Part shown: piece after piece, positions 1 through 64,000 of the stretch
Position numbering within the stretch: the stretch's first letter is position 1
Layout of the letters: each line of letters opens with the position of its first letter
NCBI GenBank assembly: GCA_051891855.1
Contig: JBJFFP010000082.1
Span: forward strand, 12,078 to 76,077
Direction of reading: 5' to 3'
Source: Lachnospiraceae bacterium
GTDB taxonomy: Bacteria > Bacillota > Clostridia > Lachnospirales > Lachnospiraceae
DNA: 64,000 nt
Program-made: the position numbers and the translations under genes
Notes under the pieces: generated by a model
What the model was told of the DNA's origin: nothing
What the model saw: only the letters and a program-made list of their open reading frames with translations
Databases searched by the model: none

Positions 1-1
1 C

Positions 2-772
2 CAAACAATTGATGATGATTTGCAAAAAAGATGGGATTTACTCAATAAGCTGGGAAAAGACAATGAGACTGCACTACGGGAAATCAGAGAAATCATAAGA
101 CAGCAGGATGAGCTGAAAGAGGAATACGGGATTAGCGATGACAGCAAGGAGCAGCAGGATTTAGAGCTGATTCGCCGATATAACAGGATGTTAAGCAATG
201 AGATGCGTGGTAAGCTCAGTGGAGGAGACAGCCTGACAAAGGAAGAGCTGGATTATGTGATGAAGCTTAAGGCAGAGGGGCTTACGGATTATCAGACAAA
301 GCAGCTGCAGCTGGATGAAGCAAAAAGTATTTATCAATCCACTGTGGATGAGAATAATCAGACTATTATTGAGGAAAATGCAGTTATCCGAGGGATAAGA
401 CTGGAGCGGTTAAAAAGTGATCCTATGGTGGCAGCTCAGTATGAGGCTAAGGCTATCAGGGAGGCAGCTGCCGATGAAATTGTAGGTATGGTGGTGGAAC
501 AGGCCAAAGAATACCTTGATGAGAAAAAAGAAGAGGCTGACAAAAAGGGTGAGAAGCTCAAAGAAAAGCAGGAACAGCTTGAAGAATTTATTGAGGCACA
601 GAAGGAGAAACGGAAGGAAGCCGATGAAGTTTTTGAAGATATGCCTGTAGAGGAAATGCTTGATCTTGCTCAGGTAAAAAACGATATTAAGCAGGAGGTA
701 GAAAAAATTGTAGATAAAATGGCCCTGGTGGCAGAGGACATCAAGGGAGCTATGGTGGATCAGAAGCTGTAG
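2..772 (+). CDS. C-terminal part of a coiled-coil, Glu/Lys/Gln-rich protein of unknown function (frame open to the left window edge)
   Basis: ORF 20..772 begins at a TTG and the frame stays open back to nt 2 (QTIDDD...). Charged heptad-like sequence with no enzymatic motif recognised. Confidence 0.55.
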   Translation, partial: QTIDDDLQKRWDLLNKLGKDNETALREIREIIRQQDELKEEYGISDDSKEQQDLELIRRYNRMLSNEMRGKLSGGDSLTKEELDYVMKLKAEGLTDYQTKQLQLDEAKSIYQSTVDENNQTIIEENAVIRGIRLERLKSDPMVAAQYEAKAIREAAADEIVGMVVEQAKEYLDEKKEEADKKGEKLKEKQEQLEEFIEAQKEKRKEADEVFEDMPVEEMLDLAQVKNDIKQEVEKIVDKMALVAEDIKGAMVDQKL

Positions 773-871
773 GGATTTTAAGAGAAACATTGTGGAGCAG
801 GGTAAAATCGAACAGGTCTATTTTATCCCAAATATGAATATACAGGAAAGCTGCTGAAAGTAGCACAAATA

Positions 872-909
872 GCCGGAGAAGGATAGCAATGGGATACTCC
901 TTCTTCGGC
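872..909. terminator. Intergenic hairpin between convergent genes, possible bidirectional terminator
   Basis: GCCGGAGAAGGA (872-883) pairs with TCCTTCTTCGGC (898-909): 12 bp with one G-U and a 14-nt loop. Only a weak U tract follows on either strand. Confidence 0.35.
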
Positions 910-1036
910 TACTTTCCATGGAAAGATGGAACGGTAGGATAAAGACATTGGAAAGTTCAATAGATTTTACTGAAAAAAGGAAGTTTAGAAAGGCGATACA
1001 AGCAGTAAACGACACCTAGACAGATGATGGCACAAA

Positions 1037-1795
1037 TCAAGGACGATATGGAAGACCGCAGGCTGTGATCAAATCCTTTAACCTCTTCTTTTTTCTTATG
1101 GACACAGGACAGAATTCACCGTTGTTCATATGGACGATCAGTTGCTTAAAATCCACACTGGAAATATTATCTCTATTAATGATATAGGATGTATGGCATC
1201 TGTAGAAACGATGATCCAGCTGCTGCTCGATGTTTTTTAATTGTCCTGTAAATTCAATGACCCGTTTTTTCGCGTGAAGGATAATCTTATGGATATTCCC
1301 GGATGTTTCAAAAAATATAATGTCGTTATATTCGATGACAATATGCTTATAGTTCTGTATTATTGTAAAAGTTTTAACAATGCCATTATTTAATGAAGTG
1401 TATTTATTGTTTACGTCCAAAAGACATTCACGAATTTTTGACTTTATGTGTTCAGCAGTATCTTTTACGATGAAATCAAGAGCTTCTGCTTTATATTGGA
1501 AGGTAAGGAAGCTCATTTCGGAATGAGAGGTGATAAAAACAATAAAACAGCGAGGCTGAATCTTCCGTATCCTTTGAGCAAGAGTAAGCCCGTTTATATC
1601 AGACTTTAAATCAATATCAAGAAAGAAAAGTCCTGTATTTTGGGTATTCAGAATCTCCTTGAGAATGTTATGGGGATCTGAGGTGGCCTGAACGATCCGC
1701 ATATCAAATCCTTCCATAAGAATGAAATTATTTATACATTTCTGAAAAATTTCCAGATGCTTTTTATTGTCTTCGCAGATAAATATGTCAATCAT
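1037..1795 (-). CDS. agrA: LytTR-family response regulator, AgrA-like
   Basis: 252 aa. N-terminal receiver domain (IFICEDN...FLDIDL) and C-terminal LytTR domain (FFETSGN...FYRCHTSYIIN). Sits in an agr-like cluster. Confidence 0.85.
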   Translation of the reverse strand: MIDIFICEDNKKHLEIFQKCINNFILMEGFDMRIVQATSDPHNILKEILNTQNTGLFFLDIDLKSDINGLTLAQRIRKIQPRCFIVFITSHSEMSFLTFQYKAEALDFIVKDTAEHIKSKIRECLLDVNNKYTSLNNGIVKTFTIIQNYKHIVIEYNDIIFFETSGNIHKIILHAKKRVIEFTGQLKNIEQQLDHRFYRCHTSYIINRDNISSVDFKQLIVHMNNGEFCPVSIRKKKRLKDLITACGLPYRP

Positions 1796-1863
1796 GCGAT
1801 TTCCCTTCCTTCTTTTGAATATGATACTTATTATACAATATATTGTGCGATTACTGAAGAAAA

Positions 1864-1919
1864 AGAATAAGCGTCATCCATAGCAGAATAAATGAATTTA
1901 AAGCAACACTTATTCTGCT
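1864..1919. promoter_or_regulatory. Candidate LytTR operator in the agrA/agrB divergent promoter region
   Basis: AGAATAA occurs at 1864-1870 and 1885-1891 (21 bp start to start, the classic AgrA/LytTR spacing). A third inverted copy TTATTCT lies at 1910-1916. AGCAGAATAA (1882-1891) and TTATTCTGCT (1910-1919) form a 10-bp inverted repeat. The context is AT-rich, so a chance match is possible. Confidence 0.3.
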
Positions 1920-1993
1920 AAAATCAACGGTTATTACAAAAATACAGTGAAGCTATTCCATGTATGATAGGATAGGAATAGGAGATTTCGGGT

Positions 1994-2566
1994 ATGGAAA
2001 CAATAGCGTATAAAATTGTAAAATATCTAGGCGATGACCAAGATTATTGGAATGATATTGAGCGAATGCATATGATGTTAGGTATCCAAATATTACTTCA
2101 TAATGCTATTATGCTTGGAACGATTCTTTTCGTGGCAAAAATCATTGGTATACTGATAGAGGCATCTATCCTTTTACTAGCATATGGGATAGTTAAAACG
2201 TCTGCAGGTGGGATACATTTTAAAAAGAGTTCATCTTGTCTTATCGGTACTGGGACATTTGTGGGAGTAGGCGTTTGGATCTCCCGACAATTAAACATAA
2301 TATTATGCCACATTATTATTATATATATAATTTGCCTTATTATTCTGATTATAGTTGGACCGCAAGGAACTGAAAATAATCCTATTTCAGAAAAGCATTA
2401 TAAGAAATTAAAAAAAAGAACTATCTTCTGGATTTTATCATATATGTTCACGACAGTTATAGCGGACATTATGATAAGACGAATTCCGTATTTGTTATTT
2501 ATTGCGGTAGTATTTGAAACGTTATCGCTTTTTCCTCCATATATAAAGAAGAGGGGAATGGATTAG
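1994..2566 (+). CDS. agrB: AgrB-family membrane peptidase that processes autoinducing-peptide precursors
   Basis: 190-aa polytopic membrane protein. GGIHFKKSSSC shows the His-x6-Cys spacing of the AgrB catalytic pair (H77/C84 in S. aureus AgrB). Confidence 0.85.
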   Translation: METIAYKIVKYLGDDQDYWNDIERMHMMLGIQILLHNAIMLGTILFVAKIIGILIEASILLLAYGIVKTSAGGIHFKKSSSCLIGTGTFVGVGVWISRQLNIILCHIIIIYIICLIILIIVGPQGTENNPISEKHYKKLKKRTIFWILSYMFTTVIADIMIRRIPYLLFIAVVFETLSLFPPYIKKRGMD

Positions 2567-2569
2567 CTT

Positions 2570-3958
2570 TTATAGATGAGGCTTTGTAAGCTGAAGACGC
2601 TGTATAAATGTTTGCCCCTGAATTTCAGTGTCTAAAAATATGTGGTTATATCTGGAAATAATCTTATGGGCATTATAAAGACCTATTCCACGATTTTCCC
2701 CTTTTGTAGAAACATCTGGTTTTGATAATGCAGTATATGGAATTTCTTTTTCCAAAAAAGTATTGGAAATAACAAAGAGATATTCTGTATCCAAATCAAT
2801 CAGTGCAAAACAAATGGTTGGACAAGCCGTTTCCAATGTGGCTTCAATCGCATTATCCAAGAAGATTCCGATGATGCGGCATAAATCCAATGTATCCATT
2901 GGAAGGGAGATTATTTCATCTGTGACCTCTATGCTGACATGGATATTCAGTTCCATTGCATACAGCAACTTGGATGACAGAATACCTTTTAATTCGGTAA
3001 TTCCGATATTCATTAGCTGGTTTACATGAACAGTGTCTTTTGTCATTTTTCTGCTTAGAGGGAGAATTTCTGTGTCAAAATAGTTTCTTAGGCCATCTAT
3101 ATCGTTCGATTCGATATATCCGGACATGGAAAGCATAATATTTGAATAGTCATGCTTAAAGGAACGCAGAGAGGTATACATGGTTTCAATTTGGTTGGTA
3201 TATTCCTGCATCTTGTTATAAGAATCCTGTTTCATTTCAAGATACATTTTTTCGAGGCGGATTTTGACGATATTTATGATTAAAACTGTACTGACGATAA
3301 AGTAGCAGGCGAATAAAACACAGTTAAACAGTACTATTTTGCGGCTATATCCAATGGATTCTCCTATGAAAATATTGAATAAAAAAATAAACAGGCAAGT
3401 GGTCAGATTTGCAGTGATTAGCAACAGAAGCTGTCGGGAATGACCGGAATTTATTCTTTGAATGATCGGATGGAGAGATCGGCTGATTAATAGGCATATG
3501 CAGGTTAAAAATGCAGTATAGGAAATAATATAAACGATATAATATGCCACATGAGATTGTAAATCAGCAATGGGATAGATGAATATATCCCATAATAAAG
3601 CGTATAGATTATCCAATAGAACACAGAAGAGGTAAGTGAGAATAAAGATACAGATATTTAACAGCCGGTTTGAATCAAGTAAGTAAATATAAGCACAAAC
3701 GCTCAATATAAGAACTATAACACCGATATTTCCAAGAACGAAGCCCATAAGAAGCATATTAACCAGTAGGATGAGAGAGAGGACTGCTTTTTGCCCGGTT
3801 TTCATCTTGAAGGGAAGAAAGCAGCAAATGGGAATCAAGTATGGAAAAATATTAAAAAAATAGGAGAGTATTTGCAACGACTTCATTTCATTAAAACCCT
3901 TCAGAATACAATATAAACAATCTAGCTTCATTATATTACTCGAACTACACGAAATCAA
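2570..3958 (-). CDS. agrC: AgrC-like (HPK10) membrane sensor histidine kinase
   Basis: 462 aa with about 6-7 N-terminal TM helices. H-box SFKHDYSN and ATPase boxes DNAIEA and GENRGIGL. The first codon of the track ORF is TTG; ATG alternatives lie at 3931 and 3886, so the start is uncertain. Confidence 0.8.
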   Translation of the reverse strand: MISCSSSNIMKLDCLYCILKGFNEMKSLQILSYFFNIFPYLIPICCFLPFKMKTGQKAVLSLILLVNMLLMGFVLGNIGVIVLILSVCAYIYLLDSNRLLNICIFILTYLFCVLLDNLYALLWDIFIYPIADLQSHVAYYIVYIISYTAFLTCICLLISRSLHPIIQRINSGHSRQLLLLITANLTTCLFIFLFNIFIGESIGYSRKIVLFNCVLFACYFIVSTVLIINIVKIRLEKMYLEMKQDSYNKMQEYTNQIETMYTSLRSFKHDYSNIMLSMSGYIESNDIDGLRNYFDTEILPLSRKMTKDTVHVNQLMNIGITELKGILSSKLLYAMELNIHVSIEVTDEIISLPMDTLDLCRIIGIFLDNAIEATLETACPTICFALIDLDTEYLFVISNTFLEKEIPYTALSKPDVSTKGENRGIGLYNAHKIISRYNHIFLDTEIQGQTFIQRLQLTKPHL

Positions 3959-4108
3959 CGATTACTACCGAATAAACGTTGAAACATTTTATTTATAACA
4001 CACTTTTTCGGTCATAGATGCGTTTTATTATCAATATTAAGGTTTTGTAGAAGAATAGGTTATGATAAGGGTATCAAAAATATCAACAAAAACGAGGAGG
4101 GGACAAAA

Positions 4109-4288
4109 ATGAATAGAAATGTAAAATGGAACATTGGAAACTTTGTAATTAATCTAGGGAAGCATTCAATCGGGAAATGTATGGTTCTAGGTATGTTCGA
4201 CCCAGAGATTCCTAAGGAAATAAGAGAAAATAATGCGGATCGTGAATATAAAAAAGAGAAGTTAAATAAGAAAGTGTTGCGGAAATAA
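4109..4288 (+). CDS. agrD: AgrD-like autoinducing-peptide precursor (59 aa, below the ORF-track cutoff)
   Basis: SD GAGGAGG lies 8 nt before the ATG. Translation: MNRNVKWNIGNFVINLGKHSIGKCMVLGMFDPEIPKEIRENNADREYKKEKLNKKVLRK. It has an amphipathic leader, a single Cys24 and a hydrophobic CMVLGMF core. The following D-P-E-I-P-K-E tail resembles the conserved AgrD tail (E-V-P-K-E-L in S. aureus). Confidence 0.7.
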   Translation: MNRNVKWNIGNFVINLGKHSIGKCMVLGMFDPEIPKEIRENNADREYKKEKLNKKVLRK

Positions 4289-4391
4289 GCTTTAGGTATG
4301 TATATACTAATAAATTGTAATTAGGCATTTTATGTGCAGATAGCCTTCTGATAGGTGATATCTTATTCGTCAGTTAGAAGGAGGAAACGAT

Positions 4392-4673
4392 ATGAAGAAA
4401 AAAGCTTTGGGTATTATTATGGCATTAGTATTGGTGATAGGAAGTTCGATTCCAGCATTGGCAGCAACTGTTTATTATAAAGGAGATGCCGTTTATTGGA
4501 ATTATGGGAGGAAACTCGCTGTAATTAGTTTTTCCGAAGTGCAGACAACTATTTATGAACATTCGGCAACTGCAAATGCAACGTCTTCAGGATGGAAAAA
4601 TCCAGGAGTGGTTGCATATGCGGAACAGTTTGTGGGAACAGGAACGGCAGTAGCATATTGGAATTGCAGATAG
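4392..4673 (+). CDS. Secreted lactococcin-972-family bacteriocin precursor
   Basis: 93 aa with a Sec signal (MKKKALGIIMALVLVIGSSIPALA|ATV). The mature 69-aa peptide is Trp/Tyr/Gly-rich, with an HSATA...GW...A...AYWN pattern like Lcn972. Strong SD GAAGGAGG. It is followed by the two gene types typical of Lcn972 loci. Confidence 0.7.
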   Translation: MKKKALGIIMALVLVIGSSIPALAATVYYKGDAVYWNYGRKLAVISFSEVQTTIYEHSATANATSSGWKNPGVVAYAEQFVGTGTAVAYWNCR

Positions 4674-4689
4674 TAGGAAAGGAAAAAAC

Positions 4690-6906
4690 GTGAAAAAGAT
4701 ATCGTTTGTTGGAAGGATATGGCACATAGTCAATATATTGATTGTGATGCAGGGCATATTACTTGCCCTGCCCACAATATTTTTTCTTAATAGGCGGTAT
4801 ATGGCGGCCTGGAAAAACTATTTAAATGAAAACAGCAGTATAGTGATCTATTTACGAGACACGTCTAGGGAGAGTAAGCAGGATATAGAAAAATATATTT
4901 ATGAAAAGTCGGCAGAAGAGGATTTATTGATTGCAAGAAGAGATTCTTTGCTGAAAAATGACGGAAGCTTTTTAGGATATAAATTTGGTATCTTCGGAGA
5001 AACTTCATATGTGGATACGCGAATGACGTTTATGGGAATAGATGTTGTAAGTTCCGTACAGATAGACCAGCTGCTTACTTCATCGAACAGGGAAAGTACT
5101 CTGGGAGTGGATGATGGTAGCATAAATATGCTTACGGATATTTCCCGATTTCGTTTTGGGGAAAAGATTGTAATAAAGAAATTATCGCAGATAATCGCAG
5201 AAAGTGATACTGTAAATGGAATATACATAGTGAACGGGCAGCCGGAGGCTTCGGATAAATTTTTAAGCGGATTAGAAGAGATCACAGGAATATCAAAGGA
5301 TAAATTACTGACACCAATGAGCGGTGAAGTACAGGATGACAGTTTTGCCAGAGATATTTTGCTTGCATTTTTAGCAGCTCAAATCATTCTGAATACAGTT
5401 GCATTGCTTGTGCTTACTATGCAAAATCTTGACAAGCAAGGAAAACTGGCATTGTTAGGCTGGTCAAAAGGTGCATTCATATGGGGGATTTTTGAAAAGA
5501 ATTTTTTCTTTACCCTTGGGTGTATTCCCGCGTTGGTAATTGCAGGATATTTTCTTTCAGGATGGAATCGGATATCTGTAACGATATTCAGTTTTTTTAT
5601 GCTGTCAGCCTTGATTAACGTGTTACTCATAGTGCTGGAAATAATGACAGCTTCAATCGTAATCGTTCTGACAAGGCCGATTGATGCCATAAGGGGGAGG
5701 ATACCTAAACAGCCCCTTTATATTCTGGGAATTGTCGGCTATCTTCTGCTTAGTGCATGTCTGGTTTTTGGAGGGAGCTATGTAGATCAGCCGATTCAGT
5801 ATATATCAGAAAATATGAAGCTAAAAAAACAGTGGGAAAGTGTAGAGAGGTATGAAATTCTTAATACAATTTCCGTAGGAGAAGATTCAGATTCTTTTGC
5901 CGGGCGTTCAAATCAGCTAAATCAGGATATTTATAACTGGTATTCAGACATTGCGGATAAAGACGGTGTATACCTTGTCAACACGACGTATTATGATGAT
6001 GAAGTTTTAGCATTATGGAAACAGAGTCATTTTTACCAATCCGTCCCAGATGAACCATTCTGGTATTATGCAGTATCACCGAATTATCTGGAACAGCTGG
6101 GAATCCATGTGGAGGAGAACATACTTTCCAAAGCAAAAAATGGAACCAGGATATACCTTTTCCCCGAGAATATGACGAAGAAAAGTCGTGAAGAAATGAA
6201 AGGCTGGATTGAAGAGAATACTACGAAAAATCTCAGTAGTGCTGATATTCAGACAGAGTTTACAAAGCATCCTGAATTTGATTATGTGGATTACCAGGCA
6301 GAAACAGAGCTTTTTACATGGTCAGCGATGTCGAAGTATTCTTCAACAGTCAAAGATCCGGTTATATATATAGCAACACCCGAGAATATGAGATATTTTG
6401 AGACAGAGAGTCTGAGAGCAAACGGCTTTAACGGATATATAAAATTTTCGGATAGAGAAACTAAAGAACTCTACACAGCTGAATCTGAATTTGCCCGATA
6501 TAATTTATCTGATAATAAAATTGTATTTTCAGAGGTAAAAAGCTATATTGATGGGTTACAAAAAGAGTTGTGGGTAACCATGTCATGGTTTGGGATTGTA
6601 TTTTTGATTCTACTCTTTATTTTACTTGGACTGCTACTTATCCTGGCAACGATTTTTCGGGTCGCAAATCAGGAAAAAATAAATGTAAAAAAGTTTTTGG
6701 GATTCAATTTCTGGCAGCTTTACCGGGGACCGATTCTGTTCCTTGTAAGTGTGACCGTTCTTGAGCTTATTACAATGCTGATCCTGCACTCTAAATTCGG
6801 ATTTCTTTTAATGCTGCTGATTTTCCTGCTACAGGCAGCGATTTTTACAAAATATATGTCACGAAATGAACTTAGAAGAGTGTTATCAGCTTTTAAAGGG
6901 GAGTAA
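4690..6906 (+). CDS. Bacteriocin-associated integral membrane protein (DUF1430 / FtsX-like permease of Lcn972 loci)
   Basis: 738 aa with a GTG start. N-terminal TM helix, large extracytoplasmic segments, and TM clusters mid-protein and at the C-terminus. Its position between the Lcn972-like gene and an ABC ATPase matches the known operon layout. Confidence 0.7.
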   Translation: MKKISFVGRIWHIVNILIVMQGILLALPTIFFLNRRYMAAWKNYLNENSSIVIYLRDTSRESKQDIEKYIYEKSAEEDLLIARRDSLLKNDGSFLGYKFGIFGETSYVDTRMTFMGIDVVSSVQIDQLLTSSNRESTLGVDDGSINMLTDISRFRFGEKIVIKKLSQIIAESDTVNGIYIVNGQPEASDKFLSGLEEITGISKDKLLTPMSGEVQDDSFARDILLAFLAAQIILNTVALLVLTMQNLDKQGKLALLGWSKGAFIWGIFEKNFFFTLGCIPALVIAGYFLSGWNRISVTIFSFFMLSALINVLLIVLEIMTASIVIVLTRPIDAIRGRIPKQPLYILGIVGYLLLSACLVFGGSYVDQPIQYISENMKLKKQWESVERYEILNTISVGEDSDSFAGRSNQLNQDIYNWYSDIADKDGVYLVNTTYYDDEVLALWKQSHFYQSVPDEPFWYYAVSPNYLEQLGIHVEENILSKAKNGTRIYLFPENMTKKSREEMKGWIEENTTKNLSSADIQTEFTKHPEFDYVDYQAETELFTWSAMSKYSSTVKDPVIYIATPENMRYFETESLRANGFNGYIKFSDRETKELYTAESEFARYNLSDNKIVFSEVKSYIDGLQKELWVTMSWFGIVFLILLFILLGLLLILATIFRVANQEKINVKKFLGFNFWQLYRGPILFLVSVTVLELITMLILHSKFGFLLMLLIFLLQAAIFTKYMSRNELRRVLSAFKGE

Positions 6907-6913
6907 TGGTATT

Positions 6914-7576
6914 ATGATAAAAGCGGTAGAAGTAAAAAATATATCCAAAAAATTTGGCTCGCGTATAATCTTTGAAAATATCAGTTTTTCTATTCTTCAA
7001 GGAGAATTTGTTGCCTTGGTCGGACCATCAGGATGTGGAAAATCTACATTATTAAATATGATTGGTGCCCTTGAAACTTATGATAAAGGGAAAATAATGA
7101 TTTACGGAAAACGTATGCCTAAAATTGAAAGCAGGGAAGCCGCATATTTGCGGAGAAATACGATTAATTATCTATTCCAGTCATCTGCACTGATAGCAGA
7201 GATGACTGTTTCACAGAATCTCTATCTGGCAATGAATTTTGTGGATTGCTCCAGAAGGGAAAAGCTTGGGCAAATTGAAGAAGTGCTGCAAAAAGTAAAC
7301 CTTTTGCCTTTAAAAGATGCAAAAGTAAATACATTATCAGGAGGAGAGCAGCAGAGAGTAGCACTGGCACGAACACTGGTAAAGCCGGGAGATTTGGTTC
7401 TGGCGGACGAACCTACGGGAGCCCTTGATTCTGTGTCAGCAGACAATTCTTTTGAGCTTCTGAGAAATCTGTCCGGAAAGTATAACAAAACGGTGATTAT
7501 GGTGACCCACAGTACTATAATGGCAGAGCGGGCGGAAAGAATCATTGACATGGAAGAATTAAAGGGTAAAAGATAA
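6914..7576 (+). CDS. ABC transporter ATP-binding protein (bacteriocin immunity/export partner)
   Basis: Walker [10 protein letters not shown], signature LSGGEQQRVALAR, Walker B LVLADEPT. The ATG at 6914 (MIKAVEVKNISKKFG) is preferred over the overlapping 6866 start. Confidence 0.9.
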   Translation: MIKAVEVKNISKKFGSRIIFENISFSILQGEFVALVGPSGCGKSTLLNMIGALETYDKGKIMIYGKRMPKIESREAAYLRRNTINYLFQSSALIAEMTVSQNLYLAMNFVDCSRREKLGQIEEVLQKVNLLPLKDAKVNTLSGGEQQRVALARTLVKPGDLVLADEPTGALDSVSADNSFELLRNLSGKYNKTVIMVTHSTIMAERAERIIDMEELKGKR

Positions 7577-7615
7577 TTACAAAGTTCCCAGCGTTCATTG
7601 TAATTTGAACAGTAG

Positions 7616-7648
7616 AAAAACCGGAAAATGGATTTCCGGTTTTTCTTT
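7616..7648 (+). terminator. Rho-independent terminator of the bacteriocin operon
   Basis: AAAAACCGGAAA (7616-7627) pairs with TTTCCGGTTTTT (7633-7644) and a T-rich tail follows. Confidence 0.85.
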
Positions 7649-7680
7649 ACAAATAAGATAAGATTAATCCCGGATTCCCC

Positions 7681-7709
7681 TTTACAAAGCAGAACATATG
7701 TACTAGAAT
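7681..7709 (+). promoter_or_regulatory. Sigma-A type promoter of the radical-SAM operon
   Basis: TTTACA (7681-7686), 17-bp spacer, TAGAAT (7704-7709). The spacer is occupied by LexA box 1. Confidence 0.6.
7691..7704. promoter_or_regulatory. LexA/DinR (Cheo) box 1
   Basis: AGAACATATGTACT compared with the Gram-positive consensus CGAACATATGTTCG. GAAC-N4-GTAC is one mismatch from GAAC-N4-GTTC. Confidence 0.65.
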
Positions 7710-7715
7710 GAAATA

Positions 7716-7729
7716 AGAACAAATGTTCT
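7716..7729. promoter_or_regulatory. LexA/DinR (Cheo) box 2
   Basis: AGAACAAATGTTCT is a perfect GAAC-N4-GTTC and a perfect 14-bp palindrome. It lies just downstream of the -10 element. Confidence 0.75.
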
Positions 7730-7771
7730 TCGACTGAAGAGGAATACTTAGAGGAGCGGGGAATCAGGGAT

Positions 7772-9169
7772 ATGGAAGAGAGAAGCAATCGGGCAAATCC
7801 AATACCGATAGGGAAATTTGCAAAACCACAGGTGAATATTCTGGATGACACCACAAATCTGCAAAAGAAGCTGGCCATTCTCTCAGATGCGGCCAAGTAT
7901 GATGTGGCTTGTACCTCCAGCGGTGTGGATCGAAGCGGAAAGGAAGGGGCAGGTCGCTTTGGAGGCCGCAGTAACAGCGGCGGAACAGGCAATGCGGTAG
8001 CGTCGGGAATCTGCCACAGCTTTTCCGCCGATGGTCGCTGTATCAGCTTGCTGAAGATACTCATGACCAATTATTGTATTTATGACTGCAGATATTGCAG
8101 GAATCGAGTATCCAACGATATTGAACGGGCAGTATTCAGCCCGGAAGAAATTGCCGGACTGACGATGGAATTTTACCGAAGAAACTACATTGAAGGCCTG
8201 TTTTTAAGCTCAGGAGTAATCGGCTCACCGGACTACACGATGGAGCTTCTGTATCAAACCATTTATTTGCTGAGAACGGTACATCATTTTTATGGCTATA
8301 TTCATGTGAAGGGGATACCGGGAGCCAGTCCCCGGCTAATCAGGCAGCTGGGCTATCTGGTGGATCGAATGAGCGTGAACCTGGAGCTTCCAACGGCTCA
8401 GTCGCTGCAGGAGCTTGCACCTAACAAGCATCGCAGGACGATTTTAGCCCCCATGCGTCAGATTCAGGAGGGAATTAAGGAGAATAAACAGGAGCTGGTG
8501 GTATATCGCCATGCCCCTAAATTTGTCAGTGGAGGTCAGTCCACCCAGATGATTATCGGTGCCACACCGGAAAGTGATTATCAGATTGTACAGGTGGCAG
8601 AGAGCCTGTATAAGAAGTTTCAGCTGAAACGGGTATTCTACTCTGCCTTTATTAATGTGAATGAGGATAAGACTCTACCGGCATTAACTTCGGGGCCGCC
8701 TCTGCTTCGGGAACACAGGCTTTATCAGGCAGATTTTCTCATGCGCTTTTACGGGTTTGAAGCCGGGGAGCTTTTAAGTGAGAGGCATCCCAATTTTAAT
8801 GTTTTCCTTGATCCTAAGGCGGACTGGGCTCTGCAGCACCTGGAGCTGTTTCCGGTGGAGATTAACCGGGCTCCCTATGAAATGCTGCTTAGGATTCCCG
8901 GTATTGGAGTAAAGAGTGCAGGAAGGATTGTACGGGCCAGACGAAACGGAAGCCTTACCTTCGAGCATCTGAAGAAAATCGGAGTGGTGCTGAAGCGGGC
9001 ACTGTATTTTATTACCTGTAACGGCAGAATGATGTATCCCACTAAGATAGAAGAGGATTATATTACCCGAAATCTGATGAATGCAGGGGAACGTCTGCCC
9101 TTTGATGTCTCGTCAGTTACCTATCGCCAGCTGTCGCTCTTCGATGACGTAAGCTTTTCCAACGGTTAA
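7772..9169 (+). CDS. Putative DNA modification/repair radical SAM protein (TIGR03916-like)
   Basis: 465 aa. CxxxCxxC radical-SAM motif (CIYDCRYC) and a C-terminal helix-hairpin-helix (LLRIPGIGVKSAGRIV). Paired with the downstream DUF4130 gene, as is typical for this family. Confidence 0.85.
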   Translation: MEERSNRANPIPIGKFAKPQVNILDDTTNLQKKLAILSDAAKYDVACTSSGVDRSGKEGAGRFGGRSNSGGTGNAVASGICHSFSADGRCISLLKILMTNYCIYDCRYCRNRVSNDIERAVFSPEEIAGLTMEFYRRNYIEGLFLSSGVIGSPDYTMELLYQTIYLLRTVHHFYGYIHVKGIPGASPRLIRQLGYLVDRMSVNLELPTAQSLQELAPNKHRRTILAPMRQIQEGIKENKQELVVYRHAPKFVSGGQSTQMIIGATPESDYQIVQVAESLYKKFQLKRVFYSAFINVNEDKTLPALTSGPPLLREHRLYQADFLMRFYGFEAGELLSERHPNFNVFLDPKADWALQHLELFPVEINRAPYEMLLRIPGIGVKSAGRIVRARRNGSLTFEHLKKIGVVLKRALYFITCNGRMMYPTKIEEDYITRNLMNAGERLPFDVSSVTYRQLSLFDDVSFSNG

Positions 9170-9236
9170 AGGAAACTTTGTCTGGCAGGGCAAGCGGAAG
9201 CTAACCCATATTATTCGAGAAAGAAGGAGGGGGAAA

Positions 9237-10013
9237 ATGACAGAAACGATTTTGCTTTGTCAGCCCACCTCGGAGGGGATTCTCACCGGGGTTTACACAG
9301 CCTACGAATGGAAGCTGAATCCCAATACCACGCACCTTCAATTAGGGGAAGTGGAAAACTATCAGCTTTTTTCAGACTACAAAGAGATAAAGACTGACCG
9401 AAAAAAGGCGGTCAAGGTTGACCGAAGTCTTCGCAGAAGGTTCAGCAGCTATACGGTAGAAAGTCTCTGGTATGCCATGGCAAGTGATGATGAAAAAAGG
9501 GGAGATGCAGTTTATCATACCATAGCCCGCGGTCTGGCAGGCGCCTATACAGGGGAGCTGATGTACTATCTGCAGGACCCCTATGTGAATCTTACAGCAA
9601 AGCTTAGGCAGAAGGTCTGTAATGAAGCCCATCATTACAAAGGCTTTGTACGGTTTGCTGAACTGGAGAGCGGAGTATTATACAGCGAAATAGAGCCCCA
9701 GAATGAGGTGCTTCCCTTCCTGGGAGAGCATTTTGCGGATCGCTTTCCGGGAGAAAATTTTATGATCAGGGATAAGGTAAGAGGAATATATCTGGTTCAT
9801 GAGAGAGGAAGAGAATATTATTTATTCCGTGAACAAAAGCCACAGAAGCACCCCCTTCCTTATTCTCATAAGGAAGAACAGATACAGGAGCTGTTTCGCC
9901 GTTTTGTTCACTCTGTCTCCATTAAGGAGAGAGAAAATCTGAAGCTTCAACAGCAGCTGTTGCCTTTACGATTCAGGTCGGATATGATTGAGTTTATGGA
10001 AGAACAAGAGTAG
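9237..10013 (+). CDS. TIGR03915/DUF4130-family putative DNA metabolism protein (partner of the radical SAM protein)
   Basis: 258 aa. The size, position directly after the radical SAM gene and overall sequence character fit the conserved pair. Assigned from memory of the family, not from a search. Confidence 0.7.
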   Translation: MTETILLCQPTSEGILTGVYTAYEWKLNPNTTHLQLGEVENYQLFSDYKEIKTDRKKAVKVDRSLRRRFSSYTVESLWYAMASDDEKRGDAVYHTIARGLAGAYTGELMYYLQDPYVNLTAKLRQKVCNEAHHYKGFVRFAELESGVLYSEIEPQNEVLPFLGEHFADRFPGENFMIRDKVRGIYLVHERGREYYLFREQKPQKHPLPYSHKEEQIQELFRRFVHSVSIKERENLKLQQQLLPLRFRSDMIEFMEEQE

Positions 10014-10023
10014 AGAGGTGCCT

Positions 10024-12498
10024 ATGTCAACGCGGACAACGATTCCAACCAAACAAATACGCATATCAGTCCGCAATCTGGTGGAATTTCTTCTAAGAAG
10101 CGGCGATCTGGATAACCGGGGAAGGATAACGGTGGAAAATGCCATGTTAGAAGGCGGAAGGATACACCGTATGCTTCAGCGGCGTATGGGCAGCGAATAT
10201 CATGCAGAGATACCCCTAAGCTTTCGGGAGGTAAACGAGGAATATGAGATTTTGGTGGAGGGAAGAGCGGACGGGATCATCCTTTTACCGGATCAGATAA
10301 CCATTGATGAAATTAAGGGAACCTATAGAGATTTGGCAAAGATCACAGAGCCTGAGCCGGTACATCTGGCCCAGGCTAAATGCTATGCTCATCTGTATGC
10401 CTGCAGGATTCAAGAACAGAAGGGAGAAGAAGAGTCCGGGAAGAAAATCCAGACACTGCAGAAATTAACCCATTTGGATACCATTCGTGTCCGAATAACC
10501 TATTGTAATATGGATACGGAAGAAACTAAGTATTTTTTTCAGGAATACAGCATAAAGGAATTGAAAAGCTGGTTTGATGACCTTATTAGTCAATATAAAA
10601 AGTGGGCAGACTATCAGGTTCAGTGGGAGGGAATACGACAGAAATCCATCCAGGAATTGACTTTCCCCTATTCCTATCGAAAGGGACAAAAGGAGCTGGT
10701 TTCTGCCGTATACCGAACCATTTACCACGAAAGGAAGCTGTTTTTGGAAGCCCCTACCGGTGTGGGAAAAACACTGTCTACCGTTTTTCCGGCAGTAAAA
10801 GCTGTGGGAGAGGGACTGGGAGACCGCCTTTTTTATCTAACAGCCAAGACCATTACCCGGACAGCCGCTTTGCAGGCCTTTGAACTGCTGATTCACAAAG
10901 GACTGAGGTTTAAAACGATTATATTGACTGCTAAGGATAAAATCTGCTTTCAGGATGAGGTTCAGTGCAATCCGGACAGCTGCCCTTATGCAAAGGGACA
11001 TTTCGATCGAATTAATGAAGCAGTATATGCCCTGATTACCGCAGAGGAGAGCTTTACCAGAGAAATTATTGAAAAGTATGCTGAACAATATCGGGTCTGT
11101 CCCTTTGAGCTGGGTTTAGAGTGCAGCCTTTTTGCCGATGGGATAATCGGTGACTATAATTATCTTTTCGATCCCCATGTTTATTTAAAGCGTTTTTTTG
11201 CTGAAAGAAAAGGGCGAGGGATCTTTCTGATTGATGAAGCCCATAATCTGGTGGAGAGGGGAAGAGAAATGTACAGCGCTTCCTTGATAAAAGAGGATTT
11301 TCTTACGCTGAAAAGGCAGATTAAGCCTTATTGTGCTAAAATAGAAAGACAACTGGAGAAATGTAATCGTCAGCTGCTTTCTCTGAAACGGGAGACAGGA
11401 GGAGTAAAGGAATGGGAAAGCATCGAAGACTTTATTCGTGCTTTAAACCGATTATCCTCCGGGATAGCAGAGTATCTGGAAAATCATAATGATACGCCGG
11501 TCAAAGAGGAGATATTGTCCTTTTATTTTCAGGTTTCTCACTTTCTGCTTATCTATGAGGGAATCCAGGATGAGTATGTGATTTACAGTGAGTTGACTGA
11601 AACAGACAATTTTAAATTAAAGCTGTTTTGCGTCGATCCATCACAAAAATTAAAGAGCTGTATGGATAAGGGAAGAAGCAGTATTCTGTTCTCCGCCACC
11701 TTGCTTCCCATACAATATTATAAGAAGCTTCTGGGCGGGGAAGAAAGGGATTATGAAATCTATGCCCCCACAGCCTTTAATCCTTCCCGGTGCGGCCTGT
11801 TTATTGCACGGGATGTCACCAGCAAGTATTCTCGCAGAGGGCCGGAGGAATATTATCGTATTGCCTCCTATATCCATCAGATTGTGAAGGAAAGGCAGGG
11901 CAACTATCTGGTTTTCTTTCCCTCCTATCAAATGCTGGAGGAAATCAGCAGAATTTATGAAAAAAGCTTTAATCAAAAGGGAGAGACAGAATGCCTGAAG
12001 CAAAAAGAATTTATGAAAGAAGAAGAAAAAGAAAATTTTTTGAAACATTTTACAGGTAATCTGCATCTAAAGGTAGAAAAGCATTTTATGCCGTCGGCGA
12101 AGACAGAGGAAAAGAGTCTTCTGGGCTTCTGTATTATGGGAGGAATTTTCGGTGAGGGAATTGATTTAAAGGAAGACAGTCTGATCGGTGCCATTCTGGT
12201 GGGAACAGGGCTGCCCCTGGTCTGCACTGAACGGGAAATTCTGAAAAAATACTTTCAGGAACGAGAGGGGATGGGCTTTGAGTATGCCTATCGCTATCCC
12301 GGAATGAATAAGGTTTTACAGGCTGCAGGAAGAGTAATTCGGACGAATCAGGACTTGGGGATCGTAGCTCTTTTGGATGAGCGTTTCCTTCAGCATAGCT
12401 ATATCAAAATGTTTCCCAGGGAGTGGAAGGAATACCGCAAGACGGGAATTGATACCATTTCCCATGAAGTGGAAAAATTCTGGAATGAATGGTTGTAG
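10024..12498 (+). CDS. Fusion of a PD-(D/E)xK nuclease domain with an XPD/DinG-family (Rad3-like) Fe-S DNA helicase
   Basis: N-terminal nuclease motifs: EGRADGI, IDEIKGT and QAKCYAHLY. Helicase motifs: Walker A EAPTGVGKT and DEAH box LIDEAHNL. Four Cys fit an XPD-type 4Fe-4S insert (ICF, QCN, SCP, VCPFE). ATG at 10024 follows SD AGAGGTG, 11 nt after the DUF4130 stop. Confidence 0.85.
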   Translation: MSTRTTIPTKQIRISVRNLVEFLLRSGDLDNRGRITVENAMLEGGRIHRMLQRRMGSEYHAEIPLSFREVNEEYEILVEGRADGIILLPDQITIDEIKGTYRDLAKITEPEPVHLAQAKCYAHLYACRIQEQKGEEESGKKIQTLQKLTHLDTIRVRITYCNMDTEETKYFFQEYSIKELKSWFDDLISQYKKWADYQVQWEGIRQKSIQELTFPYSYRKGQKELVSAVYRTIYHERKLFLEAPTGVGKTLSTVFPAVKAVGEGLGDRLFYLTAKTITRTAALQAFELLIHKGLRFKTIILTAKDKICFQDEVQCNPDSCPYAKGHFDRINEAVYALITAEESFTREIIEKYAEQYRVCPFELGLECSLFADGIIGDYNYLFDPHVYLKRFFAERKGRGIFLIDEAHNLVERGREMYSASLIKEDFLTLKRQIKPYCAKIERQLEKCNRQLLSLKRETGGVKEWESIEDFIRALNRLSSGIAEYLENHNDTPVKEEILSFYFQVSHFLLIYEGIQDEYVIYSELTETDNFKLKLFCVDPSQKLKSCMDKGRSSILFSATLLPIQYYKKLLGGEERDYEIYAPTAFNPSRCGLFIARDVTSKYSRRGPEEYYRIASYIHQIVKERQGNYLVFFPSYQMLEEISRIYEKSFNQKGETECLKQKEFMKEEEKENFLKHFTGNLHLKVEKHFMPSAKTEEKSLLGFCIMGGIFGEGIDLKEDSLIGAILVGTGLPLVCTEREILKKYFQEREGMGFEYAYRYPGMNKVLQAAGRVIRTNQDLGIVALLDERFLQHSYIKMFPREWKEYRKTGIDTISHEVEKFWNEWL

Positions 12499-12537
12499 CT
12501 TGTCCTAAAGTAGGATATACTGAACAGGAACGACAGA

Positions 12538-12731
12538 TGTGGATAGTAATGCTTTTGTAACCATATTTTGCTTAAAATTATCTTGAAATTGCTATTATGA
12601 CATGTATGTCATAGGTATTGACACTGATTTTATACACCTTAGACAGGTGAAAAGCTGTGGATAACTATGTGGAAACGGTGGATTTCTCTAAAAAAATAGT
12701 TTTTTTTAGTTTTCCACAGAGTTATCCACAG
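12538..12731. promoter_or_regulatory. Cluster of DnaA boxes arranged as a 21-bp near-perfect inverted repeat
   Basis: Two perfect boxes: TGTGGATAA at 12656-12664 and TTATCCACA at 12722-12730. Two boxes with 1 mismatch: 12538-12546 (TGTGGATAG) and 12710-12718 (TTTTCCACA). One box with 2 mismatches: 12668-12676. Arms 12655-12675 and 12711-12731 match 20/21 as an inverted repeat around an A7/T8 tract. Confidence 0.6.
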
Positions 12732-12809
12732 GTATATGGAAATGATTGGGAAAAATAGTAAAAATACCGCATCAGTCAATACATATTATGTAAACTTGGA
12801 GGACGAGTT

Positions 12810-14120
12810 ATGTGGGCTTATGAAAGTGTGTTCTATCAAATCTATCCCCTGGGATTTTGCGGGGCTCCCTTCGACAATGACGGAGTGCTGAATCACCGTA
12901 TTTTAAAGGTGGAGGAGTGGATTCCTCATATAAAGAAGCTGGGGTGTAATGCCATCTATTTCTCTCCTGTTTTTGAATCCGATACTCATGGCTATAACAC
13001 CAGAGATTACCGGAAGCTGGACTGCCGTCTGGGGACCAATGAGGATTTTAAACAGGTTGTGGATAAATTGCATCGGGAAGGGATAAAGGTAGTTCTGGAC
13101 GGAGTATTCAACCATGTGGGAAGGGGCTTCTTCGGCTTTCAGGACGTGTTGAAAAACAGATGGGATTCTCCCTATAGAGACTGGTTTCATCTGGACTTTA
13201 ACGGCAACTCCCCTTATCAGGACGGATTATATTATGAAGGCTGGGAGGGCAACTACGATTTGGTGAAGCTGAATCTAAGGCACGAGCCGGTAATTCAGTA
13301 TCTTTTTGAAAGTATAGAATTGTGGATTAAGGAATTTGATATCGATGGGCTTCGATTGGATGTGGCCTACTGTCTGGATCATGACTTTGTCCGCCGACTG
13401 CGCAGATTTTGTGAGGAGAAGAAGCAGGATTTCTTCCTGCTGGGAGAAATGCTTCACGGAGATTATAAGGTGCTGGTAAACCATGAGATGCTGCATTCGG
13501 CAACCAATTATGAGTGCTATAAGGGCCTCTATTCCAGCTTTAACAGTATGAATATGTTTGAAATCAATCATTCTCTGCTGCGCCAGTTCGGGCCGGAGGA
13601 TTGGACTTTATATCGGGGAAAGCATCTGCTTTCCTTTGTGGATAATCATGACGTAAGCCGGATTGCCACCATACTGCAGAATAAAGCCCATCTTCCTCTG
13701 GTTTATGCACTTGCCTTTGGAATGCCGGGGATTCCCTGTGTCTATTACGGCAGTGAGTGGGGAGCCAAAGGAGATAAGAGTCAGGGAGACCCTTCCCTGC
13801 GATTAAGCTACGAAGCACCCCTTTGGAATGAACTGACGGAGTTTATTTCCCGGCTGGCAGAAGCAAAGAAAAATTCTCATGCTTTGAATTACGGCAGCTT
13901 CCGCTCGGTAGTATTGACCAATAAGCAGTGTGTTTTTGAGAGAAAAGCAGAAGGAGAAAGGGTGCTGGTAGCCATAAATGCGGACAGTGAAGCTTATACA
14001 GCCCATTTTGATGCAGGCTGCGGCAGGGCAGTGGATTTACTTACCGGCAGTGAACATGATTTCGGCGGAGGAAGTCTTTTGCCGGGCTATAGTGCATTTT
14101 TCTGGAAATGTGAAAGATAA
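12810..14120 (+). CDS. Cytoplasmic GH13 alpha-amylase-family glycoside hydrolase
   Basis: 436 aa with no signal peptide. GH13 regions DGVFNH, GLRLDVAY, GEMLH and FVDNHD. Confidence 0.85.
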   Translation: MWAYESVFYQIYPLGFCGAPFDNDGVLNHRILKVEEWIPHIKKLGCNAIYFSPVFESDTHGYNTRDYRKLDCRLGTNEDFKQVVDKLHREGIKVVLDGVFNHVGRGFFGFQDVLKNRWDSPYRDWFHLDFNGNSPYQDGLYYEGWEGNYDLVKLNLRHEPVIQYLFESIELWIKEFDIDGLRLDVAYCLDHDFVRRLRRFCEEKKQDFFLLGEMLHGDYKVLVNHEMLHSATNYECYKGLYSSFNSMNMFEINHSLLRQFGPEDWTLYRGKHLLSFVDNHDVSRIATILQNKAHLPLVYALAFGMPGIPCVYYGSEWGAKGDKSQGDPSLRLSYEAPLWNELTEFISRLAEAKKNSHALNYGSFRSVVLTNKQCVFERKAEGERVLVAINADSEAYTAHFDAGCGRAVDLLTGSEHDFGGGSLLPGYSAFFWKCER

Positions 14121-14135
14121 AAAGGATAGAATACA

Positions 14136-15044
14136 GTGAAAAAAAAGTTAGTAAGAAGAAAAAAAGGAAGGCCAAATATAAGACAGGATAAGATTAAGAG
14201 AAAAAGCTTATTGTTTCTTTTGCCCAGTGTTTTGGGTGTGCTTCTCTTTTTTGTACTCCCATTCGGTGTGGTAGGCTTTTATTCCGTAGTAAATAATCCG
14301 ATTCAGCATAAATTTGTTTTTCTGGATAATTTTATCAGCGTTTGGAACAATTCAGCCTTTCGTCTGGCTGCGCAAAATACACTGAAGTTTTCGGTTGTCG
14401 CCGTGCCGCTGGCAGTGATTTTATCCATGATAATGGCCTTTGCGCTGGAACAGGCCATTCCCTGGAAAAGTCGTTTTCGGACACTCTTGCTCAGTCCCAT
14501 GATGGTTCCCATTGCTTCGGTAGTATTGATTTGGCAGGTGCTGTTCCATTATAACGGGGTGGTCAATGAGTTTATGCAATACTTTGGCACTAATAAGATT
14601 GACTGGTTTAAATCGGAATATGCACAGGTGATTCTGGTACTTTTGTTTATCTGGAAAAATCTGGGATATAATATGATTCTTTTTATGGCAGCCATCAGTA
14701 ATATCCCTAAGGAAATTATCGAGGTGGCCCAGCTGGAAAGTGCCAGGGGCTGGCAGATATTCTTTTCCATTAAGCTTAGATATCTGTCCTCAACCATTTT
14801 ATTCGTAACGATATTATCCTTAATTAATTCCTTCAAGGTTTTTCGTGAGGTATATATGCTGACGGGAGATTATCCCTTTGATTCCCTGTATCTTATGCAG
14901 CATTTTATGAATAATACCTTTCGCTCACTGGACTATCAGAAGCTTTCGGCAGCGGCAATTATTATGTGCCTGTTCATGATTGTGATTATTGGTATCCTTT
15001 TTTTAACAGAATATTATTTTGGAAAGGATATGGAAGATGCGTGA
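14136..15044 (+). CDS. Carbohydrate ABC transporter permease (MalF/CUT1-type)
   Basis: 302 aa with 6 predicted TM helices, typical of the binding-protein-dependent permease family. GTG start. Confidence 0.85.
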   Translation: MKKKLVRRKKGRPNIRQDKIKRKSLLFLLPSVLGVLLFFVLPFGVVGFYSVVNNPIQHKFVFLDNFISVWNNSAFRLAAQNTLKFSVVAVPLAVILSMIMAFALEQAIPWKSRFRTLLLSPMMVPIASVVLIWQVLFHYNGVVNEFMQYFGTNKIDWFKSEYAQVILVLLFIWKNLGYNMILFMAAISNIPKEIIEVAQLESARGWQIFFSIKLRYLSSTILFVTILSLINSFKVFREVYMLTGDYPFDSLYLMQHFMNNTFRSLDYQKLSAAAIIMCLFMIVIIGILFLTEYYFGKDMEDA

Positions 15045-15951
15045 CCGGATAAAAAGAAGGGTCAGAAAACGGATGACAAAAAAGCTGTGGCTGGGTATGC
15101 TGACCGTATTTCTGATTGTGTTCACGGGGATATTCATTATTCCCATTGTATTTACAATTTGTAATTCCTTTATGGGAAAAGCAGAAATTACTTCCAATTA
15201 CGGAATGATTTTTTCGGTATCAAAAACGGGGGCAAAACAGTTTATTTCGGAAACCGTCAATTTGAAATTTATTCCGGATATGGTTTCCTTCAGCCAGTAC
15301 ATAACCGTTTTATTGAAAAGTCCCGACTATTTGATTAAGTTTTGGAATTCTGTTATTCTGGTGGCGCCTATTGTGGTCTTTCAGCTGGCGGTGGCCTGCT
15401 TGGCCTCCTATGGCTTCACCCGATACAGGGGAAGGGGCAGAGAGATTATATTTTTTTCCTATATTATTCTGATGCTGATGCCTTATCAGGTAACCCTTGT
15501 ACCTAATTTTTTAGTGGCAGGCTGGCTGAATATACTGGATACCAGATGGGCTATTTGGCTTCCGGGAGTTTTTTCACCTTATGCGGTATTCTTGCTGACC
15601 AAGTATATGAGAAGGATACCTTCATCCATGTTTGAAGCCGCTAAAATTGACGGGGCAGGAGAGTGGCAGATTTTTGGGAAAATCTGCTTGCCGCTGTGTA
15701 AAGGGGCCTTAAGCAGTGTGGCAATTCTAGTTTTTATTGATTATTGGAATATGGTGGAGCAGCCGTTGATTCTTTTGTCGGATGAACAGATGCACCCGCT
15801 GTCGGTATTTTTATCCAAAATCAATTCCGGGGAAATCGGTTTGGCCTTTGCAGTGGCAACCATTTATATGGTACCCACTCTTTTGGTATTTTTGTATGGA
15901 GAAGAATATCTGGTAGAGGGTATTGCCTACCAGGGAGGAATAAAAGGATAA
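15037..15951 (+). CDS. Carbohydrate ABC transporter permease (MalG/CUT1-type)
   Basis: Polytopic permease containing AAKIDGAGEWQIF (EAA-loop-like). ATG at 15037 with an AAAGGA SD. The track start at 15019 is a TTG. Confidence 0.85.
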   Translation: MRDRIKRRVRKRMTKKLWLGMLTVFLIVFTGIFIIPIVFTICNSFMGKAEITSNYGMIFSVSKTGAKQFISETVNLKFIPDMVSFSQYITVLLKSPDYLIKFWNSVILVAPIVVFQLAVACLASYGFTRYRGRGREIIFFSYIILMLMPYQVTLVPNFLVAGWLNILDTRWAIWLPGVFSPYAVFLLTKYMRRIPSSMFEAAKIDGAGEWQIFGKICLPLCKGALSSVAILVFIDYWNMVEQPLILLSDEQMHPLSVFLSKINSGEIGLAFAVATIYMVPTLLVFLYGEEYLVEGIAYQGGIKG

Positions 15952-15984
15952 CAGGCCGCCAGGCGGCAGGAATGAGAGGAGACT

Positions 15985-17856
15985 ATGAACAAGAGAAAAG
16001 ACTGGATAAAAAATATTGCGATAATTTTTCTGTCCATCATGCTGGTATTGACTTTTTTTTCCAATAGCATTATGAATTATTCTCTGCCGGAGGTGGCTAC
16101 GGCAATGGTTGAGCCGGGAACGGTTACAGCCAAGATACGGGGAACAGGTACCTTAACGGCAGATGACCCTTACAAGGTGAGTATACAGGAAAGCCGTGTG
16201 ATTGCCAGTGTGGCAGTTAAGGAAGGGGATGTGGTGGAAAAGGATCAGGTACTGTTCTATCTGGAGGATAAGGAAAGTGAGGAACTGAAGGCGGCAGAGG
16301 ATAAGCTGAATGAACTGGTCCTGGCTTATACCACGGAGCTGCTTTCAGGAGATATTTCCCAGCAGTCCTATCAGAATATCCAAAGTGGGAATATTTCGGG
16401 AACAAATACGTATCAGAACCGTATTAACGAGGCCAGACAGAAGGTGGAGAGTGCACAGGCCACAGTGGATTCTCTGGCAAAGCAGATTGCCATTACCACA
16501 GCAGGCGTCAATGACAGTGCGGATAAAGAGACTGCCTTAAAAAATGCGGAAGCGGCAAAGAGTCAGGCGGCAGAACAGTTGACTGCGGCACAGACCAAAT
16601 TGAGCTCTGCCCAAACGGAGCTGGGTGGGTTTGATGCCACTCAATTGACGGACGATAAATTACAGAAGGAACAGGCGGAGGCGACGAGGCAAGCTGAGTA
16701 CGAGAATGCCAGACAGGCCTGTGAAACAGCCATCAATAACCAACTTACCACCCAGGGAAAGAGCCCCATAACCGTGGAGGATTTGGCAAAAAAAAGCAAC
16801 TGGAATGAATACCTGGGGACACTGAGTAAAATCATCGAAGAGATTAAGGCTGGCGGCGGAGCGGATGTATCGGCTGAGCTTACCGCTATGAAAAGTGCCT
16901 TTGAAGTGTACCGGGCAGCAAAGGCAGACCGGGAAAAAGCAGAGACGGAATTGAATCAAAAATACAGCCTGAGTAAACAGCTTCCGCAGCTGAAATCAGC
17001 AGTAAGCAAGGCTCAGAATTATTATGATGAATGCAGTACCCTGGTTCAAAGTCTGACCAATGAGATTAATAACAATACCATTAATGCCAATCAGCAGAAG
17101 GCTAATTTGGACAAAAGCAAAATTGGGGCAGATGAGGCCCTGAAAACAGCGGAAAATGAGCTAAAGCAGCTTCTTACCGATGTGAGCAAGGAGCTGGGGC
17201 TTTCCAATCAGAACAATACCATTCGCGAGCAGCAGAAGGAAGTGGAGAGGCTGAGAGATAAGGCACAGGGAAGCACCATTGTGGCACCGGTGGCAGGAAC
17301 CGTCAGCAGCATCACCAAAACAGCAGGAGAAACCACTGTGCCGGATGAAGCCCTGGTGACTATGCTGCCGGAAGGAAAGGGCTACAGCATGAGCTTTTCC
17401 GTAACTAACGATCAGGCAAAAAAGGTTTCCGTGGGAGATGTGGCCGAGCTGCAAAATTCCTGGTTTTACGGCGATGTGAAGGCCACCCTTACCGCTATTC
17501 GTCCGGATACAGAAAATCCCGGGCAGAAAAAGCTGCTTTACTTTAATGTAGCGGGAGAGGTACAGCCGGGACAGAATATCAGCCTGTCTATTGGACAAAA
17601 AAGTGCTAATTATGACATGATCGTACCTAACAGTTCCGTCAGGGAAGATAAAAACGGTAAATTTATTTTGATCGTGGAATCCAGAAATTCACCCCTGGGT
17701 AATCGGTATATTGCCACCAGAGTAGATGTGGAGGTATTGGCTTCGGATGATGTCAATACAGCAATCAATGCACCGCTATACGGTTATGAGTATGTGATTA
17801 CCACATCAACAAAGCCTGTAGAAGCAGGAAAGCAGGTACGGCTTGCAGAAAATTAG
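15985..17856 (+). CDS. HlyD-family / periplasmic-adaptor-like membrane fusion protein with a very long coiled coil
   Basis: 623 aa. N-terminal TM helix, lipoyl-like hairpin halves (VKEGDVVEKDQVLFYL ... IVAPVAGTVSSI), about 350 aa of Ala/Gln/Glu-rich coiled coil, and a C-terminal beta-barrel-like region. Confidence 0.7.
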   Translation: MNKRKDWIKNIAIIFLSIMLVLTFFSNSIMNYSLPEVATAMVEPGTVTAKIRGTGTLTADDPYKVSIQESRVIASVAVKEGDVVEKDQVLFYLEDKESEELKAAEDKLNELVLAYTTELLSGDISQQSYQNIQSGNISGTNTYQNRINEARQKVESAQATVDSLAKQIAITTAGVNDSADKETALKNAEAAKSQAAEQLTAAQTKLSSAQTELGGFDATQLTDDKLQKEQAEATRQAEYENARQACETAINNQLTTQGKSPITVEDLAKKSNWNEYLGTLSKIIEEIKAGGGADVSAELTAMKSAFEVYRAAKADREKAETELNQKYSLSKQLPQLKSAVSKAQNYYDECSTLVQSLTNEINNNTINANQQKANLDKSKIGADEALKTAENELKQLLTDVSKELGLSNQNNTIREQQKEVERLRDKAQGSTIVAPVAGTVSSITKTAGETTVPDEALVTMLPEGKGYSMSFSVTNDQAKKVSVGDVAELQNSWFYGDVKATLTAIRPDTENPGQKKLLYFNVAGEVQPGQNISLSIGQKSANYDMIVPNSSVREDKNGKFILIVESRNSPLGNRYIATRVDVEVLASDDVNTAINAPLYGYEYVITTSTKPVEAGKQVRLAEN

Positions 17857-17871
17857 AACCGGAGGAGAAGT

Positions 17872-18954
17872 GTGAATAAGTGGAGAGATAAATTAACGGG
17901 AAAGAGGATTTTCCTGTTTGGTGCAGGAATACTCTGTCTGCTTCTTTTCGGAATCATTACTCTGACGGAGAAGACTATCCAAAATGGCCTGTATGATCAG
18001 CAGCTGGCGGCCCGATGGTCGGAAAATAAAGACGTTTCACAGGTCAGTGCCTTTTTTGCGGCAGGAGAAGTAGATGGTCCTGATTATTTTACCGGTATTG
18101 GAATGACTCTGGATAAAAAGCTGACGGAAGCCTCACTGACAGCACCTAATGAGCAGGCCAGATTAAGAATAGATGCCATCAGCATTCCGGGGAAGGTCAC
18201 CTTAAGCAATGGAAGCAGGAGTACAGAGCTTACCGCTTTTGGGGTAAAGGGAGATTTTTTTCAGTTTCATCCCCTTATGCTGTTGGAGGGCTCCTTCTTC
18301 GATTTAAACAGCATGATGCAGGATGGAATCATTATCGATGAAGAAACGGCATGGCAGCTTTTCGGCTCCAGTGATGTAGCGGGAATGCAGGTGATGCTTG
18401 GCCAGGTGCCCCATTATATTTCAGGAGTGGTCAGACGGGATTCCGGTAGGATAGCCGAGGCGGCAGGACTGGATAAATCGGTCTGCTATCTGTCCATAGA
18501 CAGTCTTTTGAAGTATGGCATGGTAAATGGAGGCTACTGCTATGAGGTATTGATGCCAAATCCGGTAAAGGGCTTTGCCCGGACGGCTCTTTCCGAAGCC
18601 TTAGAGGCAGAAAAGAAACAGGTTCATCTTGTAGAAAACAGTACACGGTTTCAAAGCCTGTCACTTTTGGAGATTATTGTCGGCTTTGGAACCAGGAGCA
18701 TGTCGAAGCAGCAGATTATTTACCCTTACTGGGAAAACATGGCCAGAGGCTACGAGGATATTTTTGCCCTGATCCTTATTCTTAAGGCAGTACTGCTGAT
18801 TTATCCTAGTCTATTTGGGGGAATAAGCCTTATTCTTTTTTGGAAGAAAAGACACCGGCCCCTGAGGGAAAAAGTTTTCCGTTTAAGAGAAAAGCTATAT
18901 GATTACAGTGTAAAATTAAACAACCGAAAAAAAGAGGAAGGAAGAAAGAAGTGA
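17872..18954 (+). CDS. Two-TM membrane protein with a MacB-like periplasmic core domain but no complete FtsX TM bundle
   Basis: 360 aa. A TM helix lies near each end. The central region (GIIIDEETAWQLFGSSDVAGMQVMLG) resembles the MacB/FtsX extracytoplasmic domain. GTG start with SD GGAGGAG. Confidence 0.55.
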   Translation: MNKWRDKLTGKRIFLFGAGILCLLLFGIITLTEKTIQNGLYDQQLAARWSENKDVSQVSAFFAAGEVDGPDYFTGIGMTLDKKLTEASLTAPNEQARLRIDAISIPGKVTLSNGSRSTELTAFGVKGDFFQFHPLMLLEGSFFDLNSMMQDGIIIDEETAWQLFGSSDVAGMQVMLGQVPHYISGVVRRDSGRIAEAAGLDKSVCYLSIDSLLKYGMVNGGYCYEVLMPNPVKGFARTALSEALEAEKKQVHLVENSTRFQSLSLLEIIVGFGTRSMSKQQIIYPYWENMARGYEDIFALILILKAVLLIYPSLFGGISLILFWKKRHRPLREKVFRLREKLYDYSVKLNNRKKEEGRKK

Positions 18955-21254
18955 AAAAAAGAATCAGAATGACAGCAGGACTGCTGGCCCTTGCCATGGC
19001 ACTGACAGCCTGTGGCGGACAGAAAACAAAGGAAAATGAAGTTCAGCAGGAATCCCTGTTCAATAAGGAGTATGTTTTCCGGGAAGAAGAATTTGAACTG
19101 ACCGATAATGTGGATAATCTGATGCAGATTACAGTGGTTGGGGATACCATCTATACCGAGGAAGCAAACTATAGCATGAGTGGGGGAGCTGCAAGGCTGG
19201 AAGAAGCTGATACTGGGGAAGAGACGGGGGCTGCCGAAAATGTTGAGGAAGGATATATCCTGGTTTTTACGGCTTATGATCTGAAAGGGAATCAGCTTAG
19301 ACGGTTTGAAAATAAACTTCCTGCTAATTGCGGGCCGGGAAGTATGACTGCAGACAGTCAGGGAAATATTTATTCGGTCTACAGCCACTATGGCACAGGA
19401 GATGATGGAAATGAGGATTATCGGGTATATTTGCAGGGGCACTCTCCGGAGGGCCAGGAGCTGTTTACCCTTTGGCTGAATGAAAACCAGTCTCCGGATG
19501 AATATTATTATGTAAATTCCCTTATCTGTACGGAAGATGGCAGATTGATTCTGGAGTCAGGAAGTACCATAGAAATATATGATTCACAGGGAACTGAGCT
19601 TGGCCGAATTGATAATAAGGAAGGCGGACAGCTGCTGAAAATCAGAGGAGATGTATTTATCACTTTGGAAGGCGATGGTGAGAATGCCTTTTTACAGACC
19701 ATAGACTTGGAAAGCGGCCAAAGGGGAGAAAAGCAGGAGCTTCCTTTTCCCATTTATTCTTATAACTATATGAGCGGTAGCTTTTATGATTTTTATTTAT
19801 CCAATGAAAAGGGGATTTTCGGTTTCAATCTGGGAGATGCAGAGCCAACCATGATTATGGATTTTCTATCCTCAGATTTTGCCAGCTATGGAATGAGCAA
19901 TGTGTCATTTTTGGATGAAGATAATTTTATTGCACTGTATTATGGTGAAGAGGGCTCAAAGCTCAGCCGTTTTGTGAAGATTCCGGCAGAAGAAGTGGTG
20001 GAAAAGAAAGAAATTATCCTGGGCTGCTACTATCTGGACAGTGCGGTAAAAACTCAGGCCATGAAATTTAATAAGGAGAGTAATACTCACCGAATCGTAT
20101 TCATGGATTATTCTGAATATAATACAGAGGAAGACTATACTATCGGTTTAAACAGACTAAATTCGGATATTGCCTCCGGTAAGGTTCCCGATATTGTGGC
20201 ACTGCAGAATGGAATGCCCGTAGAAAGCTATATGGCAAAGGGCTTATTTACCGACTACTATGAGTTAATGGAGAAAGATTCAACCTTTAAAAAGGAAGAT
20301 TATCTGCAAAATGTTTTTGAGGCATATTCCATGAATGGCAAGCTGTATCAGATGGTTCCCAGCTTCTATGTCAGAACGATTGTGGGAAGAACGGAAGATG
20401 TGGGAGAGGATTTCAGCTGGACCATGGATGAGGCTCTGGCTCTTCAGGCCTCCAAGCCGGAAGGAACAGTTCTCTTTACCGATATGATACAGACGGATTT
20501 TTTGGGCCAGTGTCTCTTGAACAGCGGAAATGAGTATATTAACTGGGAAACTGGTGAGTGTAGATTTGATTCCGAAGAGTTTATCCAGATGTTGGAATAT
20601 GCCAAAACTCTGCCGGAAAAATATAATGAAGAGGATTATTTTGATGAGAGTGTCTGGCAGGAAAGAGAAACTCAGTACAGGGAAGGAAAGGCAGTTCTCT
20701 TTCCCACGGTGTTGAGTAGCTTCAACGATTATGGAAATTGGAAATATGCTACCTTTGGAGATGACATAACGATGGTAGGCTTTCCCACTAAGGAAGGAAA
20801 TGGCTCAGCACTGATTTCCAGCTTTAATCTGGCAATCAGTGCACAAAGCGAAGCCCAGGATGTGGCCTGGCAATTTGTAAAGAGCTTTTTAGAGGAAGAA
20901 TATCAGGATAATATGGAGTACTTCTTCCCCATTCGGCTGTCAAGTCTTCAAAAGCAGGCCCAAAAAGCTATGGAAAAGCCTTATTACACCGATAATGAGG
21001 GGAATAAGGTGGAATATGATATGACCTATTATGTGGGCAGTATGGAAATTAAGGTTGATCCCCTGAACAAGGAAGAGACAGACCGGGTTATGGAGTTTCT
21101 GCAAAGTATAAATAAAATCAGCAGCTACAATGATGAATTGTTCAACATTGTGTCGGAAGAGTCCCAAAGCTTTTTACAAGGAGAAAAATCAGCTAAGGAG
21201 GCTGCTGAAATTATCCAAAGCAGAGCAAAAATTTATATCAATGAAAATCGATAA
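18951..21254 (+). CDS. Large lipoprotein: N-terminal repeat-rich (beta-propeller-like?) domain fused to an extracellular solute-binding domain
   Basis: 767 aa with lipobox LALAMALTAC|GG. The C-terminal ~430 aa look like a CUT1 sugar-binding protein. The N-terminal ~330 aa are an extra domain. Confidence 0.7.
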   Translation: MKKRIRMTAGLLALAMALTACGGQKTKENEVQQESLFNKEYVFREEEFELTDNVDNLMQITVVGDTIYTEEANYSMSGGAARLEEADTGEETGAAENVEEGYILVFTAYDLKGNQLRRFENKLPANCGPGSMTADSQGNIYSVYSHYGTGDDGNEDYRVYLQGHSPEGQELFTLWLNENQSPDEYYYVNSLICTEDGRLILESGSTIEIYDSQGTELGRIDNKEGGQLLKIRGDVFITLEGDGENAFLQTIDLESGQRGEKQELPFPIYSYNYMSGSFYDFYLSNEKGIFGFNLGDAEPTMIMDFLSSDFASYGMSNVSFLDEDNFIALYYGEEGSKLSRFVKIPAEEVVEKKEIILGCYYLDSAVKTQAMKFNKESNTHRIVFMDYSEYNTEEDYTIGLNRLNSDIASGKVPDIVALQNGMPVESYMAKGLFTDYYELMEKDSTFKKEDYLQNVFEAYSMNGKLYQMVPSFYVRTIVGRTEDVGEDFSWTMDEALALQASKPEGTVLFTDMIQTDFLGQCLLNSGNEYINWETGECRFDSEEFIQMLEYAKTLPEKYNEEDYFDESVWQERETQYREGKAVLFPTVLSSFNDYGNWKYATFGDDITMVGFPTKEGNGSALISSFNLAISAQSEAQDVAWQFVKSFLEEEYQDNMEYFFPIRLSSLQKQAQKAMEKPYYTDNEGNKVEYDMTYYVGSMEIKVDPLNKEETDRVMEFLQSINKISSYNDELFNIVSEESQSFLQGEKSAKEAAEIIQSRAKIYINENR

Positions 21255-21295
21255 AGTCAGTTGACAAAGTATTTTTCTTTCAGTATCCTAATGAT

Positions 21296-21604
21296 TAGAC
21301 AAAGATAACGACAGGGAGGAGTACAAAGTGCTTCTTGCCAGAGAGAGGAGCCCATAGGCTGGAAGGCTCCCCCAAGTAAGGCTTTTGGAAGGTAGCCCTG
21401 GAATCGGAAGGCTGAACAGGACGAGAGGGAATCAGTAGGCTTTCACGGGTCATCTCCGTTATCCGATGGAGCTTTCCGGCTGCCTGCCGGGAACCGAAGA
21501 GACCTTCTTGCGGGCTTGTGTAACGAGCTTCGGGACAGGTGAACAAAGGTGGTACCGCGTTAACTACGCCCTTTGACTGAGTAATCAGTCAAAGGGCATT
21601 TTTG
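21296..21604 (+). promoter_or_regulatory. T-box leader (tRNA-sensing riboswitch) with intrinsic terminator, upstream of valS
   Basis: T-box sequence AAAGGTGGTACCGCG at 21545-21559. AGTA and AGAGA stem-I elements lie near 21320 and 21340. The terminator GCCCTTTGACTGA / TCAGTCAAAGGGC plus T-run spans 21568-21604. Several GUA triplets could be the Val specifier, and I cannot fix which one. Confidence 0.85.
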
Positions 21605-21623
21605 ATGAAGGAGATTAAACAAA

Positions 21624-24269
21624 ATGAGTAAAGAACTGGCAAAAACCTATGATCCTCACAGTATGGAGGACAGGCTGTATCAAAAATGGATGGAGAAGAA
21701 CTATTTTCACGCAGAGGTGGATCACGGCAAAACCCCCTTTACCATCGTGATTCCTCCTCCCAACATTACGGGACAGCTGCATATGGGACATGCTCTGGAT
21801 AATACCATGCAGGATATCCTCATTCGTTTCAAGCGGATGCAGGGCTATAATGCCCTTTGGCAGCCGGGAACCGACCATGCCAGCATTGCTACCGAGGTTA
21901 AGATTATTGAAAAGCTGAAGGAAGAGGGAATCCGCAAGGAAGACCTGGGGCGTGAAGGCTTTCTGGAAAGAGCCTGGGAGTGGAAGAAGGAATACGGCGG
22001 ACGGATTATTGAGCAGTTGAAGAAGCTGGGCTCCTCCTGCGATTGGGATAGAGAACGATTTACTATGGATGAAGGCTGTAGCAGAGCCGTTACAGAAGTT
22101 TTCTGCAAGATGCATGAAAAGGGCTGGATATATAAGGGCAGCCGTATTATTAACTGGTGTCCTGTCTGCAATACCTCCATTTCCGATGCGGAGGTAGAAT
22201 ATGAGGAGCAGGAGGGAAAATTCTGGCATATCAAGTATCCCATTAAGGATACCCATGAATTTCTGGAATTTGCAACCACCCGTCCCGAAACCATGCTGGG
22301 GGATACGGCAGTGGCCGTTAATCCTGAGGATGAGCGTTATCAGCATTTAATCGGTAAAACCGTTATCCTTCCCTTTATCAATCGGGAGATTCCCATTGTG
22401 GCGGATGCCTATGTTGATATGGAATTTGGTACCGGTGTGGTAAAAATCACTCCCGCCCATGACCCTAACGATTTTGAGGTGGGAAAACGGCATAATCTTC
22501 CGGAAATCAATATCATGAACGATGATGCTACCATTAATGAAAATGGCGGTAAATTTGCCGGTATGGATCGCTATGAAGCAAGAAAGGCCATCGTAAGAGA
22601 GCTGGAGGAAATGGGGCTTTTGGTTCGTATAGAAGACCATGTACACAACGTAGGTACCCATGACCGCTGTAAGACCACCATTGAGCCAATGATCAAGCAG
22701 CAGTGGTTTGTGAAAATGGAGGAGCTGATCAAGCCGGCTGTGGAAGCAGTAAAATCCGGGGATATTCAGCTGGTTCCCGAGAGAATGAATAAGACCTATT
22801 TTAACTGGACCGACAATATCCGTGACTGGTGTATCAGCCGTCAGCTCTGGTGGGGACATCGGATTCCGGCTTATTATTGTAAAGAGTGCAAAGAAACCAT
22901 CGTATCAGCCAAAGAGCCCACAACCTGTCCTAAATGCGGCTGTACTCATCTGACTCAGGATGAAGACACTTTGGATACATGGTTTTCCTCTGCCCTGTGG
23001 CCTTTTTCCACCCTTGGCTGGCCAGAGGAAACGGAGGATCTGAAGTATTTTTATCCCACAGATGTACTGGTAACCGGTTACGATATTATTTTCTTCTGGG
23101 TTATTCGGATGATCTTCTCCGGTTATGAACAGATGGGAGAGCGACCCTTTAAGACCGTTCTTTTCCATGGTCTGGTAAGGGATGCACAGGGAAGAAAAAT
23201 GTCTAAATCCCTGGGGAATGGTATCGATCCTTTGGAGATTATTGAACAGTATGGCGCAGATGCCCTAAGATTGACCTTGATTACCGGTAATGCACCGGGG
23301 AATGATATGCGTTTTTATCATGAACGGGTTGAGGCCAGCAGAAACTTTGCCAATAAGGTCTGGAATGCCTCCCGCTTCATTCTGATGAATATGGAAGGGA
23401 AAACGATTACTCAGCCAAAGGATTCAGCCCTTGAACCGGCAGATAGGTGGATTCTGTCCAGATTAAACAGCCTGGTTCAGGAGGTGACCGACAATATGGA
23501 AGGCTTTGAGCTGGGGATTGCGGTACAGAAGGTTTATGATTTCATCTGGGATGAGTTCTGCGACTGGTATATTGAGATGGTAAAACCCCGTCTGTATAAC
23601 AGTAAGGATGCCGAAAGCAGCAACAGTGCCCTTTGGACCTTGAAGACCGTACTGCTGGATGCCTTGAAGCTTCTGCATCCTTATATGCCCTTCATAACTG
23701 AAGAAATCTTCTGTACCTTACAGGCAGAAGAAGAGTCTGTTATGATCAGCTCCTGGCCGGTTTACCGGGGAGAAAGAAGCTTTGCAAAAGAAGAGAAAGA
23801 GATCGAGCTGATTAAGGAAGCGGTCAGGGGGATTCGGAACGTACGCACCGAGATGAACGTACCGCCAAGCAAAAAAGCTATGGTATATGTGGTAAGCGAC
23901 CAGAAAGAAATTCGTTCTGTTTTTAAGGAAAGTGATCTGTTTTTTGCCACTCTTGCCTATGCCTCCCAGGTAAAAATCCAGACAGACAAGACAGGGATTG
24001 CCGATGATGCCGTATCCGTAGTGATTCCCGGAGCAGTCTGTTACATGCCTTTTGCTGAGCTTGTGGATATCAGCAAGGAAATTGAACGTTTGGAAAAGGA
24101 GGAAAAACGCCTGGAGGGTGAGCTTGCCAGAGTTGACGGTATGCTTAAGAACGAGAAATTTGTCAGTAAGGCACCAGCGGCTAAGATTGAAGAAGAAAGA
24201 GGAAAACAGGCCAAATATCAGCAGATGATGGAGCAGGTAAGAGAAAGGCTTGTACAGCTTAGAGGCTAA
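21624..24269 (+). CDS. valS: Valine--tRNA ligase
   Basis: 881 aa. HIGH motif ([14 protein letters not shown]), KMSKS motif, and a C-terminal coiled coil. Confidence 0.97.
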
Positions 24270-24288
24270 GGCAGGAAGTGCAAGAAGG

Positions 24289-25608
24289 ATGATAACAAGC
24301 TATGAAGAAGCGAAAGAATACATTCTTTCCATTCCTAAGTTTACGCAAAAGAATACTTGGGAAAGAACCCGTGACTTTTATGAATTTTTAGGAAAGCCGG
24401 GAAAGGCCAGCAGGATAATTCATGTGGCAGGAACCAACGGAAAGGGCTCGGTCTGTGCCTACATGGATTCCTGCCTGAAGGTAGGGGGAGTCAGTGTGGG
24501 AATGTTTACTTCCCCTCATCTGGTAAACATACGGGAGAGGATACGGTTAAATCAGGAGTGGATCAATGAGGAGGACTTTTTAACCACCTTTCACCGATTG
24601 GAAAAGGAGCTGCAGGAATATAGGAGAAAAAGCTCTTTTTCGGAGACTGCGGGAGAGGACTACCACCCCACCTTTTTTGAGTGGATGTTTTTTTTATGTA
24701 TGCTGTATTTTCAGGAAAAACAGCCGGAAGTGATTCTGCTGGAAACAGGACTGGGAGGGAAACTGGATGCAACAAATGTAATCGATGCCCCTAAAGTAGC
24801 AGTCATCACCTCTATCGGCATGGATCATACCCAATATCTGGGGAATACTCTGGAAGAAATTGCCGGTGAAAAGGCCGGAATTATCAAACCGGGCAGCCGG
24901 GTGGTTTATGCGGCTATGAACCCTTCTGTTGAGGCAATAATGAAAAAAAAGACAGAGGAATGTGGGTGTTTATCACGAAGGGTGTCAAAACCAGCGAAGA
25001 CGAGCCTGGATTTGGGGAATAAAAGGATTGATTTTTCTTTTACTTCTCGTTATTATGGATATATTCCGATTTGCTTGAGTACAATCGCGGGATATCAGAC
25101 AAAAAATGCAGCCCTGGCTCTCGCCTCTCTGGAGGAGGCAGGGCTGATTTTAAAACCCCATCAGTTAAAGGAAGGGTTAGCAGGCTGCCGGTGGGAAGGG
25201 CGGATGGAAGAGGTACTGCCCGGAGTCGTTTTGGATGGAGCCCATAATAGGGAAGGCATAGAAGCTTTTCTGGAAACGGTGGCCATGGATGGCTGTGGGG
25301 GAAAGCGCTGGCTTCTATTTTCCGTGGTACAGGATAAGGAGGCACAAATGATGGCCGCCGCCATAAAGGAGTCCGGTTTATTTGAATATATTCAGGCTGT
25401 ACCCCTGGAAAACAAAAGAGGACTTTCTAAAGAGAAGCTGAGGAGTTTGTTTGGACATTGGCAGATAAGGGTGGGGGAGGATGTTCCCACAGCATTGAAG
25501 GAGCTGCTTGGGCTACGAAAGCAGGAGGATATTGTTTATGTGGCCGGGTCCTTATATCTGGTTGGGCAGGTGAAGGAATATCTGGCGACGGAAGAATTGC
25601 GGTGCTGA
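24289..25608 (+). CDS. folC: Bifunctional folylpolyglutamate synthase / dihydrofolate synthase
   Basis: P-loop HVAGTNGKGS, Mur-ligase-like architecture, and classic valS-folC synteny. ATG at 24289 is preferred over the overlapping track start at 24250. Confidence 0.9.
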   Translation: MITSYEEAKEYILSIPKFTQKNTWERTRDFYEFLGKPGKASRIIHVAGTNGKGSVCAYMDSCLKVGGVSVGMFTSPHLVNIRERIRLNQEWINEEDFLTTFHRLEKELQEYRRKSSFSETAGEDYHPTFFEWMFFLCMLYFQEKQPEVILLETGLGGKLDATNVIDAPKVAVITSIGMDHTQYLGNTLEEIAGEKAGIIKPGSRVVYAAMNPSVEAIMKKKTEECGCLSRRVSKPAKTSLDLGNKRIDFSFTSRYYGYIPICLSTIAGYQTKNAALALASLEEAGLILKPHQLKEGLAGCRWEGRMEEVLPGVVLDGAHNREGIEAFLETVAMDGCGGKRWLLFSVVQDKEAQMMAAAIKESGLFEYIQAVPLENKRGLSKEKLRSLFGHWQIRVGEDVPTALKELLGLRKQEDIVYVAGSLYLVGQVKEYLATEELRC

Positions 25609-25632
25609 TTTTGACAGCAGAGAAGTGAGGAA

Positions 25633-25782
25633 ATGATGATAAATTTTGAAGAGGAATTGAAGAAGTTTCATCTCAGCCTGGAAATAGAAGAGGCAGAAGA
25701 TGCTTTATATAGAAAGAATCTGACGGATATTGCAGATTTAGTTGTGGAAATCGTTAAGGAAGTTAAAGAGGACAAAGAGTAG
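25633..25782 (+). CDS. Possible small acidic protein (49 aa)
   Basis: ATG is preceded by GAAGTGAGGAA. Translation: MMINFEEELKKFHLSLEIEEAEDALYRKNLTDIADLVVEIVKEVKEDKE. It ends 11 nt before the next gene. No homology recognised. Confidence 0.35.
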   Translation: MMINFEEELKKFHLSLEIEEAEDALYRKNLTDIADLVVEIVKEVKEDKE

Positions 25783-25793
25783 AGGAAACAGAG

Positions 25794-27248
25794 ATGAGAT
25801 GTTATAACTGTGGTTGTGATTTGACAGGACATAATTTCTGTACAAATTGCAAGGTAGACGTAACAAACTATAAGCTTGTCGTCAGTGCATCCAATCTGTT
25901 TTACAATGATGGTTTGGAGAAAGCCAGGGTACGGGATCTTACCGGTGCCGTTTCCAGTCTGCGTCAATGCTTAAAGCTGAATAAGAACCATGTGGATGCC
26001 AGAAACCTTTTAGGACTGGTGTATTTTGAATTGGGAGAATCGGTCCAGGCCTTGAATGAGTGGGTGATCAGTAAGAATCTGCAAGCAAAAAAGAATGTGG
26101 CAGATGATTATCTGAATCTGATTCAGAGCAATCCAGGAAAGCTGGATGCTCTAAATGCAACCATTAAGAAATTCAATCAGGCTTTGACCTATTGCTATCA
26201 GGGAAGCCTGGATTTGGCAGTGATTCAGCTAAAGAAGGTTTTGTCCATGAATCCCAAATATTTGCAGGCCCATCAATTGCTGGCACTTCTTTATCTGCAG
26301 AGTGAGGAATGGACCAAAGCACGTAAGGAGCTGGACAGGTGCCTGAAAATTGATATTAATAATACCATAGCTTTACGTTATACCCAGGAAATCGACCAGA
26401 TTCTGGGAGAGAATGGAGCTTCCGGCATATCAGGAAACGGTGGAGGTAAGAGTAGAGCCAAAATTAAGGAATCAGGAACAAAAAGCAAAAGCGTCAGTGA
26501 AGAGGCCTATCAGTATCAGAGCGGCAACGAAACGATTATTCAGCCTTACAAGGTTTCGGAAAGACGGGCAGCAGCTTCCATTGGGAATCTGATTATCGGT
26601 ATCTGCATAGGACTTGCCGTAGCCTGGTTTTTGATCCTGCCGGCCAGAATCCAGAATGCAAAGGCCGGTGTAAACGAAGAGATGAAGGCGGTCAGTGAGC
26701 AGCTGGATGTGAAATCGGCTACCATCAGTGAGCTGGAGAGTAAGGTGAAGGTGCTGGAAAGTGAGAAGCAGAAGCTGGAAGGACAGCTGGAGGGCTTCGT
26801 GGGCACAGGAGGCACTCTGGAGGATGTGAATAATCTGCTTCAGGCAGTAAGAATTTATATGGAGACACCGAATGAAACGGTAAAAATCGGTGAGTATCTG
26901 GAAAAAATCAATCCGGAATCGGTGAGTGAAGGCTCGTCAGAATCCTTTACGACACTCTATGATCTGTTGATTAAAGAGGTGGGTCCCCGGATAGGAACCC
27001 AGTATTATGAAGATGGTATGGATGCTTACCAAAGTGGAAATTATCAGCGGGCTATAGACGAACTGACCAGAGCGGTGACTTATGATGAGACCAATTCAGA
27101 TGCACTGTTTAATCTGGGCAATGCCTATCGTAAGCTGGAAAGAGATGAGGAGGCAATTCAGGTTTATGAGAGGGTGATTGAGCTCTTTCCGACTACGGAA
27201 AAGGCAAATCGAGCCCAGTCCTATATTAATGAATTAACAGTTGAATAA
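25794..27248 (+). CDS. Zinc-ribbon / TPR-repeat membrane-anchored protein
   Basis: 484 aa. N-terminal CxxC...CxxC (MRCYNCGCDLTGHNFCTNC), TPR repeats on both sides of one TM helix (IGNLIIGICIGLAVAWFLIL), and a coiled coil. Confidence 0.7.
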   Translation: MRCYNCGCDLTGHNFCTNCKVDVTNYKLVVSASNLFYNDGLEKARVRDLTGAVSSLRQCLKLNKNHVDARNLLGLVYFELGESVQALNEWVISKNLQAKKNVADDYLNLIQSNPGKLDALNATIKKFNQALTYCYQGSLDLAVIQLKKVLSMNPKYLQAHQLLALLYLQSEEWTKARKELDRCLKIDINNTIALRYTQEIDQILGENGASGISGNGGGKSRAKIKESGTKSKSVSEEAYQYQSGNETIIQPYKVSERRAAASIGNLIIGICIGLAVAWFLILPARIQNAKAGVNEEMKAVSEQLDVKSATISELESKVKVLESEKQKLEGQLEGFVGTGGTLEDVNNLLQAVRIYMETPNETVKIGEYLEKINPESVSEGSSESFTTLYDLLIKEVGPRIGTQYYEDGMDAYQSGNYQRAIDELTRAVTYDETNSDALFNLGNAYRKLERDEEAIQVYERVIELFPTTEKANRAQSYINELTVE

Positions 27249-27263
27249 AAGCAGGGTACAAAA

Positions 27264-27294
27264 GAGAGTCGGGAAGAAAACCGGCTCTTTTTTA
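27264..27294 (+). terminator. Rho-independent terminator
   Basis: GAGTCGG (27266-27272) pairs with CCGGCTC (27281-27287), including one G-U pair, followed by TTTTTT. Confidence 0.65.
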
Positions 27295-27314
27295 TGATGA
27301 AAGGGAGGGAAAGT

Positions 27315-27638
27315 ATGGAACAGCAGCAGTACAAGGTAATTGATGACTATCTTTGCATTAAAATGCCCAGAGAGATTGATCATCATAATGCGGAAATCAT
27401 CAGCCGTAATGCAGACCGATTTATCTGTGGCAGGCAGATAAATCATATTGTATTTGATTTTGAGGAAACGGATTTTATGGACAGCTCGGGTATAGGAATT
27501 ATTGCGGGGAGGTATAAGAAACTCAGTATTTTCGGAGGTCAGGTCTATGTGGTTAATGCAGGAAGTCAGGTGAAAAGAATCCTGCTGTTGTCGGGGCTGC
27601 AAAAATATGTTGTCTGGATGAAGAAGGAAAAACACTGA
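27315..27638 (+). CDS. spoIIAA: Anti-sigma-F factor antagonist (STAS domain)
   Basis: STAS domain with the phosphorylatable-Ser context [18 protein letters not shown] precedes the ATG. First gene of the spoIIA operon. Confidence 0.85.
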
Positions 27639-27660
27639 GTCTCGGGAAAGGAGAAAAGAC

Positions 27661-28125
27661 ATGGAAACCAGAGGAAAAATAAGAACTGAAAATCAAATGA
27701 AGCTTACCTTTGATGCCAAATCGGAAAATGAGAGTCTGGCCAGAGTTGCCGTGGCGGCGTTTATCACCCACCTGGATCCCACACTGGAGGAAATGGCCGA
27801 TGTGAAGACTGCGGTAAGTGAGGCAGTAACCAATGCCATTATTCATGGCTATGAGGAGGGAGAGGGGACGGTATACATAAGCTGTAGGCTGCAGGGAGAT
27901 CTGTTGGAAGTAAAAGTAGAGGATGAAGGCAGGGGAATCGAGGATATTGATCGTGCCCTGGAGCCTCTTTTTACCACAAAGCCGGAAAAGGAACGCTCCG
28001 GAATGGGATTTTCCTTTATGGAGGCCTTTATGGATGAGCTGGAGGTGATATCAGCTCCCGGAGAGGGAACCTGTGTAATGATGAAAAAAAAGCTGGGCAC
28101 CGGTGGTTGGTTTGAGGTGGAATAG
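27661..28125 (+). CDS. spoIIAB: Anti-sigma-F factor (serine protein kinase)
   Basis: [42 protein letters not shown] closely parallels B. subtilis SpoIIAB. G-box SGMGF. Confidence 0.9.
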
Positions 28126-28136
28126 CCTGATGCAGA

Positions 28137-28940
28137 ATGGAGGAAAGGATGGAGGAAAGCACAGTACTGATTGAGCGTTTACAGGCAGGGGATAAAGAGG
28201 CGAGAGAGGTACTGATTGAGAAAAATCTGGGGCTGGTACATCATATTGTCAAGCGCTTTTCGGGCAGAGGAGTGGATATGGAGGATTTATTTCAGATTGG
28301 AACCATCGGTCTGATGAAGGCTATTGACAAGTTCGATCTTTCTTTTGGAGTAAAATTTTCCACCTATGCCGTTCCCCTTATCAGCGGGGAAATTAAGCGT
28401 TTCCTAAGGGATGACGGACTGGTAAAGGTGAGCAGAAGCCTGAAGGAAAACGGCTGGAAGGTCAATCGTGCCTTGGAACAGCAGAAGCGGGAAAAGGGTA
28501 CGGATATGACTTTGGAAGAGCTGGTGAAAGCAACAGGACTTAACCGGGAAGAAATTGTTATGGCAATGGAGGCCAATATTCAGGTTGAGTCTCTTTATAA
28601 ATCCGTTTATCAGTCGGATGGAAGTGAAATTTATCTGGTGGATCAGGTAGTAGCCGGAGGTGGAGGAAGTGGTCTGGGAAGAGAGATAAATCATTCAGGT
28701 GAAGGAAGGATGAATTGCTCAGGTACAGGTGAAGACAGGGAGAAGGAGGAGCTTCTGAATCGGATTTTATTGGAGCAGCTTTTGGAAAATCTGGGTGATT
28801 CAGAAAGAAATTTAATAAAAATGCGCTATTTTGAGAATATGACACAGGTACAAGTGGCAAGAATATTAGGGATAAGCCAGGTGCAGGTGTCACGGACGGA
28901 AAAAAAGATCCTTCAGGGCATGCGAAAAAGCCTGGAATGA
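28137..28940 (+). CDS. sigF: Sporulation sigma factor SigF
   Basis: Region 2 (FSTYAVPLISGEIKRFLRDDG) and region 4 (QVARILGISQVQVSRTEKKIL). Third gene of the spoIIA operon. Carries a Gly/Ser-rich insertion at about nt 28650-28745. Confidence 0.9.
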   Translation: MEERMEESTVLIERLQAGDKEAREVLIEKNLGLVHHIVKRFSGRGVDMEDLFQIGTIGLMKAIDKFDLSFGVKFSTYAVPLISGEIKRFLRDDGLVKVSRSLKENGWKVNRALEQQKREKGTDMTLEELVKATGLNREEIVMAMEANIQVESLYKSVYQSDGSEIYLVDQVVAGGGGSGLGREINHSGEGRMNCSGTGEDREKEELLNRILLEQLLENLGDSERNLIKMRYFENMTQVQVARILGISQVQVSRTEKKILQGMRKSLE

Positions 28941-28953
28941 AAAGGAGCTTGTT

Positions 28954-29583
28954 ATGGCAGATTTGACCGTCTATTTAAAAATGGATACAAAAGTAAAAAC
29001 GGCAAAGGAGGTGGTCACGATTTCCGATCTGGGTACCGTTTATTGTCAGGATACCCATATCACCAATAAAATAAAGCCGATTAAGGTATATGGCTTTCGT
29101 ATGCAGGATAAGGGACGATGTATAATCAGTGCCCTTAAGGTAACGGAATTAATCTATGGCTGCTGTCCCAACTGCAGTGTAGACATCATTGGAGCAACGG
29201 AGATTATTGTGGAGCAGGTTAAGCCGGGAGGAGACAGTAAGTGGAAAACATGGCTGAAGGTGGCAGTGGTATCCGGTCTGTGCTTTTTTGGGACCATGTA
29301 TACCATCATGGCCTATCACAATGATATTAACATTACCCAGCTGTTTGAACAGGTTTATAAGCTGGTACTGGGAGAGGCAAAAAACGGCTTTACGGTTATG
29401 GAGGCCACCTATTCCCTGGGGCTTTCCCTAGGAATTATTATTTTCTATAATCATATCGGGAAACGAAGAATCACCAAGGATCCCAGCCCTGTAGAGGTGG
29501 AAATGCGAGCCTATGCAGATGACATTAATACTGCATTGGTGGAAATTGCTAACAGGGAGGAAAAGACCATTGATGTTTCTTAA
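28954..29583 (+). CDS. spoVAA: Stage V sporulation protein AA
   Basis: 209 aa. Soluble N-terminal half and two C-terminal TM helices. Positioned directly after sigF, as in Bacillus. Confidence 0.75.
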   Translation: MADLTVYLKMDTKVKTAKEVVTISDLGTVYCQDTHITNKIKPIKVYGFRMQDKGRCIISALKVTELIYGCCPNCSVDIIGATEIIVEQVKPGGDSKWKTWLKVAVVSGLCFFGTMYTIMAYHNDINITQLFEQVYKLVLGEAKNGFTVMEATYSLGLSLGIIIFYNHIGKRRITKDPSPVEVEMRAYADDINTALVEIANREEKTIDVS

Positions 29584-30004
29584 ACAAATTCTTCTTGCCA
29601 TATTCACTCTGGGCTTTGGCCTCCTTTCATCAGGAGGAGTCTTTACTGTATTTGTATCTGTAGGACTGGTTCCTCACTTTGCGGACAAGACCCATACCGC
29701 GGCCTATATCATGCACTATGAAAATGCCATTGTGGCAGGAACCATTTTGGGCTGTATTTTCAGCATTTATGCCGAAGGGCTGAGTTCTGACTTTGGTACA
29801 GCGGGAAATCTTCTTCTTGGAATATTCGGTATATTTGCAGGTATGTTTGTAGGCTGCTTTGCCATTGCCATAGCAGAAATGCTCAATTCCATTCCTATTT
29901 TTTTCAGAAGGATCAATCTGGGAAAGGGAGCGGGAATTATCCTTCTGTCCCTGGCTCTGGGAAAGACCTTCGGTTCACTTCTCTATTTTATTAAGGGATG
30001 GTAA
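29573..30004 (+). CDS. spoVAB: Stage V sporulation protein AB
   Basis: 143-aa polytopic membrane protein. ATG at 29573 overlaps the spoVAA stop. Synteny supports the call. Confidence 0.75.
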   Translation: MFLKQILLAIFTLGFGLLSSGGVFTVFVSVGLVPHFADKTHTAAYIMHYENAIVAGTILGCIFSIYAEGLSSDFGTAGNLLLGIFGIFAGMFVGCFAIAIAEMLNSIPIFFRRINLGKGAGIILLSLALGKTFGSLLYFIKGW

Positions 30005-30028
30005 AAGAGAGGAAAGAAAGCTTATAGA

Positions 30029-30058
30029 GAATATTTTTTTGAAAAAATTGACATAATA
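30029..30058 (+). promoter_or_regulatory. Sigma-G/sigma-F-type forespore promoter candidate upstream of spoVAC
   Basis: GAATA (30029-30033), 18-bp spacer, CATAATA (30052-30058). This fits the Bacillus sigma-G consensus GHATR-N17/18-CATNNTA. Confidence 0.4.
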
Positions 30059-30125
30059 ATCCTCAGGTATATCGCAGACTTTATGGTGATATGGACTAAT
30101 CCTATGGAAGGAAAGGGGAGATACA

Positions 30126-30614
30126 ATGGGACAGAATAGGAAGGGAAAGCAGCCCGTAACAGAGCAGGAAAAGCAGAAATATCAGGAGTATGTTAAGGAA
30201 ATGACTCCCACGCATAATTTAGGAATGCAGATGTTCAATGCCTTTATCTGCGGAGGAATCATCTGTCTGATTGGGCAGATCATTTTAAATTATTGTTTAA
30301 ATACGTTGGGAATGGAAGAGGAGACGGCAGCCAGCTGGTGCTCCCTGCTGCTGATTTTACTGTCGGTAGTTCTGACTGCTCTTCATCTTTACGGAAAAAT
30401 CGTAAAATGGGGAGGAGCAGGTGCTCTGGTACCCATTACCGGTTTTGCCAATTCTGTGGCAGCCACGGCTATTGAATTTAAAGCCGAGGGATGGGTTTTT
30501 GGCGTAGGCAGTAAAATTTTTACCATTGCCGGACCAGTGATTTTGTACGGCATTGTCTCAAGCTGGGTATTGGGACTGATTTATTGGATAATGAAATGTA
30601 TGGGAGCGGCATAA
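30126..30614 (+). CDS. spoVAC: Stage V sporulation protein AC
   Basis: 162 aa. FICGGIICLIGQ and GAGALVPITGFANSV match SpoVAC signature segments. Confidence 0.85.
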   Translation: MGQNRKGKQPVTEQEKQKYQEYVKEMTPTHNLGMQMFNAFICGGIICLIGQIILNYCLNTLGMEEETAASWCSLLLILLSVVLTALHLYGKIVKWGGAGALVPITGFANSVAATAIEFKAEGWVFGVGSKIFTIAGPVILYGIVSSWVLGLIYWIMKCMGAA

Positions 30615-30623
30615 GCTGCTCCC
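30602..30623. terminator. Hairpin between convergent genes (weak terminator candidate)
   Basis: GGGAGCGGC and GCTGCTCCC form a 9-bp stem with one G-U pair and loop ATAA. It overlaps the spoVAC stop. The U tract is poor. Confidence 0.4.
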
Positions 30624-30672
30624 ATCGTTTATATTCTCCATAGTCTACACCGGATGCAGGGCTGTCCTGTCC

Positions 30673-31029
30673 TTACCGGGAGTGTACATCTCCCAGCGAT
30701 TTCTGCTCATTCTTGATTTCCCAGTGAATCAAAAAGGTAAGAAGGCCGCGAAGGAGGATGACGGCTCCCAGGATTCCCAGCTCTGACCAGTCCCGCACAA
30801 CCACAGTACGAAGTACCTCACTTCCCATCTTAAATTCCAGAGAAAGAGCAATTCCTTCGGCCAGATTGAGCCGCAAATGGGAGTCCTTATTTATCCACTG
30901 AATAAAGCATTTTATAGCGCTTATGACCAGAACAATTATACCGAACAGTTCAAGTAAAATCGTACAGATTTCTACTGTATAGGTCAGGCCGGAGTCAATA
31001 AAATGTAGAAAAGAAATCATTTTTTTCAC
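30673..31029 (-). CDS. DUF1622 small membrane protein
   Basis: 118 aa with 3-4 TM helices. The LEFKMGSEVLRTVVV segment is typical of DUF1622. Confidence 0.65.
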   Translation of the reverse strand: MKKMISFLHFIDSGLTYTVEICTILLELFGIIVLVISAIKCFIQWINKDSHLRLNLAEGIALSLEFKMGSEVLRTVVVRDWSELGILGAVILLRGLLTFLIHWEIKNEQKSLGDVHSR

Positions 31030-31149
31030 TCTCCTTGATTAAAATTTGCATAGATAAAAAAAGAACAGTAAACACTGCCACTTTACTTATTTTAGTATAA
31101 CCGGTATTAAAAAAAATACAAGGTAAGGCGGAAAAAAGAAGGGAAATCC

Positions 31150-31178
31150 TTGCAAAAAAGTGTAACAGAGGATATGAT
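31150..31178 (+). promoter_or_regulatory. Sigma-A promoter candidate
   Basis: TTGCAA (31150-31155), 17-bp spacer, TATGAT (31173-31178). Confidence 0.5.
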
Positions 31179-31234
31179 AAGAACATGGGGGACTATAGCA
31201 AAATTTTGTAAAATAACGGAGAAGAGACATAAAA

Positions 31235-31591
31235 ATGAAAGTACAGTTTGTAGAATATCCGAAATGCTCAACCTGCCAGAAAGCGAAAAAATGGCTTGGG
31301 CTGCAGAAAATAGAATTTGAAGACAGACACATAAAAGAGAATCCGCCTTCTTATGAAGAACTGAAAGCATGGTATAAGCTCAGCGGCCTTCCCTTGAAAA
31401 AATTTTTTAACACCAGTGGACTTTTGTACAAGGAGATGGGGTTAAAGGACAAATTACCGAAAATGAGTGAAGAAGAGCAGCTTAAGCTTTTGTCCGGTGA
31501 CGGGATGCTGGTAAAGCGTCCTATTTTATGGAATGAAAATTTTGTTCTGGTGGGCTTTAATGAAGCCAAATGGAGTGATAAGCTGCTGTAG
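31235..31591 (+). CDS. ArsC/Spx-family thioredoxin-fold protein (CxxC)
   Basis: 118 aa. N-terminal CSTC motif (YPKCSTCQKAKKWL) and LVKRPIL near the C-terminus, as in the ArsC/Spx/YffB family. Confidence 0.75.
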   Translation: MKVQFVEYPKCSTCQKAKKWLGLQKIEFEDRHIKENPPSYEELKAWYKLSGLPLKKFFNTSGLLYKEMGLKDKLPKMSEEEQLKLLSGDGMLVKRPILWNENFVLVGFNEAKWSDKLL

Positions 31592-31637
31592 GCAGGTGAG
31601 GCTGGGATTACCTGAGAGGAAAGGAAGTGCCTTTTGT

Positions 31638-34262
31638 ATGAATTATAGATTGAAGCTTTATATTAATTCCATAGTGGATTTATATTCAGATATTGTGGCT
31701 GTAGATCTGGAAAATGGAGAATGCAAATACATTTATGTGGAAAATGGAATGGTGGAGGAACTGAAGGTTCCTTATACATGGGCTGAGGCTAAGATATTAC
31801 TTCTCAGCAATATACATCCTGATGACAGACAGAAGGTTTTGGATTCCTGGAATAAGCACATGGTGCCGGAGGCAGAGCCGGACAGTGCCTTTGCAGTTAC
31901 CTACAAATCCCTTTCAGGAGAGAGAGGCAGGGCAGCCAGTGAATGGAAGATGAATATCGCCGTCCAGGAAAGTGATGGACGAAAGCTGGCATTGATTTTC
32001 AGCAGAGACCATTCTATGGAAATGAAAGATAAGCTCCATCTGGATATAGAGGGGCATCGCGACAATCTGACCAGCCTTTATACACGGTTTAAGCTGGATG
32101 AGATGATTCGGACCGAATATCGAAAGCTGGAGTCCTGCGGAGTCTTGTATTTTGATATTAATGATTTTAAAAGTATAAAAGAGGTATATGGGAATAAGGA
32201 AGAGGAAGAGATTCTTGCCCATATTTCTGACAGCATTAAGGCTCTGGAGAATCCTAAGGTACTGGCATACCGCTATGGTAAGGATGATTTTATAGTGATA
32301 GCCAAAGATTACAGTAAGGATGCCTTTCGTAATCTGATTAATTTCTGGATGGACCGGTGGAAAAATCTGGCGGAGGGAAGACCTGTGGAATATACGGTTG
32401 CCATGGGAAATGCCTGGGACTGTGCCCCTGTATCGGTACAGGAGCTGATTGCCAAGGCAGAAGGCCATATGTTCCGCAACAAAAAATTGATGAAGTCGGG
32501 GATTCCCATGGACTATTACCTGCAGGAGGAAATTACATCATCCTATGGTCTTTTTGGGGGCAGTCAGTTTTTTAAAACGGTAGATTACAAACTGAAAAAT
32601 GTGTGGAATGGATACTGTCTGGTTGCCATTGATATTGAACACTTTAAGCTTTATAACAAGTGGTGGGGCAGACAGGCGGGAGATGAGTTTTTAGCAGATA
32701 TTGCCACGGTGCTGAAGGATTATGAGGAGCGGTTCGATGGTGTGGCAGCTTATATCGGCGGTGATAATTTTGCCATATTGCTTCCGGATAAGAATGAGAT
32801 CATCGAAGGGCTTACACAGAAGCTGACCATACTTGCCAATGAGAGGACCAGCAACGTGGGCTTTTTGCCTGCATTGGGGGTATATCACACCGGCGGCGAG
32901 AAAATGGAGGCAATGGTAATGTATGACCGGGCAACTGAGGCACAGGCTCATGTGTTCGGAAATTACGAGGAGCGCTGCTGCGTTTACGAAGAGAATATGA
33001 CTAAGGCAGTAGAGCAGGAATTGAATCTGATTATTGAGGCAAAGGAGGCTTTGGAAAGAAGGCAGTTCTTTCTGGTTTTACAGCCCAAATGCCGGATTAC
33101 TACGGGAAAAATCGTAGGTGCAGAAGCCCTGGTTCGCTGGCGTCATCCTGCGAAAGGGATGATTAGCCCCGGAGCTTTTATCCCTGTTTTGGAACGCAAT
33201 GGATTCATTACGGATGTGGATTTATTTGTCTGGGAGGAAGTTTGCAGAAAAATTCGCAGCTGGATGGATGAAGGAATTGAGCCCGTACCCATTTCCATTA
33301 ATGTATCCAGAATTGATATGCTGTCTATTGACGTGGCAAATGAGCTCAACCGTCTGGTTGCCAAATATGAAATAGAGAAAAAATACGTTAAGGTAGAAAT
33401 TACCGAGAGTGCATATGTAGATGATGCGGATCAGATTACGGAAACCGTGCAGAGACTGCAGCAGGCGGGCTTCATTCTCTTAATGGATGACTTTGGCAGC
33501 GGCTATTCTTCCTTAAATATGCTGCGCAATGTTGTGGTGGATATTATCAAAATCGACATGAAGTTTTTGGATATGGCCCATGACGATATGCAGAAGGGAC
33601 AGCAGATTTTAAAATCGGTAATCAATATGTCCAGAGAAATGAAGCTGCCCATTATCGTGGAAGGGGTAGAAACCCAGGAGCAGGCAGATTTCCTGAAAAA
33701 AATGAACGTTAAGTATGCCCAGGGCTTCTTGTTCTACCGTCCTATGGAGGTAACTGCTTTTACCGAGCTTCTTTCGGATGAGAATAAGGTAGACCATAAG
33801 GGAATAAATACGAACAAGATTGGTTCCGGACATTTCGGCAAAATGGTAGAGGGCCTGTTGGAGGAAAGGGAACGACAGGAAAAGAAGAATAGGTTTTCCA
33901 AAACTCCGGGAGGCTTCTTTTCCTATAATGCCTCCGGGGAGGGGAGCTTAACTGAAGTAGATAAGTCTATAGCCCATATGTTTGGGTGTAAATCAATTCC
34001 GGACTTTCTGGATTATGTGGGAAATACCTTTAAGGGTATGGTACATCCTGAGGATTGGGAAAGAGTGGAACATGAGATTAAGGAACAGATTGCTGATTCT
34101 GATTGGAAAATGGATTATGTGGAATACCGAATTATCCGCAAGGATGGCAGGATTCGCTATATAAAGAATTATGGCCATCTGGAGGAAGGAGAAGGAAAGG
34201 GAAATGACTTTTTTAGGGTATTTCTTTTGGATGTGACCAATGAGCTTCAAAATGAGTCATAA
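31638..34262 (+). CDS. Multidomain c-di-GMP signalling protein: two degenerate GGDEF domains, an EAL domain and a C-terminal PAS domain
   Basis: The GGDEF positions read YGKDDF and GGDNF. EAL-domain motifs appear intact (EALVRW, NVS, EITES, DDFGSGYSS, KIDMKF, EGVET, QGF). ATG at 31638 is preferred over the track start at 31533, which overlaps the arsC-like gene. Confidence 0.85.
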   Translation: MNYRLKLYINSIVDLYSDIVAVDLENGECKYIYVENGMVEELKVPYTWAEAKILLLSNIHPDDRQKVLDSWNKHMVPEAEPDSAFAVTYKSLSGERGRAASEWKMNIAVQESDGRKLALIFSRDHSMEMKDKLHLDIEGHRDNLTSLYTRFKLDEMIRTEYRKLESCGVLYFDINDFKSIKEVYGNKEEEEILAHISDSIKALENPKVLAYRYGKDDFIVIAKDYSKDAFRNLINFWMDRWKNLAEGRPVEYTVAMGNAWDCAPVSVQELIAKAEGHMFRNKKLMKSGIPMDYYLQEEITSSYGLFGGSQFFKTVDYKLKNVWNGYCLVAIDIEHFKLYNKWWGRQAGDEFLADIATVLKDYEERFDGVAAYIGGDNFAILLPDKNEIIEGLTQKLTILANERTSNVGFLPALGVYHTGGEKMEAMVMYDRATEAQAHVFGNYEERCCVYEENMTKAVEQELNLIIEAKEALERRQFFLVLQPKCRITTGKIVGAEALVRWRHPAKGMISPGAFIPVLERNGFITDVDLFVWEEVCRKIRSWMDEGIEPVPISINVSRIDMLSIDVANELNRLVAKYEIEKKYVKVEITESAYVDDADQITETVQRLQQAGFILLMDDFGSGYSSLNMLRNVVVDIIKIDMKFLDMAHDDMQKGQQILKSVINMSREMKLPIIVEGVETQEQADFLKKMNVKYAQGFLFYRPMEVTAFTELLSDENKVDHKGINTNKIGSGHFGKMVEGLLEERERQEKKNRFSKTPGGFFSYNASGEGSLTEVDKSIAHMFGCKSIPDFLDYVGNTFKGMVHPEDWERVEHEIKEQIADSDWKMDYVEYRIIRKDGRIRYIKNYGHLEEGEGKGNDFFRVFLLDVTNELQNES

Positions 34263-34339
34263 AAATACGTTTTCAAAAGCAATTTTCTTAGCCTGTAAAG
34301 GATATGCTTTATAGAAATGAGTGAAAGAGAGGAAATAAA

Positions 34340-35719
34340 ATGGAGAAAAAAAATATTCCTTACAAAATCTATCTGGAGGAGCATGAAATGCCCAGACAGT
34401 GGTACAATGTTCGGGCAGATATGAAGAAAAAACCGGCACCTTTATTAAATCCGGGAACTTTACAGCCCATGACTGCTAAGGAGCTGTCGCAGGTTTTCTG
34501 CCGGGAATTGGTGAATCAGGAAATGGATGAGGAAACACCGTATTTTCCCATTCCGGAGGAAATTCTTAATTTCTATCGGATGTATCGCCCCTCTCCGTTA
34601 GTCAGGGCATACTGTCTGGAGGAGAAGCTTCAGACCCCGGCCCATATTTACTATAAATTTGAGGGAAATAATACCTCCGGAAGCCATAAGCTTAATTCGG
34701 CTATTGCTCAGGCATATTATGCCAAAAAGGAAGGACTTAAAGGGGTTACTACGGAAACCGGTGCGGGACAGTGGGGAACGGCCCTTTCCATGGCCTGTTC
34801 TTATTTTGATCTGGATTGCCAGGTATATATGGTGAAATGCTCATATGAGCAAAAGCCCTTCCGTCGGGAGGTAATGAGAACCTATGGAGCAAAGGTTACT
34901 CCTTCTCCCTCCATGGAAACCAATATCGGACGGAAAATGAATGAAGAATTTCCCGGAACTACGGGAAGTCTGGGCTGCGCCATTTCTGAGGCAGTGGAAG
35001 CGGCCACCAGTCAGGAGGGCTATCGTTATGTGCTTGGCTCCGTTTTGGCCCAGGTACTTTTGCATCAGTCGGTAATCGGTCTGGAAACAAAGGCTGCATT
35101 GGATAAATATGGAATTAAGGCGGATATGATTATTGGCTGTGCAGGCGGCGGTTCCAATTTGGGCGGTTTGATTTCTCCCTTTGCCGGTGAGATTTTGCGT
35201 AAAGAGGCCAACTATCAGTTAATCGCAGTGGAACCGGCTTCCTGCCCATCCTTAACCAGAGGAAAATATGCCTATGATTTCTGTGATACCGGAAAGGTAT
35301 GTCCTTTACAGAAAATGTATACTCTGGGTAGCAGTTTTATTCCTTCTGCAAGCCATGCCGGCGGCCTTCGCTATCATGGGATGAGTGCCATTGTATCCGA
35401 GCTGTATGATCAGGGAATTTTAGAGGCAAGAAGTGTGGAGCAGACCTCCGTATTTGAGGCAGCACAGACTTTTGCCCGAATTGAAGGTATTTTACCGGCA
35501 CCGGAAAGCAGCCATGCAATCAAGGTGGCTATTGATGAGGCGCTAAAATGCAAGGAAACCGGAGAGCATAAGAATATCGTATTCGGCCTGACCGGGACCG
35601 GATATTTCGATATGTACGCTTACCAGAATTATAATGATGGTAAAATGAGAGACTATATTCCTACAGATGAAGAGATTGCCCGGGCATTAAGTAAACTGCC
35701 CCGGGTTGATATCGAATAA
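34340..35719 (+). CDS. TrpB-like PLP-dependent enzyme (long TrpB2-type tryptophan synthase beta)
   Basis: 459 aa. PLP-lysine context TSGSHKLNSA and glycine loop GCAGGGSNLGG. No trpA is adjacent. Confidence 0.85.
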   Translation: MEKKNIPYKIYLEEHEMPRQWYNVRADMKKKPAPLLNPGTLQPMTAKELSQVFCRELVNQEMDEETPYFPIPEEILNFYRMYRPSPLVRAYCLEEKLQTPAHIYYKFEGNNTSGSHKLNSAIAQAYYAKKEGLKGVTTETGAGQWGTALSMACSYFDLDCQVYMVKCSYEQKPFRREVMRTYGAKVTPSPSMETNIGRKMNEEFPGTTGSLGCAISEAVEAATSQEGYRYVLGSVLAQVLLHQSVIGLETKAALDKYGIKADMIIGCAGGGSNLGGLISPFAGEILRKEANYQLIAVEPASCPSLTRGKYAYDFCDTGKVCPLQKMYTLGSSFIPSASHAGGLRYHGMSAIVSELYDQGILEARSVEQTSVFEAAQTFARIEGILPAPESSHAIKVAIDEALKCKETGEHKNIVFGLTGTGYFDMYAYQNYNDGKMRDYIPTDEEIARALSKLPRVDIE

Positions 35720-35931
35720 ACAGATGAATGAAAAGAGGCTGCTGAGACGGTCTCTTTTTCTTTTTGAGAAAAAGTTTATTTTTTGCAAAAAACCTCTTGC
35801 AATTTTAAAAAAATATGATATTATAATAATAACAATAATCATTACTGATTTTAAAAAAGGCATGTATGGTATGAAAATTACCGTTATGAATATAATGAAA
35901 GTAAGAAGAAAAAGAAAAGGAGAATGTGAGT

Positions 35932-36555
35932 ATGAATGATAAAGCGTTATTTCAGCTAAGCTATGGATTATATGTTCTTACGGCAGCTAAGGATGGTAAG
36001 CAGAATGGCTGTATAATCAATACGGCAGGTCAGGTGACTAACACTCCCAACCGTCTTCAGATTGCGGTAAATAAGGCAAACTACACCCATGATCTGATTA
36101 AAGAAACCGGTGAATTTACCGTATCCATGATTAACCAGAATGCCGGGTTTGATTTATTTAAGCGTTTTGGCTTCCAGTCCGGTAAGGATGTAGATAAGTT
36201 TGAAGGATTTGATGGATATGCAGTAGGGGCAAACGGAATCAATTACATTACGGAAGGCTGTAATGGATATATTTCCGTAAAGGTTGAGCAAACACTGGAT
36301 TTGGGTACTCACACTCTGTTTATCGGTCTGGTAACGGATATGGATGTGCTGAATGATGTTCCTTCTACCACCTATACCTATTATCAGGAAAATATTAAAC
36401 CAAAGCCCCAGGCACCTCAGGGTGGAGGCGGCAAAAAGACCGTATGGGTCTGCAAGATTTGCGGTTATGTATATGAGGGAGAGGAATTGCCGGCAGACTA
36501 TATCTGTCCGCTGTGTAAGCATCCTGCTTCTGATTTTGAGAAAACGGTACGATAG
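35932..36555 (+). CDS. Flavin reductase domain fused to rubredoxin (high-molecular-weight rubredoxin type)
   Basis: N-terminal flavin-reductase-like domain and C-terminal rubredoxin with CKICGY...CPLC. ATG at 35932 lies 8 nt after AAAGGAGAA. The track start at 35926 is a GTG. Confidence 0.8.
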   Translation: MNDKALFQLSYGLYVLTAAKDGKQNGCIINTAGQVTNTPNRLQIAVNKANYTHDLIKETGEFTVSMINQNAGFDLFKRFGFQSGKDVDKFEGFDGYAVGANGINYITEGCNGYISVKVEQTLDLGTHTLFIGLVTDMDVLNDVPSTTYTYYQENIKPKPQAPQGGGGKKTVWVCKICGYVYEGEELPADYICPLCKHPASDFEKTVR

Positions 36556-36606
36556 AGTTTTATTATCTTATGGGCCAGCTACGAGAAGGTTGATATATAT
36601 TGTTGA

Positions 36607-36645
36607 AGGGAAGGCAAAGGGGATGCCTTCCTTTCTCTTTTCTTT
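36607..36645 (+). terminator. Rho-independent terminator
   Basis: GGAAGGCA (36609-36616) pairs with TGCCTTCC (36624-36631), followed by a T-rich tract. Confidence 0.75.
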
Positions 36646-36675
36646 GGAAACAAGCTGTGGTATGATGATTAAATA

Positions 36676-37335
36676 ATGCAGAAAGGATTTATGGAAGTGG
36701 AACGAGGATTGTTTATTGCTTTTGAAGGAATAGACGGGAGCGGTAAAAGTACGCAGCTTCAGCTTTTACATAGAGAGCTTCAGAAGGAAGGAAAACGAGT
36801 TTATCAGACCTGTGAACCCTCTGCGGGGCCTGTAGGCTCTCAGATACGGCAGATCCTTACAGGAAGAATGAGGGCAGACAGCCGGGTAGTTGCGGCCCTT
36901 TTTGCAGCAGATCGTCTGGATCATCTGCTGAATGAAGTCAATGGCATTGTCAGTAAGCTGGATGAAGGAGTGACGGTACTAACGGACCGATATTATTTTT
37001 CCTCCTATGCTTACCACAGTGTAGACGTGCCCATGGATTGGGTAGTTGCGTTAAATGAAGAGAGCCGAAAGCTGCTGAAGCCGGATTTGACGGTTTTTGT
37101 GGATGTGGATGCGGATACGGCCATGGAGAGAATCACCAGGAATCGTTTTCATCAGGAGCTGTTTGAAAAGAAATCACTATTGGAAAAAATCAGGGAAAAT
37201 TATCTGGAGGCCTTCAGACGTTTTGGAGATAGTGAGAAGATACTGATTGTGGATGGAAGAAAGAAGGTGGAGGAGCTCTCTAAGATGATTGCAGCTGAGG
37301 TGCTTAAGCTACCGGATACATTCCCAAAGGAGTAA
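36676..37335 (+). CDS. tmk: dTMP (thymidylate) kinase
   Basis: P-loop FEGIDGSGKSTQ and DRY motif (TDRYYFSS). The start could also be the internal ATG at 36691. Confidence 0.9.
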   Translation: MQKGFMEVERGLFIAFEGIDGSGKSTQLQLLHRELQKEGKRVYQTCEPSAGPVGSQIRQILTGRMRADSRVVAALFAADRLDHLLNEVNGIVSKLDEGVTVLTDRYYFSSYAYHSVDVPMDWVVALNEESRKLLKPDLTVFVDVDADTAMERITRNRFHQELFEKKSLLEKIRENYLEAFRRFGDSEKILIVDGRKKVEELSKMIAAEVLKLPDTFPKE

Positions 37336-37342
37336 AGGCAAG

Positions 37343-38053
37343 ATGGGATTGGAGAAAATACGGCAGGAGCTTTTGGCTATGAAGGATTTGGGCTATAAGG
37401 AATTTCAGAAAAAACTGATTCCTACAGTAGAAGAAGAGCGGATTATCGGGATTCGCACCCCCATCCTTCGTAAATATTCTGTCAAGCTGGCAAAGCAGCA
37501 GGAAGTCAGAGAGTTTTTACAGGCTTTACCCCATTACTATTATGAGGAAAATAATCTTCATGGTTTTTTGGTGGAAAGGATTGAGGATTATGACCGGTGT
37601 ATACAGGAGCTGGATATTTTTCTTCCTTATGTGGATAATTGGGCCACCTGTGATGGTACCGTTCCTAAAATATTGAAAAAAGAACCGGAGCAGACTCTGA
37701 TTAAGGCTGCAGAATGGATAAAAAGTGACCGAACCTATGTCTGCCGTTACGGAATAAAGGTATTGATGGATCATTTTCTGGAAGAGAATTTTTCCGAAGA
37801 AATACTAAAGCTGGCGGCCGGGGTAAATTCAGAGGAATATTATGTAAGGATGATGCAGGCCTGGTTCTTTGCCACTGCACTGGCAAAGCAGTATGAAGCG
37901 GCCTTATCCTTCCTGAAGAATAGGTCCTTGGATGTCTGGGTGCATAATAAGACGATTCAGAAGGCAAGGGAGAGCTATCGTATCAGCCCCGGGCAGAAGG
38001 AGGAATTGAAAGGATTGAAGTCTGCATATTCTTTTCCCAATTTGACATACTAA
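37343..38053 (+). CDS. DNA alkylation repair protein (HEAT-like repeat, AlkD/AlkC-type family)
   Basis: 236 aa, helical-repeat protein. KEFQKKLIPT...IIGIRTPILRK and VDNWATCD are typical of the DNA_alkylation family. Confidence 0.7.
   Translation: MGLEKIRQELLAMKDLGYKEFQKKLIPTVEEERIIGIRTPILRKYSVKLAKQQEVREFLQALPHYYYEENNLHGFLVERIEDYDRCIQELDIFLPYVDNWATCDGTVPKILKKEPEQTLIKAAEWIKSDRTYVCRYGIKVLMDHFLEENFSEEILKLAAGVNSEEYYVRMMQAWFFATALAKQYEAALSFLKNRSLDVWVHNKTIQKARESYRISPGQKEELKGLKSAYSFPNLTY
38024..38052 (+). promoter_or_regulatory. Sigma-G/sigma-F-type forespore promoter candidate upstream of spoVAD
   Basis: GCATA (38024-38028), 17-bp spacer, CATACTA (38046-38052). This is a very good fit to the Bacillus forespore-sigma consensus. 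It lies in the last codons of the upstream gene. Confidence 0.5.
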
Positions 38054-38067
38054 GAAAAACGAAGTGT

Positions 38068-39114
38068 ATGGAGGAGAATATGGAAGGAAGCAGAAATAAA
38101 ATGATGGGAAGAGGAAGCATGGAATTTGGGACTCCGGTCAGAATTGCCTGCAGTGCTTCCATTGTAGGAAAGAAGGAGGGGGAAGGCCCTCTGGGAAGAC
38201 TTTTTGACCGGGTGGGAGAAGAGGATATGTTTGGGGCCTCCACCTGGGAGGAGGCAGAAAGCAATCTGCAGAAGGAAGCCGTATCTATTTGCCTGAATAA
38301 AAGTGGAATTACAATAGAGGAGGTTCGCTATTTATTTGCAGGAGACTTACTTGGTCAATCTATTGCTTCCAGCTTTGGTCTGGCTCAGTATGAGACTCCC
38401 CTGTTCGGTCTGTATGGGGCCTGCTCCACCAGCGGTCTGTCCATTGCCCTAGGTGCAATCACCGTTGCGGCAGGGCTGGCGGATAAAGTCATGTGTGTCA
38501 CCTCCAGCCATTTTGCCAGTGCGGAAAAGGAGTTTCGTTATCCGCTGGAATACGGAAATCAGCGTCCGCTTTCCGCCTCCTGGACGGTAACCGGAGGGGG
38601 AGCCTTCCTCTTATCCCAAAGTCCGTCAGAGAAGGATCGGGCACAGATCAGTGGGCTCACTCCTGGGAAAATTGTTGACTATGGATTGAAGGATTCCATG
38701 AATATGGGGGCCTGTATGGCACCGGCAGCTTGTGATACCATTTATCGCCATTTTCAGGATTTTAAGCGAAAGCCAGAGGATTATGACAAAGTTGTCACCG
38801 GAGATTTGGGATATGTAGGGCAGCAGGCGCTTATCGACTTACTTAGTCAAAAGGGGATTGATCTTTCAGATAAGCATATGGACTGCGGAATTGAGATCTT
38901 TAATCAGGACAGTCAGGATACTCATGCGGGAGGAAGCGGCTGTGGGTGTGCGGCCACGGTGTTATCTGCTTACCTGTTAAAACAGCTGGAGGAAAACAGC
39001 TGGAATAGGATTCTCTTCGTTCCTACGGGAGCATTGCTTAGCCGGGTCAGCTTTAACGAGGGAAATACGGTGCCGGGAATTGCTCACGGAGTGGTGATAG
39101 AAAGGATTTCCTAA
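38068..39114 (+). CDS. spoVAD: Stage V sporulation protein AD (thiolase-fold)
   Basis: IVGKKEGEGPLGRLFD parallels the B. subtilis SpoVAD N-terminus. Thiolase-like active-site context GACST. The true start may be the ATG at 38101. Confidence 0.85.
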   Translation: MEENMEGSRNKMMGRGSMEFGTPVRIACSASIVGKKEGEGPLGRLFDRVGEEDMFGASTWEEAESNLQKEAVSICLNKSGITIEEVRYLFAGDLLGQSIASSFGLAQYETPLFGLYGACSTSGLSIALGAITVAAGLADKVMCVTSSHFASAEKEFRYPLEYGNQRPLSASWTVTGGGAFLLSQSPSEKDRAQISGLTPGKIVDYGLKDSMNMGACMAPAACDTIYRHFQDFKRKPEDYDKVVTGDLGYVGQQALIDLLSQKGIDLSDKHMDCGIEIFNQDSQDTHAGGSGCGCAATVLSAYLLKQLEENSWNRILFVPTGALLSRVSFNEGNTVPGIAHGVVIERIS

Positions 39115-39166
39115 ATAGATTGAAAAAAACCTCCTCTACTGTTATACTGAAAATTGTTTTAAAGGG

Positions 39167-39430
39167 GTGACAGCAGTGAGATTGATGGAATTTAAGATGG
39201 AACGGCAGGGACTTTTACAGGAGGGACAGCAGGTTACGGTAACAGAGGGGGTTTTACCCAGTAACTACTACTATACCATAGACCCCTCACTGGCCATGTC
39301 CGGCAACATTCCTTTCCGGGAAAGACTGCTGGTAAAAGAAGGGACTGTGACAAAGATTGTGGAGAATCAAAGGGGATTTTATGTCACCGTATCCTTTGAA
39401 GACACCAACCCTAATGCAAAAGAGGGGTAA
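39167..39430 (+). CDS. Small hypothetical protein downstream of spoVAD
   Basis: 77-87 aa depending on the start (GTG 39167 or ATG 39185). No recognisable family. Coding potential is judged only from ORF length and position. Confidence 0.4.
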   Translation: MTAVRLMEFKMERQGLLQEGQQVTVTEGVLPSNYYYTIDPSLAMSGNIPFRERLLVKEGTVTKIVENQRGFYVTVSFEDTNPNAKEG

Positions 39431-39449
39431 AACAGCAGGAGGAAAGAAA

Positions 39450-39830
39450 ATGAGTATAAAGAAGATTATGACCGATAAGGCACCGGCAGCGATCGGACCC
39501 TATTCTCAGGGGATTATTGCGGATAAATTTTTATTTGCTTCGGGACAGATTCCCATTAATCCTAAAAGCGGTGTGGTAGAGGCTGAAGGAATCGAAAGCC
39601 AGGCTCACCAGGTAATGAAGAACATTGGGGCAATCTTAGAGGCAGCCGGAAAGGATTACGCCAGCGTGGTAAAGACCACCTGCTTTTTGGCGGATATGAA
39701 GGATTTTGCGGCATTTAATTTTGTATATGAGCAGTATTTTACGGAAAAACCGGCCAGAAGCTGCGTAGCCGTAAAAGAGCTTCCCAAATCCGTGCTCTGT
39801 GAAGTGGAAGTTATTGCCTATCTGGGATAG
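39450..39830 (+). CDS. ridA: RidA (YjgF/TdcF) family reactive-intermediate deaminase
   Basis: 126 aa. APAAIGPYSQG, FASGQIP and PARSCVAV are signature segments. ATG at 39450 follows GGAGGAAAG. Confidence 0.9.
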   Translation: MSIKKIMTDKAPAAIGPYSQGIIADKFLFASGQIPINPKSGVVEAEGIESQAHQVMKNIGAILEAAGKDYASVVKTTCFLADMKDFAAFNFVYEQYFTEKPARSCVAVKELPKSVLCEVEVIAYLG

Positions 39831-39851
39831 CAGGGATAAGAGGAAATCAGG

Positions 39852-40355
39852 ATGAGAAAAACAATCGTGTTGATCGGAATGCCGGGGGCAGGGAAAAGCA
39901 CGGTAGGTGTGGTCTTGGCCAAAAGACTGGGGTTGGATTTTGTGGATTCTGATCTGGTGATTCAAAAGAAAGAGGGAAAGCTTTTGCATCAGCTGATACA
40001 GCAGCAGGGGCCGGAGGGCTTTCTGGAAACGGAAAACCGGATTAATGCCTCTCTGTCACCCACGGCAGCGGTAGTGGCTACCGGAGGAAGCGTAATTTAC
40101 GGGAAAGAGGCGATGGAGCATTTTAAGCAAATTGCCGTGGTGGTTTACCTGAAGCTTTCCCTGGCTGCCCTGAAAAGAAGACTGGGGGATTTGACTGAAA
40201 GAGGAGTAGTGTTAAGACCGGGACAGAGTCTGGATGACCTGTATCGGGAAAGATGTCCCCTGTACGAAAAATATGCGGCTCATACCATCGATTGTGAGGG
40301 TAGGGAGATTCGTGAAATTGTTGAAGAAATAGCCCAAATAATACAGACAGGATAA
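39852..40355 (+). CDS. aroK: Shikimate kinase
   Basis: 167 aa. P-loop GMPGAGKSTVG followed by DSD and GGS motifs. Confidence 0.9.
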   Translation: MRKTIVLIGMPGAGKSTVGVVLAKRLGLDFVDSDLVIQKKEGKLLHQLIQQQGPEGFLETENRINASLSPTAAVVATGGSVIYGKEAMEHFKQIAVVVYLKLSLAALKRRLGDLTERGVVLRPGQSLDDLYRERCPLYEKYAAHTIDCEGREIREIVEEIAQIIQTG

Positions 40356-40359
40356 AATA

Positions 40360-41286
40360 ATGCAAATGAAAATACAAGAGTTAGAAAGCAGCCTTCTTCT
40401 TTTTCTGGCTGCTTTTATCTGGGGTGTGGCCTTTGTGGCCCAAAGTATAGGACTTTCCTATGTGGGCCCCATGACCTTTAACGGCACCCGTTTTCTTCTG
40501 GGAGGAGTGGTGCTGCTTCCCCTGATTTACTATCGAAGAAAAAGAAGACAGACAGATATAGACAGTAATCCAAAAGAAACAAGGAGACAGAGGAAAGACC
40601 TTTTAACCGGGGGCCTGTGCTGCGGTCTTGCCATCTGTATAGCCTCCAGCTTCCAGCAGTATGGAATCGGATATACCACAGTGGGAAAGGCAGGCTTTAT
40701 TACCGCCCTTTATATTGTAATTGTCCCTGTTCTGGGGACTTTTTTGGGAAAGAAGCCGGGTTCTCTGGTTTGGGCCGGGGCCTTACTGGCAACGGTGGGC
40801 TTCTACCTCTTATGCATAACGGAGAGTTTTCAGATTAATCGGGGGGATATACTGGTATTTATCTGTGCAATTTGTTTTTCTTTCCATATTATGATTATTG
40901 ATTATTTTGCTCCTAAAGTAGACGGGGTGGAGCTTTCCTGTCTGCAGTTTTTTATCAGTGGAATCTTGTGTATGGCAGGGGCTTTTTTATGGGAAAATCC
41001 CTCCTGGTCACAGATAGCGGCAGGAGCTGTTCCTATTCTATATGCAGGAATCTTCTCCTGTGGAATTGCCTATACTCTTCAGATTATTGGTCAGGCAAAA
41101 ATAAATCCCACGGTGGCATCCATGGTTCTTAGTCTGGAAGCGGTTATTTCTGTTCTGGCCGGTTGGATTATATTGAAGGAGGAGCTGACAGTAAGACAGA
41201 TATCAGGCTGTGTTCTGGTGTTCGGAGCCGTTATTCTGGCTCAGCTGCCGCAGCCTTTATTAAAAAAGAAAGAACAGCAGGAATAA
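40360..41286 (+). CDS. DMT-superfamily (EamA) transporter
   Basis: 308 aa with ten TM helices arranged as two EamA repeats. Confidence 0.85.
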   Translation: MQMKIQELESSLLLFLAAFIWGVAFVAQSIGLSYVGPMTFNGTRFLLGGVVLLPLIYYRRKRRQTDIDSNPKETRRQRKDLLTGGLCCGLAICIASSFQQYGIGYTTVGKAGFITALYIVIVPVLGTFLGKKPGSLVWAGALLATVGFYLLCITESFQINRGDILVFICAICFSFHIMIIDYFAPKVDGVELSCLQFFISGILCMAGAFLWENPSWSQIAAGAVPILYAGIFSCGIAYTLQIIGQAKINPTVASMVLSLEAVISVLAGWIILKEELTVRQISGCVLVFGAVILAQLPQPLLKKKEQQE

Positions 41287-41353
41287 TAATCATTGTTTTG
41301 GAGATAGTAAATAAAAATATTTACTATCTTTTTCACTGTGGAGGAGGAAAACA

Positions 41354-41710
41354 ATGGATTATTTCAAAGCTTTTCTGATTGGAGGCCTGATTTGTGCCCT
41401 GGTTCAGATTTTAATGGAAAAAACAAAAATGCTGCCGGGAAGAATCATGGTTCTTCTGGTGACGGTGGGAGCCCTGTTAAGTGCAGTGGGAATATATGAA
41501 CCCTTCGTAGAGTTTGCCGGTGCCGGTGCCAGCGTTCCTCTGCTGGGCTTTGGAAATGTTTTAATGAAGGGGGTCAGGGAAGCGGTTGAGGAAAGCGGGT
41601 TCTTAGGGCTTTTTTCAGGGGGCTTTCAGGCAGGAGCAATCGGCTGCAGTGCAGCGCTGATTTTCGGGTACCTGGCCAGTCTCATCACCCGCTCCAAAAT
41701 GAAGGAATAG
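41354..41710 (+). CDS. spoVAE: Stage V sporulation protein AE (SpoVAEB-type)
   Basis: 118 aa. FLIGGLICALVQ and YEPFVEFAGAGASVPLLGFGN parallel B. subtilis SpoVAEB. Confidence 0.8.
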   Translation: MDYFKAFLIGGLICALVQILMEKTKMLPGRIMVLLVTVGALLSAVGIYEPFVEFAGAGASVPLLGFGNVLMKGVREAVEESGFLGLFSGGFQAGAIGCSAALIFGYLASLITRSKMKE

Positions 41711-41736
41711 AAGCGTAGGGAAAGGGAAGAAAAAAA

Positions 41737-41765
41737 GTGACTTTGGGAATAAAATATTTTATACT
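41737..41765 (+). promoter_or_regulatory. Promoter candidate with an overlapping AT palindrome (possible metalloregulator operator) upstream of feoAB
   Basis: GTGACT, 17-bp spacer, TATACT (41760-41765). The perfect 14-bp palindrome ATAAAATATTTTAT (41749-41762) overlaps the -10. It does not have the canonical 7-1-7 Fur box geometry. Confidence 0.35.
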
Positions 41766-41835
41766 ATGAGTAGTGTATTGTTTTAAGCAAATAAAAGAGT
41801 ACACTGGATGGACAAGAAGATAAGGGGTGCATGGC

Positions 41836-44190
41836 ATGACGTTAAAGGAGCTGAAAATCGGTGAATCGGCAGTAATCTGCAAGGTGGGAGGGGAAGGTGC
41901 CCTGCGCCAGCATTTTCTGGATATGGGAGTGATACCCTCAGCCAAGGTTACTCTGGTGAAATATGCCCCTATGGGAGACCCCATGGAGCTTTTAGTTCAG
42001 GGCTATGAGCTGACCCTGCGTTTGGAGGATGCAGCCAAAATCCAGGTGGAGGTGGTTGATGGGAATGAACCGGAAAGGGAAAAGAAGGACAAAGGATACC
42101 ATTCACTGAAGGAGCACCCGGGTTTGGGGGAAGGAGGAAAATATCACAGTAAAGCAGATGAGAATCCCCTTCCTAAAGGCACGCAGCTGACGTTTGCCCT
42201 GGCAGGAAATCAGAACTGCGGTAAAACCACATTATTCAATCAGCTTACCGGCTCCAATCAGCATGTGGGTAATTTTCCCGGAGTAACGGTGGATCAGAAA
42301 AGCGGCAGTATTAAGGGAAATCCCAATACTCTGGTTACGGATCTGCCGGGAATCTATTCCCTGTCACCCTATACCAGTGAAGAGATTGTTTCCAGACGTT
42401 TTATCCTTGAGCAAAAGCCTACGGGAATTATTAATATTGCGGATGCCACCAATCTGGAACGTAATCTTTACCTGACCATGCAGCTGATGGAGCTGAATAT
42501 TCCCATGGTTCTTGCCTTAAATATGATGGATGAGCTTACCGGTAACGGAGGCTGTGTACATATCAACGAAATGGAGGATATGCTGGGGATTCCCGTAGTA
42601 CCGATTTCAGCGGCAAAAAACGAAGGAGTGAATGAGCTGGTGGATCATGCTCTCCATGTGGCAAGATACCAGGAAAGACCGGGCAGAATGGATTTCTGCG
42701 ATGAAAAGGATCACGGGGGAGCCTTACACCGGTGTCTCCACGGAATCATGCACCTGATTCAGGACCATGCCGGTAAAGCGGGTATTCCCATCCGCTTTGC
42801 AGCCACCAAGCTGGTTGAAGGAGACCGGCAGGTGCTTGAAGCGATGAAGCTGACCGCAAATGAGAAAGAGATGCTGGAGCATATTATCTGCCAGATGGAG
42901 GAGGAACGGGGACTGGATCGGGCTGCAGCCATAGCGGATATGCGTTTTACCTTTATCCACCAACTGGTGGAGGAATGCGTGGTGAGACCGAAGGAAAGCA
43001 GGGAGAGAGAAAGAAGCCGAAGAGCAGATCGGATTCTTACCGGTAAGTTTACGGCCATTCCGGCCTTTGCCCTGATTATGTCCCTGGTATTTTTTCTTTC
43101 CTTTAATGTAGTAGGAGCCTGGCTTCAGGGATTTTTGGAAAGTGCCATTGAGTATCTTACCATGTGGGCAGATAGGGCGATGGCAGCATGGGGAATTAAT
43201 CCGGTACTCCATTCCCTTTTCATCGACGGGATTTTTAACGGAGTAGGCAGTGTGCTCAGCTTTTTGCCTATTATCGTTACCCTGTTTTTCTTTTTATCCC
43301 TTTTGGAGGATACCGGTTATATGGCCAGGGTAGCCTTTGTTATGGATAAGCTTTTGCGAAAAATCGGACTTTCCGGACGGAGTATAGTGCCCATGCTGAT
43401 TGGCTTTGGCTGTACCGTGCCGGGAGTAATGGCCACGAGAACCCTTCCGGCGGAAAGGGACCGCAAAATGACCATTATGCTGACTCCCTTTATGAGCTGT
43501 ACCGCCAAGCTGCCCATTTATGGATTTTTCACGGCAGCCTTTTTCCCTGCCTACAGCGGTCTGATTATGGTAGGTCTTTATTTTCTGGGAATCCTTGTAG
43601 GGATTTTTACAGCACTTTGCTTAAAGAATACCATGTTCAGGGGAAAGGCAGTTCCCTTCGTTCTGGAGCTCCCCAATTATCGTATGCCGGGAGCTAAAAA
43701 TGTAGCCAGACTTCTATGGGAAAAGGCTAAGGACTTTTTGCAGAGGGCCTTTACCGTCATCTTTTTGGCTACAATCATTATCTGGTTTTTGCAGACCTTT
43801 GATTTACAGATGAATATGGTCAGTGACTCAAAAGACAGTATTCTGGCCATGATTGCAGGAGGAATTGCTCCCATATTTGCTCCGCTGGGCTTTGGAGACT
43901 GGAGGATATCAACGGCACTGATTTCCGGCTTTATGGCGAAGGAAAGCGTAGTGTCTACCTTAACGGTGCTTTTCGGAAGCACGCGGAATCTGATGGCAGT
44001 ACTCACTCCCCTGTCGGCAGCAGCACTATTGGTTTTTTGTCTGCTGTACACACCCTGTGTGGCAGCCATTTCTTCCATCAAGAGAGAATTGGGCGGAAGA
44101 TGGGCATTGGGAATCGTGGTACTGCAGTGTGCAATCGCCTGGATTTGTGCCTTTCTGGTCAGCCTGCTGGGGAGCCTGCTTATAGGATAG
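41836..44190 (+). CDS. feoB: Ferrous iron transporter, FeoA-FeoB fusion
   Basis: N-terminal FeoA SH3-like domain (LKIGESAVICKV...). G-domain motifs GNQNCGKTTLFN and DLPG. Polytopic C-terminal permease. Confidence 0.9.
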   Translation: MTLKELKIGESAVICKVGGEGALRQHFLDMGVIPSAKVTLVKYAPMGDPMELLVQGYELTLRLEDAAKIQVEVVDGNEPEREKKDKGYHSLKEHPGLGEGGKYHSKADENPLPKGTQLTFALAGNQNCGKTTLFNQLTGSNQHVGNFPGVTVDQKSGSIKGNPNTLVTDLPGIYSLSPYTSEEIVSRRFILEQKPTGIINIADATNLERNLYLTMQLMELNIPMVLALNMMDELTGNGGCVHINEMEDMLGIPVVPISAAKNEGVNELVDHALHVARYQERPGRMDFCDEKDHGGALHRCLHGIMHLIQDHAGKAGIPIRFAATKLVEGDRQVLEAMKLTANEKEMLEHIICQMEEERGLDRAAAIADMRFTFIHQLVEECVVRPKESRERERSRRADRILTGKFTAIPAFALIMSLVFFLSFNVVGAWLQGFLESAIEYLTMWADRAMAAWGINPVLHSLFIDGIFNGVGSVLSFLPIIVTLFFFLSLLEDTGYMARVAFVMDKLLRKIGLSGRSIVPMLIGFGCTVPGVMATRTLPAERDRKMTIMLTPFMSCTAKLPIYGFFTAAFFPAYSGLIMVGLYFLGILVGIFTALCLKNTMFRGKAVPFVLELPNYRMPGAKNVARLLWEKAKDFLQRAFTVIFLATIIIWFLQTFDLQMNMVSDSKDSILAMIAGGIAPIFAPLGFGDWRISTALISGFMAKESVVSTLTVLFGSTRNLMAVLTPLSAAALLVFCLLYTPCVAAISSIKRELGGRWALGIVVLQCAIAWICAFLVSLLGSLLIG

Positions 44191-44193
44191 AAA

Positions 44194-44796
44194 ATGCCGA
44201 TGAAACGGCAGAAAGAGGAAAGAATGAAGAATAATCAGGAAATCAGAAGACCACAGATAAATGAAATATATCGCCACTTTAAGGGGAATTTATATAAAAT
44301 TATTACTTTAGCAAAGGATTCAGAGACGGATGAAGAGATGGTGGTTTACCAGGCTCTTTATGGGGAGTATCCTATTTTTGTCCGTTCTCTTGCCATGTTT
44401 TGTGAAGAGTTGGATAAAAAACGCTATCCCGGGGCCGAGCAAAAATATCGATTTGAACCTGTCCACCAGCTGGTAAATATGGATTGGGAGGAAAGAGAGA
44501 TTCTGCCGGAGGACAGGGCACAGTCCTTGGAAAAAAAGGAGGGCAGTAAGCCGGAGGATAAATCTAAGGAGCCGAAGCTGGATCCGCTGCTGGAGGCTTT
44601 TCTGGATGCCGACAGCTATCGGGAAAGACTGAATATTCTCAGGGGACTGGAGCATAGAATCACGCAGGAAATGATCAATACTATGGCTATTGTCCTAGAC
44701 CTGGATATTCCGGAGGGTGAGCTGGAAAAACGTTATCAGGCTCTGGAAAACAGTATTCTGACCCTGGAAAAATATGAATGTATCCGACTGGTATAA
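44194..44796 (+). CDS. DUF1653-domain protein with an acidic C-terminal extension
   Basis: YRHFKGNLYKIITLAKDSETDEEMVVYQALYG is typical of DUF1653. Confidence 0.65.
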   Translation: MPMKRQKEERMKNNQEIRRPQINEIYRHFKGNLYKIITLAKDSETDEEMVVYQALYGEYPIFVRSLAMFCEELDKKRYPGAEQKYRFEPVHQLVNMDWEEREILPEDRAQSLEKKEGSKPEDKSKEPKLDPLLEAFLDADSYRERLNILRGLEHRITQEMINTMAIVLDLDIPEGELEKRYQALENSILTLEKYECIRLV

Positions 44797-44822
44797 GTAG
44801 TAGAGAATGAAGGAAAGAAAAG

Positions 44823-46601
44823 ATGAAGTATGAAAGAGTGGTGGAAGCGGTTTTTTTGAACCGTCCCAACCGGTTTATTGCCCGAGTATTGGTGGAAGGC
44901 CGGGAGGAAACCGTTCATGTGAAGAATACAGGACGGTGTAAGGAGCTGCTCCAGCCGGGAGTAACCGTGTATCTTTCTGATGAGGCAGGTAAGGAAAGAA
45001 AGACTAGGTATGACCTGATTGCAGTAAAGAAGGGAGAAAGAATCATCAATATGGACTCCCAGGCTCCCAATATGGCTGTTAAAGAGTGGCTTTTGTCGGG
45101 AGCAGACGGTCGTTTTCCGAGTATTCTTCAGGTGCGGCCCGAGTATACCTATGGAGACTCCCGTTTCGATTTTCTGGTTACCGAAACTGACCGTAAGACT
45201 TTGATTGAGGTAAAAGGGGTTACTTTGGAGACGGATAACATAACAGCCTTTCCCGATGCACCCTCCCACAGGGCAGTAAAACATGTGGAGGAGCTGATTC
45301 GGGCAAAAAAGGAAGGCTATGAATGCTACGTTCTTTTCGTCATCCAGATGAAGGGTGTGGATTTTCTGATTCCCAATGACCTGACCCATCCGGCCTTTGG
45401 CGAGAGTCTGCGCAGGGCAAGGAAGGCGGGAGTAAAGGTAATTGCTGTAGATACGAAGGTGACATCGGAGAAAATGACCATTCATCAGCCGGTACCCGTC
45501 TTTCTTTATTATGATCAGCTGTATCATAGGATTACTGCCCCCTTGCTGGAATGGTATGACAGGGGACACCGGGATCTGCCCTGGCGAAATCATCCGGATG
45601 CTTACCGGGTTTGGATTTCTGAAATTATGCTGCAGCAGACACGGGTAGAGGCGGTAAAATCCTATTATCAGCGTTTTCTTGAGGCTTTGCCGGATATAGA
45701 GACTCTGAGCCTTGTGGAGGAGGAAAGGCTGCTAAAGCTGTGGGAAGGCTTGGGCTACTATAACCGTGCCCGTAACTTAAAAAAGGCAGCTATCACCATC
45801 ATGGAGGAATACGGGGGGGGAATGCCTGAAACCTATGAGCAGCTGCTTAAGCTGCCAGGTATCGGCAGTTATACTGCAGGAGCTATTGCCTCCATTGCCT
45901 TTGGGGAAAGAGTGCCGGCAGTAGATGGAAATGTTCTGAGAGTGCTTAGTCGCCTGACCATGAGCGAAAGGGACATCAGTAAGCCGGAAACCAGGGTTCT
46001 TACAGAGGAAAAGCTTAAGGAGTCCATGGGGACTCAGCGTCCCGGAGACTTCAACCAGGCATTGATGGAGCTGGGAGCTACCATATGTATTCCCAAAGGA
46101 AAACCCAAATGTGGGGAATGCCCGTGGCAGAGCTTCTGTCTGGCCCATCAGGCAGGCCGGGAGGAGGAATTTCCAAGGAAAGCCCCCAAACAGGCAAGAA
46201 CCATAGAAGAAAGGACGATTTTAATCATTCAGGATGGGAACCGCTGGGTGCTTCATAAACGGCCGGATAAAGGATTGCTGGCAGGAATGTATGAATTTCC
46301 CAGCATGGAGGGGCATCAGACGAAGAAAAGGGTACTGGCTTATCTGGAGGCCATGGGGCTGACTGCCCTGCAAATAAAAAAGCTTCCTTCCGCCAGACAT
46401 ATTTTCAGCCATCGGGAATGGGACATGATGGGCTTTGCCATTCGAGTGGATGAGCTTGCACCCAGGAGAGAAAAGGCAGAAGAGGAAGAGTGGATATTCG
46501 TAACGGCAAAAGAGGCAGAAAAGAATTATCCTCTTCCTTCAGCCTTTGCTGCCTATGCAGAGCATCTGGAGATTAAACACGGAGGAAAAAAAGGAAAATG
46601 A
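44823..46601 (+). CDS. mutY: Fusion protein: SfsA-like nuclease (OB fold + PD-(D/E)xK) joined to A/G-specific adenine DNA glycosylase MutY
   Basis: Residues 1 to about 228 are SfsA-like (FLNRPNRFIA..., DFLV...IEVKGVT). The remaining ~360 aa are MutY: WYDRGHRDLPWR, the catalytic ISEIMLQQT, VDGNV, the Fe-S cluster CIPKGKPKCGECPWQSFC, and a NUDIX-like C-terminus. It is a single uninterrupted 592-codon frame. Confidence 0.85.
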   Translation: MKYERVVEAVFLNRPNRFIARVLVEGREETVHVKNTGRCKELLQPGVTVYLSDEAGKERKTRYDLIAVKKGERIINMDSQAPNMAVKEWLLSGADGRFPSILQVRPEYTYGDSRFDFLVTETDRKTLIEVKGVTLETDNITAFPDAPSHRAVKHVEELIRAKKEGYECYVLFVIQMKGVDFLIPNDLTHPAFGESLRRARKAGVKVIAVDTKVTSEKMTIHQPVPVFLYYDQLYHRITAPLLEWYDRGHRDLPWRNHPDAYRVWISEIMLQQTRVEAVKSYYQRFLEALPDIETLSLVEEERLLKLWEGLGYYNRARNLKKAAITIMEEYGGGMPETYEQLLKLPGIGSYTAGAIASIAFGERVPAVDGNVLRVLSRLTMSERDISKPETRVLTEEKLKESMGTQRPGDFNQALMELGATICIPKGKPKCGECPWQSFCLAHQAGREEEFPRKAPKQARTIEERTILIIQDGNRWVLHKRPDKGLLAGMYEFPSMEGHQTKKRVLAYLEAMGLTALQIKKLPSARHIFSHREWDMMGFAIRVDELAPRREKAEEEEWIFVTAKEAEKNYPLPSAFAAYAEHLEIKHGGKKGK

Positions 46602-47623
46602 AATTATTAACGATAGCAGTTCCCTGCTACAATTCTCAGAACTATATGCGTAAGTGCGTGGAGTCTCTGCTGAAAGGCGGAGAGGATGTGGAAATTCTGA
46701 TTGTCAATGACGGTTCCACAGATAATACGGAAGAAATAGCAGAAGAGTTCGCTGCAAAATACCCCTCCATTGTCCGGGCCATACATAAACCCAATGGGGG
46801 ACATGGCTCTGCAGTTAATACCGGGCTTGAATATGCATCAGGACTTTTTTTCAAGGTGGTAGACAGTGATGACTGGGTTAAGGAAGATGCTTACGATGCT
46901 ATCTTAAAGAAGCTGAGGGAGCTGACCCGTTCGGCACAGATGATCGATATGCTGATCAGTAATTTTGTTTACGAAAAGGAAGGTGCCGGGAAGGGAAAGG
47001 TAATGCGCTATAAGCATGCTCTGCCCCAGGAGAAAGTCTTCACCTGGAAGGATGTGGGGCATTTCAGGCCCGGACAGTATATTCTGATGCATTCAGTAAT
47101 TTATCGGACTACCCTTTTGCGGGAATGTGGACTGAAGCTTCCGGAGCATACCTTCTATGTGGATAATCTCTTTGTTTTTGAACCCCTTCCCTATGTAAAA
47201 AAGATGTATTACATGGATGTAAATTTTTACCGTTATTACATTGGCAGAGAGGATCAGTCGGTGAATGAGAAGGTAATGATCGGCAGAGTAGACCAGCAGA
47301 TTAAGGTCAATAAGCTGATGATGGAATACATGTGTGAAAATAAGGGAGTGATCAATGCAAGCTCCAAATGCAGACGGTATATGCTGAATTATCTGGACAT
47401 TATCACCACCATTTCCTCGATTATTCTGATCCGGGCAAATACGGAAGAAAGTCTGGAAAAAAAGAGAGACCTGTGGGAATATCTAAAAAAGCGGGATATA
47501 AAAATCTTTTTCCGCCTTCGTTACGGTCTTTTGGGAAATACCATGAATCTTCCCGGAAAAGGGGGACGCAGAATTTCAGTGGAGAGCTATAAGCTGTGTC
47601 AGCGCTTTTTCAAATTTAATTGA
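46598..47623 (+). CDS. Family 2 glycosyltransferase
   Basis: N-terminal GT-A motifs: AVPCYNSQNYM, NDGSTD and DSDD. Confidence 0.85.
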   Translation: MKLLTIAVPCYNSQNYMRKCVESLLKGGEDVEILIVNDGSTDNTEEIAEEFAAKYPSIVRAIHKPNGGHGSAVNTGLEYASGLFFKVVDSDDWVKEDAYDAILKKLRELTRSAQMIDMLISNFVYEKEGAGKGKVMRYKHALPQEKVFTWKDVGHFRPGQYILMHSVIYRTTLLRECGLKLPEHTFYVDNLFVFEPLPYVKKMYYMDVNFYRYYIGREDQSVNEKVMIGRVDQQIKVNKLMMEYMCENKGVINASSKCRRYMLNYLDIITTISSIILIRANTEESLEKKRDLWEYLKKRDIKIFFRLRYGLLGNTMNLPGKGGRRISVESYKLCQRFFKFN

Positions 47624-47686
47624 TGGAAATGGCCGGTTAAAGCCACTGATTGGTCTTTACTTATGTAAAATTTATCTCCCTTTTCT

Positions 47687-47703
47687 TTTACCAAAGAATT
47701 ACC
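47687..47703 (+). promoter_or_regulatory. Pho-box-like direct repeat upstream of pstS
   Basis: TTTACC aaaga ATTACC with an 11-bp period. Further TTAC cores at 47657 and 47740 are roughly in helical phase. Confidence 0.35.
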
Positions 47704-47780
47704 TGTTGCTGATTTCAGCAAATTGCCTTCTGTGCTATCTTACCTGTTGCAAACGTAAGATAGTACAGGAGGTTTTTTTT

Positions 47781-48683
47781 ATGAAAAAAATGAAGCTTGG
47801 TAAAATAACAGGAATTGTAGCAGCTGCGATTCTGGCAGCAGGAACCTTAATGGGATGTGGAGGGAATCAGACACAGGAGGGACAGGCAGCAGTTTCTAAG
47901 GCAGAGGGAACAGAAACAGCGGATACAGCAGGCGAAGCTGTGGATTTACAGGGAAGCCTGATTATGGCAGGCTCAACCTCTATGGAGAAGCTGGCAAATG
48001 CAGCAGCAGAATCCTTTATGACCAAATATCCGGGAGTAACTGTGAATGCAGAGTTTACCGGTTCTTCAGCGGGAATTGAGGCAGTATTGGCCAAAACCGT
48101 AGATATCGGAAACTCCTCCCGCAATTTGAAGGATAGTGAAAAGGAAGCCGGTGCAATAGAGAATATCGTGGCAATTGACGGGATTGCAGTAATTGTAGAT
48201 TCGGCCAATACCGTCCCCGGTCTGACCAGGCAGCAGCTGATCGATATTTACACCGGTAAGGTAAAAAACTGGAGTGAAGTAGGCGGCACAGAGGGAGTGA
48301 TCGTAGTAGTAGGGCGTGAAGCCAGAAGTGGTACAAGGGGAGCCTTTGAGGAACTTCTGGAGGTAGAAAATATCTGCAGCTATGCCAATGAGCTGGATTC
48401 TACCGGAGCAGTTATGGCTAAGGTGGCCTCTACTCCCGGTGCCATTGGTTATGTCTCCCTGGATGTTATCGATGACAGCGTAATTCCTCTTCCCCTTGAA
48501 GGTATAGAGCCTACGGAAGAAAACATCAAGGCCGGAAGCTATTTCTTAAGCAGGCCCTTTGTTATGGCTACCGCCGGAGAAATAGAAGAGCAGTCTGAGG
48601 TTGTACAGGCCTTTTTTGCCTGGATGCAGTCCGAGGAAGGGCAGGAAGTGGTAAAAGCAGTAGGGCTGATTACGGTAGATTAA
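47781..48683 (+). CDS. pstS: Phosphate ABC transporter substrate-binding lipoprotein
   Basis: Lipobox LMGC|GG. GSTSMEKL and SGTRGAFEE are typical PstS/PBP motifs. ATG at 47781 follows AGGAGG plus a T8 spacer. Confidence 0.9.
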   Translation: MKKMKLGKITGIVAAAILAAGTLMGCGGNQTQEGQAAVSKAEGTETADTAGEAVDLQGSLIMAGSTSMEKLANAAAESFMTKYPGVTVNAEFTGSSAGIEAVLAKTVDIGNSSRNLKDSEKEAGAIENIVAIDGIAVIVDSANTVPGLTRQQLIDIYTGKVKNWSEVGGTEGVIVVVGREARSGTRGAFEELLEVENICSYANELDSTGAVMAKVASTPGAIGYVSLDVIDDSVIPLPLEGIEPTEENIKAGSYFLSRPFVMATAGEIEEQSEVVQAFFAWMQSEEGQEVVKAVGLITVD

Positions 48684-48701
48684 AGAAAATAAGAGGAAAG
48701 T

Positions 48702-49619
48702 ATGAAGCAAAACAGTCTTAAAAGAAGGAGGAAGTCAGCCGGTGAATGGACGGCACAGGTTATCTTTACCATCTGTGCCTCCTGCACCATTCTGGCAGTA
48801 GCCTCCATTACCCTTTATCTGGCAGCAAACGGTACACCTGCACTGTTTAAGGTGGGAGTGGCTGAGATTCTGTTTGGCAGGGAGTGGATGCCAGCGGCAG
48901 CCCAGCCGAAATTTGGAATCTTTTACGTTGTCCTTACCTCTCTTACCGGTACCTTTCTGGCAGTATTGTTAGGAGTGCCCATAGGAGTGATGACGGGGGT
49001 TTTCTTGGCAGAGGTGGCACCCGGGAAGCTGGCAGCTGCAGTAAGACCGGCCATAGAGCTTTTGGCCGGGATTCCCTCGGTTATCTATGGCTTACTGGGA
49101 GTTATGATTTTGAATCCCCTGATGTATAAATTGGAGCTGCTTATTTTTAAGGATTCCCAAACCCATGTTTTTACAGGAGGCGCTAATCTCCTTTCGGCAG
49201 TGCTGGTATTGGCCATAATGATCTTACCTACGGTAATCAACATGAGTGAAACTGCCCTGAGAGCAGTGGATCCGAAGCTGAAAAGTGCTTCTATGGCCCT
49301 TGGGGCTTCCCACATGGAAACAATTTTTAAGGTACTACTGCCGGCAGCAAGGTCCGGTATTATTGCCGGTGTGGTGCTGGGAATCGGAAGAGCCCTGGGA
49401 GAGGCCATGGCCATTACTTTAGTATCGGGAAGCAGTGTAAATCTGCCTCTGCCCTTTAACTCCGTTAGATTTTTAACTACGGCCATCGTCAGCGAAATGG
49501 GGTATGCCTCCGATCTGCACCGACAGGTTCTTTTCACTATCGGGCTGGTACTGTTTATATTTATCATGCTCATCAATATTTTATTAGAGCGGGTAATGAA
49601 AAGGAGGACCATCCGGTGA
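48702..49619 (+). CDS. pstC: Phosphate ABC transporter permease PstC
   Basis: 305 aa with 6 TM helices and an EAA-like loop (ASMALGAS). Synteny supports the call. Confidence 0.9.
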   Translation: MKQNSLKRRRKSAGEWTAQVIFTICASCTILAVASITLYLAANGTPALFKVGVAEILFGREWMPAAAQPKFGIFYVVLTSLTGTFLAVLLGVPIGVMTGVFLAEVAPGKLAAAVRPAIELLAGIPSVIYGLLGVMILNPLMYKLELLIFKDSQTHVFTGGANLLSAVLVLAIMILPTVINMSETALRAVDPKLKSASMALGASHMETIFKVLLPAARSGIIAGVVLGIGRALGEAMAITLVSGSSVNLPLPFNSVRFLTTAIVSEMGYASDLHRQVLFTIGLVLFIFIMLINILLERVMKRRTIR

Positions 49620-50461
49620 GAAGCGATATAAGAAAAAGAAGGGATAGAAGCAAATATATTCTGATTTATCTGTCAGCAGCTTTGTCAGTGTCTTTGTTGG
49701 CCGTTATTCTGATTTATGTATTCGTTAAGGGAATGGGAAGCATAAGTATCGGCTTCTTAACCCAGGTAAAAAGTGCCTTAAAGGGAACCAGGGGAATAGC
49801 GGGAAATATTCTGAATACCGTTTATGTGGTGCTTATCACTTTGCTGTTTGCCTCACCCGTAGGGATTGGTTCGGCCATTTATTTAAATGAATATGCAAAA
49901 CCGGGGAAATTTGTACGATTAGTGGAATTTACTACTCAGACCCTGTCCGGGATTCCTTCTATTTTATTCGGACTTTTCGGTATGCTGTTTTTTGGAAATA
50001 TATTGGATTTAGGGTATTCAATCCTAACCGGCTGTTTCACCCTTACCCTGATGATTCTTCCCCTGATTATCGGAAATACCAAAGAAGCTTTAAAATCTGT
50101 CCCGGACAGCTACCGGCAGGGAGCGGCAGGAATGGGGGCAACAAAGTGGTATATGATTCGGACGATTTTACTCCCCTCGGCAATGCCGGGGATTGTTACC
50201 GGCCTGATTTTGGCTGTAGGACGGATTGTGGGGGAATCGGCAGCACTTTTATTTACCGCAGGAAGCGGTTATCTCTTACCGGCTTCGGCACAGGGTTATT
50301 TCAACAAAATCTTTGAATCCGGAGGAACCCTTACCATAGAGCTGTATTTAAGTATGTCTAAGGCTGACTATGAAACGGCTTTCGGAATTGCCCTGGTGCT
50401 TCTGGTCATCGTTTTTTTGATTAATCGCCTGACCAGACTTATCATCAGAAAACACTGTTAA
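49616..50461 (+). CDS. pstA: Phosphate ABC transporter permease PstA
   Basis: 281 aa. EAA-like loop GAAGMGATKW. Its start overlaps the pstC stop. Confidence 0.9.
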   Translation: MRSDIRKRRDRSKYILIYLSAALSVSLLAVILIYVFVKGMGSISIGFLTQVKSALKGTRGIAGNILNTVYVVLITLLFASPVGIGSAIYLNEYAKPGKFVRLVEFTTQTLSGIPSILFGLFGMLFFGNILDLGYSILTGCFTLTLMILPLIIGNTKEALKSVPDSYRQGAAGMGATKWYMIRTILLPSAMPGIVTGLILAVGRIVGESAALLFTAGSGYLLPASAQGYFNKIFESGGTLTIELYLSMSKADYETAFGIALVLLVIVFLINRLTRLIIRKHC

Positions 50462-50485
50462 AACAGCAGACAGAGGTGACAAACT

Positions 50486-51244
50486 ATGGAAACGACAAAA
50501 ATCAAAACAGACCATCTTCAGCTGCATTTCGGAGAACACCATGTACTGAAGGATATCAATATACATATTCAGAAAAATGCGGTAACTGCCCTGATTGGCC
50601 CATCCGGCTGTGGAAAATCCACTTTTTTGAAATGCATCAACCGGATGAATGATCTGGTGGATACCACAGTTATAGAAGGAAAGATTTATATTGACGGAGA
50701 GGATATTTATGATTCCGGTGTAGATACTACGGCTCTCAGAAAAAGGATAGGAATGGTTTTTCAGCAGCCCAATCCCTTTCCCATGAGTATCTATGATAAC
50801 ATCGCCTACGGGCCCAGACTCCACGGCATAAGGGATAAGAATAGGCTGAATGAAATTGTGGAAAAAAGTCTTCGGGATGCAGCCATTTTTGAAGAGGTAA
50901 AGGATCGGCTGAAAAAGAATGCCCTGGGGCTTTCGGGTGGGCAGCAGCAAAGACTTTGCATTGCCCGTGCCCTGGCGGTAGAACCGGAGGTGATTCTAAT
51001 GGATGAACCTACCTCAGCCTTGGATCCCATCTCTACATTGAAGGTGGAAGAGCTGATGGAGAATTTAAGAAAGAAATATACGGTGGTGATTGTTACTCAT
51101 AATATGCAGCAGGCGGCCAGAATATCTGACGATACAGCATTCTTTCTCAATGGAGAGATGGTTGAGTTTGGTTCAACGGAGACCATTTTCTCCCGTCCTG
51201 TAAAAAAGCAGACCGAGGATTATATTACCGGACGTTTCGGATAA
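50486..51244 (+). CDS. pstB: Phosphate ABC transporter ATP-binding protein
   Basis: Walker [10 protein letters not shown], signature [14 protein letters not shown], Walker [12 protein letters not shown]. Confidence 0.95.
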
Positions 51245-51293
51245 AACAGAAAGCAGTGGCAGGAAAATAGGATAACAGGGAAGGAGAATACTA

Positions 51294-51941
51294 ATGTCAC
51301 CGAGAAATGTATTTGAGAAGGAGCTTGAGGGACTTCTGGACCGGATTGCCCAGATGAGCTATATGGTGGAAGAGGCCTATGAGCGTCTTTTTCAGGCTTT
51401 GGCAGAAAAGAACAGGGAAGCCATAGAAGAAATACAAAAAAATGATCGCAACATCAACAATTTAAATCGGGAAATTGAAAATCAGTGCCTGAAGCTGATT
51501 ACCAAGCAGCAGCCCATTGCCCGGGATTTAAGGATTATTTCTTCTGTGCTGAAAATGGTTTCCGATATTGAACGGGTAGGGGATCATGTCAGTGATATTG
51601 CCGAGCTGCTCTTAAGAATTAATATGCAGCCCTTATCCCTTTATTCTGACCATCTGGAGGGTATGGTGACTGCCACAAAGGAGCTTTTTGCACAGGCGGT
51701 GGAGGCCTTTGTCAACAATGACCTGAAAGCCTCGCACAGGGTAATTGCAGGAGATGATGTTATTGATCTTTTATTTAACAAGGTGAAAAATGATATTATC
51801 CGGGCCTTAAAGGCTGAATACAGCAATGTGGATGAGTATATTGATATCATGATGCTGACCAAATATCTGGAGAAGATCGGAGATCATGCTGTAAATGTGG
51901 CAGAATGGCAGATTTTTAGGGAAACGGGAGAGATTTCCTAG
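51294..51941 (+). CDS. phoU: Phosphate signalling complex protein PhoU
   Basis: 215 aa with two PhoU repeats carrying ERVGDH and EKIGDH motifs. Confidence 0.9.
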   Translation: MSPRNVFEKELEGLLDRIAQMSYMVEEAYERLFQALAEKNREAIEEIQKNDRNINNLNREIENQCLKLITKQQPIARDLRIISSVLKMVSDIERVGDHVSDIAELLLRINMQPLSLYSDHLEGMVTATKELFAQAVEAFVNNDLKASHRVIAGDDVIDLLFNKVKNDIIRALKAEYSNVDEYIDIMMLTKYLEKIGDHAVNVAEWQIFRETGEIS

Positions 51942-51944
51942 AAG

Positions 51945-51962
51945 TTTTACACAGATTTTACA
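51945..51962 (+). promoter_or_regulatory. Pho box (tandem TTTTACA repeats)
   Basis: TTTTACA (51945-51951), caga, TTTTACA (51956-51962). This exact direct repeat with an 11-bp period matches the Gram-positive PhoP-type TT(A/T/C)ACA-N5 pattern. A TATAAT lies at 51999-52004. Confidence 0.5.
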
Positions 51963-52073
51963 TTACCACCTTTCATTTTTTAGCTTTATCGTTTAATATA
52001 TAATCGAAGTAATTTAGGTTTTCGTTTTCTAATGTAACGATAAAGTTCACGAGCAGATGAACAGGAGGGTTTT

Positions 52074-53846
52074 ATGGACATTTTTGGCGTACTGACAATG
52101 ATTGGCGGACTTGCTTTGTTCCTGTACGGAATGAACCTGATGGGGGACGGCTTATCCAAAGCCAGTGGAGGTCGTCTGGAAAAGATACTGGAGAGATTGA
52201 CCTCCAATCCCATTAAGGCAGTTCTTCTGGGTGCTCTGGTTACGGCAGTTATTCAGTCTTCATCGGCAACCACGGTCATGGTGGTCGGCTTTGTCAATTC
52301 CGGAGTAATGCGGCTGTCCCAGGCTATAGGAATTATTATGGGTGCCAACATCGGAACGACCATAACCTCCTGGATTTTAAGCTTAAGCGGTATTGAGAGC
52401 GGTAACTTTTTTATACAGATGTTAAAGCCTTCGTCCTTTTCGCCTGTTCTGGCTGTTATCGGTGTAGGCTTTTTGCTGTTTTCCAAAAAGGAATCCCATA
52501 AGAATGTGGCCATGATTTTGGTAGGCTTTGCTATTTTGATGTTTGGTATGGATACCATGAGCGGAGCGGTTAAGCCCTTGGCGGACGTTCCGGAATTTAC
52601 CGGTATATTGACTGCCTTCAGTCAGCCAATATTGGGTATGCTGGCAGGTCTTATCCTGACGGCGGTAATTCAGAGCTCATCCGCTTCTGTAGGTATTTTG
52701 CAGGCTCTTTGTATAACCGGTTCCGTTACCTTTGGAACAGCTATTCCCATTATCATGGGACAGAATATCGGTACCTGTGTGACCGCCATGCTTTCCGGTA
52801 TCGGTGCCAGTAAAAATGCAAAGCGGGCAGCGCTGGTTCATCTTTATTTTAACATCATCGGAACAGTGGTGTTTATGATTATTTTCTATACCATAAACAG
52901 CTTCCTTCATTTTTCTTTTCTGGATGAAAGTGCCAATGCGGCAGGGATTGCCGTAGTCCACAGTGTATTCAATATTTGTGCTACGCTGGTATTACTTCCT
53001 TTTTCCAAAGGCTTGGAGAAGCTGGCCTGCCTGACCATCCCCGACGATGTTCAGGAGGAAGAAGAGCTTTCTCTTGGGGACAGAGATTTCAAGCTGCTGG
53101 ATGCCCGCTTTTTGGAGACCCCCGGATTTGCGGTGCAGCAGTGCCGTCAGGTGGCGCAGCATATGGCTGAGCAGACTAAAGAAGCTCTGTTTACCGCCAT
53201 TAAGCTGGTGGACAAGTATGAGGAAAAGAAGGCACAGAAGGTTATTTTTTTGGAAAATGAAATTGACCGGTATGAGGATCAGCTGGGTACCTATCTGGTG
53301 AAGCTGGGGCAGAAGCAGCTGTCGGAAAAGGATAATCATACCCTTTCCATTATCCTTCACTGTCTCAGTGATTTTGAGCGTATTTCCGACCATGCGGTAA
53401 CCATCCAGAGAGCAGCGGAAGAAATGTACAAAAAGGAGCTTTCTTTTTCCAAAAAAGCTGTAGAGGAGCTGGAGGTTTATACCAGGGCTGTTAAAGATAC
53501 GGTAGAGGTTGCCTTCGAGGTATTTACTCAGGAGGATCACGATAATGCCATACTGGTAGAGCCTATGGAGGAGGTTGTGGATTACCTGAAGGCAGAGCTG
53601 AAGCAGCGCCATGTTAAGCGTTTGCAGAAGGGAAAATGTACTATTGAAATGGGCTTTGTACACACAGATCTGATTACCAGCTATGAGCGTGTAACGGATC
53701 ATTGTTCCAATATAGCGGTCTGCGTAAAAGAAGTGGCAGAAGATAATTACGAGACTCATGGTTATCTGGAAGAGGTAAAGAATAAGGATAACGAAGAGTT
53801 CAGAAAGCGTTATAAGGAGCTGAAGAAAAAATATGTTCTTCCTTAA
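52074..53846 (+). CDS. Na/Pi cotransporter family protein with C-terminal PhoU-like domains
   Basis: 590 aa. Duplicated QSSSATT / QSSSASV Na/Pi-cotransporter motifs and C-terminal helical repeats with ERISDH / ERVTDH. Confidence 0.85.
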   Translation: MDIFGVLTMIGGLALFLYGMNLMGDGLSKASGGRLEKILERLTSNPIKAVLLGALVTAVIQSSSATTVMVVGFVNSGVMRLSQAIGIIMGANIGTTITSWILSLSGIESGNFFIQMLKPSSFSPVLAVIGVGFLLFSKKESHKNVAMILVGFAILMFGMDTMSGAVKPLADVPEFTGILTAFSQPILGMLAGLILTAVIQSSSASVGILQALCITGSVTFGTAIPIIMGQNIGTCVTAMLSGIGASKNAKRAALVHLYFNIIGTVVFMIIFYTINSFLHFSFLDESANAAGIAVVHSVFNICATLVLLPFSKGLEKLACLTIPDDVQEEEELSLGDRDFKLLDARFLETPGFAVQQCRQVAQHMAEQTKEALFTAIKLVDKYEEKKAQKVIFLENEIDRYEDQLGTYLVKLGQKQLSEKDNHTLSIILHCLSDFERISDHAVTIQRAAEEMYKKELSFSKKAVEELEVYTRAVKDTVEVAFEVFTQEDHDNAILVEPMEEVVDYLKAELKQRHVKRLQKGKCTIEMGFVHTDLITSYERVTDHCSNIAVCVKEVAEDNYETHGYLEEVKNKDNEEFRKRYKELKKKYVLP

Positions 53847-53878
53847 GGCTAGGATTGCTCGGATTTGAGGAGGCAGAC

Positions 53879-54553
53879 ATGGCACTGATCTATATTGTAG
53901 AGGATGACTTGAATATCAGGGAAATTGAAACCTTTTCTTTAAAAAACAGCGGTTACGAGATTCGGGATTTTGAGTCGGCAGGGGAATTTTATGAGGCTAT
54001 GGCAGAAAGACTGCCGGATTTGGTTCTTTTGGATGTGATGCTGCCGGATGAGGATGGGCTGAGTATTGTTAAGTCTATCCGGGAAAATCCGGAAAGCAGA
54101 AGGCTGCCGATAATCATGGTAACCGCAAAAACTACCGAGTTAGATAAGGTCAAGGGGTTAGATCAGGGAGCAGATGATTATTTGACGAAGCCCTTTGGCG
54201 TAATGGAACTGGTTTCCCGGGTAAAGGCGCTTCTCAGACGGTGTGGTAAGGATAAGGAGAAAAAGGCCTGGTTTATAAACGGAATTTCTCTGGACAATGA
54301 AAGGCATACGGTTTTTGCCGACGATAAGCGGATAGAGCTGACCTTTAAAGAATTTAAGCTTTTACAGCTGCTGCTTGAAAATGCAGGGACGGTTACTACC
54401 AGGGAAATGATTTTGGAACGGGTGTGGGGAACAGATTTTGAGGGCGAGTCCAGAACCCTGGATATGCACATCAAAACCCTGCGTCAAAAGCTGGGAGAAA
54501 GAGGAAGCATGATTAAAACCGTTCGTAATGTGGGATATTTGATTGAAGAATGA
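53879..54553 (+). CDS. OmpR-family response regulator (PhoP/PhoB-like by context)
   Basis: Receiver domain (YIVEDD...LLDVMLPDEDG...KP) and a winged-helix output domain. ATG at 53879. Confidence 0.9.
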   Translation: MALIYIVEDDLNIREIETFSLKNSGYEIRDFESAGEFYEAMAERLPDLVLLDVMLPDEDGLSIVKSIRENPESRRLPIIMVTAKTTELDKVKGLDQGADDYLTKPFGVMELVSRVKALLRRCGKDKEKKAWFINGISLDNERHTVFADDKRIELTFKEFKLLQLLLENAGTVTTREMILERVWGTDFEGESRTLDMHIKTLRQKLGERGSMIKTVRNVGYLIEE

Positions 54554-55890
54554 AGAAGAAAATTAATGTGCAGCTGATGGGAATTGCAACTCTGGCCATT
54601 TTATTGACCCTGATTTCCGTCAGCGCCGTTTTTTATGAGCTGTTTCGGGAACGGATATTTCAGGATTTGAAATCTCAAACACAGCTGATTAATCAGTTAT
54701 TGGAAGAAAAAAATCATACAGATGCGGGAGAAATTCACATTTCCTCCACCCTCAGGGTGACCCTGATCGACTCCGGCGGACAGGTGAAATATGACAGCGC
54801 TGCGGCTGTTGATGAGTTGGATAATCACAGTGAGCGCAAAGAGGTTCGGGAGGCAGTGGAAACAGGAGAAGGCTATGCCAGCCGCCATTCGGATACGCTT
54901 AAGAAGGATTATTTTTATTATGCCTTCAAAAGGGCAGATGGAGATATTCTCAGAGTCTCCCAAAAAGCGGATAATCTGTTCAGCCTTTTCTATCAGGCTG
55001 TACCGGTACTGATCTTTCTTATTCTGCTGCTGTTTTTACTGTGCGTGATATTTGCCCATTTTCTTACAGCCAAGCTGTTAAGCCCCATAGAGGCACTTTC
55101 CCGGAATATGGATGGAAGGCAGGAGCTGGAAACCTATGAGGAATTAAAGCCCTTTATGAGGACGATTTATAAGCAGCATGAGGATATCTTAAAAAGTGCC
55201 AGAATCCGTCAGGATTTTACGGCCAACGTATCCCATGAGCTGAAAACCCCCCTGACGGCGATTTCTGGTTATGCACAGCTGATTGAGAACGGAATGGCAG
55301 GAAAAGAGGATGTTCTGCGTTTTTCCCATGAAATTGATCGGAATGCCACCAGACTGCTGACGCTGATTAATGATATCATTCGCCTCTCTGAGCTGGATTC
55401 CTCGGAAATGGAGTATTCCTTTGAACCCATCCGACTGGATTTGGTGGCGGCAGAATGTGTAGAAAATCTTAGGATGAATGCGAAGAAGCATTCTGTCAGC
55501 CTTCGCTTTGAAGGAGAGGAGGCAACGGTATTGGCAGACCGGGATATGCTGGAGGAGCTGCTGAATAACCTATGTGATAATGCCATCCGTTACAATAACG
55601 AGGGAGGAAGCGTGATTGTCAGTGTAAAAGCAGAGCAAAAGAGGGTGCTGCTTACGGTTCAGGATACGGGAATCGGTATTCCCAGGGAACATCAGGGCCG
55701 CATATTTGAACGCTTCTACAGAGTGGATAAAAGCCGTTCAAAATCTACAGGAGGAACCGGACTGGGACTGGCCATTGTCAAGCATATCGTTTTTCGATTC
55801 CATGCCCATATAGAGCTTTGGTCCGAGCCGGGAAGGGGAACCCGAATCCAGATTACCTTTCCTGTGAAAAATCTTCGCGATAAAATTTAG
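54550..55890 (+). CDS. Sensor histidine kinase (PhoR-like by context)
   Basis: Two TM helices, H-box FTANVSHELKTPLT, N-box NLCDNAIRYN, and G-boxes DTGIGI / GGTGLGLA. Overlaps the regulator's stop. Confidence 0.85.
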   Translation: MKKKINVQLMGIATLAILLTLISVSAVFYELFRERIFQDLKSQTQLINQLLEEKNHTDAGEIHISSTLRVTLIDSGGQVKYDSAAAVDELDNHSERKEVREAVETGEGYASRHSDTLKKDYFYYAFKRADGDILRVSQKADNLFSLFYQAVPVLIFLILLLFLLCVIFAHFLTAKLLSPIEALSRNMDGRQELETYEELKPFMRTIYKQHEDILKSARIRQDFTANVSHELKTPLTAISGYAQLIENGMAGKEDVLRFSHEIDRNATRLLTLINDIIRLSELDSSEMEYSFEPIRLDLVAAECVENLRMNAKKHSVSLRFEGEEATVLADRDMLEELLNNLCDNAIRYNNEGGSVIVSVKAEQKRVLLTVQDTGIGIPREHQGRIFERFYRVDKSRSKSTGGTGLGLAIVKHIVFRFHAHIELWSEPGRGTRIQITFPVKNLRDKI

Positions 55891-55949
55891 CTGTTAAGAG
55901 AAAAAAGAATGTGATATAATCAATCCAAAAACGAAAGGTGGATAATAAA

Positions 55950-57188
55950 ATGTATTCTTTTGATGAAATTATGCAGGCTGATCCGGAAATTGCCCAGGCA
56001 ATTCTGGATGAACAAAAAAGGCAGAATGACCATATTGAATTAATTGCTTCTGAAAACTGGGTGAGCAAGGCTGTTATGGCGGTCATGGGAAGCCCTCTGA
56101 CCAATAAATATGCCGAGGGTTATCCGGGCAAGCGTTACTATGGTGGCTGCGATTGTGTAGATGTAGCAGAAAATCTGGCCATTGAACGGGCTAAGAAGCT
56201 GTTTGGCTGTGACTATGTCAATGTTCAGCCCCATTCCGGCGCCCAGGCCAATATGGCAGTACAGTTTGCCATTTTAAATCCCGGAGATACCATTATGGGG
56301 ATGAATCTGGATCACGGCGGCCATCTGACTCACGGAAGTCCGGTGAATATTTCCGGTAAATATTTTCATGTTGTACCCTATGGAGTGAATGAAGAGGGCT
56401 TTATCGATTATGATGAGCTAAGAAGAATTGCCCTTGAGGCAAAGCCGAAGATGATTATTGCCGGTGCCTCTGCTTATGCCAGAACCATTGATTTTAAGAA
56501 GTTCAGAGAGGTGGCAGATGAGGTAGGTGCTGTCTTAATGGTAGATATGGCCCATATTGCCGGCCTGGTGGCAGCAGGCTTACATCCCAGTCCCATTCCT
56601 TATGCGGATGTGGTGACCACCACTACCCATAAGACCTTAAGAGGACCCAGGGGAGGCTTGATTCTTTCCTCGAAAGAGGCCAACGAGAAATACAATTTCA
56701 ATAAGGCGATTTTCCCGGGAACCCAGGGTGGACCCCTGATGCATGTAATTGCGGCTAAGGCAGTCTGCTTTAAGGAGGCTCTAAGTGAGGAGTTTAAAGC
56801 TTATCAGCAGGGAATTGTCGATAATGCACAGGCTCTCTGCAAGGGATTGATGAAAAGGGGAATTAAGATTGTATCCGGTGGAACGGACAACCATCTGATG
56901 CTGTTGGACCTGTCCGCTTTTGATCTGGCCGGTAAAGAGGTGGAGAAGTGGCTGGATCAGGCACATATTACGGCCAATAAAAATACCATACCCAACGATC
57001 CAAAATCAGCCTTTGTAACCAGCGGCATCCGCCTGGGAACTCCGGCAGTTACCTCAAGGGGAATGAAGACAGAGGATATGGAATGTATTGCCGAAGCCAT
57101 TTCTCTGATAGTGAAGGAAAAGGAAGCGGGTATCAGTGCAGCCAGGGTCATTGTGGATGAGCTGACGAACAAATATCCTCTGGATTAA
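55950..57188 (+). CDS. glyA: Serine hydroxymethyltransferase
   Basis: PLP site [17 protein letters not shown] at 55950. An extended -10 TGATATAAT lies at 55912-55920. Confidence 0.95.
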
Positions 57189-57220
57189 TTCAGGAATTTA
57201 CTTTACATAGACATAATTAA

Positions 57221-57250
57221 GCGGGGAAATTCACTTCCCCGTTTTTTTTA
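57221..57250 (+). terminator. Rho-independent terminator of glyA
   Basis: CGGGGAA (57222-57228) pairs with TTCCCCG (57235-57241), followed by T8. Confidence 0.85.
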
Positions 57251-57259
57251 AGATTTATA

Positions 57260-57288
57260 TTGCCTGGCAAGGAAGAATGTGGTAAAAT
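57260..57288 (+). promoter_or_regulatory. Sigma-A promoter candidate of the ACT-hom operon
   Basis: TTGCCT (57260-57265), 17-bp spacer, TAAAAT (57283-57288). A TG dinucleotide at 57280-57281 resembles an extended -10. Confidence 0.55.
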
Positions 57289-57344
57289 ATCTCTCGTTGA
57301 CAAACAAATGTATGCCACAGGAAAACAAAACGAGAGAATGAGCC

Positions 57345-57788
57345 ATGAAGAAAGCAAGCAATTATTTTGTAGTAAAGGAGAAAGCGGTTCCGGAGATTTT
57401 ACTGAAGGTTCTGGAGGCAAAAAAGCTGATGGAAACGAAGAAGGTGCCTACTATACAGGATGCCGTGGATCAGGTGGGAATCAGCAGAAGCTCTTTTTAC
57501 AAATATAAGGATGATATTTTTCGCTTTCATGATAATTCCCAGGGAACTACACTGACAATGACCTTAACTATAGATGATGAACCCGGTATTTTATCGGAAG
57601 TATTAAGGAGCATTGCAGATTTTGGTGCCAATATTCTGACCATTCATCAGAGTATACCCATCAATGGAATTGCCACCTTAAGTCTCAGTATCCAGGTACT
57701 CCAGACCACGGGGGACATTGCCGGGATGCTGGAGAAGCTGGAAGGGCAGCGGGGAGTACATCAGGTAAAGCTCTTGGCAAAGGAATAG
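57345..57788 (+). CDS. ACT-domain protein (UPF0735 / PheB-like)
   Basis: 147 aa. N-terminal HTH-like segment (VPTIQDAVDQVGISRSSFYKYKD) and a C-terminal ACT domain. Confidence 0.75.
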   Translation: MKKASNYFVVKEKAVPEILLKVLEAKKLMETKKVPTIQDAVDQVGISRSSFYKYKDDIFRFHDNSQGTTLTMTLTIDDEPGILSEVLRSIADFGANILTIHQSIPINGIATLSLSIQVLQTTGDIAGMLEKLEGQRGVHQVKLLAKE

Positions 57789-57800
57789 CAAGGAGGAGTT

Positions 57801-59009
57801 ATGGTAAAAGTAGCTGTATTGGGATACGGAACCGTAGGAAGCGGTGTTGTAGAGGTATTAGAACAAAATAAGGAAAAGATTAATCAGCGTGCTCTGGAAG
57901 AGGTGGAGCTTAAGTACATTCTGGATTTAAGGGATTTTCCCGGGGATCCTTACGAAAATAAAGTGGTTCATGACGTAGAACTGATTCTGAATGATCCTGA
58001 AATTCAGGTGATTTGTGAAACTATGGGTGGTATTGAGCCGGCCTATACCTTTTCCAAAAGAGCATTACTTAGCGGAAAGAGTGTATGCACCTCTAATAAG
58101 GAGCTGGTGGCAGCTCATGGACCGGAGCTGTTAAGGCTGGCAAAGGAAAATAAATGTAACTACCTGTTTGAGGCCAGTGTGGGAGGAGGAATTCCCATCA
58201 TCCGCCCCATGAACTACTCTCTTACGGCAGAAGAAATTGATTCCATTATTGGTATTTTAAACGGAACGACCAACTATATTTTAACGAAGATGGATAGGGA
58301 AGGTGCTGATTTTGAGGACGTATTAAAGGAAGCACAGGAAAAGGGGTATGCGGAAAAGAATCCCCAGGCAGATGTGGAGGGCTATGATGCCTGCCGTAAA
58401 ATTGCCATTCTTTCTTCTTTAATGACAGGAAAATATGTAAAGTATCAGGATATTTATACGGAAGGGATTACCCAAATTACGGCCCGGGATTTCCAATATG
58501 CCAAATTAATGAATAAATCCATTAAGCTGTTGGCAATGAGTAAGGAAACACCGGATGGATATATGGCTATGGTCTCTCCCTGCCTGATTGACTGTGAGCA
58601 TCCACTCTACAGTGTGCGGGGAGTATTTAATGCCGTTTTTGTACATGGTAATATGCTGGGAGATTCCATGTATTACGGAAGAGGAGCAGGAAAGCTGCCC
58701 ACAGCAAGTGCGGTGGTTTCCGACATCATCGACTGTGCAAGACATATTGGGAAAACGGTGACCTGTATCTGGGAGGAAGAGGAAGTTAAGCTGATGGATT
58801 TTGAACAATCCCAAAGAAGATTTTTCCTTCGGGTGAAGACGGAAGGTATGGATAAGGCAAGGCAGCTGTTTGGTTTTTCTGAAATCTTGGAAGTGGCTGA
58901 AGGAGAATTTGGATTTATTACATCGGTGCTTACAGAAGGGGAGTTTAAGAAAAGAGCCGGTCAGCTTCCGGAAATGATTAGCCGTATCCGTATTGAGGAG
59001 CAGCAGTGA
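57801..59009 (+). CDS. hom: Homoserine dehydrogenase
   Basis: N-terminal Rossmann fold VAVLGYGTVGSG. Catalytic-domain motifs NGTTNYILT and EADPxxDVEG-like (EKNPQADVEGYD). C-terminal ACT-like region. Confidence 0.9.
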   Translation: MVKVAVLGYGTVGSGVVEVLEQNKEKINQRALEEVELKYILDLRDFPGDPYENKVVHDVELILNDPEIQVICETMGGIEPAYTFSKRALLSGKSVCTSNKELVAAHGPELLRLAKENKCNYLFEASVGGGIPIIRPMNYSLTAEEIDSIIGILNGTTNYILTKMDREGADFEDVLKEAQEKGYAEKNPQADVEGYDACRKIAILSSLMTGKYVKYQDIYTEGITQITARDFQYAKLMNKSIKLLAMSKETPDGYMAMVSPCLIDCEHPLYSVRGVFNAVFVHGNMLGDSMYYGRGAGKLPTASAVVSDIIDCARHIGKTVTCIWEEEEVKLMDFEQSQRRFFLRVKTEGMDKARQLFGFSEILEVAEGEFGFITSVLTEGEFKKRAGQLPEMISRIRIEEQQ

Positions 59010-59023
59010 GGAGTGTGATGAAC

Positions 59024-60244
59024 ATGAAATATATTATTGTTTTAGGAGACGGCATGTCGGATGAGCCTATTACTTCCCTGGGAGGAAAAACTCCCTTGGC
59101 TTATGCCGATACGCCCACATTGGATAAATTAAGCAAAAAAAGTGAAATCGGTCTGGTGCAGACTGTACCGGAGGGAATGAAACCGGGTTCAGATACAGCC
59201 AATCTGGCAGTGATGGGGTATGACCCCAAAATATACTATTCGGGACGTTCTCCCTTGGAGGCTTTAAGCATCGGCGTGCCTATGGAGGATGATGATATTG
59301 CCATACGCTGTAATATTATTACTGTTTCCGAAGACGATGTACCCTTTGAAGAGCAAAGGATTATCGACCACAGCTCGGGAGAAATCAGCACTCAGGACTG
59401 TGCTCAGCTTCTGGAAGCAGTAAGAAAAGAACTGGAAGGAAACGGCTACTCTTTTTATTTGGGAACCAGCTACCGACACTGTCTGATTTGGAAAGGGGGA
59501 GAGGTGGTTGAGCTGACTCCACCCCATGATGTACTTACCCAGAAGGTAGGTGACCATCTGCCTGCAGATCCGGTGCTTCGGGAAATGATGAAAAAAAGCT
59601 ATGAAATTTTGAAGGATCATCCCCTTAACAGGGAAAGAAAGAAGCAGGGCCTTAATCCGGCTAACTGCTGCTGGTTTTGGGGAGCAGGAACCAGACCCGC
59701 ACTGAAGAATTTTCGGGAAAAAACAGGAAAAAAGGGTATGGTGATTTCTGCGGTGGATCTGCTTAAGGGAATTGCAAGGGGAGCAGGAATGGAAGCCCCC
59801 GTAGTGGAAGGAGCCAACGGAGGCCTGCATACCAATTATGAAGGAAAGACGAAGCGGGTAATAGAGGCCTTGTGTCGGGAGGATTATGATTTCGTTTATT
59901 TACATGTAGAAGCCCCGGATGAAATGGGACATCAGGGAAGTGTGGAACGAAAGGTTGAGGCTATCGAATATCTGGATAAGCGGGTATTAGGGCCTTTAAC
60001 TAAGACACTAAAGGAAGAAAAAGTAGATTTCAGACTGCTTGTGCTTCCTGACCACCCTACGCCCGTAAGGGTAAGAACCCATACCTCCGACAGTGTACCC
60101 TATCTTCTGTATGACAGTACGTCCGAAGGGGATTACCAATGGAATTACAACGAGGAAGAGGCAAAAACAAGCGGCAGATATATTGCAGAGGGGTATACCC
60201 TGATTGACAGACTGTTTGAAACAACGGAGGTTATTGAATCATGA
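59024..60244 (+). CDS. ApgM-type cofactor-independent phosphoglycerate-mutase-family (alkaline phosphatase superfamily) protein; possible non-canonical homoserine kinase
   Basis: MKYIIVLGDGMSDEP N-terminus and EAPDEMGHQG metal-site motif. Embedded between hom and aspartokinase with overlapping stop/start codons. Confidence 0.8.
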   Translation: MKYIIVLGDGMSDEPITSLGGKTPLAYADTPTLDKLSKKSEIGLVQTVPEGMKPGSDTANLAVMGYDPKIYYSGRSPLEALSIGVPMEDDDIAIRCNIITVSEDDVPFEEQRIIDHSSGEISTQDCAQLLEAVRKELEGNGYSFYLGTSYRHCLIWKGGEVVELTPPHDVLTQKVGDHLPADPVLREMMKKSYEILKDHPLNRERKKQGLNPANCCWFWGAGTRPALKNFREKTGKKGMVISAVDLLKGIARGAGMEAPVVEGANGGLHTNYEGKTKRVIEALCREDYDFVYLHVEAPDEMGHQGSVERKVEAIEYLDKRVLGPLTKTLKEEKVDFRLLVLPDHPTPVRVRTHTSDSVPYLLYDSTSEGDYQWNYNEEEAKTSGRYIAEGYTLIDRLFETTEVIES

Positions 60245-61560
60245 AAAGAGTAGTAAAATTCGGTGGAAGCTCCCTTGCCAGTGCACAGCAGTTTATGAAG
60301 GTGGGAGAGATTATCCGTTCCCAGGAGGACCGTAAATATGTGGTTCCTTCGGCACCGGGTAAACGCTTCGATGGAGATACCAAGGTTACGGATATGCTCT
60401 ATGACTGCTACCGTACAGCAGAGGAAGGAAAGAATTTTTCCGATAAGCTAAAGGCCATAAAGGCAAGATATGATGAAATCATCGCCGGATTACAGCTGCC
60501 TTTATCTTTGGACAGTGAATTTAAAACTATTGAAACGAATTTTCAAAAGCAGGCGGGTGAAAATTATGCAGCCAGCCGTGGGGAATATTTGAACGGAATT
60601 ATTATGGCGGACTATCTTGGCTTTGCTTTTGTGGATGCGGCGCAGGTTATCTTTTTTAAGGAAGACGGAACCTATGATGAAGAAAAAACAAAAGAGATTC
60701 TGGCTGCGGAGCTTTCTAAACATGACAGAGCTGTCATACCTGGATTTTACGGAAGCCTTCCCGATGGTACGGTAAAGACCTTTTCCCGTGGGGGATCGGA
60801 TATTACCGGTTCCATTGTGGCTCAGGCCGTACATGCGGATGTTTATGAAAACTGGACGGATGTTTCCGGCTTTTTGATAGCAGATCCCAGAATCATTCAC
60901 CAACCCGTCGGGATTGAGACTATCACCTATAAAGAATTGCGGGAGCTGTCTTATATGGGGGCAACGGTTCTTCACGAGGAGGCTATTTTCCCGGTAAGAA
61001 AAGAGGGGATTCCCATTAATATCCGTAATACCAATAAGCCGGAGGATAGCGGAACCTGGATTGTGGAAAGCACCTGCCAGAAATCCAAATATGTGATTAC
61101 CGGTATTGCCGGAAAAAAAGGCTTTTGTGCCATCAATATTGAAAAGGATATGATGAATTCGGAAATCGGATTTGGCAGAAAGGTATTGAATGTATTTGAA
61201 GATAATGGAATTTCCTTTGAGCATGTCCCCTCCGGTATAGATACTCTTACGGTTTTCGTTCACCAGGATGAGTTTATGGATAAGGAGCAGCAGGTGGTTA
61301 CCGGAATCCATCGCTTGGCTAAGCCGGATACCATCGATATTGAGGCAGACCTGGCATTAATTGCCGTTGTGGGAAGAGGAATGAAGTCTACCCGGGGTAC
61401 AGCAGGAAGAATTTTCTCTGCATTGGCTCATGCTAAAGTAAACGTGAAGATGATTGATCAGGGCTCCAGCGAGCTGAATATCATTATTGGTGTTACCAAT
61501 GATGATTTTGAAGCAGCCATTCGTGCTATTTATAATATGTTCGTAGAACCAATCCTGTAA
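60241..61560 (+). CDS. Aspartate kinase
   Basis: VVKFGGSSLA kinase motif and two C-terminal ACT domains. The start overlaps the stop of the preceding gene. Confidence 0.92.
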   Translation: MKRVVKFGGSSLASAQQFMKVGEIIRSQEDRKYVVPSAPGKRFDGDTKVTDMLYDCYRTAEEGKNFSDKLKAIKARYDEIIAGLQLPLSLDSEFKTIETNFQKQAGENYAASRGEYLNGIIMADYLGFAFVDAAQVIFFKEDGTYDEEKTKEILAAELSKHDRAVIPGFYGSLPDGTVKTFSRGGSDITGSIVAQAVHADVYENWTDVSGFLIADPRIIHQPVGIETITYKELRELSYMGATVLHEEAIFPVRKEGIPINIRNTNKPEDSGTWIVESTCQKSKYVITGIAGKKGFCAINIEKDMMNSEIGFGRKVLNVFEDNGISFEHVPSGIDTLTVFVHQDEFMDKEQQVVTGIHRLAKPDTIDIEADLALIAVVGRGMKSTRGTAGRIFSALAHAKVNVKMIDQGSSELNIIIGVTNDDFEAAIRAIYNMFVEPIL

Positions 61561-61589
61561 AGCAGCAGATTAATACAGATAAAATAAGG

Positions 61590-61628
61590 AATAGACCCAT
61601 GAAATAGCTCATTTCGGGGTCTATTTTA
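61590..61628 (+). terminator. Hairpin after the aspartokinase gene (probable terminator, short U tract)
   Basis: AATAGACCC (61590-61598) pairs with GGGTCTATT (61618-61626), followed by TTTAAA. Confidence 0.45.
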
Positions 61629-61707
61629 AATTAAGACTCTAAATTGAGTGGAAATTAGGATAAAATAACAAAAAAGACAAAAAATTAAAATATTTAAAAG
61701 AAAATTG

Positions 61708-61735
61708 TTGACAAATTATTTTTGGGTGCTATAAT
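61708..61735 (+). promoter_or_regulatory. Near-consensus extended -10 sigma-A promoter with no gene behind it
   Basis: TTGACA (61708-61713), 16-bp spacer, TGc-TATAAT (61727-61735). About 70 bp of A/T-rich UP-like DNA lies upstream. Confidence 0.7.
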
Positions 61736-61741
61736 AAAACC

Positions 61742-62211
61742 ATAAACAAAAGAGAAAAGAAAAGAAGAGAAGATACTCAAGAGGAAAATGAGTAAATACG
61801 AAAGAAAGGAAGGTACGGACCACCAAAAACTTAAGTTCACCTTAGTTTGACAGAAACCGAATTCATGAATGGTACATAGAGCTTTCCTTAGGTACAGAGG
61901 ATTCAGATTAAAGTACAAAAGATAAAATACTTCAGAAATACCAATTCTGAAGCGAAGACAGTGAAAGAGAATCGGTTTCAAGGCTTATGGGTGAGAGCCT
62001 CAATGGGATTGGACTTTCAGTACATCAGTTAAGGTAATGGTAAGCCGATATGGCACATTACAGTACTAGGGGTACGGATGAAGATGGAACGAAGACAAAG
62101 CACAAGTAAATAGGGAACAAAGTGAGAAGGAAGAGATGGAGGGTAGGCCATTGGAAATCACAATATAGAGGCGGGTATCGATAAAATAGATTGATACCCG
62201 CCTCGAATTTT
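61742..62211 (+). ncRNA. Predicted ~470-nt purine-rich non-coding RNA of unknown family
   Basis: Bounded by the consensus promoter and a strong intrinsic terminator. The longest + strand ORFs are 18 codons or fewer and lack a usable SD. Internal hairpin: 61930-61937 pairs with 61945-61952. Long-range helix: 61853-61860 pairs with 61972-61979. Seven GTAC cores, and the exact 8-mer GGTACGGA occurs at 61812 and 62071. Confidence 0.5.
62168..62211 (+). terminator. Rho-independent terminator of the orphan RNA
   Basis: GAGGCGGGTATC (62168-62179) pairs with GATACCCGCCTC (62193-62204), followed by GAATTTTGTT. Confidence 0.75.
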
Positions 62212-62219
62212 GTTATACT
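62191..62219 (+). promoter_or_regulatory. Promoter candidate for the GH3 gene, nested in the descending arm of the preceding terminator
   Basis: TTGATA (62191-62196), 17-bp spacer, TATACT (62214-62219), with TG at 62211-62212. Confidence 0.55.
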
Positions 62220-62269
62220 GGACAAAAATTGCCTGTCTTCAGACAGGCATAAAGTGTGTAAGATAAAGT

Positions 62270-63652
62270 ATGATCAATAAGAACAGAAGAAGAGTGGATA
62301 ATAGAATGAGTAATAAAGTAAATGGTTATGAGGGATTAAGTCCCGAAGAGAAAAGAGAAATGAGGCGGCAGAGAAGGATACGAAATCTGATCTGGGCATA
62401 CATAGGTCTTATCTTGGTTTTGGCAGGTCTTATTTTGGGAGGAGTGTTTGGTGTACGGGCATTGACCAAGTTCATTGAGGAAAGGCAGGGAAATACTTTC
62501 AGGGAAGAAATCATACCCGAAAGCATACCCGAGAGCTGGGAGGAAGATGTCCAGTTTATGGAAGAGGAGACAGAGGTGTCGGTACAGCCGGATACATCCC
62601 GTCTTCTGGATGAAATCATAGAAGCCCGCATTTCGGAGATGACTCTGGAGGAAAAGGTGGCGGGCCTTTTCATTGTCAGACCGGAGGATATTACCGGTGT
62701 GGATACGGCCATACAGGCAGGAGAGGGAACAAAGGAAGCCCTGCAGAACCATCCTGTTGGCGGAATTATTTATTTTAATCAGAATATTAAGTCTGAGGAG
62801 CAGATTAAAGAAATGCTGGCAAATACTGCATCTTACAGCAATACCCCTCTTTTTCTGGCAGTGGATGAAGAGGGTGGGCAGGTAAGCCGGCTTGCCCGGG
62901 CATTGAAGCTGGATAATGTAGGAAATATGGCAGATATCGGAGCCACGGGAGACAGCAATCAGGCTTATGAGGCCATGGTAAAGGTGGGAAGCTATTTAAA
63001 CAGCTATGGGTTTAATTTGAATTTTGCTCCTGTGGCAGATGTTTTAACCAATCCAAATAATGAAGCTATTGGGGATCGTTCCTTCGGCGGTGAAACAGGG
63101 GTTGTAGCCGATATGGTAGCAGCGGCAGCAAATGGACTTAAGGATACGGGAATTACTGCATGCTTAAAGCATTTTCCGGGAATCGGTTCTGCAGAGGGAG
63201 ACCCCCATAATGGTCTGGTTGTGGTTGACCGAAGTCCGGAAGAGCTTAAGCAGGAGGAATTGCTTCCTTTTATCAGGGGAATCGAGGAAGGAGTACCCAT
63301 GATTATGGTGGGGCATATTGCCTTGCCACAGATTGTAGGAGATAATACTCCGGCAAGTATGTCATCGGCAGTCATTTCCGATTTGCTCAGGGGAGAGCTG
63401 GGTTTCAATGGAGTGGTGATTACGGATGCTATGGACATGGGAGCCATAACGGAATACTACGGAGCAGACCAGGCAGCAATTATGGCACTTCGGGCCGGGG
63501 CAGATATGATTCTTATGCCGGAGGATTATGAAGTGGCTTTTGAAGGTGTTGTCACAGCTGTTTTAGACGGAACCATCAGTGAGGAAAGAATTAACGATTC
63601 TCTAACCCGAGTATACCGAATTAAATATGCGGATTCGGTAGCTGCGGAATAA
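62270..63652 (+). CDS. Membrane-anchored GH3 beta-N-acetylhexosaminidase (NagZ-like)
   Basis: 460 aa. N-terminal basic segment plus one TM helix. GH3 motifs KHFPGIGSAEGDPH and VVITDAMDMGA. Confidence 0.8.
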   Translation: MINKNRRRVDNRMSNKVNGYEGLSPEEKREMRRQRRIRNLIWAYIGLILVLAGLILGGVFGVRALTKFIEERQGNTFREEIIPESIPESWEEDVQFMEEETEVSVQPDTSRLLDEIIEARISEMTLEEKVAGLFIVRPEDITGVDTAIQAGEGTKEALQNHPVGGIIYFNQNIKSEEQIKEMLANTASYSNTPLFLAVDEEGGQVSRLARALKLDNVGNMADIGATGDSNQAYEAMVKVGSYLNSYGFNLNFAPVADVLTNPNNEAIGDRSFGGETGVVADMVAAAANGLKDTGITACLKHFPGIGSAEGDPHNGLVVVDRSPEELKQEELLPFIRGIEEGVPMIMVGHIALPQIVGDNTPASMSSAVISDLLRGELGFNGVVITDAMDMGAITEYYGADQAAIMALRAGADMILMPEDYEVAFEGVVTAVLDGTISEERINDSLTRVYRIKYADSVAAE

Positions 63653-63683
63653 ATCCTCATTCCGTAAAATGTGGAAAAAGAAG

Positions 63684-63712
63684 TTGACAAAAAAGGATTC
63701 TTATACTATAGT
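63684..63712 (+). promoter_or_regulatory. Sigma-A promoter candidate upstream of feoA
   Basis: TTGACA (63684-63689), 17-bp spacer, TATAGT (63707-63712). Confidence 0.55.
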
Positions 63713-63715
63713 GAT

Positions 63716-63743
63716 AAATAAGTTAGATGTTGCTAACTTATTT
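63716..63743. promoter_or_regulatory. 11-bp perfect inverted repeat immediately downstream of the -10 (operator or 5' leader hairpin)
   Basis: AAATAAGTTAG (63716-63726) and CTAACTTATTT (63733-63743), separated by 6 nt. Confidence 0.4.
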
Positions 63744-63784
63744 GTTTGGCTGAGAAATTGTGTCGCTTCAGAATGGAGGAAAAA

Positions 63785-63997
63785 ATGACATTGCTTGATG
63801 CTGAGGTGGGAAAGGAATATATCATTACAGATATTATTACAGAGGATGAAGAGCTAAATTCGTTTCTTTTCTCTCTGGGCTGCTACAGTGGGGAGCCGAT
63901 TACTGTAGTGTCGCGTTTGAAGAACGGATGTATTATTTCGGTTAAGGACGCAAGATATAATATCAATAATGATTTAGCAGAAGCTATTTCCATATAA
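63785..63997 (+). CDS. feoA: FeoA-family small protein
   Basis: 70 aa (MTLLDAEVGKEYIITDI...), an SH3-like FeoA pattern. ATG at 63785 follows GGAGGA. The track start at 63746 is a TTG. Confidence 0.8.
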   Translation: MTLLDAEVGKEYIITDIITEDEELNSFLFSLGCYSGEPITVVSRLKNGCIISVKDARYNINNDLAEAISI

Positions 63998-64000
63998 AAG

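Follow-up and report, generated by a model that had tools for sequence, protein, structure and literature searches.

A conserved triple DnaA-box module beside a helicase gene of Lachnospiraceae: a candidate DnaA-binding control locus outside oriC

We begin by asking what a cluster of DnaA boxes may be doing between a helicase gene and a GH13 gene of a Lachnospiraceae bacterium, at a place where no dnaA gene is found. The DNA considered here is a stretch of 64,000 nucleotides (contig JBJFFP010000082.1, called the window below), and the cluster occupies one intergenic spacer of it. A validated DnaA query detects no dnaA gene in the window or in 200 related loci, and the description of the cluster as far from any dnaA gene, given in the initial annotation of the sequence, is true of all of them. 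To our knowledge, the control of DnaA activity is poorly understood in Firmicutes outside Bacillus, which are without Hda, SeqA and datA, and we found no published data in the literature on this control in the Lachnospiraceae, an abundant family of the gut. The features on which the discussion rests are the following, in window coordinates.

9988-12498, forward strand: DinG/XPD-family helicase gene (DEAD_2, Helicase_C_2, rad3), the stable upstream neighbour
12538-12546, reverse strand: auxiliary DnaA-box-like 9-mer, reading TGTGGATAG on the forward strand, one mismatch
12598-12611, no strand: TGAC-N6-GTCA palindrome TGACATGTATGTCA, from an inverted-repeat scan
12656-12664, reverse strand: box 1, a perfect DnaA box, reading TGTGGATAA on the forward strand
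12668-12676, reverse strand: box 2, TGTGGAAAC, two mismatches
12677-12685, reverse strand: box 3, GGTGGATTT, three mismatches, a sixth box added by comparative conservation
12686-12709, no strand: A/T-rich spacer with an A7/T8 inverted repeat, from an inverted-repeat scan
12710-12730, forward strand: right arm TTTTCCACA-GAG-TTATCCACA, an inverted copy of boxes 2 and 1
12764-12780, no strand: site 2, ATACC-N6-GTCAAT, an instance of (R)NACY-N6-GTCAAT
12780-12796, forward strand: TACATA-TTATGTAAACT, a motif like the dif centre and XerD arm, 16/17 match to B. subtilis dif
12810-14120, forward strand: GH13 gene, the downstream neighbour in the window and variable elsewhere

The helicase gene stops at 12498 and the ATG of the GH13 gene is at 12810, which agrees with the 311 bp originally given for the spacer. 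The operon upstream of the spacer is a radical-SAM/DUF4130/helicase DNA-repair operon. Five DnaA-box-like 9-mers had been described in the spacer, two of them perfect and opposed (at 12656 and 12722), together with a 20/21 inverted repeat around a 35-bp loop with an A7/T8 core, and every one of these features is found exactly as first described. Box 2 is oriented as box 1 with a 3-bp spacer between them (start-to-start period of 12 bp), while box 3 abuts box 2 directly (9-bp period). The right arm contains TTTTCCACA at 12710, with one mismatch, and the perfect TTATCCACA at 12722-12730; in all, 193 bp hold six boxes, of which two are perfect, two have one mismatch and two are weaker. The arms of the outer inverted repeat (12655-12675 and 12711-12731) are 21 nt long, 95% complementary (20/21) and 35 nt apart, and the inner repeat is formed by CTAAAAAAA (12688-12696) and TTTTTTTAG (12701-12709). 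The 20-mer TGTGGATAACTNTGTGGAAA occurs exactly twice in the window, once in each arm, against a chance expectation of 0.03.

Is such a density of boxes beyond what the DNA would offer anyway? Perfect boxes are over-represented in the window as a whole, with 7 observed and 0.57 expected. The five that lie outside the spacer are all within genes, and three of these (13058, 13637 and 19109) are in-frame Val-Asp-Asn/Lys codons, with the coding strand being the leading strand; one of the three encodes part of the FVDNHD motif of GH13. About two copies of TGTGGATAA are already predicted by an order-4/5 Markov model. The related loci provide a better background than this window-wide count: perfect boxes occur there at 1.57 per kb within 600 bp upstream of GH13 versus 0.069 per kb outside the spacer. 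In the loci that bear the module described below, the perfect box upstream of GH13 is box 1. The flanks of 134 non-identical elements are likewise rich in boxes, with 1.06 perfect boxes per kb versus a background of 0.059, or 3.37 versus 0.45 when up to one mismatch is allowed, and the extra boxes are concentrated at +40 to +80, on either strand.

The next question is which part of the array is kept in other genomes. The conserved unit is the left arm, a triple box of about 30 bp composed of TGTGGATAA, CTN, TGTGGAAAY and an abutting KGKGGATTT, which we write as the pattern TGTGGATAA-N3-TGTGGANNN-NGNGGATT. Of 80 related genomes, 52 carry it with hardly a change, as does the window, and this extends to positions 17-31, which the search left free; all 52 genome loci have helicase homologues upstream. 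An exact-pattern scan of metagenomes finds the module in 120 contigs; 104 of them have enough sequence to the left, and the helicase lies upstream in at least 77 of these. Across loci the flanking helicase proteins are just 45-73% identical, and the remaining spacer has diverged. Both searches (52 loci, 120 contigs) demanded box 1, so its invariance in these sets is by construction; in the nine closest relatives, where nothing of the kind was demanded, it does not vary either. For box 2, the genome search fixed TGTGGA and left the next two positions free, and both are A in 49 of 53 sequences. Box 3 is TGGGGATTT in most relatives, with G22 and the GGATT at 24-28 invariant though search-free. 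Where boxes 2 and 3 depart from the consensus, they do so in an invariant way (AAATTGGGGATTTCT). This constraint is stronger than a degenerate DnaA box would call for, and a second protein may therefore read this stretch. Because parts of boxes 2 and 3 were also prescribed in the metagenome pattern, the survey of other contexts is biased to the triple-box architecture.

The other boxes follow a different course. They turn over between lineages in position and orientation, and yet they stay DnaA 9-mers. At the site of the right arm, relatives have either TTATCCACA with TAATCCACA or TTATCCACA with a flipped TGTGGATAA; the box at 12538 exists as the exact 9-mer only in the window and one relative (L001), and in degraded form in two more (L002 and L004). 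The sequence of the A7/T8 core is kept only in the window and L001, and elsewhere just the A/T richness persists. Selection appears to act on the DnaA-box 9-mer itself, and the boxes of the right arm are predicted to act as auxiliary DnaA boxes. The window lineage has a palindrome because its downstream boxes are an inverted copy of the first two. As to whether the palindrome is conserved in syntenic relatives, then, the left arm is and the full palindrome is lineage-specific. The module is found nowhere in the window besides the two arms, and the suspicion of a repeated element can be set aside there.

The same three-box module is also found away from the helicase, downstream of tsaD (gcp), in 12 contigs of other Firmicutes. 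The end of the tsaD gene is 86-471 bp upstream of the module in 11 of these, and the positions of box 2 that were search-free follow the DnaA consensus (T7 in 15/20, A8 in 15/20). Box 3 is TGTGGATTA or TGTGGATTT in the non-helicase copies. In B. subtilis the corresponding gcp/ydiF position is among the strongest DnaA-binding regions and has a marked ATP-DnaA preference (PMC4447404 Table 1; PMC3245932). The tsaD-linked modules thus share their position with a cluster for which high-affinity, ATP-preferring DnaA binding is proven (PMC4447404).

Around the helicase-linked triple box, the conservation extends over a larger element of about 190 bp. A palindrome of the TGAC-N6-GTCA type, likely the site of a dimeric factor, abuts box 1 at -20 to -11 in 62 of 134 related elements, and its density is 0.96 per kb in the elements versus 0.044 per kb in the background. 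A second conserved site follows the module at a restricted distance: among 144 elements, GTCAA starts 115-119 bp after box 1 in 37 and 125-131 bp after it in 76 (113 in either class), and the two classes are about one helical turn apart. The flanks are enriched 6-8-fold for GTCAAT, TGACAT, TGTCGA and GTCGAA. The motif at 12780-12796 was compared with the B. subtilis dif sequence of PMC3025954, and it matches the XerD arm at 11/11 positions, the centre at 5/6 and the XerC arm at only 5/11; the exact XerD-arm 11-mer has a single copy in the window, and GTCAA-N6/7-TATGTAAAC is present in 28 of 173 elements. With these other conserved motifs in the element, DnaA may be just one player.

Combining these observations, we consider the region to be probably (at about 60%) a conserved DnaA-box cluster outside oriC of the kind known as DBCs in B. 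subtilis, that is, an autonomous site that would capture or modulate DnaA. Its boxes are clustered above background, lie outside oriC and are kept as DnaA boxes. Since the triple-box arm is kept almost letter for letter at this spot across the Lachnospiraceae, a DnaA-binding control locus is most likely, rather than an origin or a sugar-operon switch. As in the B. subtilis DBCs, we see an intergenic multi-box cluster outside oriC, with close boxes in the same orientation and no single regulated gene. Unlike them, the element follows a DinG/XPD-like helicase gene and precedes GH13 or valS, its strong boxes are fewer than the 4-12 predicted sites in Bacillus, and it shows a far stricter family-wide conservation, with extra conserved motifs at fixed spacing. 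The distance to oriC matters for DBC function in B. subtilis; in our data, no helicase homologue was found in closed genomes, and all matches are on contigs of at most 319 kb. The proposal of a DBC-like or datA-like cluster made at the outset is strengthened by the conservation across genera, the box turnover and the tsaD-linked copies, all three of which are directly observed, while its DnaA binding stays a prediction.

It is also conceivable that DnaA binds here for the sake of local transcription, either activating or repressing the promoter of the next gene or acting as a roadblock to read-through from the helicase operon, so that expression would be tied to replication status. No intrinsic terminator after the helicase gene and no clear forward-strand promoter before GH13 were found in the window, and GH13 may therefore be read through the box array. 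A large subclade has the element at a fixed distance of about 163 bp upstream of a good sigma-70 promoter for GH13 (TTGACG-18-TATACT), and DnaA is known to act as a transcription factor at several DBCs of B. subtilis (PMC3245932, PMC4447404). The downstream gene, however, varies while the element is unchanged. The right flank covers 2 kb in 48 helicase-linked metagenome loci, of which 26 have an adjacent GH13 and 19 lack it. The element is still there when valS (with its T-box leader), tig or other genes, such as those of membrane proteins, stand in the place of GH13, and also with a gene inserted between the helicase and the element. In addition, its distance to the downstream start codon runs from 154 to more than 500 bp across loci, it extends right up to the ribosome-binding site in the window clade, and the tsaD-linked copies and the B. 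subtilis gcp/ydiF cluster follow 3' gene ends. By its distribution, the element appears to behave as an autonomous unit. The early suggestion of a DnaA-controlled promoter specific to the GH13/ABC operon fails on the loci where GH13 is absent, and a local transcriptional role in general is possible and in our view somewhat unlikely. One can instead keep the conserved sequence and give up DnaA: the 30-bp block, TGAC-N6-GTCA and GTCAAT would then form a composite operator of one or more other regulators, for example Spo0A-like, sporulation or cell-cycle ones, with the identity to DnaA boxes coincidental or secondary. Conservation beyond the degeneracy of a DnaA box (with GGGGATTTCT as the candidate recognition part), the resemblance of the enriched flank motifs to the Spo0A box TGTCRAA, and the helically phased distance of site 2 from the module all agree with this. 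But every copy has the exact DnaA consensus as box 1 (as the searches required), the sites that are gained and lost are DnaA boxes and not copies of the whole block, and the three-box arrays downstream of tsaD, a DnaA-bound position in Bacillus, have no TGAC or GTCAAT motifs. An unrelated regulator, which the initial annotation had offered as an alternative, is a poor account of the boxes and may fit the TGAC-N6-GTCA palindrome and the GTCAAT site; as an explanation of the whole it is quite unlikely.

Two further readings start from the symmetry of the window rather than from the module. The 21-bp palindrome could itself be functional, as a DNA cruciform or as a hairpin of a leader RNA. The region as single-stranded DNA does have a stable fold (-24.5 kcal/mol, z = -8.7), and the inner eight pairs are kept in all ten close relatives; these pairs, however, amount to no more than two DnaA boxes in opposite orientation. 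In L006-L009 the outer arm is interrupted, only one of the 21 pairs is changed on both sides in the ten-sequence alignment (whose covariation score is matched or exceeded by 74 of 500 shuffles), more distant relatives lack the inverted copy and carry the second box in direct orientation at +75, and Rfam gives no match to the palindrome. With the outer arm lost, no compensatory changes to make up for it and the A7/T8 core confined to two sequences, the cruciform-forming site once suggested is largely refuted as the functional unit, and we hold the palindrome reading to be highly improbable. A replication origin (secondary, relic or that of an integrated element) would likewise make use of the opposed box pairs, which in the window flank a 35-bp A/T-rich core as DnaA arrays may flank an unwinding region. 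The order of a strong box, a gap of 3 bp, a weaker box and a G-rich tetramer also recalls the tandem-box part of the basal unwinding system, that is, DnaA-box#6/#7 of the B. subtilis origin, where the gap is at most 3 bp and a short G-rich stretch follows (PMC8287927). The element nevertheless differs from that origin in having no DnaA-trios, no dnaA/dnaN found nearby and no skew switch, and its orientation to the A/T segment is wrong: by the E. coli R1/DUE geometry, in our own reading, both arrays face outwards from the A/T core. Neither array has three or more successive DnaA-trios beside it, and direct reading gives at most two consecutive trio-like triplets beside box 1 (definition of PMC8287927). 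GC skew is positive to either side in the window and 48 relatives, the A/T core is not conserved, and plasmids, phages and viral contigs yield nothing similar. An origin is scarcely credible here, and the non-origin DnaA-box cluster remains our preferred reading.

Several narrower candidates were also tried and rejected. A dif/Xer site with both arms fails at the XerC arm, and a terminus position at the GC skew, which has no switch in the window and 48 relatives. Karaboja and colleagues are said to have described, in 2021, XDS sites (XerD-only) that have no good XerC arm, as is the case with 12780-12796. This adjacent motif is the only likeness to dif or XDS of B. subtilis; it is not at a GC-skew switch, it is limited to the minority of elements counted above, and XerD binding to it is putative. 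The GH13/ABC block is not a 'dif module' between two Xer sites, its downstream end holding only the valS promoter and T-box. The partial cre-like sequence pointed out earlier inside the palindrome, TGGAAACGGTGGAT, misses 4 of the 10 specified positions of TGWAANCGNTNWCA, and its central CG is TT in 44-47 of 53 relatives, so it is dropped. Rfam shows nothing above noise for 12300-13000, and its one gathering-level match in the whole window is the valS T-box. A mobile-element origin or repeat has no match in viral contigs, plasmids or phages. The open reading frames of the spacer are just 20-51 aa long and none is preserved by the indels of relatives, which leaves no small protein gene, and a reverse-strand promoter that would use TTGACC as -35 has no conserved -10 position.

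How would the DnaA-box cluster work? In our proposal DnaA would first bind the perfect box 1 (12656-12664) as the nucleation site, and a short head-to-tail oligomer would then form over the weaker boxes 12 bp and 9 bp further on (12668-12685). One or two boxes 40-80 bp downstream would add DnaA across the A/T-rich and probably bent spacer, and the locus would store DnaA or regulate how much of the initiator is available, with the neighbouring factor sites possibly reading this out. Both the DnaA binding and any effect of it on the initiation of replication are what we infer from the sequence comparison.

Such an arrangement may have a counterpart in E. coli, where at datA and DARS2 a small core of DnaA boxes is combined with a binding site, fixed in position, of an accessory protein that bends DNA (IHF; Fis at DARS2). 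The box core here is similarly at a fixed and phased distance (~117 or 127 bp) from the second conserved site, with the A/T-rich spacer between them. There is no sequence homology between datA or DARS2 and the element, however, and GTCAAT does not fit the IHF consensus; Firmicutes, as far as we know, are without IHF. A bolder reading takes the whole ~190-bp element as a cell-cycle control locus found throughout the Lachnospiraceae and undescribed in Firmicutes, with TGAC-N6-GTCA, the triple box, the movable auxiliary boxes, the phased GTCAAT and, in some lineages, the XerD-arm motif as its parts. They would build a datA/DARS-like nucleoprotein complex, in which DnaA would be captured or remodelled jointly with another site-specific factor (a sporulation regulator, perhaps, or XerD). 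We regard this as unlikely; if true, it would tie initiator availability to sporulation or chromosome organisation.

For the Lachnospiraceae, the locus is a precisely defined and extremely conserved candidate DnaA site, and thereby a concrete target for ChIP, footprinting and deletion. The eye-catching palindrome would be a lineage-specific by-product rather than the functional unit. The architecture of three boxes is simple and also occurs at the tsaD/gcp position that is common with Bacillus, which suggests that a strong box, 3 bp, a weaker box and an abutting box make up a high-affinity unit for DnaA oligomers that can be used again at different loci. From the fixed spacing of the other conserved motifs one may suspect accessory factors, and if these are confirmed, the element would represent a new type of regulatory complex rather than one more DnaA-box cluster.

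We begin by considering the 311-bp spacer between the helicase and GH13 genes, for which the initial annotation described a cluster of DnaA boxes and a palindrome; the boxes, the arms, the inner repeat and the spacer length are all confirmed.

Genes, DnaA boxes and palindrome of the window
1037-3958, agr-like quorum-sensing cluster (LytTR response regulator, AgrB, GHKL histidine kinase), upstream of the element
7772-12498, radical-SAM (TIGR03916) / DUF4130 (TIGR03915) putative DNA-repair pair, then the helicase
9988-12498, DinG/XPD-type helicase gene
12538 and 12710, DnaA boxes with one mismatch
12655-12675 and 12711-12731, palindrome arms
12656, perfect DnaA box TGTGGATAA
12668, DnaA box with two mismatches
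12722, perfect DnaA box TTATCCACA
12810-14120, GH13 gene
13058, 13637, 19109, 37630 and 47158, perfect boxes beyond the spacer, all in genes, all TGTGGATAA on the leading, coding strand
21299-21576, T-box leader (Rfam RF00230, 96.7 bits), upstream of valS (21624-24269)

A repeat finder gives arms of 21 nt, 95% complementary and 35 nt apart, with the inner repeat CTAAAAAAA/TTTTTTTAG between them. The 20-mer TGTGGATAACTNTGTGGAAA is confined to the two arms in a scan of the window (chance expectation 0.03), and the DNA hairpin of the palindrome is highly stable (-24.5 kcal/mol, z = -8.7).

The window is part of a Lachnospiraceae chromosome. The gene order TIGR03916-TIGR03915-helicase upstream of the element (the conserved region of about 190 bp that holds the boxes) is kept in many relatives, and the GH13 protein is 99% identical in L001, a Lachnospiraceae MAG. 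Downstream of GH13 follow ABC-transporter genes, valS with its leader, folC, spoIIAB-sigF, spoVA genes, tmk, the pst operon and others. Because GC skew is positive across the entire window, almost all genes lie on the + strand and a validated DnaA query finds no DnaA gene in the window, the element is neither oriC nor terminus. At the left end of the window, where the agr-like cluster lies, G+C is lower (0.34-0.39). Further downstream, a 592-aa protein (44823-46601) carries SfsA domains (OB fold and nuclease), a MutY-like HhH-GPD glycosylase and NUDIX_4, and gives the impression of two DNA-related proteins fused in an unusual way.

Perfect boxes are over-represented in the window as a whole (7 against 0.57 expected). 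The three copies checked for frame, at 13058, 13637 and 19109, are in-frame Val-Asp-Asn/Lys codons on the coding strand, that at 13637 being part of the GH13 FVDNHD motif, and a higher-order Markov model alone predicts about two copies. The window-wide count thus carries little weight, box counts across this genome being inflated by coding sequence, and the comparative data are the strong argument.

With the GH13 protein as query and one genome per species, we obtain 80 loci, of which 52 carry a perfect TGTGGATAA upstream of GH13. Every locus that bears the module (three head-to-tail boxes, at 12656-12664, 12668-12676 and 12677-12685 in the window) and has sufficient left flank has a helicase homologue upstream; among the 28 loci that lack the module, only L051 has one. 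The conserved unit is the extended left arm of the palindrome, TGTGGATAA-C-T-N-TGTGGA-A-A-(T/C)-(T/G)-G-(G/T)-GGATT-T-C-T, in which positions 10 and 17-31, left free in the search pattern, are invariant or nearly so over 53 instances. Read as DnaA boxes, this is a perfect box 1, a 3-bp spacer, box 2 as TGTGGAAAT/C and an abutting box 3 as TGGGGATTT or GGTGGATTT. In 43 more distant module-bearing loci the helicase protein has diverged to 51-61% identity and the spacer outside the module is unalignable, so the module is under strong constraint.

The palindrome as such is not conserved in syntenic relatives. In the nine closest relatives the place of its right arm is still occupied by DnaA boxes, in differing forms, and more distant relatives have TGTGGAAAA in direct orientation at +75.

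Boxes at the right-arm place in close relatives
L002, TTATCCACG and TTATCCACA
L003-L005, TTATCCACA and TAATCCACA
L006-L009, TTATCCACA and flipped TGTGGATAA

The A7/T8 core occurs in the window and L001 only. Among ten aligned sequences the outer arm is lost and the inner pairs alone are retained, which are simply two opposed DnaA boxes; a base-pair count on this alignment shows no significant covariation, the observed score being reached in 74 of 500 shuffles. A cruciform, as initially proposed, thus finds no support. A structured RNA is rejected as well.

With the module's own boxes left out of the count, perfect boxes reach a density of 1.06 per kb in the flanks of 134 non-identical helicase-linked elements, the background being 0.059; with up to one mismatch allowed, the densities are 3.37 and 0.45. 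Most of the extra boxes fall between +40 and +80, in both orientations. These auxiliary sites shift and flip yet stay the same 9-mer, as expected of binding-site turnover for one protein, and the unit under selection is, judging from the sequences, the DnaA box. In the lineage of the window the palindrome arises because boxes 1 and 2 recur, duplicated in inverted orientation, as the auxiliary boxes.

A metagenome scan with TGTGGATAACTNTGTGGANNNNGNGGATT matches at least 120 contigs; since box 2 and box 3 are partly fixed in the pattern, the frequency of other architectures cannot be read from it. Among the matches listed, 104 contigs have sufficient left flank, and 77 of them carry a helicase homologue (45-70% identity) upstream; in at least 60 of these 77, no more than 300 bp separate its end from the module. 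For the 48 listed helicase-linked contigs with 2 kb of right flank, the next gene is GH13 in 26 and not GH13 in 19; where GH13 is absent, valS with its leader, a trigger-factor-like gene, a glycosyltransferase, membrane proteins or others follow. Several genomes have an extra gene between helicase and element, such as the divergent AP-endonuclease-family gene of L054. That the element survives rearrangement on both sides argues against an operator specific to GH13, and its survival without GH13 leaves the suggested GH13/ABC promoter unsupported; a cre site, also suggested initially, is rejected.

About 20 of the matches listed lie outside the helicase context, and in 12 of these tsaD (gcp; Pfam TsaD, E = 8.7e-92) is upstream, ending 86-471 bp before the module in 11 of the 12. 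In both tsaD-linked contigs examined (L117, L149) murC follows. Rich DnaA-box clusters including the triple box lie downstream of tsaD in L117, L149, L154, L181 and eight further metagenome loci, and the tsaD-linked clusters include abutting boxes with a 9-bp period. In the non-helicase copies the positions left free by the pattern fit the DnaA consensus (box 2 as TGTGGATAC, TGTGGATAT or TGTGGATAA; box 3 as TGTGGATTA), and additional abutting box pairs occur at -51 and -42. One of the eight high-affinity DnaA-binding regions of B. subtilis lies downstream of gcp and ydiF; it is among the six non-origin DnaA-box clusters and favours ATP-DnaA 16-fold at low DnaA concentration (PMC4447404; PMC3245932). 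Of all the indirect evidence, this parallel together with the non-helicase copies speaks most strongly for the three-box array as a DnaA-binding module. The shared position suggests that the gcp/ydiF cluster is ancient in Firmicutes.

The larger element has further motifs.

Companion motifs in the window
12598-12611 (element copy), 38784-38797 and 60723-60736, TGACA-N4-TGTCA palindrome
12780-12796, dif-like motif TACATATTATGTAAACT (TACATA-TTATGTAAACT), just before the GH13 ribosome-binding site

The three copies of TGACA-N4-TGTCA compare with 0.04 expected. Of 134 elements, 62 have the form TGAC-N6-GTCA directly next to box 1, at -20 to -11; its density is 0.96 per kb in elements against 0.044 in the background. 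Site 2, (R)NACY-N6-GTCAAT, recurs in helicase-linked elements, its GTCAA starting 115-119 bp after box 1 in 37 of 144 and 125-131 bp after it in 76; these classes, about one helical turn apart, point to a face-of-helix constraint on DNA, not RNA. GTCAA-N6/7-TATGTAAAC occurs in 28 of 173 elements, L114, L137 and L138 among them, and is present both in the window clade and in valS-adjacent clades. Compared with the central region and XerD arm of the dif site in B. subtilis (PMC3025954), the dif-like motif agrees in 16 of 17 positions. A complete dif site is rejected, the XerC arm matching at only 5 of 11. We take the motif to resemble the XerD-only sites (XDS) of B. subtilis; it is not at the terminus, since GC skew is positive on both flanks of 48 elements. 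Element flanks are enriched 6-8-fold in GTCAAT, TGACAT, TGTCGA and GTCGAA, hexamers similar to the Spo0A box TGTCRAA.

Directly after the dif-like motif begins an 8.5-kb GH13/ABC-transporter block (12810-21254), which in the window separates the element from valS; in relatives including L114 and L137, valS and its leader lie within about 0.6 kb after the element. The block is odd in composition (two permeases, HlyD-like, MacB_PCD-like and a 767-aa solute-binding protein), and a search of its far end gave no second Xer-like site.

On every feature that can be computed, the element agrees with the non-origin DnaA-box clusters of B. subtilis, a likeness read from sequence that bears out the original suggestion of such a cluster. 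From an origin or basal unwinding system it differs in having no DnaA-trios, the wrong orientation, no skew switch and no dnaA. The box core with its phased, putative accessory site is reminiscent of E. coli datA and DARS2, to which the element has no homology. We put the probability that the element binds DnaA as a cluster and captures or modulates the initiator at about 0.6; binding by itself is highly probable, and the non-origin capture or modulating function, the likeliest one in our view, has at best an even chance when taken alone. DnaA would nucleate at perfect box 1 and spread head-to-tail onto boxes 2 and 3, the 12-bp and 9-bp periods leaving hardly any gap. The weak boxes would be filled cooperatively, with ATP-DnaA preferred, as in the Bacillus clusters, and auxiliary boxes 40-80 bp off could bring in more DnaA across the A/T-rich spacer.

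A local transcriptional role, as a roadblock to read-through from the helicase operon or in control of the downstream promoter, is less likely but a serious rival; consistent with it, neither a terminator after the helicase nor a clear promoter ahead of GH13 was found in the window, and in one subclade a good promoter follows the module at a constant distance of about 163 bp.

For Lachnospiraceae, a literature search yielded no work on DnaA boxes. Non-origin DnaA-box clusters are already known; what is new here is a family-wide member at a new position, whose three-box core is unusually rigid and whose companion motifs are uncharacterised. A datA/DARS-like complex, with accessory factors brought in by these motifs, is quite improbable; if true, it would make the finding considerably more interesting.

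Follow-up and report, generated by a model that had tools for sequence, protein, structure and literature searches.

As judged by comparison among relatives, the DNA between the aspartokinase gene and the GH3 gene of this Lachnospiraceae contig, within the 64,000-nucleotide stretch analyzed here (the window), contains a real, previously undescribed gene that is common to a group of gut Lachnospiraceae. It is a member of a new RNA gene family, predicted to be independently transcribed, in the Acetatifactor/Eisenbergiella-like branch of the Lachnospiraceae. A sequence-only reading of this DNA had proposed an orphan non-coding RNA of a new class; the new family is upheld, but the purely non-coding character is not, that reading having missed a conserved Shine-Dalgarno (SD) sequence and five-codon open reading frame (ORF) that shift the class from orphan non-coding RNA to ribosome-engaging RNA. 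The interpretation that we favor, to which we would give slightly less than an even chance, is that of a ribosome-engaging, dual-function small RNA whose purine-rich body would present a variable number of RGUACR motifs to a putative partner, by a mechanism that we infer from the conserved features described below.

Results

Distribution and novelty of the RNA family

The RNA element was found in 35 of 80 related Lachnospiraceae genome loci, and a metagenome scan independent of gene context (using a pattern from the H2/H3 core, outside the mini-ORF) recovered 14 further copies, giving about 49 loci in which the element is kept as a unit, a conservation in relatives that the sequence-only reading had named as a check. 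Members range from ~296 to 760 nt in length, and a family HMM detects a single copy within the window (positions 61784 to 62211; E = 4e-28). Rfam 15 covariance models applied to the plus strand from 61540 to 62330 returned no match even at E ≤ 10, no family was matched at the gathering threshold in the RNA region of the window, and a consensus-like member (L042) matched nothing in Rfam either, all of which agrees with the earlier failure to recognize RNase P RNA, tmRNA, 6S RNA, SRP RNA, a T-box, or a riboswitch by inspection. We found no description of the RNA in the literature on Lachnospiraceae ncRNAs, on minigenes, leader peptides and terminators, or on dual-function sRNAs. A phage origin was rejected, since viral contigs contained no match to the element. 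The OLE, ROOL, GOLLD, raiA, and HEARO RNAs are likewise long, conserved, autonomously transcribed, and taxonomically restricted, but their covariance models do not match the present RNA, which has far less structure and possesses a translated-looking ORF.

Promoter, transcript, and terminator

The predicted transcript of ~471 nt (61742 to 62212, plus strand), whose 5′ end was placed from the −10 hexamer and the conserved AUAAACAA start and whose 3′ end was placed from the terminator, is preceded by a sigma-70-type promoter (61708 to 61735), with TTGACA at 61708 to 61713, a 16-nt spacer, and TGcTATAAT at 61727 to 61735. The match to consensus is 12 of 12, together with a TG extension, and is the best score in the scanned region, as had been anticipated from the sequence. 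An A/T-rich, UP-element-like tract can be read immediately 5′ of the −35 hexamer (61660 to 61707); homologues have an equivalent tract ahead of TTGACAAAT, and TTGACAAAT...TATAAT is kept across the homologues that were read. Because it is so strongly promoted, the RNA is probably abundant in cells.

The transcript opens with a purine-rich tail (61742 to 61811), described previously as almost pure A/G and in fact 86% purine, that includes a small hairpin (61774 to 61778 paired to 61790 to 61794); a hairpin of unrelated sequence occupies this 5′-tail position in other members. At the 3′ end, the intrinsic terminator (62168 to 62213) consists of a 15-bp stem (62168 to 62204) followed by GAATTTTGTT, so the terminator that had been noticed downstream is indeed present. 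Terminator stems measure 11 to 19 bp across the family, compensatory changes occur in 6 of 16 terminator pairs, and a few members (such as L064 and L023) have a terminator without a U tract. The proposal of a self-contained unit equipped with both a promoter and a terminator, an autonomy expected of dual-function sRNAs, is thus supported at the sequence level.

A five-codon ORF at the base of the terminator

Contrary to the earlier statement that no ORF has a properly spaced SD, GGAGG at 62138 to 62142 lies 8 nt ahead of a mini-ORF, TTG GAA ATC ACA ATA TAG (M-E-I-T-I-stop; 62151 to 62168), that starts with TTG at 62151 to 62153 and stops with TAG at 62166 to 62168. No feature of the family is more highly conserved than this mini-ORF. 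Among 43 distinct modules compared, most have a GGAGG/GAGG core 8 to 10 nt 5′ of the start, which is TTG in 40, ATG in 2, and GTG in 1; 42 have exactly five sense codons, and the same number show no indels over the 18 nt. The stop is TGA in 24 modules, TAG in 14, and TAA in 5, and TGG, expected in 17%, never appears (naive P of ~3e-4, which ignores kinship among the modules). Variation is greatest at the third codon position (mean entropies of 0.44, 0.68, and 1.12 bits for the three positions in turn) and includes the synonymous alternations GAT/GAC, AGC/AGT, and GTC/GTT/GTA. All 14 context-blind matches covering the 3′ end have the same mini-ORF. The overall pattern suggests that the mini-ORF is translated.

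The predicted peptide occurs in 19 variants; of the 43 modules, 41 encode D or E as the second residue and 40 encode V as the fifth. Given this variability, the peptide shows no evident function and no specific stalling sequence. One could regard the whole RNA as a tiny mRNA for a functional formyl-Met pentapeptide, M-[D/E]-[S/I/T]-x-V, with the remainder serving as a long regulatory 5′ untranslated region, a view with which the codon-like conservation, the two favored residues, and the strong SD site and promoter all agree. We nonetheless consider it improbable: there are 19 variants within a narrow clade, it leaves the conserved body, helices, and GUAC array unexplained, and we know of no free-standing five-residue gene product with an established trans function in bacteria.

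Other candidate ORFs were rejected. A second ORF beginning at the upstream AUGGAAGA varies in length from 5 to 21 codons, has no SD, and coincides with the 3′ strand of helix H1 (see below). The 20-codon plus-strand ORF at 61788 to 61850 has no ATG in L002 and L003, and the conserved block within it is the 5′ SD-like box. The 95-amino-acid ORF that starts at TTG on the minus strand (61694 to 61981) does exist, but that it marks a protein gene, or the decayed remnant of one, is hardly credible: it crosses the conserved promoter, tblastn yields fragmentary low-complexity matches with no conserved protein among them, and long stop-free minus-strand stretches are present in all 49 homologues, as expected opposite purine-rich DNA. 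It is a composition artifact, in line with the earlier remark on its F/L/S-rich composition.

In the window, the terminator stem begins at the last base of the mini-ORF stop codon, and in all of the 35 loci examined the distance between stop and stem is 0 to 4 nt. A short, SD-led ORF just 5′ of an intrinsic terminator, such that a ribosome at its end would cover the 5′ arm of the hairpin, is likewise found in the pyrBI leader and rph-pyrE of Escherichia coli and, among Firmicutes, in ermC, cat-86 (MVKTD), bmrB-bmrCD, and vmlR. These leader-peptide, or ribosome-occlusion, attenuators differ from the present case, in which an ORF of only 5 codons comes last in a long conserved RNA, GH3 possesses a promoter-like element of its own and can be displaced or missing, and there is no antiterminator alternative. 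The best duplex of upstream sequence with the terminator 5′ arm reaches −7.8 kcal/mol, compared with −8.2 kcal/mol for shuffled sequence and −24.4 kcal/mol for the hairpin itself, and the corresponding z score is below −2 in only 3 of 49 members; a classical antiterminator is thereby ruled out.

Neighboring genes and a possible role in attenuation

The promoter and terminator remain with the RNA despite turnover of the neighboring genes. L004 has an inserted gene between aspartokinase and the RNA; L081 has a toxin-antitoxin pair that puts 1.5 kb between the RNA and GH3, and its upstream gene is also different; no GH3 gene is present downstream of the RNA in L104, L091, and L083; and L002 has the RNA without GH3 and a recombinase downstream. 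Where the downstream sequence is long enough, the RNA is nearly always followed on the same strand by the GH3 gene, which encodes a beta-N-acetylhexosaminidase-like (NagZ-like) protein, and GH3 is also downstream in metagenome loci with a different upstream gene. (The GH3 protein has a conserved arginine-rich cytoplasmic tail, its N-terminal peptide being EEKREMRRQRRIRN.) A promoter-like element belonging to GH3 itself lies 10 to 180 nt past the terminator in 16 of 33 loci. The conservation of the GH3 promoter that had been described as nested in the terminator (62191 to 62219) does not extend beyond the five closest relatives; in the compact subfamily, another promoter-like element is found for GH3 farther downstream. 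The flanking gene insertions, together with the promoter-like element of GH3 in the compact subfamily, bear out the view that the RNA is not simply a 5′ leader.

The position of GH3 directly downstream in most loci hints at a link in cis, which the dual-function model leaves unexplained and which an attenuator would supply. A ribosome on the mini-ORF, close behind RNA polymerase, would block the 5′ arm of the terminator and allow the strong promoter to read into GH3, in the manner of pyrBI or rph-pyrE, with the long upstream RNA tuning access to the SD. The proximity of stop and stem in every member, the recurrence of GH3 even where the upstream gene differs, and the placement of helix H1, which adjoins or overlaps the SD site, all fit such a device, as do three distant loci (L050, L057, and L058) that have no family core and in which GH3 is nonetheless immediately preceded by a strongly promoted short RNA with a possible ORF of 4 codons and a terminator. 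We regard it as unlikely, though more likely than the other alternatives, in that GH3 has a conserved promoter-like element of its own in about half of the loci, the RNA persists with GH3 1.5 kb away (L081) or absent (the L104 group and L002), no antiterminator exists, hairpins of −24 kcal/mol and 11 to 19 bp appear built to terminate, and 250 to 650 nt of conserved upstream RNA would not be required.

Helices and conserved boxes

Four helices covary in the family, one of them formed by two GTAC motifs paired together, such that the covariation in relatives put forward as a check is found. Over these helices, 92% of cells are paired and 16 pairs show double changes, values that none of 500 shuffles reached (slid controls, 33 to 51%). 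Helix H2 (62034 to 62061) pairs GUAAUG at 62034 to 62039 with CAUUAC at 62056 to 62061 and covaries to GUAACG/CGUUAC, GUGAUG/CAUCAC, and GUAGCG/CGUUAC. Helix H3 (62063 to 62075) pairs GUAC at 62063 to 62066 with GUAC at 62072 to 62075 across the loop UAGGG, is replaced by GUAU/AUAC in 4 of 14 sequences, and is paired in 96% of cells. For the long-range helix H1, there are two classes of sequence, UUCUUCCAUU/AAUGGAAGAA and CAUCCAUAU/AUAUGGAUG. The alignments also reveal a conserved motif, ACAAGUAAAUAGGGAAC (62102 to 62118; family form ACAAnUGAAUA). Tentatively, GUUCACCUU (61835 to 61843) may act as an anti-SD strand by pairing with 62140 to 62148, a candidate pairing for which RNAalifold, applied to just two sequences (the window and L002), gives one compensatory and two one-sided changes; a single RNAalifold run over the whole family is uninformative, as the variable inserts wreck the alignment.

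A lineage-specific insert domain (61853 to 61979) contains three ~20-nt, GUACA-led units (at 61872, 61892, and 61913) and is variable or missing in compact members. The helix closing it (61853 to 61860 with 61972 to 61979), which had been drawn from the window sequence, is kept in L002 with a compensatory A-U to C-G change; the hairpin drawn inside it (61930 to 61937 with 61945 to 61952) is confined to the window and deleted in L002. The description of the RNA as large and structured therefore holds with respect to its covarying helices but not for an ornate, heavy structure, the RNA being ~66% purine with four short helices supported. Fold energy alone is uninformative, given that the minus strand folds with a z score of −3.80 and the transcript with one of −3.55.

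The most conserved 5′ block is an SD-like box, AGAAAGGAAGGUACGGACCACC (61803 to 61824), that has no start codon placed at SD distance after it and lies 40 to 110 nt from the RNA 5′ end; with GGAGGUAYGGWCCA in common, it resembles the ribosome-binding site near the 3′ end. RNAduplex often draws a pairing between the two SD boxes, which we rejected: by eye, the central GGWCC agrees in ~7 members and disagrees in ~9. The STAB-SD, reportedly described by Agaisse and Lereclus in 1996 as a 5′ stabilizer of cryIIIA mRNA, is likewise an SD with extended complementarity to the 16S 3′ end, in 5′ RNA and with no start codon after it. The corresponding sequence occurs here in 39 of 49 members; as a putative stabilizer, it differs from the STAB-SD in its distance from the 5′ end, its absence from 10 of 49 members, and its duplication of the 3′ ribosome-binding site.

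GTAC and other repeats

The seven GTAC tetramers reported in the window, each of them RGTAC (61813, 61872, 61892, 61913, 62020, 62063, and 62072), are all confirmed and compare with 1.05 ± 0.95 expected from dinucleotide shuffles of the transcript, none of 300 of which reached 7. Pooled over the family, GTAC is the most enriched 4-mer (126 observed versus 27.6 expected), and its extended context is RGUACR, present in ~1 to 15 copies per RNA, at irregular spacing (7 to >100 nt), with some of the variable number arising by local tandem duplication. The predicted unpaired probability is 0.26 at GUAC positions versus 0.56 for the body, and the covariation of H3 indicates that ordinary base pairing accounts for some, at least, of the GTAC signal; some of the enrichment may also be a legacy of duplication and not of selection for binding sites. 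GUAC sites besides H3 show no covariation and only moderate conservation, and GUAC-GUAC pairing outside H3 was rejected after inspection by eye of sites 1, 2, 3, and 6, where no variants covary. The exact 8-mer GGTACGGA pointed out near both ends is present at 61812 to 61819 and 62071 to 62078 but is not conserved in the nearest relative.

The ~12 GGA triplets taken earlier as a possible signal carry none: 12 are observed where 15.2 ± 2.4 are expected in the window, and counts are near expectation in most members. A protein sponge acting through GGA sites, such as a CsrA sponge, is accordingly rejected. Like the CsrB/RsmZ sponges and the type III antitoxin ToxI, the present RNA has a short motif in variable copy number, changed by unit duplication, and its layout of strong promoter, repeats, terminator, and then gene recalls ToxI and CsrB; the analogous RNA of L050 is filled by a 36-nt unit carrying the motif and repeated 6.1 times, matching the 36-nt repeats of ToxI. 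It departs from CsrB/RsmZ in that the motif is RGUACR, with no enrichment of GGA, and from both groups in its irregular spacing, the lack of an adjacent CsrA-type or ToxN-type partner gene, and the simple pairing of two GUACs with each other. The window holds no regular tandem array besides (AAGAG)n, and the downstream gene encodes GH3, not an endoribonuclease toxin.

A purely non-coding regulatory RNA, acting as a protein sponge or scaffold or self-associating through palindromic GUAC, would account for the enrichment and variable copy number of GTAC, and the mostly paired state predicted for GUAC is compatible with it. The mini-ORF would then be a motif of the RNA itself, such as an SD-like anchor for the ribosome or 16S rRNA that stabilizes the RNA without productive translation, a role for which the same SD box at the 5′ end, with no ORF behind it, and the weak start codon TTG, inside the conserved palindrome-like CCAUUGG, offer some encouragement. 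An RNA motif does not, however, explain why TGA, TAG, and TAA alternate to the exclusion of TGG, why starts are limited to TTG, ATG, and GTG, or why indels are absent from 42 of 43 modules and variability recurs at every third base, and we judge this alternative quite unlikely.

Discussion

In the dual-function model that we prefer, a very strong promoter would produce a purine-rich RNA of 300 to 760 nt, its body held by a long-range helix beside the ribosome-binding site, a 6-bp hairpin, and a GUAC/GUAC mini-hairpin. Its 3′ end would be a complete translation unit: an SD, a gap of 8 to 10 nt, TTG, four further codons, and a stop at the base of the terminator hairpin. Ribosomes would bind both SD boxes, the 5′ box acting as a STAB-SD-like stabilizer. 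Five codons may be about the shortest ORF that allows a ribosome to initiate ahead of the folded hairpin, and completing the ORF would require melting most of the hairpin 5′ arm, such that ribosome traffic would set the integrity of the hairpin, which in turn would govern termination versus read-through during synthesis and the lifetime of the RNA afterwards. In Bacillus-type bacteria, RNA polymerase outruns ribosomes, so any cotranscriptional effect on termination would need a pause; a NusG-type TTNTTT pause motif was sought by eye, and none was seen. A putative partner would find in the purine-rich RGUACR array a platform with multiple binding sites.

This arrangement recalls the dual-function sRNAs SR1/SR1P of Bacillus subtilis, RNAIII/hld of Staphylococcus aureus, and SgrS/SgrT of E. 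coli, which are likewise small independent transcripts with their own promoter and terminator and a conserved small ORF, although those RNAs encode 26 to 43 or more residues, compared with 5 here, and the ORF in the present case is wedged onto the terminator. A more specific proposal, which we advance as speculation and think rather unlikely, is that the family constitutes a class of ribosome-sensing RNAs, in which the five-codon ORF would gauge translation capacity, or a ribosome-targeting small molecule, by forcing the 3′ hairpin open, thereby making the abundance or read-through depend on the supply of ribosomes for a multivalent GUAC-array RNA that sequesters or assembles a partner or self-associates via palindromic GUAC. 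Under this proposal, the partner could be the arginine-rich cytoplasmic tail of the neighboring GH3 protein.

The Lachnospiraceae rank with the most abundant bacteria of the gut, and to our knowledge almost nothing has been established about their regulatory RNAs. The family described here is easily recognized and has an unusual, testable design, a five-codon ORF jammed onto a long terminator hairpin. Features of this kind are overlooked when RNAs are called non-coding on the basis of a minimum ORF length. If translated, the mini-ORF would be among the shortest conserved bacterial ORFs and would provide a clean system for the action of the ribosome on an RNA's own 3′ end, be it on termination, on stability, or on both.

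RESULTS

The 709-bp gap (61561-62269) between the aspartokinase gene (60241-61560; Pfam AA_kinase and ACT domains) and the GH3 gene (62270-63652; membrane-anchored and resembling beta-N-acetylhexosaminidases) contains a consensus promoter and a terminator, both picked out in a sequence-only reading of this DNA. The promoter, which follows the aspartokinase gene's own terminator hairpin (~61590-61628) and an A/T-rich tract, has TTGACA (61708-61713) and, after a spacer of 16 nt, TGcTATAAT, whose last base is 61735, and scores 12/12 with the TG extension; the terminator, a 15-pair hairpin (62168-62204) followed by GAATTTTGTT, is the top terminator-like site in the region. The predicted transcript (~61742-62212, + strand, 471 nt) has a purine content of 66%, rising to 86% in its first 70 nt, in line with the purine-rich 5' end already remarked upon. 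That reading had recognized no known RNA class, and the + strand of the RNA region indeed lacks any Rfam 15 match, even at E <= 10; the sole Rfam match in the whole 64-kb window is a T-box leader at 21299-21576 (+; 96.7 bits versus a gathering score of 93). Upstream, window positions 57801-61560 encode a homoserine dehydrogenase, a cofactor-independent phosphoglycerate-mutase-like protein (PF10143/PF01676), and the aspartokinase, the order typical of clostridial threonine-pathway operons.

Scanning the aspartokinase protein against one genome per species yielded 80 Lachnospiraceae loci, labeled Acetatifactor, Eisenbergiella, or unnamed MAGs and originating from the guts of ruminants, chickens, mice, and humans. 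By blastn and nhmmer, the element lies downstream of aspartokinase in 35 of them, as anticipated for a conserved RNA; L002, the nearest relative, matches it with 72% identity across 563 nt. The family is conserved in modules, namely, the promoter, a 5' block (AGAAAGGAGGUAYGGWCCACC), a core (GAGUACACAGAAGAAAAAGUAACGA...CGUUACAGUAC-N5-GUACAAAAGAAAAGUGGAAAG), the motif ACAAnUGAAUA, and a 3' block continuing into the terminator. Lineage-specific inserts separate these modules, so that members vary in total length between 296 and 760 nt. As a control for synteny bias, metagenome contigs were scanned with a pattern drawn from the core of helices H2 and H3 only, GACGTTACAGTACN{3,6}GTACA: 15 of 39 matches fit the family model, 14 of these spanning it through the 3' end, and the remainder are chance matches. 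The RNA is single-copy within the window, and no copy was found in the viral contigs searched. At locus L072 (~5544-6149), the entire unit is apparently in tandem duplicate, with two 5' Shine-Dalgarno (SD) boxes and two SD-plus-TTG modules, the inner of which contains an ORF of 3 codons and lacks a terminator.

Neighboring genes vary, while promoter and terminator stay with the RNA, so that, judged from its genomic contexts, the unit is autonomous. In L004, the aspartokinase gene and the RNA promoter are separated by a rubrerythrin-like gene; in L081, the upstream gene encodes a giant surface protein, and an inserted pair of Phd/YefM-like antitoxin and ParE/RelE-like toxin genes (6320-6930) separates the RNA terminator from GH3; in L002, the gene 3' of the terminator is that of a serine recombinase; and in L104, L091, and L083, GH3 is absent downstream, and the genes found there encode NUDIX-like and RNA methyltransferase-like proteins. 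The 3' flank may thus be an insertion hotspot, as the toxin-antitoxin pair and the recombinase illustrate. GH3 nonetheless lies downstream on the same strand in nearly all loci with enough sequence. Repeats also occur at the unit's borders, namely, a 53-nt unit present 7.5 times (89% matches) in the stretch from the aspartokinase gene to the RNA promoter of L003 (5559-5956) and a heptanucleotide repeat, (CAGCAGA)n, of ~7 copies immediately 3' of the terminator of L011 (~6480-6530).

RNAalifold recovered three hairpins with compensatory changes from 14 compact members. When a four-helix model was scored on a 19-sequence alignment, 92% of cells held standard pairs and double changes occurred at 16 of 34 pairs, bearing out the covariation expected of a structured RNA; none of 500 shuffles matched these values, and sliding partners by 1 to 3 columns reduced pairing to 33 to 51%. 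H1 is a long-range helix of two sequence classes (UUCUUCCAUU/AAUGGAAGAA and CAUCCAUAU/AUAUGGAUG), both strands of which are missing in the shortest members. H2 pairs GUAACG with CGUUAC (in the window, GUAAUG at 62034-62039 with CAUUAC at 62056-62061), H3 pairs adjacent GUAC motifs with each other (62063-62066 with 62072-62075) and covaries to GUAU/AUAC, and H4 is the terminator. Among the helices drawn previously, 61853-61860/61972-61979 is retained in L002, where one A-U pair has become C-G, and, in the window lineage, closes an insert of three ~20-nt GUACA-led units. An anti-SD pairing of 61835-61843 with 62140-62148 is possible, with one compensatory change in a comparison of two sequences. 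On the whole, structure in the RNA is sparse. The two strands have similar fold-energy z-scores (-3.55 and -3.80), which are hence uninformative on the functional strand; that the locus is instead a minus-strand gene is hardly credible. In L064 and L023, AAACAUUG or AACAAUGU follows the conserved 3' hairpin in place of the U tract; termination there may be inefficient, and the persistence of the hairpin hints at a role beyond termination.

The sequence-only reading reported no ORF with a properly spaced SD, having missed GGAGG (62138-62142) followed, after 8 nt, by TTG GAA ATC ACA ATA TAG (62151-62168), a mini-ORF of five codons; the terminator stem begins at the G of this TAG. Across 49 members, representing 43 distinct versions, the start codon is TTG in 40, ATG in 2, and GTG in 1; 42 have exactly five sense codons (the lone exception has six, with its stop still ahead of the stem); and the stop is TGA (24), TAG (14), or TAA (5). 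TGG is never found at codon 6, versus 17% predicted from column frequencies (naive P of ~3e-4, phylogeny ignored). Mean entropies at positions 1, 2, and 3 of codons 2 to 5 are 0.44, 0.68, and 1.12 bits, synonymous swaps being common (GAT/GAC, GAA/GAG, AGC/AGT, GTC/GTT/GTA). All 14 context-blind metagenome matches covering the 3' end carry the same mini-ORF, which lies outside the search pattern, and in 35 of 35 genome members the stop is 0 to 4 nt from a stem of 11 to 19 bp. On these codon statistics, the mini-ORF bears the conservation signature of translation and is fixed against the terminator; beside it, the original view of a purely non-coding RNA appears improbable. The peptide follows the pattern M-[D/E/N]-[S/I/T..]-[I/T/E/V..]-[V/F/I] (most commonly MDSIV; MEITI in the window), and that the peptide itself is the product is less probable still. 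No competitor for the terminator's 5' arm was found among upstream segments.

A second SD box near the 5' end, without a start codon, occurs in 39 of 49 members and has the layout of the SD-type stabilizer STAB-SD of cryIIIA. Distant relatives L057 (~7490-7650) and L058 (~5395-5560), which include isolate D16-50, have ~130-nt RNAs directly before GH3, with a consensus promoter, a terminator, the common motifs UCCAUU...GUACAGAAGAA...GUGGA, and a possible 4-codon ORF abutting the terminator (GTG GAA GAA AGA TAG or GTG GAG AAA AGA TAA).

The RNA had also been proposed to be a protein sponge with repeated RGTAC and GGA sites. The first motif withstands scrutiny: the transcript has seven GTAC sites, each preceded by a purine, versus 1.05 +/- 0.95 in dinucleotide shuffles (0 of 300 reach seven). 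GGA is not enriched (12 observed versus 15.2 +/- 2.4 expected). With all family members taken together, no 4-mer is more enriched than GTAC (126 sites versus 27.6 expected), which is flanked by purines at positions -1 (92%) and +4 (88%); its copy number, 1 to 15, increases by local duplication, as in the ~20-nt units of the window and L002 and the many AAGUACR units of L005. Duplication likewise raises it in an analogous RNA upstream of GH3 in L050 (5433-5650), a relative without the family core, which is built of a 36-nt unit (TGAGTACAAAAGTAATATGAAGCACAGAAGAAGTT) repeated 6.1 times. A structural role is demonstrable for the H3 pair alone; because variants at the other GUAC sites show no mutual covariation, these behave as a repeated single-stranded or weakly paired motif, which fits, without proving, a multivalent binding platform. 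RGTAC is also overrepresented over the entire window, both strands counted (158 sites versus 96.7 +/- 10.9 in shuffles), and the genome as a whole shows no GTAC avoidance.

The main rival to an independently acting RNA, a pyrBI/pyrE-like attenuator of GH3, draws on the near-constant GH3 neighbor and on the short promoter-RNA-terminator units ahead of GH3 in distant relatives L050, L057, and L058, but we consider it unlikely, as GH3 is displaced or missing in several loci and has its own promoter-like element. The latter, ATTTCCTGTRGAAA, ~18 nt, and then TGTAKRAT, lies 10 to 180 nt 3' of the RNA terminator in 16 of 33 loci (those named are L006, L012, L022, L026, L032, L033, L035, L037, L046, L047, L049, L059, L064, L077, and L080) and, by its sequence, looks like a regulated promoter with an operator. 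In the window, the corresponding position is occupied by a perfect palindrome, GCCTGTCT-TC-AGACAGGC (62231-62248), probably an operator for a regulator, and then TAAGAT (62259-62264). This placement suggests that GH3 truly starts at the ATG at 62307, not at 62270. The promoter previously described as nested in the terminator (TTGATA/TATACT, 62191-62219) is present in the five closest relatives but conserved in those only. From 62307 to 62400, GH3 encodes an arginine-rich cytoplasmic tail (EEKRE-x-RRQRRIRNQ) ahead of the membrane helix, conserved in the homologues of L003 to L006, L050, L058, and L081; it resembles arginine-rich RNA-binding motifs, a curious feature in the neighbor of a conserved RNA gene, although the positive-inside rule alone could explain it.

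DISCUSSION

Comparative sequence evidence establishes an autonomous conserved RNA with helices H1 to H4, conserved GUAC enrichment, and a translation-like mini-ORF against the terminator. The feature is solidly real and its mini-ORF unexpected; its function is proposed. The family has no match in Rfam and no description in the literature searched, and we consider it highly probable that it is at once real, autonomous, undescribed, and equipped with a conserved mini-ORF. Besides forming a new sequence family, it combines a 5-codon ORF against a terminator with a GUAC array, which is an unusual arrangement. Its closest working likeness combines a dual-function small RNA with a leader-peptide or ribosome-occlusion attenuator; it falls outside the attenuator class itself because it lacks an antiterminator and because GH3 expression probably does not require the RNA. 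It likewise does not qualify as a CsrB-type sponge, a large ornate RNA, or a ToxI-type antitoxin; the L050 array matches ToxI antitoxin RNAs in period and copy number, but no toxin gene follows it.

We tentatively favor a ribosome-engaging dual-function RNA, a model that, taken as a whole, we hold at somewhat short of even confidence. Both SD boxes would bind ribosomes. Because an initiating ribosome covers ~15 nt past the first base of the start codon, five codons would be about the shortest ORF permitting initiation before a folded hairpin, and a ribosome reaching the stop would have to open most of the 5' arm of the hairpin. Ribosome traffic would thereby act directly on the hairpin, affecting termination versus read-through during RNA synthesis and 3'-end exposure and RNA lifetime thereafter, and the purine-rich RGUACR array would be the likely business end of the RNA, acting on a partner.
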